Source of the DNA: an uncultured Candidatus Saccharibacteria bacterium
GTDB taxonomy: Bacteria > Patescibacteriota > Saccharimonadia > Saccharimonadales > JACDBH01
Assembly (NCBI GenBank): GCA_964458165.1
Contig: CAYWFI010000004.1
Coordinates: forward strand, 1-24,000
Length of the DNA: 24,000 nt
Direction: 5' to 3'
Shown: positions 1-24,000 of the stretch, piece after piece
Position numbering within the stretch: position 1 is the stretch's first letter
Layout of the letters: every line of letters starts with the position of its first letter
Notes under the pieces: generated by a model
What the model saw: only the letters and a program-made list of their open reading frames with translations
What the model was told of the DNA's origin: nothing
Database searches by the model: none
Translations under genes and position numbers: made by a program

Positions 1-55
1 ACTGTAAATCTGTTGGCATTCGCCTTCGTAGGTTCGAATCCTACACCCTGCACCA
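1..55 (+). tRNA. tRNA-Tyr (anticodon GTA), 3' portion; the 5' part lies outside the window
   Basis: Anticodon loop CTGTAAA at 2-8. Long type II variable arm (ggc-attc-gcc), as in bacterial tRNA-Tyr. T arm gtagg-ttcgaat-cctac. Acceptor 3' strand accctgc, discriminator A, encoded CCA ending at 55. Confidence 0.85.
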
Positions 56-95
56 TCCTTTGTTGCTCTCTTTCAGAGAGCTATGAGGGACAGGC

Positions 96-170
<75 letters not shown>

Positions 171-193
171 AGTAGACAGTCATTAGACGATAA

Positions 194-222
194 CCGTCTC
201 ACATCACAGTGAGACGGTTTTT
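194..222 (+). terminator. Rho-independent terminator after the tRNA pair
   Basis: Perfect 9-bp stem ccgtctcac/gtgagacgg with a 6-nt loop, followed directly by TTTTT (218-222). Confidence 0.85.
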
Positions 223-266
223 ATGAAATGCTTTTGTTTTTGTAACTTACGTGCTATACCAAGAGT

Positions 267-494
267 ATGCAAATGCGTATATCGCATGAAGACGAGAGTC
301 TGATACTCGCTCAAGTTGAGACTGGAGAAGCCGCCACCCAGCAACCTGAACTGCCTCAAGTAGCCCAAGAAACGCCTATAGATGGTGGTATTTTGACAAT
401 GTTAAGTGTTTGCGGGGCACTCGCAATAGTGGGCACACTTGGCCGCGGTGTGCGAAAAGACTGGAAAGCAGCAAAATCTCCTCGTCACAAATAG
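267..494 (+). CDS. Hypothetical small tail-anchored membrane protein (acidic N-terminus, C-terminal TM helix, basic tail)
   Basis: 75-aa ORF. The hydrophobic stretch GGILTMLSVCGALAIVGTLG is followed by RGVRKDWKAAK. An extended -10 (TGcTATACC, 252-260) sits 6 nt upstream of the ATG, which suggests a leaderless start. I recognise no homology. Confidence 0.4.
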   Translation: MQMRISHEDESLILAQVETGEAATQQPELPQVAQETPIDGGILTMLSVCGALAIVGTLGRGVRKDWKAAKSPRHK

Positions 495-507
495 CCTAGC
501 GCATCTA

Positions 508-536
508 TTGACATCAGCTAACAGATACGATATATT
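508..536 (+). promoter_or_regulatory. Sigma70-type promoter for rpmG
   Basis: TTGACA (508-513), 17-nt spacer, TATATT (531-536), about 27 nt upstream of the rpmG ATG. Confidence 0.5.
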
Positions 537-562
537 GTATTTTAAGAAAAGGTTATATTTTT

Positions 563-766
563 ATGGCAAAAAAAGGCGACAAGCGCAAAATAGTAGGTTT
601 GGTAAGCGAGACTTCCGGTCATCGTACTTATTACACGACCAAAAATACTATGAATACGCCTGACAAACTGCGCCTGCGCAAGTATGACCCGGTGGCTCGC
701 CAGCATGCCTGGTACGAGGAAACCAAGAAGAACCTCGGCCGCAACACCGTAAACCCTAAAAAATAG
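563..766 (+). CDS. rpmG: 50S ribosomal protein L33 (cysteine-less C-minus form with a C-terminal extension)
   Basis: The translation contains the L33 core YYTTKNTMNTPDKLRLRKYDPVARQHAWYEETK. The positions of the usual CxxC zinc ligands hold Ser or other residues. The ORF is 67 aa. Confidence 0.9.
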   Translation: MAKKGDKRKIVGLVSETSGHRTYYTTKNTMNTPDKLRLRKYDPVARQHAWYEETKKNLGRNTVNPKK

Positions 767-843
767 CCTAGAAATCAGGGCTGTTCTTATATTCGATACT
801 TGCCCTTAGTTGATGTACTTCGGAACCATTGTTCTAAAGTTAA

Positions 844-1065
844 TTATCTATCTTGGCAAAATAATTGATCTTGGTTTGGGCATACTTCATCTACTGAATC
901 ACAAAACATTATCAATCCCTTGCCCGATTCCATAACCGTTTGGTTATTTTTTTGGTAAAAAATAACCATAGCTTCAGCTGCTTTCCTGCAGTTACTAGCA
1001 GTTACGCAACCGGATGCAGATTCAAATGCATGTATCACATCAGTATTGGTCACAATTTCACTCAT
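844..1065 (-). CDS. Hypothetical small cysteine-rich protein
   Basis: 73-aa ORF with an AAGAGG Shine-Dalgarno 8 nt upstream of the ATG. It has 5 Cys and lies in a visibly AT-rich segment. I recognise no family. Confidence 0.45.
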   Translation of the reverse strand: MSEIVTNTDVIHAFESASGCVTASNCRKAAEAMVIFYQKNNQTVMESGKGLIMFCDSVDEVCPNQDQLFCQDR

Positions 1066-1165
1066 AATGTTAGCCTCTTTTATGTAACTATTTTGTCATA
1101 GTCAGATTCAAAAGCAAGCATGACCAAAACCAAAAGATATCGTTGTAATAATTACTGGTTCAGAA

Positions 1166-3097
1166 CTAAAGATTCGTTAAATCAAGCGCCGTATTGATGT
1201 ATTCGGCGTGACTCCAGACCAGCGGCGAGACTCCAACCTGGGCAGCGTTCTCTGGATCTACCTGCTCGCTTAATATACCGCTATGCAGCGTCTTATGAGC
1301 GGCCCAAGCCATAATATCGTTGGTTTTATCGGTCATATTGTGATCGTTATAATACTGAGCCAGCCAGAATGAACAGATAAACCAAGGATTACCAAGATAC
1401 TGTGATTTGGTGCGCATATACGAATCGCTCTCGTACCGCGGCGCACCGCCCGAAGGCGACTGGTCTAGCAGCACCTGTTCGATCAAACTAACGGTATCCC
1501 CTATTTGTCCTTTGACAGACTCGGGGCCGAACATCATCATGCCGTATAGGCTCGATACGTCCAGCGTGTTATCGTTTTGTATCGTGCCGTCAGGGTGCAG
1601 TAATATGCCCTTACGGAAGGCCTTTCGCTCCGGGTCGAACAGCTGCGGCATACCCGATTCGATACGCGCGGCAGCTTCGTTCCAGGCAACAGCATCATCA
1701 GGATAGTTAAACAGTTCGGCCAGGCCAGCAGCCACTTTCAGTGACGCATAGGTCACGGCCACGGTATACGTACTGGTCAAGAATTTTTCTTCCCATAGAT
1801 CGTAACTGGCGTGTGGCAGGTTGGTCGCGTCGTCTATGAATGACTTCATAAAATGAGCCGACGGTCGCACCAGCGTGCCGTACAGCAATTCTACAAATTG
1901 CTTATCACCGCTTATCTTGAGATATTCGCCCAGCATGATCAGCACGATGGCTGTTTCGTCCTCCTGGATGGCCAGCTCCTGCCTCTGGCCATGCACCAAT
2001 GGATGCCAGGTGCTGCCGATGGCCCGGTCTGGCTGGTATTTGTGCATCATATAGCCATCTTCGTGAATAATATCGCGGCAGAACTCAAAAAAATTGCGAG
2101 CTTCTTCGGTGTGGCCAAGCCTGATTAACGGCCAAATGGCATAGGCGCCGTCACGCGGCCAGCAATAACAGTAGTAATCCCGGCCGTAATTGAAAATACT
2201 TGAATCCCCCGAAGCCAAAATACCGCCACGCTTATCGGTGTGGGCTTTGATAATCAGCATCGATTTTTTTACCAACGCCTGGTAACGCTCGTCGATCTGC
2301 TTGACTTTGGAATCGGAAATCGCCATCCACTCGCTCCACCAGCGGCGAGCGTCACGCAATCTGGCTACCAAGCCATGCTGCTTGAGCTGCTCGTGCAGTG
2401 CTTCGGCATCCTGCTGCGAGCTGGCGCCTACCACCCAATAATCCACCACCCGGGCTTGTGACGCGCCAAGGGCGATTTTGACCCTCAGCACCGAATCAAC
2501 GCCGCCGTGCTCGACCGCGTTACCTGACAGCTCACCGTCTTCGGCATCCTTGAAAGTACCTTCTTTGCCTTCGATGCCGTAATTACCCACGGCGTACTGG
2601 TCAAATGGCGTACCGTCGCTGTTCTCGGCGTAAATCAGCAAGCTGCAGCGGCCTTTATAGTCCAGCAGATAGTTGCCGTCGGGCACAAACAGGGCAGTGT
2701 CAGCCCGACCCGCCCGGGAAATCTGGAACACCTGGTGCATAAACAACCTTACGTCACGCTTCTGCTCAAACCGATTAATAACCTTGATATGCCTGCAAAA
2801 AGCGTTAATTGTCGGATCGACGAAATCCTGGAACTGCAAATCCAGTCCTAGCTCTCTGTTCTTCATCGTTATGGTGCTGATCAGAGCCTCTGGCTCAAAA
2901 TCTACATTCAGTTCCCAGTTGCCGTCATTGGTCCAGCTGAATTTACCATCTACCCAGACACCAATCTTGTGCCGTTCGCTGCGAGTGGTAGTCAGATTTT
3001 CCAGTCCCACGTACGGATAGTAAAAGTCATGTACCAGACCGTCTTTGTTCAGGCCGACGAACATTGACCCATTACTAAGTACGACTGGCCGTCCCAT
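1166..3097 (-). CDS. Glycoside hydrolase family 15 (glucoamylase/glucodextranase-like)
   Basis: 643 aa with GH15 hallmarks: NYGRDYYCYCWPRDGAYAIWPL, DLWEE, and LSEQVDPENAAQVGVSPLVWSHAEYI near the C-terminus. The start lies 1 nt after the GH57 stop. Confidence 0.9.
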   Translation of the reverse strand: MGRPVVLSNGSMFVGLNKDGLVHDFYYPYVGLENLTTTRSERHKIGVWVDGKFSWTNDGNWELNVDFEPEALISTITMKNRELGLDLQFQDFVDPTINAFCRHIKVINRFEQKRDVRLFMHQVFQISRAGRADTALFVPDGNYLLDYKGRCSLLIYAENSDGTPFDQYAVGNYGIEGKEGTFKDAEDGELSGNAVEHGGVDSVLRVKIALGASQARVVDYWVVGASSQQDAEALHEQLKQHGLVARLRDARRWWSEWMAISDSKVKQIDERYQALVKKSMLIIKAHTDKRGGILASGDSSIFNYGRDYYCYCWPRDGAYAIWPLIRLGHTEEARNFFEFCRDIIHEDGYMMHKYQPDRAIGSTWHPLVHGQRQELAIQEDETAIVLIMLGEYLKISGDKQFVELLYGTLVRPSAHFMKSFIDDATNLPHASYDLWEEKFLTSTYTVAVTYASLKVAAGLAELFNYPDDAVAWNEAAARIESGMPQLFDPERKAFRKGILLHPDGTIQNDNTLDVSSLYGMMMFGPESVKGQIGDTVSLIEQVLLDQSPSGGAPRYESDSYMRTKSQYLGNPWFICSFWLAQYYNDHNMTDKTNDIMAWAAHKTLHSGILSEQVDPENAAQVGVSPLVWSHAEYINTALDLTNL

Positions 3098-3098
3098 A

Positions 3099-4307
3099 TT
3101 AGACTTCTACGCCCTTCTCGATGAGACGATAGCGAACATCATGCCAAGCATTTATAAAGTTAATAAACGCTTCGTACGGTGATTCGTACGGGCTGAAATA
3201 GGCGTGCACGTCCCCGTCAGAGAACCACTTGGTGCACATATAATAAAAATGGTCCGATGTGGTCAAGCGGCGCCAATCGGCAATCAAGCCATCATCGCCG
3301 CTGTCCAGCACGGCTTTTTCAAGCCCATACAGAGCCTGAATAGCTTGCTGCTGCATCTTATTGCCTAACCACGCCGTGAGATCGCGTTCCGTGTCAGCCC
3401 AGGTGACTGTATGCGGCATATCGACCCGGTCAACCGGCTCAAACGCGTCTATGGCGCCGCTGACCGTCATAAAGGTGTGGCCCTCCGTCTTAAGCCACTC
3501 CTCTGGTAGATGGCGTAAAAACTCAAAAATACCCGTGTCTTCCCATTGGTGCTCGCCAAAAGTTTCATAATCCATGAACAGATTAAAATTGGTCGCGTCG
3601 CCGGACTCGCTCAGCCAATGCGAGAAAGTGCTGGCAGTCAGCGGCGTGTCAGAACGAGCCGTTTCGCTGAAACGGAAGGCAATGTCGTCGCTCAGACGAT
3701 AATTCTTTAGTAGCAGTCTAATGTTGTTGGTATAAGTAGGCTGGTATACAAAATTAGGACTGCGCCAGCCTAAAATCGGATCCCAACCTTCAGCCAAGAT
3801 GCCTTTGTAGCCGGCCTCATCAGCCCAATAGGCCAGATCATTGTTGTAAGCCAGCTCGGTGTTACGAAACACCTGCGGTGTCTGGCCGAACAGTTCCTGG
3901 ATTTTCCGCCGGTGCAAGTCAACCTGGTGTTCAAATTCGCTGCGCGAATAGAAAAACGCCAGGCTGTGATGATACGTCTCGGCTACGATTTCTACCCGGC
4001 CGGTTGCCGTTAGCGCCTTAAAGCTATCCAGCACCTCTGGCGCCCACATCTCGAGTTGCTCAATAACCGTCCCGGTAATCGACAGGCTGAGTTTGAAGTC
4101 AGGATGACGCTCCAGCAGCTCCAGCAGCAGCCGATTGGTAGGCAGGTACGACTTATCCGCCACTTTGCGGATAACACGTTCGTTCGATTCGCGCGCGTCG
4201 TACGCGGCGTCAAAGTAATTATGCTGATTCCCGGCATCAAAAATCGTGTAGTGCCGGATACGATACGGCTGGTGTACATGCAAATATAAGACGATTGCCT
4301 TACTCAT
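3099..4307 (-). CDS. Glycoside hydrolase family 57 protein (alpha-glucan-active)
   Basis: 402 aa with the conserved GH57 regions: LHVHQPYR, GTVIEQLE, FRNTELAYN (candidate nucleophile Glu) and FMDYETFGEHQW (candidate acid/base Asp). Its ATG overlaps the GT4 stop (ATGA). Confidence 0.85.
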   Translation of the reverse strand: MSKAIVLYLHVHQPYRIRHYTIFDAGNQHNYFDAAYDARESNERVIRKVADKSYLPTNRLLLELLERHPDFKLSLSITGTVIEQLEMWAPEVLDSFKALTATGRVEIVAETYHHSLAFFYSRSEFEHQVDLHRRKIQELFGQTPQVFRNTELAYNNDLAYWADEAGYKGILAEGWDPILGWRSPNFVYQPTYTNNIRLLLKNYRLSDDIAFRFSETARSDTPLTASTFSHWLSESGDATNFNLFMDYETFGEHQWEDTGIFEFLRHLPEEWLKTEGHTFMTVSGAIDAFEPVDRVDMPHTVTWADTERDLTAWLGNKMQQQAIQALYGLEKAVLDSGDDGLIADWRRLTTSDHFYYMCTKWFSDGDVHAYFSPYESPYEAFINFINAWHDVRYRLIEKGVEV

Positions 4308-5524
4308 GCCGCCGTCCCCGCCAACTCCCTGGCATGATGATCATACCAATTGATAAGCCGTTCGGCCGCCGGGTGCCAAGACAGCCGTTGGTACTCATGA
4401 TAGGCATTGGCGTGAAGTTCATCACGCAGACCGTCGTTCTGGACCACCGCGGTAATTTGATTGGCCATTTCATCAATATCCCAAAAATCGACCTTCAAGC
4501 AGTTATTAAACACTTCCGCCACACCCGACTGCCTGGATATGAGCGACGGCGTACCGTAGCCGGCTGCCTCGAGCGGCGTCAGGCCGAACGGTTCGGATAC
4601 GGAGGGCATTACAAACAAATCGCCGACGGCAAAGCTGTCACGCCAGTTTTTACCGCGCTGAAAACCGGTAAACACCACGTTTCTGCTGATGCCCAGCTCT
4701 GCGGCCAGCTCGATCAGCTCAAAATACTGCTCGCCCGATCCGACAATCAAAAATATTGTTTTTGGCGCTCTATCAATCACCGCCTTAGCGGCATAAAGCA
4801 GGTTGGGCAAACCCTTTTGTATGGTAATACGGCCGATATTAACCACCACCCGGTAACCTTGAGCTTTCATGGCCGCCAGATAATGATGGGCGCTGTGTTC
4901 GTCCAAAGGCTCTACCATATCGAGGTCCAGACTATTGTAAACAACATCTACCTTGTCCGCCGGTATGCCGTATTCGCGCACGATGGCATCCTTGGTGAAC
5001 TGACTAACGGCAATAACTCTGTCGGCCATCAATAAACCCGTTTCTTCGATTTCGCGCACCAGCGGATTGCCGCCGCCCTCAAACCCGGCCCGATCGGCCT
5101 CTATAGAGTGGACGTGGGCGATCAGCGGCTTGCCCGACAGTTGCTTGGCTTTCATTGCCGCCCGGAACGTCAGCCAATCATGAGCATGAATAACATCGTA
5201 ATCAAGCAGTAAGGCCAGCCGTCCGACAGTCGTCTCGTACAGAGACTGCTGGCCATGCATATCCAGCCAGTGTTCGCTGCCATCGGTGGCAATAAACTTG
5301 AAACTGTCGTACGCTATGCCGCTCTTAAAAAGCACTTTGGCGTCTTGCGGATGAGCGGCAATCACATTCATAAAATCAATATCAGGGTGATCGGCGGTAT
5401 AGGGAACTAGAAAATCAATATCCACGCCTTTTTCAGAGAGGGCTTTACAGAGCTGGTAGCAAGCCACACCAAGACCACCACTGTTGTGGGGCGGGAGTTC
5501 CCACCCTAACATCAATACTTTCAT
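4304..5524 (-). CDS. GT4-family glycosyltransferase, glycogen-synthase-like
   Basis: 406 aa. N-terminus MKVLMLGWELPPHNSGGLGVACYQL. EX7E motif SEPFGLTPLEAAGYG. It is the first gene of the GT4-GH57-GH15 string. Confidence 0.8.
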   Translation of the reverse strand: MKVLMLGWELPPHNSGGLGVACYQLCKALSEKGVDIDFLVPYTADHPDIDFMNVIAAHPQDAKVLFKSGIAYDSFKFIATDGSEHWLDMHGQQSLYETTVGRLALLLDYDVIHAHDWLTFRAAMKAKQLSGKPLIAHVHSIEADRAGFEGGGNPLVREIEETGLLMADRVIAVSQFTKDAIVREYGIPADKVDVVYNSLDLDMVEPLDEHSAHHYLAAMKAQGYRVVVNIGRITIQKGLPNLLYAAKAVIDRAPKTIFLIVGSGEQYFELIELAAELGISRNVVFTGFQRGKNWRDSFAVGDLFVMPSVSEPFGLTPLEAAGYGTPSLISRQSGVAEVFNNCLKVDFWDIDEMANQITAVVQNDGLRDELHANAYHEYQRLSWHPAAERLINWYDHHARELAGTAA

Positions 5525-5561
5525 TGCCCTCTGTTTTTAGGTACTTAGTTTGTTTAGCCTC

Positions 5562-5591
5562 ATTATACCGAGCGTAAGCGCTTTGTTACAA
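5562..5591 (-). promoter_or_regulatory. Candidate promoter of the GT4-GH57-GH15 operon
   Basis: On the minus strand: TTGTAA (5586-5591), 18-nt spacer, TATAAT (5562-5567), about 38 nt upstream of the GT4 ATG. Confidence 0.45.
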
Positions 5592-5634
5592 CCCCTTTAT
5601 TTATAGAAATAATCTGTAAAATCCTCGTCACCTA

Positions 5635-5663
5635 TTGACTTATATTGACAAGTGTGCTATAAT
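5635..5663 (+). promoter_or_regulatory. Near-consensus sigma70 promoter with no downstream plus-strand ORF; it points antisense into the polymerase gene 3' end
   Basis: TTGACT (5635-5640), 17-nt spacer, extended -10 TGcTATAAT (5655-5663). Confidence 0.5.
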
Positions 5664-5712
5664 GTACAATAAGAAGAGTTAGGGGTATCTGCATACAGTC
5701 ATTAACCCCCCT

Positions 5713-7029
5713 CTAAACATCGCGCACGCTGCCAAAAGCCACGCGGTCCAGAATTTCACCGCGCATGTCCATCATGGCGGCCGGGACTATAACGAACTCG
5801 CCGTAGCGGTTATTTATCTCGTCAACCGCATCCGACACGTGCCGTTCGGCGCCGAAGTTACGCTCATCACTCAGTAAACTCAACTGTTCCGGGTCAGCCG
5901 GGGCAAGGCCAAAGGTCGTGATGCTCATACCGCGTACTTTGTCGTAGATTTCGGCCCTTTGCAGCAGTGATTTGGCGGCGCGGTAAATGCTTTCGGTGCT
6001 ATAGAGGCGAAAGCCGACCTTTTCGCCGTGGTGCCAGGCGTTACGGCTATCCAGCCTCTCGCCGCCTATAAAACCGTTATCTCTCTTGGGCGCATCCTGA
6101 TAATTGACAAAGCTCAGGTACAGGTGGATACCGCCGGCGGTCAGACCAACCTTGCGCAGTCTACGGCCTACTTTTTCGCACAATTTCATCAGCAACCGCG
6201 CCAGTTCTTGTTTATCGGTGGTTTTGTGGGGCAGGGCGTACTGGTGGCCAATTTGGGTCCGTTTGGACTCGTATTTGTCAGTTTCGTAACCGCGCAGGCG
6301 CAAATACCAGTAGTAGCCGGTAATACCCCTGAAGACGACTTTTTCTAGCAGGCGTCGATCGGCGCGCAAAAAATCCAGCGGAGTCATGATGCCATATTGT
6401 CGCAGCCGCGCCTGGTAACGGATGTTGATACCGGGCAGATCAACCAGACTCATTCCGTCGTACGTTGCCTCCAGATTGGTATGGTCGATCCGCCGCATGC
6501 CGTCGGGCTTGTCAAACCCAGCCGCGAACTTGGCTAAGAACCTGTTGGGCGCGATGCCGATATTGACGGTTACGGCCTCGCCAATGTGCTCCCGTATCCG
6601 TTGTTTGATGTCCAGAGCGATAGCTTCTATTGCTATCCCAGCTCGAACTTTGGGCGACCCTTCCAGATGCAGCACGAACTCGTCGATACTTTTGGGCGAA
6701 ACATCATCGGTATATTCCAGCATCAGGTTCTTGAACCTGCGATGTGCCTCACGGTATTTGGCCGGGTCGGGTGTCATGATGATAATATCCGGACAGAGCT
6801 GACGGGCTTGGGCCACATTGACGCCCAAGCGGATCCCCTTGCGCTTGGCCTGGTAGCTGGCCGCCAGCACAAAGCCCCGCGGCGTGTCATAAGCCGCCAC
6901 GGCCACCGGCCGGTCGCGCAGCAATCGGTTAGCCTGCTGCTCGATAATGGCAAAGCAAGAGTTCAGGTCTATATGCATAACCCGCGGCTGCGAATGGCTA
7001 ATTGGTAAATTATTATCTTTCATGGTCAT
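5713..7029 (-). CDS. Y-family (translesion) DNA polymerase, DinB/UmuC type
   Basis: 438 aa. N-terminal MHIDLNSCFAIIEQ motif, RPVAVAA...GFVLAASYQAKRKGI, and the catalytic SIDEF (Asp-Glu) motif, which suggests an active enzyme. Confidence 0.9.
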   Translation of the reverse strand: MTMKDNNLPISHSQPRVMHIDLNSCFAIIEQQANRLLRDRPVAVAAYDTPRGFVLAASYQAKRKGIRLGVNVAQARQLCPDIIIMTPDPAKYREAHRRFKNLMLEYTDDVSPKSIDEFVLHLEGSPKVRAGIAIEAIALDIKQRIREHIGEAVTVNIGIAPNRFLAKFAAGFDKPDGMRRIDHTNLEATYDGMSLVDLPGINIRYQARLRQYGIMTPLDFLRADRRLLEKVVFRGITGYYWYLRLRGYETDKYESKRTQIGHQYALPHKTTDKQELARLLMKLCEKVGRRLRKVGLTAGGIHLYLSFVNYQDAPKRDNGFIGGERLDSRNAWHHGEKVGFRLYSTESIYRAAKSLLQRAEIYDKVRGMSITTFGLAPADPEQLSLLSDERNFGAERHVSDAVDEINNRYGEFVIVPAAMMDMRGEILDRVAFGSVRDV

Positions 7030-7031
7030 AA

Positions 7032-7505
7032 ATGTTATATAATTTCTACATGGCTAGAGAGCGAGGCTTTATGGTGCGCGGCGAATCACTGCAAGATCCT
7101 GATGTGGTGGAAACTGTTATGAAAGATTTAGGCGAACTGGCAGCAATACATAACTTGCAAGTGGATCCGGTAGGATTCCGGATTATTACAGAGGACGATA
7201 TATGGGAGCGTAACCCGGCAGGGCTCACCAGAGAAGACTTTAATCGTCTTGTTACTAGCCCCACGGATATCCCAATGAAAGGCACCATTACGCGGGCTTG
7301 GCGAGCCGCTCTGCGAGAAGCCCGTCGATACCAAAGAACAAACAAAACAGAGACAGGAGAGGATGCCATACCGGCTGAGTTTATCCAAAAGATTGTGGAT
7401 GATGCCAACAAATATGGTAAATATCCTATCAGCGCCGGCGAGGCATCACTGGCCATGATGCAGTCGGTACTTGATCACACGCGCCCCGCAGAACCGCGTA
7501 CCTGA
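7032..7505 (+). CDS. Hypothetical protein; the true start is probably ATG 7050 or 7071
   Basis: 157-aa ORF with globular-looking composition. TATAAT at 7038-7043 lies 6 nt before ATG 7050 (leaderless option). GAGG lies 5 nt before ATG 7071 (SD option). The opposite-strand ORF 7046..7456 has antisense-like Ser/Arg/Ala-rich composition. Confidence 0.55.
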   Translation: MLYNFYMARERGFMVRGESLQDPDVVETVMKDLGELAAIHNLQVDPVGFRIITEDDIWERNPAGLTREDFNRLVTSPTDIPMKGTITRAWRAALREARRYQRTNKTETGEDAIPAEFIQKIVDDANKYGKYPISAGEASLAMMQSVLDHTRPAEPRT

Positions 7506-7675
7506 ACAGAGGCTTGCGTGATTATTTCATTTAGATGCACGACCTTGCGCTTGTCCGGCTCGCGCTCATAGACAAGTCGTTGGGCGGCCAGTTCTAGACG
7601 CATGGCATGCAGTATCTGTCTGACTTCTTCGCGCTGGGCGTGCTTACGACGGTTTTTCATCCCGTTATAACCCAC
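7475..7675 (-). CDS. Hypothetical small basic helical protein; GTG start at 7675 or ATG at 7660
   Basis: 60-66 aa, Lys/Arg-rich N-terminus (MKNRRKHAQREEVRQILHAMRLELAAQR). It is the last ORF of the minus-strand string 8517 to 7475. Its 3' end overlaps the convergent ORF 7032..7505 by 31 nt. The start region lies inside a 16-bp inverted-repeat arm. Confidence 0.4.
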   Translation of the reverse strand: MGYNGMKNRRKHAQREEVRQILHAMRLELAAQRLVYEREPDKRKVVHLNEIITQASVQVRGSAGRV

Positions 7676-7763
7676 TTTCCGCTAGTTGCTGGGGTGGCTG
7701 AAACAATGTGCCGGGGTTCAACCGCCAGTATGCGAATGGTCGTCTTTTGGGTTATAACGGGAT
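7659..7763. repeat. Perfect 16-bp inverted repeat enclosing a 73-nt spacer
   Basis: atcccgttataaccca (7659-7674) is the exact reverse complement of tgggttataacgggat (7748-7763). One arm abuts the stop codon of ORF 7764..8057. The other arm covers the start region of ORF 7475..7675. Confidence 0.9.
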
Positions 7764-8057
7764 TCATGCTTCGCTCCTTCCGTAAGTAGGTGCCATTTCG
7801 TCAGCTGTCATATATTCCTCTAGCGTCCACTGGAGACTGTCGGTGTGTAGGGCTAACTTAAAATAAACTCGCTCCTGTTTGTCGGCGATAGAGAAATGAT
7901 GAACCTGATGCTTCCCGGCCCAAGTCTTGTGCCAGAAGTCTATTTTGCCAAGGTAATATTCTTGATTATTCCAGGTCAGCATGTAGGGTTGCATGTGTTT
8001 GGTTCGGGCATTGTAGTACCACACGACGCTAACAGGTTCGTCTAATGATTCACGCAT
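7764..8057 (-). CDS. Hypothetical protein, paralog A of a tandem pair (97 aa)
   Basis: GGGGGG Shine-Dalgarno 5 nt upstream of the ATG. It shares an ungapped motif block with ORF 8194..8517: LTWN..(E/D)Y.LG...FW........VHH...D......F.L.L.T..L.W.L. Confidence 0.7.
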   Translation of the reverse strand: MRESLDEPVSVVWYYNARTKHMQPYMLTWNNQEYYLGKIDFWHKTWAGKHQVHHFSIADKQERVYFKLALHTDSLQWTLEEYMTADEMAPTYGRSEA

Positions 8058-8077
8058 GGCAACCCCCCTTCAGGAGC

Positions 8078-8190
8078 AATTCTCAATTTACAATTTACAA
8101 TTTTCAATGAAGGCAGCGGCGAAGCCGCGCTAATTGATTCATTGAGGTAATTGAAATTGAATGAAAATTGAAAATTGGTACTTGAGAATT
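8078..8190. repeat. Heptamer-rich imperfect palindromic intergenic element, copy A
   Basis: Outer perfect 9-bp arms aattctcaa (8078-8086) and ttgagaatt (8182-8190). Inner arms are built from CAATTTA/CAATTTT units on the left and TGAAAAT/TTGAAAT units on the right. Inner stem tcaatga/tcattga. Central GC hairpin gcggc-gaa-gccgc. A related copy lies at 22551-22657. Confidence 0.8.
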
Positions 8191-8193
8191 TAT

Positions 8194-8517
8194 TCATACC
8201 GTTACCCCCGCGAAATTCCGGCCCGCAAATGAGCCTATCGAAGCCGCCTTAGTAGCCTTATCCAGACTCCAGGTCAGATTCTCGGTTTCTAGAGACAGCT
8301 CAAAAGTATACTCGCCGTATTCATCGCTAACACGGTAGTGATGCACCAGTACATTGGCACGATGTTCGGCGTACCAAAACTGTACCCCGCCAAGGAAATA
8401 ATCCTCGCCGTTCCAGGTCAGACGCACAGGCCGGGCGTACTGGTCGCGTCCATTAAAGCTAAACAACACATCCACCACGTTTTTATTTTTATTAGAAGAG
8501 AAGAGGCTGTTACGCAT
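8194..8517 (-). CDS. Hypothetical protein, paralog B of a tandem pair (107 aa)
   Basis: GGAG lies 9 nt upstream of the ATG. It is paralogous to ORF 7764..8057, with about 20 identical positions in an ungapped stretch of ~56 residues by hand count. Confidence 0.7.
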   Translation of the reverse strand: MRNSLFSSNKNKNVVDVLFSFNGRDQYARPVRLTWNGEDYFLGGVQFWYAEHRANVLVHHYRVSDEYGEYTFELSLETENLTWSLDKATKAASIGSFAGRNFAGVTV

Positions 8518-8744
8518 ATCAAATCACTCCGCTTTAGTTGATTAAAGGGGTGTGGCAGCTTAACGTACACGCTGCTACTAGACGAAATTGATATGATAGG
8601 CATCCGACCAAAGAGGTAAGACGGCTATAGTTTGCGTAAAGCCCGCGCGGAGGAATTTTGGGGTTAACCAACAAGCCCACACGTGACTAATAGTAGTATA
8701 GCATTAGCACTACGAAGCAGGTCAATACCTATTCGTAAGTTACA

Positions 8745-9413
8745 ATGGTTCCTATGAAGTTACGGTTCAGGGACAAAAAACGAGAGATCGGTGATATCTG
8801 GTCATTCTTTTTTGAACCCCTGGAACCAGTAGAATGGCAAGCCGGGCAATCTATCCGCCTGGAGCTGCCGCGGCCCACCTGGGGCACGGAAGAACGACGT
8901 TTTACTATCGCGTCCGCCCCTTGTGAAGGGCATGTACAAATTACTACAAGAGTAAGTAGTAGTGAGTTCAAACAAAACCTAGCCAGGTTAAAAAAAGGCT
9001 ATGAGCTCGATGGTCACAACATCGATGGCGATTTTGTTTGGAACGACACTGGCCGCCCCAAGCTTTTTCTGGCTGCCGGCGTCGGCATCACGCCGTTCCG
9101 GGCAATGCTGGCGCAAAGTATTCACGAGCAAAAACCACTTGAAGCCACACTGCTATATAGCAGCAAAGACAATCCAGCAGTATTCCAAACCGAGCTGGAG
9201 CGCTGGCAGCAACATCATAGAGATTTCAGCCTTGTAATCACCGATAAACGCTTTATTATTGAACCCGAGTCAACACTGCTGCCGCGGTGGCTGGAAAGCT
9301 TGATATACATATCTGGTCCCGAGCAAATGGTGCATCAGCTAGGACAGTTGCTAGTGGCAGCCGGGCTGCCAAAAAACCAGCTCAAACAAGATTTATTTAC
9401 TGGAAATTTGTAA
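8745..9413 (+). CDS. FNR-family FAD/NAD(P)-binding oxidoreductase; the start is probably ATG 8754
   Basis: RRFTIAS (the RxY(T/S)-type FAD-binding motif), GVGITPFRAML (NAD(P)-binding glycine motif) and a length near 220 aa. TACAAT (8741-8746) lies 7 nt before ATG 8754. Confidence 0.8.
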   Translation: MVPMKLRFRDKKREIGDIWSFFFEPLEPVEWQAGQSIRLELPRPTWGTEERRFTIASAPCEGHVQITTRVSSSEFKQNLARLKKGYELDGHNIDGDFVWNDTGRPKLFLAAGVGITPFRAMLAQSIHEQKPLEATLLYSSKDNPAVFQTELERWQQHHRDFSLVITDKRFIIEPESTLLPRWLESLIYISGPEQMVHQLGQLLVAAGLPKNQLKQDLFTGNL

Positions 9414-9492
9414 ATTTTACAGCACGCAGTATATTGCACGTAATAACAGATTGTTTCGCGGCAGTATTGCTACAAAATGCTTTTGGTAATCA

Positions 9493-9520
9493 TTGACATA
9501 TATTTTCATGTTGCTATGCT
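9493..9520 (+). promoter_or_regulatory. Candidate promoter in the FNR/Rpf intergenic region
   Basis: TTGACA (9493-9498), 16-nt spacer, extended -10 TGcTATGCT (9512-9520). Confidence 0.4.
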
Positions 9521-9602
9521 GGCCTTTGTGTCTTTTTTACGTGTGAGGTAGAAGAGCCATAAAATTTTCTATGCAAATCTCGAAAATATAACAGTAATTA
9601 AT

Positions 9603-9635
9603 CTGCCTGTCCTAAGAGAGCAGGCAGCCGTTTTT
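9603..9635 (+). terminator. Rho-independent terminator-like hairpin upstream of the Rpf gene
   Basis: Stem ctgcctg (9603-9609) / caggcag (9621-9627) with an 11-nt loop, then ccg and TTTTT (9631-9635). Confidence 0.55.
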
Positions 9636-9691
9636 GCCGCATTTCCGGTATTGACGTTATTCGCATAGGGTTATAAGGGAGTAATAAATTT

Positions 9692-10429
9692 ATGAAAAAA
9701 CCAGCTATTAAGGCGGCATTTTTATTGTCGGTTTTTCTGTCGTCAGTTTTTGGGCCGCAGCTTGCGTCCGCCCAAGACAATACTTCGGGTTTTGCCCTCG
9801 GTGACATAACTATTTCGTCAATATTTGATCAAGCCGCGGACGAGTCAGACGGCGAAGTCCTGGCCGCCAGCACGGAACAACAGCCAGAGGAAGCCGCGGA
9901 GCCAGCCCCAGCAGAACCACAGCCAGTTACTGCAGAGGTGGCGAAAGGCGACACTTTAAGCAAAATCGCAGCGGCACACGGCACCACTTGGCGGCGGCTG
10001 TTCGATGCCAATGAGTCAATTGCCGACCCTAATGTAATCAATCCGGGCGAGAAGATCCGCGTTCCTTTGCCGGACGAACAGCTGGCCAGCCGCCCGCTGC
10101 CCGCGCCTTTACCCGCAAAAACTGCCCGCAGGGAAGTTTCGGCGGGCAAACCCACTCCTGTTCAACAGACTAGCGCCCCGGCTGTCGCCGACGACAGCGT
10201 CTGGGATGCTCTGGCCCGATGTGAATCCGGCGGTAACTGGGCTATTAACACCGGCAATGGTTACTACGGTGGTTTACAGTTCCTCCCCAGCACTTGGCGG
10301 GCAGTCGGTGGCACCGGCTTGCCGCACCAGCACAGCCGCGAAGAGCAAATTTTGCGCGGCCAAATTCTGCAAGCCCGCAGCGGCTGGGGCCAGTGGCCAG
10401 CATGTACTAAGAAGCTCGGCCTGCGTTAA
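9692..10429 (+). CDS. Secreted LysM-domain protein with a C-terminal Rpf-type (resuscitation-promoting-factor-like) transglycosylase domain
   Basis: Signal peptide MKKPAIKAAFLLSVFLSSVFGPQLASA. LysM segment VAKGDTLSKIAAAHGTTWRRLFDANESIADPNVINPGEKIRVP. Rpf core VWDALARCESGGNWAINTGNGYYGGLQFLPSTWRAVGG. AAGGGAG Shine-Dalgarno. Confidence 0.9.
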   Translation: MKKPAIKAAFLLSVFLSSVFGPQLASAQDNTSGFALGDITISSIFDQAADESDGEVLAASTEQQPEEAAEPAPAEPQPVTAEVAKGDTLSKIAAAHGTTWRRLFDANESIADPNVINPGEKIRVPLPDEQLASRPLPAPLPAKTARREVSAGKPTPVQQTSAPAVADDSVWDALARCESGGNWAINTGNGYYGGLQFLPSTWRAVGGTGLPHQHSREEQILRGQILQARSGWGQWPACTKKLGLR

Positions 10430-10445
10430 CTTGACCGTAGTCGCG

Positions 10446-11270
10446 CTAGTCTAACATGCGGCTAGCACCGTGTTTTACGGCCAGCCTAATCAGCGCCTTA
10501 TAGGCATCAGGTCTGCGCCTCTTGCCTCTGACATCTATGTTCTTGTGCCTCATCACTATGGATGGATCAAAAAAACCATCGAGTCCTTGCTTTTCTGCCC
10601 GCCATGCGAAATCTTGAATTTCGTGGTGGCGGAGCCGACTGTCAAAACCACCCAGTTTTCTAAATACTTTTGAGTCGATAATCAAATTACCCTCTGTTGC
10701 CCAATCTACTTTTCTTGGTTTTTGATCTTGATCAAGAGTATCCGGCCAATTCCGCAGAGATTTCGTATACCTGGCGCGAAGCTCGGCAGCAGCCGGCGGA
10801 TCTGTTTTTGCCAGCTGCGCTATATGGACATGACGCCGAGCAATAAATTTTTGCTTGAGGTTCATAGAGGGCCCAAAGTTAAACGGAAACTGCAGACCCG
10901 TTTCTTCAAGGATCATACCGCCAACAAAAGCACAGCGCTCCCTTGATGCTAATAGCCGGGCAGATTCCGGATTATTTTCGGTAATAAGATCCATATCCGC
11001 GTCTATAAAGTGAATGACGCCGTCTTCTTCTAGGGCATCTATTATTCTATTGCGGTTCGGGCCGGCCCCGACATTTTTGTCTCCCGGCACGAAAGTTACT
11101 TGAGGGGCAAAACCCTCCACAACCTCTCTGCTGGAGTCAGTTGACGCGTCATCCAAAACATACACCTGGTCATAGCCCTGGCTTATGAGCTGCGGGAGCA
11201 GGCAAGAAAGGCTGTCGGCCATATTAAAGTTAGGAACGGCCGCGAAGACCGGCGTTTCTGGACTCGACAT
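10446..11270 (-). CDS. GT2-family glycosyltransferase
   Basis: 274 aa. N-terminal GT-A signature VPNFNMADSLSCLLPQLISQGYDQVYVLDDASTDSS, then a DxD-like IDADMD. Confidence 0.8.
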   Translation of the reverse strand: MSSPETPVFAAVPNFNMADSLSCLLPQLISQGYDQVYVLDDASTDSSREVVEGFAPQVTFVPGDKNVGAGPNRNRIIDALEEDGVIHFIDADMDLITENNPESARLLASRERCAFVGGMILEETGLQFPFNFGPSMNLKQKFIARRHVHIAQLAKTDPPAAAELRARYTKSLRNWPDTLDQDQKPRKVDWATEGNLIIDSKVFRKLGGFDSRLRHHEIQDFAWRAEKQGLDGFFDPSIVMRHKNIDVRGKRRRPDAYKALIRLAVKHGASRMLD

Positions 11271-11280
11271 AATGACATAT

Positions 11281-11309
11281 ATTATAACTTATAGTAGTAG
11301 ATATTGCAA
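11281..11309 (-). promoter_or_regulatory. Promoter of the GT2 gene (near-leaderless)
   Basis: On the minus strand: TTGCAA (11304-11309), 17-nt spacer, TATAAT (11281-11286), only 10 nt upstream of the ATG. Confidence 0.5.
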
Positions 11310-11348
11310 TGATACACCGCCTTACCGCCTCCTGCTATCATAAGTAGT

Positions 11349-11855
11349 ATGGCAGGGTACAAAGGACATACGCTCGGGGCGACGATATTTGTAATCATCT
11401 ACATATTGGCGATTGCCTGGATTCCGCTGGCATTGCTGGATGGTACCGATACTTTCCTCAGTAACACGCAGATTTTGTTCGGGCTAATGGTTGTCGGCAT
11501 ATTGTTCGGGCTGTTTCCAGATGTCGATACTAACTCGCGCGGGCAGGATATCTTTTTCCTGACCGCCTTCGGTCTGGATATCTGGCTAATTTGGGCGGGC
11601 CGATTAGAGGCGGCTGCTTATTTGGGCCTACTGGCCATGCTGCCTATCATCGGCAAGCACCGCGGCTGGACGCATAAAAAATGGGCGGTTGCAGTCGTGC
11701 CGCTGCCAATTGTGCTGGTGCCGTATGTTTATAATCAAGATAACCTGGCGCTGGGATTACTGTTTTACGGCGCGGCCGCGACTGGCTATTTTAGCCATCT
11801 GTTCTTAGACGGCTTAATCTGGAAGAAATTTCGGATAAAATCAAAAAAATGGTAA
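11349..11855 (+). CDS. YdjM/DUF457-like membrane-bound metal-dependent hydrolase
   Basis: 168 aa, polytopic membrane protein with an N-terminal GYKGHT, GWTHKKW and a C-terminal SHLFLDG His/Asp motif, as in the family. TGcTATCAT (11333-11341) lies 7 nt before the ATG (leaderless-type). Confidence 0.65.
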   Translation: MAGYKGHTLGATIFVIIYILAIAWIPLALLDGTDTFLSNTQILFGLMVVGILFGLFPDVDTNSRGQDIFFLTAFGLDIWLIWAGRLEAAAYLGLLAMLPIIGKHRGWTHKKWAVAVVPLPIVLVPYVYNQDNLALGLLFYGAAATGYFSHLFLDGLIWKKFRIKSKKW

Positions 11856-11873
11856 CTACGTTATATGGCGTAT

Positions 11874-12263
11874 TTATTCTGTAACGGTTTTTAGTTCTAT
11901 CGTGCCATTTTGCAGATAATAATCGTTGGCAGAGGGACGGTACACACCCTCTATTTGTACCACTACGCCCATCGGCACACCCGCCAGCAGGGAATAGTCC
12001 GATGTAGTGTCTTGTACGGCGTAGTACGTACCAGACTCGTCCAGAAAACCGTAAGCACATTCCAGAGTAACTTGCGGGTTGCTTTGATCGGCAGGGGGCA
12101 GGCAAACCAGTTCGCCGCGTAGCGACACTGTCTGGCCGTCCTGGAAACTACCGGTTGTCAGCTCCGCTTCCGGCGCGCTTAAAGATCCGGATACAAAAAA
12201 GATAATAATAACCGCCAGCAAAGTGCTAATAATAACGGCCAAGCTGCGCCTACGCTGCATCAT
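11874..12263 (-). CDS. Hypothetical secreted or membrane-anchored protein
   Basis: 129 aa. N-terminal MMQRRRSLAVIISTLLAVIIIFFVSGSLSA signal/anchor. Own promoter directly upstream. Confidence 0.6.
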   Translation of the reverse strand: MMQRRRSLAVIISTLLAVIIIFFVSGSLSAPEAELTTGSFQDGQTVSLRGELVCLPPADQSNPQVTLECAYGFLDESGTYYAVQDTTSDYSLLAGVPMGVVVQIEGVYRPSANDYYLQNGTIELKTVTE

Positions 12264-12269
12264 AAGCGT

Positions 12270-12298
12270 ATTGTGTACTTATGGATAATGATTGTCAA
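12270..12298 (-). promoter_or_regulatory. Leaderless-type promoter of ORF 11874..12263
   Basis: On the minus strand: TTGACA (12293-12298), 17-nt spacer, CACAAT (12270-12275), 6 nt before the ATG. Confidence 0.5.
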
Positions 12299-12327
12299 TG
12301 GCTGACGTTTATAGATTAGGGGGTCGT

Positions 12328-14541
12328 TTAGTTCTCGTTGTCCTCTGTTTCATTACCGCCATAAATTTTAAGCTCAACCTTTATGCTGTCATGGGACAAA
12401 TTGAGCGCGTTAGCCAGGTTAAGAACAAGCTGTCGCTTGGCGTTTGTATTCGTACCTGTGTTTACAAAATAGCCGGTGGTGTTTATCTCTCTGCTGGAAC
12501 TGAAGGCCGTTGCGTCTGTCTGTATATACTTAGACAACCACTCATCGGCATTCACAGTTTTTAGGAAATGGTCGGGGTTATTGTCATATATAGCTTCAAT
12601 TATGGCGTCTACGGCGTCCGCCCAGGTAGAGATAGAATCCTTTTTACCGAATACCTCAACAGACTTAATGCCTTTACCCTTTAGATCAATATCGTCTAGT
12701 AAGAATACGGACGTATCTTCTTCGACAGGATGGAATGATGTAACAGGCAGAGGCCATACGCTATTAAGCTTCTCAAGCCACCAGTCCTGACGTTCCTTAA
12801 GAGTATCTTCGTTCCAAGTATCGTGAGATGCTATCCATTTATTGATTTGCAGGGGACTATACTGAAGACCGACTTTCTTAACTTCGCCTGTCTTCTTGTC
12901 CTTAGTTTCCAGCGTCATCTTATCGCGGTACGGCCTGTTGGAGTAATCCGAGTTGTAGCCAGTGAGCGTAAGGTTGGCGAGAGTATGCAGATATTCACCG
13001 TGAATACGCTCGTAGTCTTCGCCTAGCATTTCTTTCCACTCCGGGCTTGTGAGAGTCTGCGGCATTACATGCTCTATTGTAAGCTGAAGACCGTCTTCAA
13101 CGATAGAGTGCAAGGTCTGCTTAGATTCTTTTGTGCCGTTATCGGTTGCCGACAATACGTAGCACAGAACGGAATTGCCGTGCTGTTCGTAGAATGGATA
13201 GGTTCGTACGGCATTTTCAAAGTCATCGCTGTTCGGCATTTGCGTCTGACCTGTCTGGCTCAGAATGACGTACTTAAGAACGTCTACATAGCTTGCCTCT
13301 CTGTCGCGCCGTAGATAGTCAAGAACTTGTTTGTGTAGAGAGGCCATGAACCTGTCCACACTGGTTACATAGAAATTGACTACGACACGGCGAGAAAAGT
13401 ACGACTCTATGAGATTAAATACTTCTAAAAGTTCTTCGTCTGTTATTTGCTCGTCAGCATGATATCCAAGTACCGACATAGCGTATGGGATATACAGATC
13501 GACCCGAAGATAGCGCATGCGAAAAACGGTTTCTGCGATACTGTCGTATTTTAAGAACTCTGGGTTATCTTTAATAGCGCTAGTATCGGTTAGTTTCAGA
13601 AGCTCATAAAACTTGAGTGATCTTTTAATATTGCCGTAAAACCTGTCAATTAGCTCAAGTTCTTGGTCTTCTCCTACATGTCGTTCAAATTGTTTCTTAA
13701 ACTCCGAATAGACTTCCGGTAGCTTAATATTGGATTGTTTTTTAGAAATCAGATAATACCTAAAAAAGTCGGTGATATAATCCTGGTTTACATCAGTTAA
13801 GGTGCGTTCTATCACACGCCAGTATTCGTCATAGACATGGTTTCTTAGGTTCTTGTTGTTCAGCATGAGTGCAAAGTTGCGGATCTTGTCACCGTCAGAC
13901 AAAGGTTTACCGGTGGAGTTGATACTCTCAAATACTCGCTGCGGGTTGTCGTCACCAGCAACCAGCGTCAGAACTGCTATCTCAAAGTGCGAAAGGCCCT
14001 CTATGTATTTATCCAGACCGCCCTGTTTCCTGCTGAAGTAATCCCGGAACTTAGAGTAGACTTTATAAACATTACTCTGGCGGTCTTTTAAATCCAGTTC
14101 TGATTCTTCGCCGCGAGCATTAAAAATTCGCTGAAGAATCTCGTTGTCTGTGGTTACGGTGCGGAGTTTTACGCGGTTGTTGTCCAGGTCTTTGTTTATA
14201 AGGAATTGATACTCAAGTTTATCGGCTGTTGTTTCTGGGTTTTCCAGTAATGCCGGGTTCTTTTTCGCCATGTGATAAATAGCGGCAATCATGAGAAGTG
14301 AAGTAGTGACGCGCTGTTGTCCGTCAATGATAGCTTTAGAATAAACACTCTGCGTGTCTTCAACTTCAACTACCGTACCGAAGTAGTGATTCTTACCCTT
14401 AGCGATACATTCTTCCAAATCGTTCAGGAACTCATCAACGTTAGTAGTCTGCCAAGAATACGGCCGCTGGAACTCGGGTATCTCAAAGAAAGTGCCGGGC
14501 GTGTACAGAAACTTCTTCATATTACTCTGGGCAAAAATCAT
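12328..14541 (-). CDS. GmrSD-family protein (N-terminal DUF262, DUF1524 His-Me/HNH-type nuclease, extra ~150-aa C-terminal region); putative type IV restriction/defence enzyme
   Basis: DUF262 motifs FEIPEFQRPYSW and IIDGQQRVTT. DUF1524 motifs TIEHVMPQT and LHTLANLTLTGYNSDYSN. AGGAG Shine-Dalgarno. The gene is visibly more AT-rich than its flanks. Confidence 0.85.
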   Translation of the reverse strand: MIFAQSNMKKFLYTPGTFFEIPEFQRPYSWQTTNVDEFLNDLEECIAKGKNHYFGTVVEVEDTQSVYSKAIIDGQQRVTTSLLMIAAIYHMAKKNPALLENPETTADKLEYQFLINKDLDNNRVKLRTVTTDNEILQRIFNARGEESELDLKDRQSNVYKVYSKFRDYFSRKQGGLDKYIEGLSHFEIAVLTLVAGDDNPQRVFESINSTGKPLSDGDKIRNFALMLNNKNLRNHVYDEYWRVIERTLTDVNQDYITDFFRYYLISKKQSNIKLPEVYSEFKKQFERHVGEDQELELIDRFYGNIKRSLKFYELLKLTDTSAIKDNPEFLKYDSIAETVFRMRYLRVDLYIPYAMSVLGYHADEQITDEELLEVFNLIESYFSRRVVVNFYVTSVDRFMASLHKQVLDYLRRDREASYVDVLKYVILSQTGQTQMPNSDDFENAVRTYPFYEQHGNSVLCYVLSATDNGTKESKQTLHSIVEDGLQLTIEHVMPQTLTSPEWKEMLGEDYERIHGEYLHTLANLTLTGYNSDYSNRPYRDKMTLETKDKKTGEVKKVGLQYSPLQINKWIASHDTWNEDTLKERQDWWLEKLNSVWPLPVTSFHPVEEDTSVFLLDDIDLKGKGIKSVEVFGKKDSISTWADAVDAIIEAIYDNNPDHFLKTVNADEWLSKYIQTDATAFSSSREINTTGYFVNTGTNTNAKRQLVLNLANALNLSHDSIKVELKIYGGNETEDNEN

Positions 14542-14740
14542 ATCTACTCCTCGTTCTTAACTTAAATTGTACTCTTTTTGCCAGAGTGCTGACAGTACTT
14601 CGCCCTCTTAGGCAAAATATAACGGCTCACGAATTAGTTTAATCCGTAGCTATGATGGTCGCCGTTTGGCCGCTGTCCTACGCCTAAGATCATACCGCAA
14701 GATGGTATTTACCGAAGCTAGAAACTATAATGCCTTTTAG

Positions 14741-15874
14741 ATGAAAAACCCAAAAAAGAAGACTGAGAAGAAACGGCGCAAGATATCTATAAAGCGCCTG
14801 TTTCTTAAGGGAATTTGGTTTAGTTCTGCAGCGTTCCTTGTGTTCATAGCCGGTATTATGATTGGCGGGTCGCTGATAGGACTAAGTCTGGACGACGAAG
14901 GCGTACTAACGCTAAATGATTTTGTCATGGCAACCTGGCTGGATGCCTTTGTATTGGCTGGCCTATTATTGCTATTTGTCTTCTTGCTCAGGAAAAAGAA
15001 GCACACGCTTATCAGATGGACAAGGCGTACGTTTACGGTGCTATCCATACTTATATTCATTGCCGCGATAGGTACGACTATTTTCTTACTCGCCAGCTAC
15101 GAAGATGAGAATTTCCTTAGAGTTGAGAACCAAATTCAGGCAACCCCTGAGTCTAATGCTGTAGCCGGCAATGCCGATTATTCTGAGGGGTTGGCTTTTG
15201 ACAACGCGAAACTGCTTGAAGCCACCAACAGAGAGCGTGGCGGAGCTGGGGTCAATCCTTTGACTCTGAGTGACAAATTAAGCGCTGGCGCGCAGAAAAA
15301 ATGTGAAGATATGGTAGCAAAAGACTACTGGTCGCATAAAGACCCGGCAGGCAATGAGCCCTGGCGTTTCATAACGGACACCGGGTACGCATACGAAACA
15401 GCCGGCGAAAACCTGGCTTATGGGTTTATCAAGGAGACGGATGTTATTACGGGCTGGATGAATAGCCCAGGCCACAAGGAAAACCTACTTGCCACGAAGT
15501 TCACGGAGGTAGGTTTCGGTGTCTGTCAAAGTGATAACTATGTAAATACAGGGAAGCAACTAGTGGTTGTCCAGCACCTTACGCGTCCCGGAACAACAAA
15601 TACTACATCGAGGAGCGGTAACTCAGCACCTAAACAAAAGCCGTACGTAGCCTCTGTATGCACAAAGACACCGATCCCTTATAACACGACCTATGAGGAG
15701 CGGAGTTATCTGTACGTGGGCGAAACAAGCTCTATTGGTGGTTATGAGGGTTATACGTACACCTGTACGACAGATTCCGAAGGCTATACACCGCCCAGCT
15801 ACACGGTAGACCCGATGGATAAAACTATACTTGTAGGCACTAAACCAAAACCCGAGGCAGGACCAACGCCATAA
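14741..15874 (+). CDS. Membrane protein with an extracellular CAP/SCP (YkwD-like) domain and a C-terminal G5-like domain
   Basis: Lys-rich N-terminus, then 3 hydrophobic helices. CAP core NRERGGAGVNPLTLSDKL...YWSHKDP...ENLAYGF...GWMNSPGHKENLL. The C-terminus TPIPYNTTYEERSYLYVGETSSIGGYEGYTYTCTTDSEGY...DKTILVGTKP resembles a G5 domain. Confidence 0.75.
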   Translation: MKNPKKKTEKKRRKISIKRLFLKGIWFSSAAFLVFIAGIMIGGSLIGLSLDDEGVLTLNDFVMATWLDAFVLAGLLLLFVFLLRKKKHTLIRWTRRTFTVLSILIFIAAIGTTIFLLASYEDENFLRVENQIQATPESNAVAGNADYSEGLAFDNAKLLEATNRERGGAGVNPLTLSDKLSAGAQKKCEDMVAKDYWSHKDPAGNEPWRFITDTGYAYETAGENLAYGFIKETDVITGWMNSPGHKENLLATKFTEVGFGVCQSDNYVNTGKQLVVVQHLTRPGTTNTTSRSGNSAPKQKPYVASVCTKTPIPYNTTYEERSYLYVGETSSIGGYEGYTYTCTTDSEGYTPPSYTVDPMDKTILVGTKPKPEAGPTP

Positions 15875-15900
15875 AGAATAGGGGAATAATCCGGTAGCTG

Positions 15901-17481
15901 CTATTGCTTCTCGGCTACAAGAACCGCGTCCTGAAAGCCTGCTGGATACGACACCGATCTTGTGCCGCTAGCCGGGAAAGTACCGGCATCAGTCGTGGAC
16001 CCATTTGCCGGGTTAAACCACGATAATTTAATATTTCCTCCTCCAAGCGCCGTCATATTAACGACTATACCGCTCCTGTTGTTAGGAAAATAAGCTAGGC
16101 CTACTGAATTGTTTTTGGCTATTGCAGAGGTTGAGTAGTTTGTTGTATTAACCGTGCCGTAACCGCCAGTTAGCAATTTAACTGTATTATTCGCCCTATG
16201 GTCAGGTACTAGTTCCGTCCGATATTTATCAAAAAACGTCGCCAGTCTCTTGATGTCATTCGAAGAATTCGCGTTAAGGGCGTTTTTCCAAACTGAATTC
16301 ACATCCCATACCTGTTCGTGTCCGTAGGCAAATCCGACGCCTCCGCTCAGGAAAGTCCAATATGCCTGCGCTCTTAGCCCTCGATCATCAAGCAGGGTAT
16401 TGGCAGGTACGGTTCTGTCCAATGTCTCTCTTGCGTCATAGAATGCTTCGGGATTAATTATTGGCTTTGGATTAGCGCGGTTATAGGTAGGCTGTACGAT
16501 TTTGTATGGCAATTCGTCCGAGTAGGCAAAAGATACTGTATGCCAGGAGTCGTTATGGAAAAAATCACTGCTTGAGAAGGTTCTATCAGTATGATAGCTC
16601 ATCAGGTGTCTTATTGACTCGTTATTACGGATTGCTTGCCCCATATTACGCGTAGCCTGCGTTTTATCTGAAGTATCTTTTCCTGCCGGGACATTAGAAA
16701 CTCCAGAACCTGATAGGTCAGGGTTATTATCGCCACCCAGTGTCCACATAATATTTGGTTTATCGCCGAATCTTTTTCCTAGAAATGTCCCGTATGCTGT
16801 CGCGTTAGAGTTACTAACATACCCCCGCCAGTCCCAACCCGCCCAACCATACCAGGATGGGATTAAGTTTATCTGCATATCTCTGTTTGCCGCTTGATCA
16901 ATTATATAATCTATGTGATCCCAATAGTCATAATCAGAACTATTGGCGTTTGAGGTCCTGGCACCGACCTCTCTTGGTTGACTTATGTCTAGATTGTTAA
17001 TAAACGGACTGGCACCATATACGTTCGGAAGCGTGCCTAAGTTAGGAAACATCAAAACCGATACTTGAATAGTGTTAAAACCTTTACTCTTCCTGTCATT
17101 CAGATAGGTAACAATATCAGCCTGATTCATGCGTGCCGGAGCGAACCACCCCGCATCAGCGATATAGTAATAAAATTTATTATCCGCAGTTAGTAAATAT
17201 CTTCCGTTATCGCTAGCCTTTAGTGGATATGTACCGTTCGACGAAGGAGGCGGGGCGGGATTAAATATTATTGCTTGACCATCTGATGCTTGTTGATCGC
17301 TAATTTTTTGCGCACTCCCAGACAGAGTACCGGATTCTGCCTCAAAGGATCTTGATGGACCCGCCGCGAATATCACGGCAATCATTGAGACGCCAAGAAT
17401 TGCTAAGGCTACAACAAACAACACTTTAGTGTACGGCGTATTGTATCTATCTAATGTTACTCTCAAGTTACTCACAAGCAC
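15901..17481 (-). CDS. Secreted glycoside hydrolase, DUF4038/GH140-like, with a C-terminal collagenase-type binding-like domain
   Basis: N-terminal TM anchor. FEAESGTL...ASDGQAI motif. NGRYLLTADNKFYYYIADAGWFAPARMNQADIVTYLNDRKSKGFNTIQ matches the DUF4038 N-terminal pattern as I remember it. The C-terminal LSWFNPANGSTTDAG...DAVLV resembles PF12904-type tails. Confidence 0.65.
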   Translation of the reverse strand: MLVSNLRVTLDRYNTPYTKVLFVVALAILGVSMIAVIFAAGPSRSFEAESGTLSGSAQKISDQQASDGQAIIFNPAPPPSSNGTYPLKASDNGRYLLTADNKFYYYIADAGWFAPARMNQADIVTYLNDRKSKGFNTIQVSVLMFPNLGTLPNVYGASPFINNLDISQPREVGARTSNANSSDYDYWDHIDYIIDQAANRDMQINLIPSWYGWAGWDWRGYVSNSNATAYGTFLGKRFGDKPNIMWTLGGDNNPDLSGSGVSNVPAGKDTSDKTQATRNMGQAIRNNESIRHLMSYHTDRTFSSSDFFHNDSWHTVSFAYSDELPYKIVQPTYNRANPKPIINPEAFYDARETLDRTVPANTLLDDRGLRAQAYWTFLSGGVGFAYGHEQVWDVNSVWKNALNANSSNDIKRLATFFDKYRTELVPDHRANNTVKLLTGGYGTVNTTNYSTSAIAKNNSVGLAYFPNNRSGIVVNMTALGGGNIKLSWFNPANGSTTDAGTFPASGTRSVSYPAGFQDAVLVAEKQ

Positions 17482-17779
17482 CCTTTTAGAGTTTATGGTT
17501 GCATAGATAAAGATTACTAAACTTTCTGTTTAAAGCATAATTATTTTCATCCCGTGTCCCTTATCCGACTGAACACCATGCGGTCTACAGGGCTTTACTA
17601 TTGCCCGCAGACGCATTTCAGGAAACTAACGTACTTGTTGCAGGCGTTTCAAATTATGTCTTTGCAGCCATAATAAGCTTATGATAATATTATGGTAATA
17701 CGTAACGAAAGGCACCGACTCTCGCATATATATTAAGAAGTAGATGATACTTATCCACAAGCATATGCATGTTTTGGTA

Positions 17780-17808
17780 TTGACATGTATGAGTTGTAAG
17801 TAGATTAT
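17780..17808 (+). promoter_or_regulatory. Candidate promoter of the 17868-21410 cluster
   Basis: TTGACA (17780-17785), 17-nt spacer, GATTAT (17803-17808), in an AT-rich intergenic region of about 385 bp. Confidence 0.35.
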
Positions 17809-17867
17809 TAAATAGTAGGGTTTAGTTCCTACGACATTGTTCTACAACTTATTAGTGGGGGTTCGTT

Positions 17868-18449
17868 ATGAAGCACGTATTAATACGTCACGATAACAAA
17901 AGGAACCAAAAACCACACACAAACACTCTGAACACGAACATAACTCGGTTCCAGAGCTGGCGAAACTTTCTTGAATTGTCCAAAACACCGGCTGCTATTG
18001 CTATAGCTGCCGGTTTTTTTATAGCTCTAGCACCTGTGAGTGTCGCTACTTTTTATGCAAATCAAAGTGACACGGATGTAAATTTTGCGGATATGTTGCC
18101 CAACGAACATGAAACCGTACCAGTTACAACTGCCGGCACTCCCGCCGTAAATGAAGAGACCGCTCCCAATATAACACCGGTAGACAAACAGACAACAGCA
18201 AATGTGGCCCACGACCGGACAATTTCCATTAGTATTGAATCACGTCAGACTACAGAAACACCCAAACAGGATCCGTCGCAGACTCCATCGGTCACCGTAA
18301 ACGGACAGGCGGTCACCCTGCCCAAGAACGGGACTTACCGCGAGACATACCAGGACAAAGACACTAAAACCAACATACGTATACGCGGCACAAGCGATGC
18401 ATCCTCCATATCCATACATACGAAAACCGATGTAAAGGAGGGTGATTAA
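17868..18449 (+). CDS. Hypothetical single-pass (type II) membrane protein with a Thr/Pro-rich ectodomain
   Basis: 193 aa. GGGGG Shine-Dalgarno. Basic cytoplasmic N-terminus, TM helix AAIAIAAGFFIALAPVSVATFYA, low-complexity T/P/Q-rich region. I recognise no family. Confidence 0.55.
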   Translation: MKHVLIRHDNKRNQKPHTNTLNTNITRFQSWRNFLELSKTPAAIAIAAGFFIALAPVSVATFYANQSDTDVNFADMLPNEHETVPVTTAGTPAVNEETAPNITPVDKQTTANVAHDRTISISIESRQTTETPKQDPSQTPSVTVNGQAVTLPKNGTYRETYQDKDTKTNIRIRGTSDASSISIHTKTDVKEGD

Positions 18450-18572
18450 TTATGCGGTGAAACAACACACGTCATTCGACCTTGGCGAGTTTTGCAAAAA
18501 AACTAAAAATCGCGCGTGGGTCGGACGAGGTGTCCGAGGTAACTAATTTAATAACAACAAGGAGGGTAGCTT

Positions 18573-19163
18573 ATGAAAAAGTTACTTGGTTTATTTGTTG
18601 CGGTATTGGTGAGCGTGGGGCTTACTGGCGGTATCGTAGCAGCCAACTCGGGTGCAATTGACGGAACCGGACCTGGTTCGCGCAATGAAATCAGCGACAA
18701 AGACAACTCTAGGGTTAATCTAAACAACAGGACTGATGTCGACGCGAGGATTGACACTGACCAATACGCCAGCAGCGGTGATGCTTGGGTCAAATTCAAC
18801 ACCACCGGTGGTAGCGCGAGTAGCGGTGACGCTAGCAACGAGAACAGCGTAGAAGCAGATCTTTCCATCGACAACAGCGGTTCGTCTAGTGCCGCCCTGG
18901 CTTGCGCCTGCAATGGTGGAGGTGGCGGGAACAGCAGCAGTATAGACAATACTGGCCCGCTGTCGAAAAACGAGATTAAGCACGAGAATAATTCTCGTGT
19001 TGAGGTCAACAATAAAACCGATGTTAACTTCAATAACAACGTCAAACAGGTAGCAAAGACCGGAAACACAGCTGTTTTCCTAAACACTACGGGCGGCGAT
19101 GCAACCAGTGGCGATGCGTCCAACTCCAGTAGCACAGTCTTCAGTCTTTCTGTTACCAATTAG
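18573..19163 (+). CDS. Secreted repeat protein with two ~75-aa units carrying TGP-S-NEI and NTTGG-A-SGDASN motifs
   Basis: Strong AAGGAGGG Shine-Dalgarno. Signal peptide MKKLLGLFVAVLVSVGLTGGIVAANS. Internal duplication IDGTGPGSRNEISDKDNSRVNLNNRTDV...FNTTGGSASSGDASN versus IDNTGPLSKNEIKHENNSRVEVNNKTDV...LNTTGGDATSGDASN, joined by a Gly/Ser linker containing CAC. Confidence 0.8.
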   Translation: MKKLLGLFVAVLVSVGLTGGIVAANSGAIDGTGPGSRNEISDKDNSRVNLNNRTDVDARIDTDQYASSGDAWVKFNTTGGSASSGDASNENSVEADLSIDNSGSSSAALACACNGGGGGNSSSIDNTGPLSKNEIKHENNSRVEVNNKTDVNFNNNVKQVAKTGNTAVFLNTTGGDATSGDASNSSSTVFSLSVTN

Positions 19164-19290
19164 GCGATTTAGCGGTTCTAGTTAAGTTAAGCAACAACTC
19201 AAACAGATGGCGGCCATCATAGACCTTAAACCCCACGCTTTTAGAGTCGAATGGCACCCCGCGCGCCCAGGAAAAATCCAAAGGGAGACA

Positions 19291-19326
19291 CGGCAAGAGC
19301 GAGCCTCGACAAGCTCACTCTTGCCG
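19291..19326 (+). promoter_or_regulatory. Intercistronic GC-rich hairpin between the 196-aa and 673-aa genes (no U-tract)
   Basis: cggcaagagcgagc (19291-19304) pairs with gctcactcttgccg (19313-19326) at 13 of 14 positions, with an 8-nt loop. It is followed by ggtgtgtg rather than a T-run. Confidence 0.5.
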
Positions 19327-19388
19327 GGTGTGTGAGTCAAGACATTGTTACGAATTGTATTTTAGTGTGAGGTAGGAGGCACCATTGC

Positions 19389-21410
19389 ATGAGAGATTTC
19401 ACGAACCGGCTAAGACGCTTATTAATTTATGCTGTCGTTAGTGTTTACTTTATAACTCTAGGCAACGTTTCGTTGTCCGCGAAAATATTCGCCGAAGAAG
19501 CAGATGTAACCAACCCTCCGGCAGAAGCCTCCACTCCAGAGGAACCGGTGGCACAAAGTACTGAACAGCCGCCCAAACCAAAAGAACCTAGTTTTATCTA
19601 TAATCCTGAGACAGGTCTGTGGGAAAGCAAATATTACACTTGGGATCCTGTTACTAGGCAGACTACCATAAAGCATCCTACAAAAACCCCCGTTAACCCG
19701 ACTCCAGAAAGCCCAGAGCACGCACCACAGGCACAATCATCTAATGCGGCGGATACTGAAACACCGACAGTTAGTCCGCAGACCCTGGCAGGACCCAGCA
19801 GCAACCAGCAAGCAACTAGTCACAACCCGGTCCATCAGGCAGCTCTACCGCTGAGCGCAGCTACGTTGCCTGGACCAGGCCAAGAGATAAGCGTATCGCC
19901 AAATAATAACAATTACACGCATGCTGATCTGCTTAGCAATGCGGCAATAAACAACCAGATTGATTCCAGTGCCATAACCGGCAATGCGTCAGTCCTCCAA
20001 AACACGACAGCCGGCAGCGCTACTAGTGGTGATGCCGTAGCTATGGCAAATGTATTGAACATGCTCCAGTCGACCTGGAGTGCCGATGGGCTGTTGCCGC
20101 AAATATATGTTGCTGATATCCAAGGCGAATATGTTGGCGATATTATAATTGACCCATCGCTTTTTTCGGGCATCCAGGCAGGCAACTGCTCGCTTTGCGG
20201 CGAGACTATAGTCAATTCCACTACCAATAACACCATTAATAACGATATAAATCTATCCGCGTCTACTGGCAATGCTACCGTGTCTAGCAACACAACAGCC
20301 GGTAACGCGACTACTGGAGACGCCGCGGCACTGGCCAACGTTATTAATATGATCAGCAGCTCAATCACCTCTGGTCAATCATTCCTTGGCGTGATTAATG
20401 TCCACGGAAATCTAGAGGGCGATATTATAGTTGCCAGCGACGTAATTAACGAACTGATTGCAGCCAACGTGCCAACAACAGAGATCAGTCTATGCCCCAC
20501 CTGCGGCAACATATTAGCAGAACTAAACAGCAGTCAATCGGTTACTAATAATGTAAGTATGAATGCCGCCAGCGGATCAGCCAACATAAGCATGAACACT
20601 AACGCCGGCAACGCTACCAGTGGCAATGCTGCTACCAATTTGACAGTATTCAACCTAACTGGGCATACGGTTGTCGGCCGTGACGCGTTGTTGGTATTTG
20701 TTAATGTCCAGGGCGAGTGGGTAGGATTTATAACCAACGCGCCGGAGGGCAGCACAGCGGCAGCCTTTGGCGGCGGTTTAACAGAAAACAGCTACCTAAC
20801 ACCCGGCGGTGAATACAACATAGAAAATAACATGATGATTAACAACAATATAGATGTTAGCGCTATCAGTGGAGACGCTGAGGTTAGCTACAATACTAGT
20901 GCCGGTAACGCCACCAGCGGTAACGCCACGGCATCTGTCAACCTGGCAAACGTAATGGACAGCTCGTTCAGTCTGACTGGCTGGTTTGGCATACTATTCA
21001 TAAATGTCCTGGGCGATTGGTTCGGTAGCTTTGGTATTAATACCGCTTACGGCAACGGGCCGATAATCGAGAGTTATAGCCAAACACCAGCTACTGGTAT
21101 TCATAATGTATCGGCAACCAGCCAGATTAATCAACCGTCACCGACCAATAACCCGCACAATCGGTTTATGGTATTTAGTGTCAGCTTCGAGGATGACGAC
21201 AACGATGGCGGCATGATACTAGCCAGCGTCAGCCAGATAGATCCGCCCAGCTCGACCGCTACCACGAGCTCGGTACCGGCAACAATATTAAGCCAAAGCA
21301 ATAATGTCTTCACAACGCTCGCATTGGTACTGGCAATTGCGGCAGCCTTTGGTCTGATTATGCACGGCGACAACCTCAAGATGCTAATCTTCAAAAACCG
21401 CCAGTTATAG
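19389..21410 (+). CDS. Large surface protein: signal peptide, Pro-rich spacer, four ~100-aa repeats with an SG-A-V--NT-AGNATSG-A core, Ser/Thr stalk and C-terminal TM anchor
   Basis: AGGAGG Shine-Dalgarno. Repeat cores are ITGNASVLQNTTAGSATSGDAVAMANVLNM, STGNATVSSNTTAGNATTGDAAALANVINM, ASGSANISMNTNAGNATSGNAATNLTVFNL and ISGDAEVSYNTSAGNATSGNATASVNLANV. Each is followed by a (F/Y)(I/V)NV-G-(W/L)-G segment. CSLCG and CPTCG motifs precede repeats 2 and 3. C-terminal helix TTLALVLAIAAAFGLIM. Confidence 0.8.
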   Translation: MRDFTNRLRRLLIYAVVSVYFITLGNVSLSAKIFAEEADVTNPPAEASTPEEPVAQSTEQPPKPKEPSFIYNPETGLWESKYYTWDPVTRQTTIKHPTKTPVNPTPESPEHAPQAQSSNAADTETPTVSPQTLAGPSSNQQATSHNPVHQAALPLSAATLPGPGQEISVSPNNNNYTHADLLSNAAINNQIDSSAITGNASVLQNTTAGSATSGDAVAMANVLNMLQSTWSADGLLPQIYVADIQGEYVGDIIIDPSLFSGIQAGNCSLCGETIVNSTTNNTINNDINLSASTGNATVSSNTTAGNATTGDAAALANVINMISSSITSGQSFLGVINVHGNLEGDIIVASDVINELIAANVPTTEISLCPTCGNILAELNSSQSVTNNVSMNAASGSANISMNTNAGNATSGNAATNLTVFNLTGHTVVGRDALLVFVNVQGEWVGFITNAPEGSTAAAFGGGLTENSYLTPGGEYNIENNMMINNNIDVSAISGDAEVSYNTSAGNATSGNATASVNLANVMDSSFSLTGWFGILFINVLGDWFGSFGINTAYGNGPIIESYSQTPATGIHNVSATSQINQPSPTNNPHNRFMVFSVSFEDDDNDGGMILASVSQIDPPSSTATTSSVPATILSQSNNVFTTLALVLAIAAAFGLIMHGDNLKMLIFKNRQL

Positions 21411-21506
21411 TGGCAGCCGCCTGCAAGAACTGCTCAAGGTATGTAAGGTATTAACCTGAGTATAAAAGCTCATCTTAAGCAGTGTTAGACCAAGCCCTGA
21501 AAGATG

Positions 21507-21527
21507 AAAAAAGCCTCCGAAGAGGCT
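21507..21527 (-). terminator. Rho-independent terminator downstream of tRNA-Trp
   Basis: On the minus strand: agcctc-ttcg-gaggct followed by TTTTT(T). Plus-strand coordinates are stem 21512-21517 / 21522-21527 and A-run 21507-21511. Confidence 0.8.
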
Positions 21528-21539
21528 ATTCATCTTGTT

Positions 21540-21616
21540 TGGCAGGGGCGGGGGGATTCGAACCCACGGCCTTTGGTTTTGGAGACCAACGCTCTAACCA
21601 GCTGAGCTACGCCCCT
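21540..21616 (-). tRNA. tRNA-Trp (anticodon CCA)
   Basis: Reverse complement reads AGGGGCG-TA-GCTC-AGCTGGTTA-GAGC-G-TTGGT-CTCCAAA-ACCAA-AGGCC-GTGGG-TTCGAAT-CCCCC-CGCCCCT-G-CCA. The cloverleaf folds with one U:C mismatch in the T stem. CCA is encoded. Confidence 0.85.
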
Positions 21617-21870
21617 GCGTCGTCGGAGTGTAAGGCTGAGGTTGCCTTGATTGCTGACAAAATAAATTTGCTCAGCAATTCTAGCAACCCCAGGCCAGCC
21701 TACTCCCCTCAAAATTCCAAACAGCGGGCAAGCCGCTTGGTTTGGTATTTTGGCTAAGCCGCAAATACAGGCACAATCATACCTCATATCTGTTATTTTG
21801 TCACCCCGGGACGCGTGTTTGGGACACATGATTTTTTATTTGGTTATATCTGTTATAAAATAGCGTTTAT

Positions 21871-22542
21871 ATGAGCAAACGAAGGATAGCGTCAAGCCAG
21901 CCCGTGCTGATACTTTTGTACGGCTTCCCCGGATCGGGCAAGACGTATTTCGCGCGCCAGTTTAACGAGGCTTTTGACGCCGCCCATCTAGAGCAAGACC
22001 GTATCCGCCATGAACTGTTCGAACAACCGCGGTTTTCTAAACAAGAAAATTCCGCTCTTGGGCGCATTATGAATTACATGGCCGCTGAATTTCTGAATGC
22101 TGGAATCAGCGTGATTTATGATATGAACGCCATGCGTATCAGCCAGCGCAGGGCTTTGCGCGAGTTAGCCAGAAAGTACAAAGCCGCAACCATAGTGGTC
22201 TGGCTGCAGGTCGATGCCGATACGGCATACCTACGCAACCACAAGCGTGACCGCCGTAAACATGATGATCAGTACGCCGTTGGTTACGACGTAGAGGCAT
22301 TCAAGCAGCTGGCAAGCTACATGCAACACCCGGAACCAACCGAAGATTTTGTAGTAGTTAGCGGCAAGCATACTTTTGTGGGGCAGCTTAGCTCGGTGCT
22401 CAAAAAGCTGTCCGATATGAAAGTAGTCAAGACTTCCGATGCCGCGCACAAAATGATTAAACCCGAACTTGTCAACCTGGTACCGCAGCCGGCGCAACCC
22501 GGCGACCCAAAGAATCACCGCCGCAATATCGTCTTGCGCTAA
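21871..22542 (+). CDS. P-loop NTPase/kinase, AAA_33 (zeta-toxin/polynucleotide-kinase-like) family
   Basis: Walker A LLYGFPGSGKTYFARQF, followed by a short kinase-like fold length and a basic C-terminal tail. Confidence 0.7.
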   Translation: MSKRRIASSQPVLILLYGFPGSGKTYFARQFNEAFDAAHLEQDRIRHELFEQPRFSKQENSALGRIMNYMAAEFLNAGISVIYDMNAMRISQRRALRELARKYKAATIVVWLQVDADTAYLRNHKRDRRKHDDQYAVGYDVEAFKQLASYMQHPEPTEDFVVVSGKHTFVGQLSSVLKKLSDMKVVKTSDAAHKMIKPELVNLVPQPAQPGDPKNHRRNIVLR

Positions 22543-22550
22543 AGCGCAGA

Positions 22551-22657
22551 ATCAATTTTCTAATTTCCATTCAATTTACAATGACGCGATGAATCAAACC
22601 GTTTATCACATTGAGTCATTGGTACATTGGGCTTTGATTGGAAATTGAAAATTTCGA
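22551..22657. repeat. Heptamer-rich imperfect palindromic intergenic element, copy B
   Basis: Left arm atcaattttctaatttccattcaatttacaatgac, right arm gtcattggtacattgggctttgattggaaattgaaaatttcgat, perfect inner stem caatgac/gtcattg. It shares tcaatttacaatga, cattg(a)g, ttggtac and gaaattgaaaatt strings with copy A at 8078-8190. Confidence 0.75.
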
Positions 22658-22669
22658 TATACTGTTAGC

Positions 22670-23404
22670 GTGGCCACAAAAACCGTAGAACTACCCGATA
22701 TAGGCCCCGTGACGCTTACTAAGCGACGGGGTAACAATAACATCCGCCTGAGCTTCACGCGCGACGGCCAACCGCGCGTCAGCCTGCCGTACTGGCTGCC
22801 TTATCAGGCTGGGGTTGAATTTATACTCAGCCGCCGCGACTGGGTGGATAAGCACCGGCCAAAGCACCGGCCATCACTGCAACACGACGACCATATCGGC
22901 AAAGCGCATCGCTTGCGTTTCGCGCGAAGAGCAGGAAGCACGGAGCCAAGAGTAAGGGTTAAAAACAATGTAGTAACAGTATCGTGCCCGGTAGATATGC
23001 CGTCTACGCATGCCAGCGTGCAAAAAGCGGCCGAGCGCGGAGCGTTAAGGGCGCTCCAGCAGGAGGCCAACCAGCTACTTCCGGTGCGGCTCAAGACTTT
23101 AGCCGGCAAATACAGTTTTGACTATAGCTCTGTGCGTACAAAACGACTAGCTTCGCGCTGGGGCAGCTGCAGCCAGCATCGTGATATCGTCTTAAACATC
23201 TACCTCATGCAGCTGCCTTGGCATTTGATTGACTACGTGCTGTTACACGAACTGGTTCACACTGAACACCTAGACCATTCGTCTGCCTTTTGGCGAAGAT
23301 TCGAACAGGCCGAACCAAGTGCCAAGCGCCTGCGACGGGAACTCAAGACACACCAGACAATAATAACTCCAACATCCAGTTTTAGCTCTAGCGTTATGCA
23401 CTAA
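22670..23404 (+). CDS. DUF45/YgjP-type HExxH metal-dependent hydrolase (M48-like)
   Basis: GTG start. C-terminal signature IDYVLLHELVHTEHLDHSSAFWRRF is typical of the family. 244 aa. Confidence 0.8.
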   Translation: MATKTVELPDIGPVTLTKRRGNNNIRLSFTRDGQPRVSLPYWLPYQAGVEFILSRRDWVDKHRPKHRPSLQHDDHIGKAHRLRFARRAGSTEPRVRVKNNVVTVSCPVDMPSTHASVQKAAERGALRALQQEANQLLPVRLKTLAGKYSFDYSSVRTKRLASRWGSCSQHRDIVLNIYLMQLPWHLIDYVLLHELVHTEHLDHSSAFWRRFEQAEPSAKRLRRELKTHQTIITPTSSFSSSVMH

Positions 23405-23428
23405 ACTCTGCCATACTACAAACCGGTT

Positions 23429-24000
23429 ATGACTGACACGAACACTGCACCACCGCCACCGCAAGAGATGGCCGAGACACAACAAGGACAGCTACAAGCG
23501 CTTATAAACAGTATGGTCGACGGTGTAATAGCGACTGATCATTTCGGTAGAATCGTGCTGTACAACGGCGCCGCGCTGAACGTACTGGATAGCAACACCG
23601 CGCTAGAGGGACAATATATTGGCAATGTTCTTCGATTGCTTGACAAGCACGAACAGCCTATTGATGCCACGCGGCTGGTTGCTAATACCAAAACCCAGAT
23701 TATTTCTCGTGATTATTTGCTCAAACTAGACGAAAAATTCATTATCAACATCTACTTGAGCGTCGCGCCCGTCAAGCCCGATTTTGGCAGCGAAGACAAG
23801 GGCGGATTCGTGTTGTTGGTACGTGATATTACTCACGAAAAAAGCCTGGAGGAAGAACGCGACGAATTTGTCAGTGTCGTCAGCCACGAGTTACGCACAC
23901 CGGTTACTATAGCCGAGGGCAACCTCTCTAACACGCTTATGAGCATAGATAATAACAGCAAGCTCAGCGACATACGTAACACAGTCAATCAAGCCAGAGA
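23429..24000 (+). CDS. Sensor histidine kinase, N-terminal PAS domain plus the start of HisKA; 3'-truncated by the window edge
   Basis: My own translation from ATG 23429 gives MTDTNTAPPPPQEMAETQQGQLQALINSMVDGVIATDHFGRIVLYNGAALNVL...GFVLLVRDITHEKSLEEERDEFVSVVSHELRTPVT. That contains a PAS-like core and the H-box SHELRTP. The frame stays open to 24000. It is absent from the ORF track because no stop codon falls within the window. Confidence 0.85.
   Translation, partial: MTDTNTAPPPPQEMAETQQGQLQALINSMVDGVIATDHFGRIVLYNGAALNVLDSNTALEGQYIGNVLRLLDKHEQPIDATRLVANTKTQIISRDYLLKLDEKFIINIYLSVAPVKPDFGSEDKGGFVLLVRDITHEKSLEEERDEFVSVVSHELRTPVTIAEGNLSNTLMSIDNNSKLSDIRNTVNQAR

Follow-up and report, generated by a model that had tools for sequence, protein, structure and literature searches.

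The occurrence of two tandem genes for small proteins, followed by a third and still smaller gene, close to a Y-family polymerase gene raises the question of whether these proteins serve the polymerase or only lie beside it. We have examined this question on a stretch of 24,000 nucleotides (the window), whose relevant features are collected in Table 1. The window comes from an uncultured Saccharimonadales (TM7) bacterium and, in our judgement, is likely to carry an operon for translesion synthesis.

Table 1. Features of the locus, in positions of the window
Feature	Position	Strand	Description
parA	8194..8517	minus	107 aa, divergent ImuB-C-like protein
parB	7764..8057	minus	97 aa, ImuB-C-like protein
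Small basic two-helix ORF	7475..7660	minus	61 aa from ATG 7660; longest frame 7475..7675 = 66 aa
Antisense ORF (ORF157)	7032..7505	plus	157 aa, between small ORF and polymerase gene
DinB-type Y-family polymerase gene	5713..7029	minus	438 aa, IMS + IMS_C
Folded 5' leader of operon	8515..8601	minus	P1, P2 and P3 helices
Palindromic spacer parA/parB	8058..8193		136 nt, dispersed-repeat copy
Spacer parB/small ORF	7659..7763		perfect 16-bp inverted repeat

The small proteins and the polymerase

The preliminary description had called the two tandem products paralogs with a common motif, and both parts of that statement hold: parA and parB share 33/103 identities in a BLASTP comparison (32%, E 2e-21), and the motif P..LTW...Y.LG..FW......VHH......F.L.L.T..L.W.L is found in both, with P30, W35, L42, G43, H59, H60, L74, L81 and W83 invariant in an alignment of 21 orthologs. 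The AF2 model of parA is all-beta, with six strands over residues 15-90 (pLDDT 80). Foldseek gave this model no PDB or BFVD match with E < 0.001 and no TM score > 0.5, the best PDB match being not below E 0.29, and the sequence profile of the family matched no PDB chain. Scans of parA, parB, the small ORF and ORF157 against Pfam, NCBIfam, PHROGs and PADLOC returned nothing significant; in the Pfam scans, Peptidase_S24 (PF00717) had no match in parA, parB or the small ORF, and YolD (PF08863) none in the window proteins at E<=1. In our phylogeny the parA sequences are monophyletic (100/100) and their branch is long, and parA is the younger, faster-evolving paralog, a duplicate of parB that arose inside one family of Saccharimonadales. 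The other copy, parB, groups with the single-copy genes of loci L014-L020, to which it is 59-65% identical, and is orthologous to the lone gene that adjoins polY in other Saccharimonadales.

The Lys/Arg-rich helical ORF of 60-66 residues that had been noticed after the paralogs is conserved as well and likely encodes 61 residues; ATG 7660 is most likely its start codon, because all 13 orthologs begin M[KR]xRKKRxQREEVR there. These orthologs come from 13 loci, each time between parB and the polymerase gene, and within the family the protein is present only in genomes that also have both paralogs. Its N-terminal half (MKNRKKRxQREEVRKILHAMRLELAAQRL) is conserved, and the AF2 model consists of helices 2-32 and 43-58 (pLDDT 79); the protein has no match in Pfam, PHROG, PADLOC or PDB, a Foldseek search of the model included. 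One may ask whether such ORFs, short, devoid of annotated domains and with repeats inserted between them, are chance ORFs or decaying remnants without function, a reading that is hardly credible in view of orthologs kept intact at 56-86% identity in more than 200 protein clusters, of the invariant residues, of the confident fold prediction and of the conserved half of the small protein.

The polymerase gene itself gives Pfam matches to IMS (E 3e-33) and IMS_C (E 4e-16), and Pol IV models match too. The catalytic motifs HIDLNSCFA and KSIDEF are conserved, and the enzyme is predicted from them to be catalytically intact, an active polymerase of DinB type. Its C-terminus reads, in order, EQLSLL, SDAVDEINNRYGEF and MMDMxGxILDRxAFG, so arranged that a motif for clamp binding and a putative RecA-NT-like motif are accompanied by a conserved tail; SDA(V/L)DxINNRYGEF is conserved among the orthologs. 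We infer the RecA-NT-like assignment from matches to DUF4113 positions 3-23 in 10 of 15 polymerase orthologs, all of them sub-threshold (best E 0.0026). The genome encodes RecA and only one DnaE; DnaE2 was not found, and a search for S24/LexA proteins gave no PF00717 match anywhere in the genome.

Linkage to the polymerase gene across Saccharimonadales

In all 20 loci from species-representative genomes (20/20), the paralog gene or genes precede the polymerase gene and share its strand; 13 of the 20 show the order parA-parB-small-polY, and the remaining 7 have a single gene that abuts or overlaps polY. In a sample of 151 Saccharimonadales genomes the family is present in 48, and its gene immediately precedes an IMS polymerase gene, on the same strand, in 46 of them. 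Across genomes, parA and parB are tied to the polymerase gene, and the neighbourhood check suggested earlier, asking whether homologs are enriched beside Y-family polymerase genes, finds them so placed and not scattered. Among the same 151 genomes, 55 polymerase genes have a short gene for an S24 UmuD-like peptidase in the upstream slot instead, and no polymerase gene has both a UmuD-like peptidase and an ImuB-C-like gene: there is one order and one slot, taken by either the UmuD-like or the ImuB-C-like protein and never by both. This exclusive use of the slot is comparative evidence that ImuB-C is a functional counterpart of UmuD. The accessory or regulatory role that had been proposed for the string is supported by the tight linkage and by the UmuD-like protein in the same slot, and we infer such a role for the neighbouring polymerase.

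The arrangement in the window is a looser one. The string was said to lie near a UmuC/DinB-type polymerase gene with one divergent ORF between them; the distance from the small ORF to the gene with the IMS and IMS_C domains is 445 nt, and ORF157 is the only ORF in between. The presence of this antisense gene makes co-transcription in the window uncertain. L004 and L010 have homologs in the same place and orientation, that of L010 being 39% identical (E 7e-27); most loci lack the ORF and have their small ORF adjoining or overlapping the polymerase gene, and ORF157 is a variable insert. Both intercistronic gaps had further been described as filled by large inverted repeats, and indeed arms were found in each and both fold as long hairpins. 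In the parA/parB spacer, arms of 34 nt (8078-8111/8157-8190) are 82% complementary, and the spacer folds as RNA at -37.7 kcal/mol (z -2.6); in the parB/small ORF spacer, arms of 16 nt (7659-7674/7748-7763) pair perfectly, the fold reaches -40.3 kcal/mol (z -4.2) and the hairpin ends at the AUG of the small ORF. Similar copies of the first repeat occur on at least 12 further contigs of this genome, as well as at the same site in L001; the second spacer is unique in the genome. The first is missing from L002, L005, L006, L009 and L010, where parA and parB overlap or abut, and the second from L005, L006, L009 and L010, in which an ATGA overlap joins parB to the small ORF. We have rejected the hairpin spacers as conserved regulatory parts of the operon, since they are missing in compact relatives and one of them is a dispersed repeat. 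The spacer ORFs of 36 and 51 aa, with their ATGA overlaps, were likewise set aside as by-products of the inserts, the 51-aa frame being shared only by L001, which carries the same repeat. What emerges is a tight ancestral operon, loosened in the window by three insertions, namely the two hairpin spacers and the antisense gene.

These observations also bear on the idea that the string is an unrelated neighbouring module, for instance a toxin-antitoxin, an immunity pair or a small regulator. Tandem divergent small paralogs followed by a small basic protein can look like one, no direct family match was obtained and the antisense gene parts the string from the polymerase gene here; however, this gene is an insert that varies between loci, the family stays directly upstream of the polymerase gene in 46 of 48 genomes, no PADLOC or PHROG match was found, and distant relatives sit in LexA-X-polymerase operons of another phylum, with a profile chain to ImuB-C (see below). 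We regard the idea as very improbable, and the toxin-antitoxin, immunity and defence readings were rejected on the lack of any PADLOC or PHROG match and on the linkage.

Relation to DUF6504 and the ImuB C-terminal domain

An exhaustive profile search with the family yielded 471 representatives, and family members of ~85 aa were found in LexA-X-IMS operons of Planctomycetota, a lexA-imuB-C-polY arrangement that has been described earlier (PMC6511836, PMC3765255). We built three alignments: the window family (A1), the ~85-aa intermediates (A2), and DUF6504 proteins together with ImuB C-termini (A3). With hhalign, A1 is joined to A2 at 99.9% (E 9e-35) and A2 to A3 at 96.4% (E 1.1e-9, 84 columns); A1 and A3 align weakly when compared directly (probability 10.5%, E 0.003), and in the same register, so the homology rests on the intermediate set. 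The Pfam model of DUF6504 (PF20114, gathering score 24.2 bits) matches the C-termini of ImuB proteins of 516-583 aa. Distant family members score 14-22 bits against it, under threshold, the Planctomycetota LexA-X-PolY protein reaching 20.2 bits over model positions 6-100, and the intermediate members P0368 and P0373 have precomputed PF20114 matches. For parA and parB there is no PF20114 match at E<=1, and a six-frame search of the whole genome gave 0 matches. The link to DUF6504 raised in the preliminary description stands at the superfamily level, through the ~85-aa intermediates, and fails for the Pfam model, which misses the window proteins. Both W83 and W35 are invariant in the family, and W is invariant in A3 also; the canonical basic motif of ImuB-C, R-F-x-W-R-G, is replaced by L-T-W-N or L-S-W-N in the Saccharimonadales proteins.

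On this transitive evidence we accept membership in the superfamily, with parB as a very divergent, putative standalone ImuB-C domain protein. Taken together, the polymerase linkage and the profile chain identify the window proteins as probable standalone ImuB-C homologs (Aravind 2013; Timinskas and Venclovas 2019). Standalone ImuB-C has been known from sequence comparison since 2013 (PMC3765255), its biochemical role is described as untested (PMC8072749), and the domain is reported to be a beta-barrel of novel fold, which does not share the SH3-like barrel of UmuD'/YqjX (PMC12926913). Our literature search found no work on DUF6504 or on Saccharibacteria with ImuB.

ImuB-C has also been proposed as a non-catalytic DNA-damage-sensing domain that occurs beside non-polymerase repair genes too (Aravind 2013, PMC3765255). 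The Saccharimonadales homologs might then act as damage sensors or DNA binders that detect lesions or stalled forks and recruit or license the polymerase, and not as its stable subunits; a relative in a LexA-X-118-aa locus without polymerase gene (L024/L025) and canonical DUF6504 proteins away from polymerase genes (L030) fit this proposal. We nevertheless find it unlikely: the conserved basic residues of the canonical domain are gone in the Saccharimonadales proteins, their genes are linked to the polymerase gene almost without exception and often coupled to it in translation, a UmuD-like subunit holds the same slot in sister lineages, and AlphaFold models put ImuB-C in protein-protein contacts (PMC12926913).

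The 5' leader and a possible mutasome

The 5' leader of the operon folds into three helices. In P1, CAUAUCAA (8595-8588) pairs with UUGAUAUG (8522-8515), the AUG included; P2 is a hairpin of GCAGC (8575-8571) and GCUGC (8559-8555) around the loop GUGUACGUUAA (8570-8560), conserved as GUGU(A/U)CGUUAA; immediately 5' of the SD GGAG (8530-8527) stands P3, a small hairpin. The leader block is conserved across 12 loci, compensating changes are seen at 3 pairs of the P2 stem, and most of 20 leaders share a common architecture in their minimum-energy folds. RNAalifold on the MAFFT alignment of the leaders recovers the P2 hairpin only (-2.0 kcal/mol); the P1 arms are shifted between columns by indels, and P1 was therefore tested sequence by sequence. 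Its arms vary by lineage yet remain complementary, with a matched A7/U7 length change in L019, and the arm duplexes average -15.7 kcal/mol when cognate and -10.8 when non-cognate; taken singly, the shuffle tests of P1 in each sequence are weak. Rfam gave no match over 7400-8800, leader included, and a scan for sigma-70 promoters and terminators did no better than shuffles. A conserved folded leader, with its outer helix on the SD and start-codon region, probably sets expression in this genome, which shows no LexA.

We would picture parA and parB as small beta-rich accessory subunits of the active Y-family polymerase encoded downstream, docking on its conserved C-terminal tail beside the RecA-NT-like motif, in the manner of UmuD'2 on UmuC, YolD/YqjX on YqjW and the fused ImuB-C in ImuB. 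The two paralogs may form a heterodimer, and the basic two-helix protein of 61 aa, acquired along with parA, would be a further subunit or adaptor. It is tempting, though decidedly speculative, to go further and propose a multi-subunit mutasome in one LexA-less family, made of PolY, a parA/parB heterodimer, the 61-aa subunit and probably RecA, with its synthesis gated by an undescribed RNA leader that hides the ribosome-binding site until a damage-related signal arrives.

The closest described systems are the lexA-imuB-C-polY operons of the 'GeoPolY-like' group, known as the Geobacter sulfurreducens GSU0042 type and from Planctomycetes and Deferribacteres (PMC3765255, PMC6511836, PMC12926913). 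As in these, a gene for an all-beta protein of ~85-107 aa with a conserved C-terminal Trp lies directly upstream of a putatively active PolY with a RecA-NT-like motif (putative in the window), profiles connect both families, and both share a predicted PolY-ImuB-C-RecA module with DnaE2 absent. Unlike them, the window has two paralogs instead of one plus the 61-aa helical protein, no lexA in operon or genome, an RNA leader in place of the LexA box, proteins that Pfam DUF6504 misses and that have lost the basic motif, and a reduced-genome CPR bacterium as host. [quoted passage not shown] Another damage-tolerance operon resembles the window in its standalone ImuB-C of ~80 aa and differs in an inactive Y-family member, in a DnaE2 polymerase and in LexA/RecA control shown by experiment. 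By analogy, UmuD'2C (Pol V) and YolD/YqjX-YqjW also have a small beta-rich accessory gene directly upstream of a Y-family polymerase gene. Two copies of the small subunit act in Pol V, a parallel to the two paralogs here, but the window proteins differ from UmuD' and YolD/YqjX in having neither an S24 peptidase nor a YolD domain, and no sign of self-cleavage.

The locus is a lineage-specific variant of a described system, because duplicated ImuB-C and a tiny helical protein form a conserved operon with a Y-family polymerase. What is new is the duplication of ImuB-C and the 61-aa two-helix protein, both limited to one family, together with the lack of LexA and a conserved leader fold that engages both ribosome site and start codon in base pairs. 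Current Pfam models miss the family in candidate-phyla bacteria, and its genes there bear the annotation hypothetical. In a compact system of this kind, with four small genes and neither DnaE2 nor LexA found, what ImuB-C does alongside an active Y-family polymerase becomes directly testable, and the folded leader gives a hint of the control that a damage-tolerance polymerase may be under in bacteria that have no SOS repressor.

Organization of the gene string and its linkage to a Y-family polymerase

The preliminary description had read two neighboring minus-strand ORFs, here called parA and parB, as paralogs, and 33/103 identities (E 2e-21) bear this out. It had also placed a Y-family polymerase gene near the string with one opposite-strand ORF between them, an arrangement that we recover (see table). 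Both genes are real and borne by Saccharimonadales. In word-indexed searches, parA had 94 related clusters and parB had 126, with identity to the query, near full length, down to 56-58% among the matches listed; no Pfam domain was found in these matches, and the few source names given are "hypothetical protein" of Candidatus Saccharibacteria or Saccharimonadales. P30, W35, L42, G43, H59, H60, L74, L81, and W83 are invariant in 21 orthologs. After the HH motif and ahead of the next strand, the parB-type proteins P0182 and P0212 (148 aa) contain a Ser/Gly-rich insertion of ~50 residues.

Features of the locus and corresponding sites in other genomes
Feature	Positions	Strand	Remarks
parA	8194-8517	-	107 aa; first of string
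parB	7764-8057	-	97 aa; second of string
Small basic ORF	7475-7660	-	third of string; 61 aa from ATG 7660
Antisense ORF	7032-7505	+	between small ORF and polymerase gene
Antisense gene, locus L010	6790-7266
Antisense gene, locus L004	3797-4213
Antisense gene (possibly), locus L003	7063-7752
Polymerase gene	5713-7029	-	438 aa; 445 nt beyond small ORF
parA-parB spacer	8058-8193		136 nt; inverted repeat, 34-nt arms, 82% complementarity
parB-small ORF spacer			inverted repeat, 16-nt perfect arms
Dispersed repeat, contigs listed	C1, C9, C10, C13, C20, C21, C24, C25, C38, C43, C52, C60, C61, C79
Leader	8515-8601	-	upstream of first gene; counterparts in related loci L001-L020
S24-preceded polymerase examples (order sample)	G256:C6:69956-70772; G196:C24:69559-70378

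The proposal, made from adjacency, that these small proteins are accessory to the neighboring polymerase is supported by gene neighborhoods across relatives. Taking one genome per species, the locus scan returned 20 loci, all from Saccharibacteria, and the polymerase gene is linked in 20/20. The order parA, parB, small ORF, polymerase on one strand is seen in 13 of them, and in 7, the more distant ones, there is only one gene, of parB type, which abuts the start of the polymerase gene or overlaps it. Genes of the compact loci overlap by ATGA or are separated by 1-5 nt, and the ancestral arrangement is therefore a translationally coupled operon. Among 151 Saccharimonadales genomes (the order sample), the family is present in 48 and immediately precedes a co-oriented IMS polymerase gene in 46 of these, the two exceptions being one at a contig end and one weak partial match. 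A short Peptidase_S24 (UmuD-like) gene occupies this upstream slot for 55 polymerase genes, and no polymerase gene in the sample is preceded by both an ImuB-C-like and an S24 gene. The two kinds of polymerase, as told by slot occupant, differ in the length of their IMS match (450/453 nt vs 432-438 nt). Three genomes (G184, G218, and G272) encode both module types at separate loci, with two ImuB-C-type modules and one S24-type in G218. The either/or occupancy of the slot is the strongest comparative argument for the small proteins as the counterpart of UmuD, and we infer for them a physical role at the polymerase.

The maximum-likelihood tree unites the parA sequences in one clade (100/100) borne on a very long branch and places parB with the single-copy genes. 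The small basic ORF had been described as helical and 60-66 aa long; AF2 does predict two helices (pLDDT 79), and the loose length can now be fixed, since all 13 orthologs begin M[KR]xRKKRxQREEVR and the start therefore falls at ATG 7660. No structural or family match was found for this protein. Within the order sample it is confined to the four genomes that represent the window's taxonomic family, and these are the ones with two paralogs; thus parA and the small protein are a joint innovation at the family level.

Relationship to ImuB-C

Pfam and NCBIfam scans of the window proteins gave no match. The suggested tie to DUF6504 (PF20114) is supported at the superfamily level, through an intermediate set of proteins, and not as a direct Pfam assignment. 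An exhaustive profile search with the window-family alignment (cut-off E<=0.001) retrieved 471 representatives, mostly 82-88 aa, several of which have sub-threshold DUF6504 matches and two of which carry precomputed ones. In Planctomycetota, such ~85-aa relatives sit within LexA-X-IMS polymerase operons, the same arrangement as the lexA-imuB-C-polY first described by Aravind et al. 2013 (PMC3765255) and again by Timinskas and Venclovas 2019 (PMC6511836), who refer to evidence for damage induction of the Geobacter operon and for its transcription as a single unit. PF20114 is ImuB-C; in Planctomycetota genomes it strongly matches free-standing ~110-aa proteins and also matches the C-termini of 516-583-aa ImuB-type proteins.

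In profile-profile comparisons, the window family matches the ~85-aa set (99.9%, E 9e-35), which in turn matches canonical DUF6504 proteins and ImuB C-termini (96.4%, E 1e-9, 84 columns), whereas the direct comparison of the two ends keeps the same register but is weak (10.5%, E 0.003). Taken together, these three alignments suggest that the window family belongs to the ImuB-C superfamily by transitive, not direct, homology. Canonical DUF6504/ImuB-C proteins have a basic motif, RFxWRG, in place of which the window family has LTWN. The AF2 model of parA, a predicted six-stranded all-beta domain (pLDDT 80) for which no PDB or viral-model relative was found, agrees with a 2026 report of ImuB-C as a beta-barrel of novel fold (PMC12926913).

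Two distant loci deserve mention. On a marine metagenome contig (L024/L025, 4001-4691), LexA is followed by an ImuB-C-like gene (84 aa) and a 118-aa gene, with no polymerase gene near this string. A Planctomycetota genome (L030, G021:C209, ~1500-1830) encodes a canonical DUF6504 protein of ~110 aa (107 bits), flanked by a 381-aa gene and a 177-aa ORF, not by a polymerase gene; the LexA-X-PolY form is present in this genome as well and scores only 20 bits.

Insertions and a probable folded leader

The window's operon has received three insertions, namely the 136-nt spacer, the spacer with the 16-bp repeat, and the 445 nt bearing the antisense ORF. Inverted repeats had been reported in both intercistronic gaps and are indeed there; as RNA, both spacers fold into long hairpins (-37.7 and -40.3 kcal/mol; z -2.6 and -4.2). 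The 136-nt spacer is a copy of a palindromic repeat from a dispersed, heptamer-rich family that is represented on at least 12 further contigs of the same genome, and a related copy occupies the parA-parB site in L001. The genome has no further copy of the spacer that contains the perfect 16-bp repeat. L010 and L004 have the antisense ORF at the corresponding position; this gene of ~140-160 aa, for which no family match was found, occupies the interval between small ORF and polymerase in a minority of loci and is divergent from the polymerase gene in every case.

A conserved block precedes the first gene. It contains a hairpin with a conserved 11-nt loop, GUGU(A/U)CGUUAA, on a stem that differs among loci through compensating changes, and a small hairpin precedes the Shine-Dalgarno. 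The minimum-energy fold of most of the 20 leaders has an outer helix, in which a block near -80 to -70 pairs with the Shine-Dalgarno/AUG region. Its arms vary by lineage while complementarity is kept (CAUAUCAA/UUGAUAUG, CACAAUAC/GUAUUGUG, AAGCUUCCAAAU/AUUUGGAGGUUU, UCAAAAAAUCC/GGAUUUUUUGA), with a matched one-base length change in L019. Cognate arms pair at -15.7 kcal/mol vs -10.8 for arms of other lineages, and for 12/18 leaders no foreign arm equals the cognate one. Per-sequence shuffles give the outer helix weak support, and Rfam returned no match for the leader, which is likely real.

The polymerase and a proposed mechanism

The polymerase matches IMS (E 3e-33), IMS_C (E 4e-16), and Pol IV models, and its catalytic motifs are intact. 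Its C-terminus carries three conserved elements: a clamp-binding motif, EQLSLL; a middle motif, SDAVDEINNRYGEF; and a tail, MMDMxGxILDRxAFG. In 10/15 orthologs the middle motif gives a sub-threshold match to the N-terminal 23 positions of DUF4113 (best E 0.0026), a region that Timinskas and Venclovas (PMC6511836) term RecA-NT-like. The window's genome (89.7% complete) encodes RecA and a single DnaE, so that no DnaE2 was found in it; S24/LexA was found neither there nor in two near-complete relatives from its family.

It seems reasonable to propose that parA and parB pair with each other and bind the C-terminal tail of the polymerase beside a putative RecA contact, that the helical small protein would be a further subunit, and that the folded leader may gate translation. 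What the locus encodes is a lineage-specific variant of a module already known, standalone ImuB-C plus PolY.

Follow-up and report, generated by a model that had tools for sequence, protein, structure and literature searches.

A repeat-module gene cluster predicted to encode cell-surface proteins in Saccharibacteria and other Patescibacteria

We find that three adjacent genes of a Saccharibacteria genome (g1, g2, and g3) belong together as a conserved unit and that two of them, g2 and g3, are built from the same small repeat module. Judged by sequence comparison, this module (NTGPxSxN ... NTxGGxAxSGxA) is a new, previously undescribed CPR family carried by exported proteins of Patescibacteria. 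We give slightly better than even chances to the explanation that the three genes represent, in Saccharibacteria, a surface cluster of Patescibacteria at large, with g2 docking on anchored homologs to build an envelope or adhesive assembly. The genes lie within the window, by which we mean the whole 24,000-nucleotide stretch analyzed. A preliminary description of this DNA had raised the possibility of a CPR-type organism, and the organism does belong to the Saccharibacteria.

Results

The open reading frames of g1 (17868-18449, 193 amino acids), g2 (18573-19163, 196 amino acids), and g3 (19389-21410, 673 amino acids) were confirmed, all on the forward strand, as the three co-oriented genes that the preliminary description had proposed. 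The strong ribosome-binding sites claimed for them are also present, as Shine-Dalgarno-like sequences ahead of the starts (GGGGG for g1, AAGGAGG for g2, and AGGAGG for g3). Likewise, the intergenic region upstream of g1 (17482-17867, forward strand), earlier taken for an AT-rich promoter region, has a GC content of 36.5% against 48.5% for the window. A sigma-70-like site at 17780-17808 (forward strand; TTGACA-17-GATTAT), promoter-like as a consensus match only, is a candidate promoter in this upstream region.

The spacer between g2 and g3 contains a stem-loop (GGCAAGAG...CTCTTGCC; 19292-19325, forward strand), which may be an mRNA-stabilizing or attenuating hairpin. Among relatives, the spacers 3' of g1 and 3' of g2 are both structured (median z of about −3); the position after g2 is therefore not unusual in having a hairpin. 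We had considered that a hairpin or attenuator following g2 sets a high g2:g3 ratio; we no longer count it as specific evidence, because structure is just as strong in the g1-g2 spacers and a terminator with a U-tract is present in only two spacers. Downstream of the cluster, a GC-rich hairpin (AGCCTC-CGAA-GAGGCT, 21512-21527, annotated without a strand; z = −3.7 for 21405-21545) separates g3 from a convergent tRNA-Trp gene (21540-21616, reverse strand) and is likely a bidirectional terminator.

The first gene encodes a predicted bitopic membrane protein with a basic N-terminal cytoplasmic part, a transmembrane (TM) helix, and a Thr/Ser/Pro-rich ectodomain. Hydropathy places its single TM segment at residues ~41-62 (17988-18053), in line with the earlier reading of g1 as a membrane protein of 193 amino acids. 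It matches no Pfam or NCBIfam model, and it has one small conserved motif, VTVNGQxVxLPxNGT, at residues 141-165 (18288-18362).

The second gene encodes a small protein with a predicted signal peptide (residues 1-25, 18573-18647, an N-terminal hydrophobic segment by hydropathy), followed by unit 1 (residues 27-102, 18651-18878), a Gly/Ser linker with the Cys pair C111/C113 (CxC), and unit 2 (residues 122-196, 18936-19160), which ends in an invariant C-terminal Asn; all of these lie on the forward strand. Both the signal peptide and the two units of about 75 amino acids had been recognized in the preliminary description. The mature protein is 16% Ser, 15% Asn, and 11% Gly, with 19% hydrophobic residues. 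The outward-facing positions of its units are highly variable, while the conserved face alternates Val and Asn.

The third gene has the layout of a type I membrane protein. From the N terminus, it comprises a signal or anchor helix (AlphaFold helix at residues 2-28, hydrophobic core at about 11-30), an aromatic β-hairpin module (residues 66-95, 19584-19673), a Pro/Thr/Ser/Gln linker (residues 96-168), and four repeat units at residues 169-262 (19893-20174), 263-362 (20175-20474), 363-462 (20475-20774), and 463-556 (20775-21056). A small β-hairpin (residues 594-617), a Ser/Thr stalk, and a C-terminal TM helix found by hydropathy (residues ~639-659, 21303-21365) with a basic tail complete the protein; again, all lie on the forward strand. 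Hydropathy, hidden Markov models (HMMs), and AlphaFold together recovered every part that had been described before, namely the signal, four units of ~100 residues, the stalk, and the C-terminal TM anchor, and the combination of stalk, TM helix, and basic tail is common to the g3 family. The repeat region is acidic, with 1 Lys or Arg against 28 Asp or Glu. The two CxxCG motifs to which the preliminary description drew attention are not a family feature, being confined to close relatives, and most members have no Cys. We rejected a metal or redox role for them because the Cys pairs are lineage-specific.

Three comparisons tie g2 to g3: a blastp alignment (E = 1.4e-6), matches of the g2-family HMM to four separate g3 units (i-E of 1e-8 to 4e-6), and an hhalign comparison of the two families (99.1% probability). 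They agree with the common core noted earlier and identify g2 and g3 as homologs at the sequence level. The module signature, about 75 amino acids in length, consists of (S/N)xTGPxSxN, a strand pair VxVxNxND..., the segment QxAxSGDAxVxxNTTGGDATSGDAxN, and a last strand ending in Asn. It is matched by both g2 units and all four g3 units. Conserved N-T-T and N-A-T sequons are candidate glycosylation sites. The TGP-S-N motif had been thought exclusive to g2, but g3 unit 1 (PGPGQEISV...) aligns to it, GPxSxN is retained in the g3 family consensus, and CPR homologs show NTGxxSxN ahead of every unit. The hydrophobic segment (F/Y)(I/V)NV-G-W-G does remain limited to g3, as blastp and hhalign show the g2 modules to be without this insert. 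Homologs contain from 1 to about 10 units. The g2 family has 184 matches, and the g2 profile matches 2376 representative clusters.

The earlier statement that this core belongs to no characterized family stands, because searches of Pfam, NCBIfam, PHROGs, and the Protein Data Bank (PDB) explain none of it. Scans of g1 to g3 against the first three returned only subthreshold or borderline matches to FecR, Glucodextran_B, and S27e, which we judged spurious or partial. Neither single proteins nor family profiles had a significant match in PDB sequence searches; the best, in the region of the N-terminal hairpin of g3, was 4r03_A (E = 0.066). A reading of GGDATSGDA as an RTX-like calcium-binding nonapeptide was discarded, since there is no HemolysinCabind match and the consensus does not fit. 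Searches of the literature on S-layers, sortase substrates, surface proteins, and metaproteomics of Saccharibacteria and CPR turned up no account of the module family and no expression or imaging results for it.

The genes, described earlier as one system, stay together in relatives. Among species-level genomes with enough DNA downstream of g2, g3 lies directly 3' of g2 in 73 of 73 representative loci, and the median distance between the two genes is 114 bp. Directly 5' of g2, a weak HMM built from four sequences recognizes a g1-like gene in at least 52 of 74 loci, and inspection by eye adds ~13 more. The genes flanking the cluster vary from genome to genome, and these observations support g1-g2-g3 as a conserved unit, which is near-universal among the Saccharibacteria genomes retrieved. 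Because g1 is weakly conserved and unrelated bitopic proteins take its place in other CPR phyla, any role given to it is a guess.

Besides Saccharibacteria, the named family matches represent Woyke-, Gottesman-, Roizman-, and Staskawiczbacteria. In both Woykebacteria and Gottesmanbacteria, the cluster has at its core a secreted multi-unit protein immediately ahead of a TM-anchored g3 homolog of ~750 amino acids, followed in the former by a two-unit LPVTG-anchored paralog and in the latter by a sortase gene (hhalign of g3 against P0436 gave 99.6%). In related genomes, 29 neighboring single-unit paralogs have an LPxTG-like motif ahead of a TM segment, with a basic tail at the end, and one single-unit LPxTG paralog adjoins a sortase gene. 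This sortase signal is absent from g2 and g3 of the window. The homolog P0489 ends in dockerin repeats. The module thus occurs in a free secreted form (g2), with a C-terminal TM anchor (g3), with LPxTG, with an N-terminal TM anchor, and with dockerin. The signal peptide, the C-terminal TM helix with its basic tail, and the anchors of the relatives support the earlier reading of these proteins as exported or located at the surface. Because the module recurs in the LPxTG paralogs, in the clusters of Woykebacteria and Gottesmanbacteria, and in the dockerin homolog, g2 and g3 are, as predicted from sequence, members of a Patescibacteria-wide family of cell-surface proteins.

AlphaFold modeled g3 as an all-β protein with four confident unit cores (pLDDT 90-98). 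Its strands are 10 to 20 residues long, at odds with the short polar rungs envisaged previously, and Foldseek found no match for the model in PDB or BFVD. A β-solenoid or fiber fold, suggested on the strength of those rungs, is not supported, as there was no β-helix similarity (best E = 5.9, TM 0.04). The expectation of an ordered structure held for the g3 units, whereas g2 alone was predicted with low confidence (pLDDT 52), too poorly for a fold search. The g2 alignment was shallow (42 sequences), and this may be the sole reason. The contrast between confident g3 units and the poor g2 model also fits a g2 that needs a partner.

Discussion

If the cluster is a docking system, then the C-terminal helix of g3 would sit in the cytoplasmic membrane with its basic tail inside, and the Ser/Thr stalk would span the wall and present the four acidic modules. 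Each of these modules would be stabilized individually by the hydrophobic insert FVNVxGxWxG, and the aromatic β-hairpin module would lie at the distal tip, where a glycan or the host may be its ligand. Having two modules and neither insert nor anchor, g2 would stay at the surface because its modules associate with those of g3 and of wall-anchored paralogs, giving an envelope coat or adhesive layer. The bitopic g1 might be an accessory protein that aids assembly or anchoring. Surface layers have been seen on CPR cells by cryo-TEM (10.1101/2020.05.14.094862), and CPR are enriched in sortase and in unannotated membrane and extracellular families (PMC6744442).

Paralogs may cluster through tandem duplication and never co-assemble. 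We accordingly weighed, and consider unlikely though worth taking seriously, the alternative that g2, g3, and the LPxTG paralogs are independent adhesins or host-recognition proteins with separate ligands, neighbors by tandem duplication. Variable outward positions on units with one conserved face, the wide range in unit number, and an aromatic N-terminal hairpin on g3 that resembles a ligand-binding tip would all suit such proteins, as would the life of Saccharibacteria as epibionts on host cells (PMC10633639, PMC13293708). However, the strict order of g2 then g3, in all 73 genomes and also across CPR phyla, exceeds what duplication would leave behind, and g2 has no anchor and is without the hydrophobic insert that makes each g3 unit complete.

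Functional amyloid is the less probable of these two alternatives, and we regard it as distinctly doubtful. Here, in keeping with the fiber system of the preliminary description, g2 would be the polymerizing major subunit of a fiber, with g3 or an LPxTG paralog as the cell-bound nucleator or anchor, on the pattern of CsgA/CsgB, TasA/TapA, or short and long chaplins. The arrangement of a small anchorless homolog beside large anchored ones is suggestive, as are the Asn/Ser/Gly-rich composition of g2, its alternating Val/Asn face, and the poor prediction of its monomer. Against this, Pfam gives no curlin, chaplin, or TasA match at E ≤ 1, the g3 units are modeled as self-contained folded domains, and Foldseek detects no β-solenoid similarity.

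We think it similarly improbable that the cluster is the very core of the CPR surface layer or coat, with g3 as a membrane-anchored pedestal, g2 and the sortase- or dockerin-anchored paralogs as lattice or coat subunits whose fold has no solved relative, and the aromatic tip in contact with the host. CPR cells have been reported with S-layers (10.1101/2020.05.14.094862; PMC13293708). Like S-layer glycoproteins of the haloarchaeal type, g3 is acidic and predicted to be exported, and its C-terminal TM anchor is preceded by a juxtamembrane stalk rich in Ser and Thr, but it has no sequence or fold relation to them and no SLH domain in Pfam.

A FecR-like transmembrane signaling system, with g1 as a bitopic anti-sigma-like protein and g2 as a FecR-domain sensor, has very little going for it. 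One homolog is named 'FerR' by JGI, 6 of 42 family members match FecR (PF04773), also an all-β domain, and g2 itself does so at the border, with 24.2 bits where the gathering threshold is 24. However, the g2 match extends over only 40 of the 97 profile positions (5-44) and falls on a low-complexity Asn/Asp-rich strand, and g3 has no match. Neither FecR nor PupR chains came up in a PDB profile search, and the annotations beside the cluster, in the window and in five annotated loci, include neither a sigma factor nor a TonB-dependent transducer. Moreover, g2 is a free secreted protein rather than the ectodomain of a bitopic one.

Among the known systems most like this cluster are the chaplins of Streptomyces, of which the short ChpD-H are secreted and the long ChpA-C are sortase-anchored. 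As in g2 and g3, one small domain serves both secreted proteins that have no anchor and multidomain paralogs that are anchored to the cell, some of them sortase substrates, and a domain common to secreted and anchored paralogs implies that the secreted form may assemble on the anchored one. There is no sequence relation (the Pfam chaplin model PF03777 is not matched at E ≤ 1). Chaplins are hydrophobic, whereas the g2/g3 module is ~75 amino acids long, polar, and acidic, and the main partner that is anchored has a C-terminal TM helix for the purpose. A fiber subunit is paired with a cell-bound nucleator or anchor in curli (CsgA/CsgB) and in TasA/TapA of Bacillus. These systems likewise encode a small secreted subunit beside a homologous or partner cell-bound protein, with Asn/Ser/Gly-rich repeats. 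Unlike these systems, the g2-g3 cluster has no dedicated secretion or assembly machinery and no match to Curlin_rpt (PF07012) or TasA-camelysin in Pfam (E ≤ 1), nor to any such model in NCBIfam, and the g3 units are modeled as folded with their own hydrophobic core. We also liken the logic of the cluster to that of the Csc clusters of Lactobacillales, monoderms that co-encode a TM-anchored DUF916 protein (CscA), anchorless secreted WxL proteins (CscB/C), and a small LPXTG protein (CscD); the domains, however, are unrelated, and the Pfam scan of g1 to g3 gave no WxL, DUF916, or DUF3324 match.

Patescibacteria make up a large part of bacterial diversity. To our knowledge, all CPR cultivated to date live attached to other cells, and we know of almost no CPR surface proteins beyond type IV pili with an assigned function. 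Because it is near-universal in the Saccharibacteria retrieved, recurs in distant CPR phyla, and is built on a module that has neither a Pfam model nor any detectable solved structural relative, the cluster is a concrete candidate for the envelope layer seen by cryo-EM, for host adhesion, and for phage receptors. The g2/g3 module is a new domain family for the databases, and with the cluster the genetic tools that exist in Saccharibacteria gain a well-defined target. If the cluster were indeed the core of the surface layer, then a single phylum-wide cluster would define both the surface of these epibionts and their interface with the host.

A conserved gene cassette in CPR bacteria

Three adjacent + strand genes, g1 (17868-18449, 193 aa), g2 (18573-19163, 196 aa) and g3 (19389-21410, 673 aa), were recovered as open reading frames exactly where the preliminary description had placed them, and the ribosome-binding sites it reported correspond to Shine-Dalgarno-like sequences ahead of all three starts. 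The proposed topologies agree with hydropathy: g1 has one transmembrane (TM) segment (about aa 41-62) behind a basic N-terminus, g2 a classical signal peptide, and g3 a hydrophobic helix at its N-terminus as well as a TM segment near its C-terminus (about aa 639-659), after which comes a basic tail. The 386-bp region 5' of g1 has a GC content of 36.5% (48.5% for the window) and includes a promoter-like TTGACA-17-GATTAT site (17780-17808).

Named homologs of g2 and g3 all come from Candidatus Saccharibacteria/Saccharimonadales, except for one Rhodoglobus-labelled 6.7-kb contig. Relatives turned up in 146 stretches when species-representative genomes were scanned; the 79 loci kept all come from Saccharibacteria-type MAGs. 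The organism is a member of the CPR. Family HMMs were run against ORFs called in the 79 loci. The genes stay together in relatives: a g3 homolog lies directly 3' of g2 in all 73 loci with enough DNA (median gap, 114 bp), and a g1 homolog directly 5' of g2 in 52 of 74, as judged with a weak 4-sequence HMM. Inspection of the 22 apparent HMM misses revealed a g1-like gene (one TM segment and a VNGQxVxVPxNG motif) in about 13. Flanking genes vary among genomes; what is conserved is the cassette rather than its surroundings.

Hairpins accompany these genes. In the window, one occupies the g2-g3 spacer (19292-19325) and a GC-rich one lies between g3 and a convergent tRNA-Trp (21512-21527). Across related loci (L006-L084), the g1-g2 and g2-g3 spacers of most species carry long GC-rich hairpins, often perfect and without U-tracts (median z about -3 against dinucleotide-type shuffles after g1 and g2). 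Such elements may be typical of these genomes, as U-less terminators or as stabilisers of mRNA.

The g2 profile matched 2376 representative clusters, whose proteins have 1 to about 10 units each. Beyond Saccharibacteria, searching with one multi-unit member led to Woykebacteria, Gottesmanbacteria, Roizmanbacteria and Staskawiczbacteria. The Woykebacteria protein P0436 (752 aa) matched the g3 profile at 99.6% across each of the four units with the insert and ends in a TM helix and basic tail; its locus encodes, in order, a bitopic protein, a secreted protein of four units, the g3 homolog itself and a 2-unit LPVTG protein. In a Gottesmanbacteria locus, the genes for a 2-unit and a 4-unit protein, in this order, enclose that for a bitopic protein; a g3 homolog follows, then a small protein and a sortase. 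In these other phyla, the place of g1 is taken by unrelated bitopic proteins with a weak DUF4352 match. The varying unit number, together with variable outward faces, would fit independent adhesins that do not co-assemble; however, the invariant g2-then-g3 order speaks against such adhesins, which we regard as possible but rather unlikely.

None of the window neighbours (apiosidase-like hydrolase, CAP-domain protein, GmrSD, tRNA-Trp and kinase-like ATPase) is functionally linked to the cassette. Just 5' of it are the CAP (cysteine-rich secretory protein) domain gene (14741-15874, +) and the apiosidase-like glycoside hydrolase gene, which encodes a collagen-binding-like C-terminal domain (15901-17481, -). 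The Gottesmanbacteria cassette, too, has a CAP-domain gene just downstream (L088:8816-9589), either by chance or through a loose association. The gene for the GmrSD-type restriction endonuclease (GmrSD_N + GmrSD_C; 12328-14541, -) gives this CPR genome a defence against phage DNA that is modified. Elsewhere in the window are a glycan-metabolism run (GH15 glucoamylase-like, GH57 and GT4 glycosyltransferase; 1166-5524, -), followed by a Y-family DNA polymerase (5713-7029), and two adjacent small paralogous ORFs of 97 and 107 aa (7764-8057 and 8194-8517, both -) with the pattern LTWNxxEYxLG...FW...HH, in a region otherwise without a long ORF.

A repeat module shared by g2 and g3

The repeats and the common core claimed for g2 and g3 are real. 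The two proteins match by blastp (E=1.4e-6), the g2-family HMM hits four separate g3 stretches (i-E 1e-8 to 4e-6), and the families align at 99.1% probability in profile-profile comparison, with g2 units 1-2 collinear with g3 units 1-2. Each unit opens with (S/N)xTGPxSxN, continues through QxAxSGDAxVxxNTTGGDATSGDAxN and closes with a strand whose final Asn is invariant; the g2 protein itself ends in this Asn. The TGP-S-N motif had been thought exclusive to g2, but g3 unit 1 aligns to it and CPR homologs have NTGxxSxN before each unit. As described, only g3-type units contain the hydrophobic FVNVxGxWxG insert, which is nearly invariant. The CxxCG motifs described in g3 are present, but are limited to close relatives, most family members having no cysteine; Cys pairs are situated in the linkers between units, and one (C111, C113) is present in g2 as well. 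The g3 repeat region is acidic (1 K+R versus 28 D+E). Most conserved is the core motif NTT(G/A)G(N/D)ATSG, found in both g2 and g3, which gives each unit two N-x-S/T sequons. Its N-T-T and N-A-T may be glycosylation sites or purely structural Asn/Thr.

An AlphaFold2 model of g3 built with 120 homologs has four unit cores at pLDDT 90-98, disordered linkers and helices at both termini; g2 alone (42-sequence alignment) modelled poorly (pLDDT 52). By DSSP, the g3 units are all-beta with strands of 10-20 residues, unlike short solenoid rungs. The preliminary description likened g2 and g3 to a fibre subunit plus its anchor or nucleator. Read as a curli- or chaplin-like fibre nucleated by g3, this proposal found no positive support, the g3 units resemble folded domains, and we consider it improbable.

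As the preliminary description had anticipated, the module could not be assigned to a characterised family. Foldseek with the g3 model returned only matches at E=5.9-6.5 (TM 0.03-0.06) against PDB and nothing useful from BFVD, PDB sequence and profile searches gave no significant match, and NCBIfam and PHROGs gave nothing meaningful for g1-g3. Pfam had no match for g1 or g3, and for g2 only a borderline FecR match (24.2 bits, GA 24; profile positions 5-44 of 97) that recurs in 6 of 42 g2 homologs. This partial, low-complexity HMM match is the basis for proposing FecR-type signalling, which is highly implausible; neither the window nor five annotated loci showed a signalling context.

Anchoring variants and surface location

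Close to the cassette (within a few kb), related loci contain 29 paralogs that have a single unit, each with a signal peptide, unit, low-complexity linker, LPxTG-like motif (LPETG, LPNTG, LPVTS and others), hydrophobic segment and basic tail; at least one LPxTG-type paralog adjoins a sortase gene. Such 1-unit (or 2-unit) g2 paralogs occur at L003:10518-11057 (-), L010:9612-10121 (-), L020, L081, L084 and about 25 more loci, and at L087:7266-8084; the window has none. Further module variants carry an N-terminal TM anchor. Because five different anchoring solutions carry the same module, there is strong evidence that it lies outside the cytoplasmic membrane, and a scaffold-like role is suggested. 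Export signals and these anchoring modes bear out the surface location proposed for the g2 and g3 proteins. In the g3-type Staskawiczbacteria protein P0489 (980 aa), two dockerin repeats (PF00404) stand at the C-terminus where a TM helix is expected, implying a putative cohesin-dockerin type of surface attachment in some CPR.

A possible surface assembly

We propose that g3 is a type I membrane protein whose Ser/Thr stalk would cross the wall and display four acidic modules. Its distal part would be a confidently predicted aromatic beta-hairpin module (aa 66-95; conserved N72/W78/E79/Y83/W85), whose resemblance to a YD-like repeat protein is weak and non-significant (PDB 4r03_A, E=0.066). Two aromatic hairpin repeats stand in tandem in the consensus of the g3 family (YTYNxxTGLWENxYYTWDP and YSYNPxTGxWDTTxWxY), of which the window g3 keeps only the first, the second being degenerate and disordered. 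Lacking both an anchor and the hydrophobic insert that completes g3 units, g2 would probably be held by module-to-module contacts with g3 and wall-anchored paralogs, giving a coat or adhesive layer, with g1 as a presumed bitopic accessory protein.

The systems nearest in logic are the chaplins (secreted short and sortase-anchored long forms), CsgA/CsgB and TasA/TapA, the Csc surface-complex clusters of Lactobacillales, and S-layer glycoproteins anchored at the C-terminus. HMM and fold searches for membership of any of these gave no match; in the S-layer comparison no SLH domain was hit, and g3 and its family have a C-terminal TM helix, a basic tail and a Ser/Thr stalk. Surface-protein clusters of differently anchored paralogs are a known sort of thing; the module and its predicted fold are undescribed, as is the cassette that recurs across the CPR; the literature we found on Saccharibacteria/CPR S-layers, sortase substrates, surface proteins and metaproteomics does not describe the family. 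The protein families enriched in the CPR consist largely of membrane or extracellular proteins that lack annotation, and over half of the genomes encode a sortase (PMC6744442). Periodic surface layers have been seen on CPR cells by cryo-TEM (10.1101/2020.05.14.094862; review PMC13293708). It is conceivable, if doubtful, that this cluster forms the core of a CPR surface layer and host interface.
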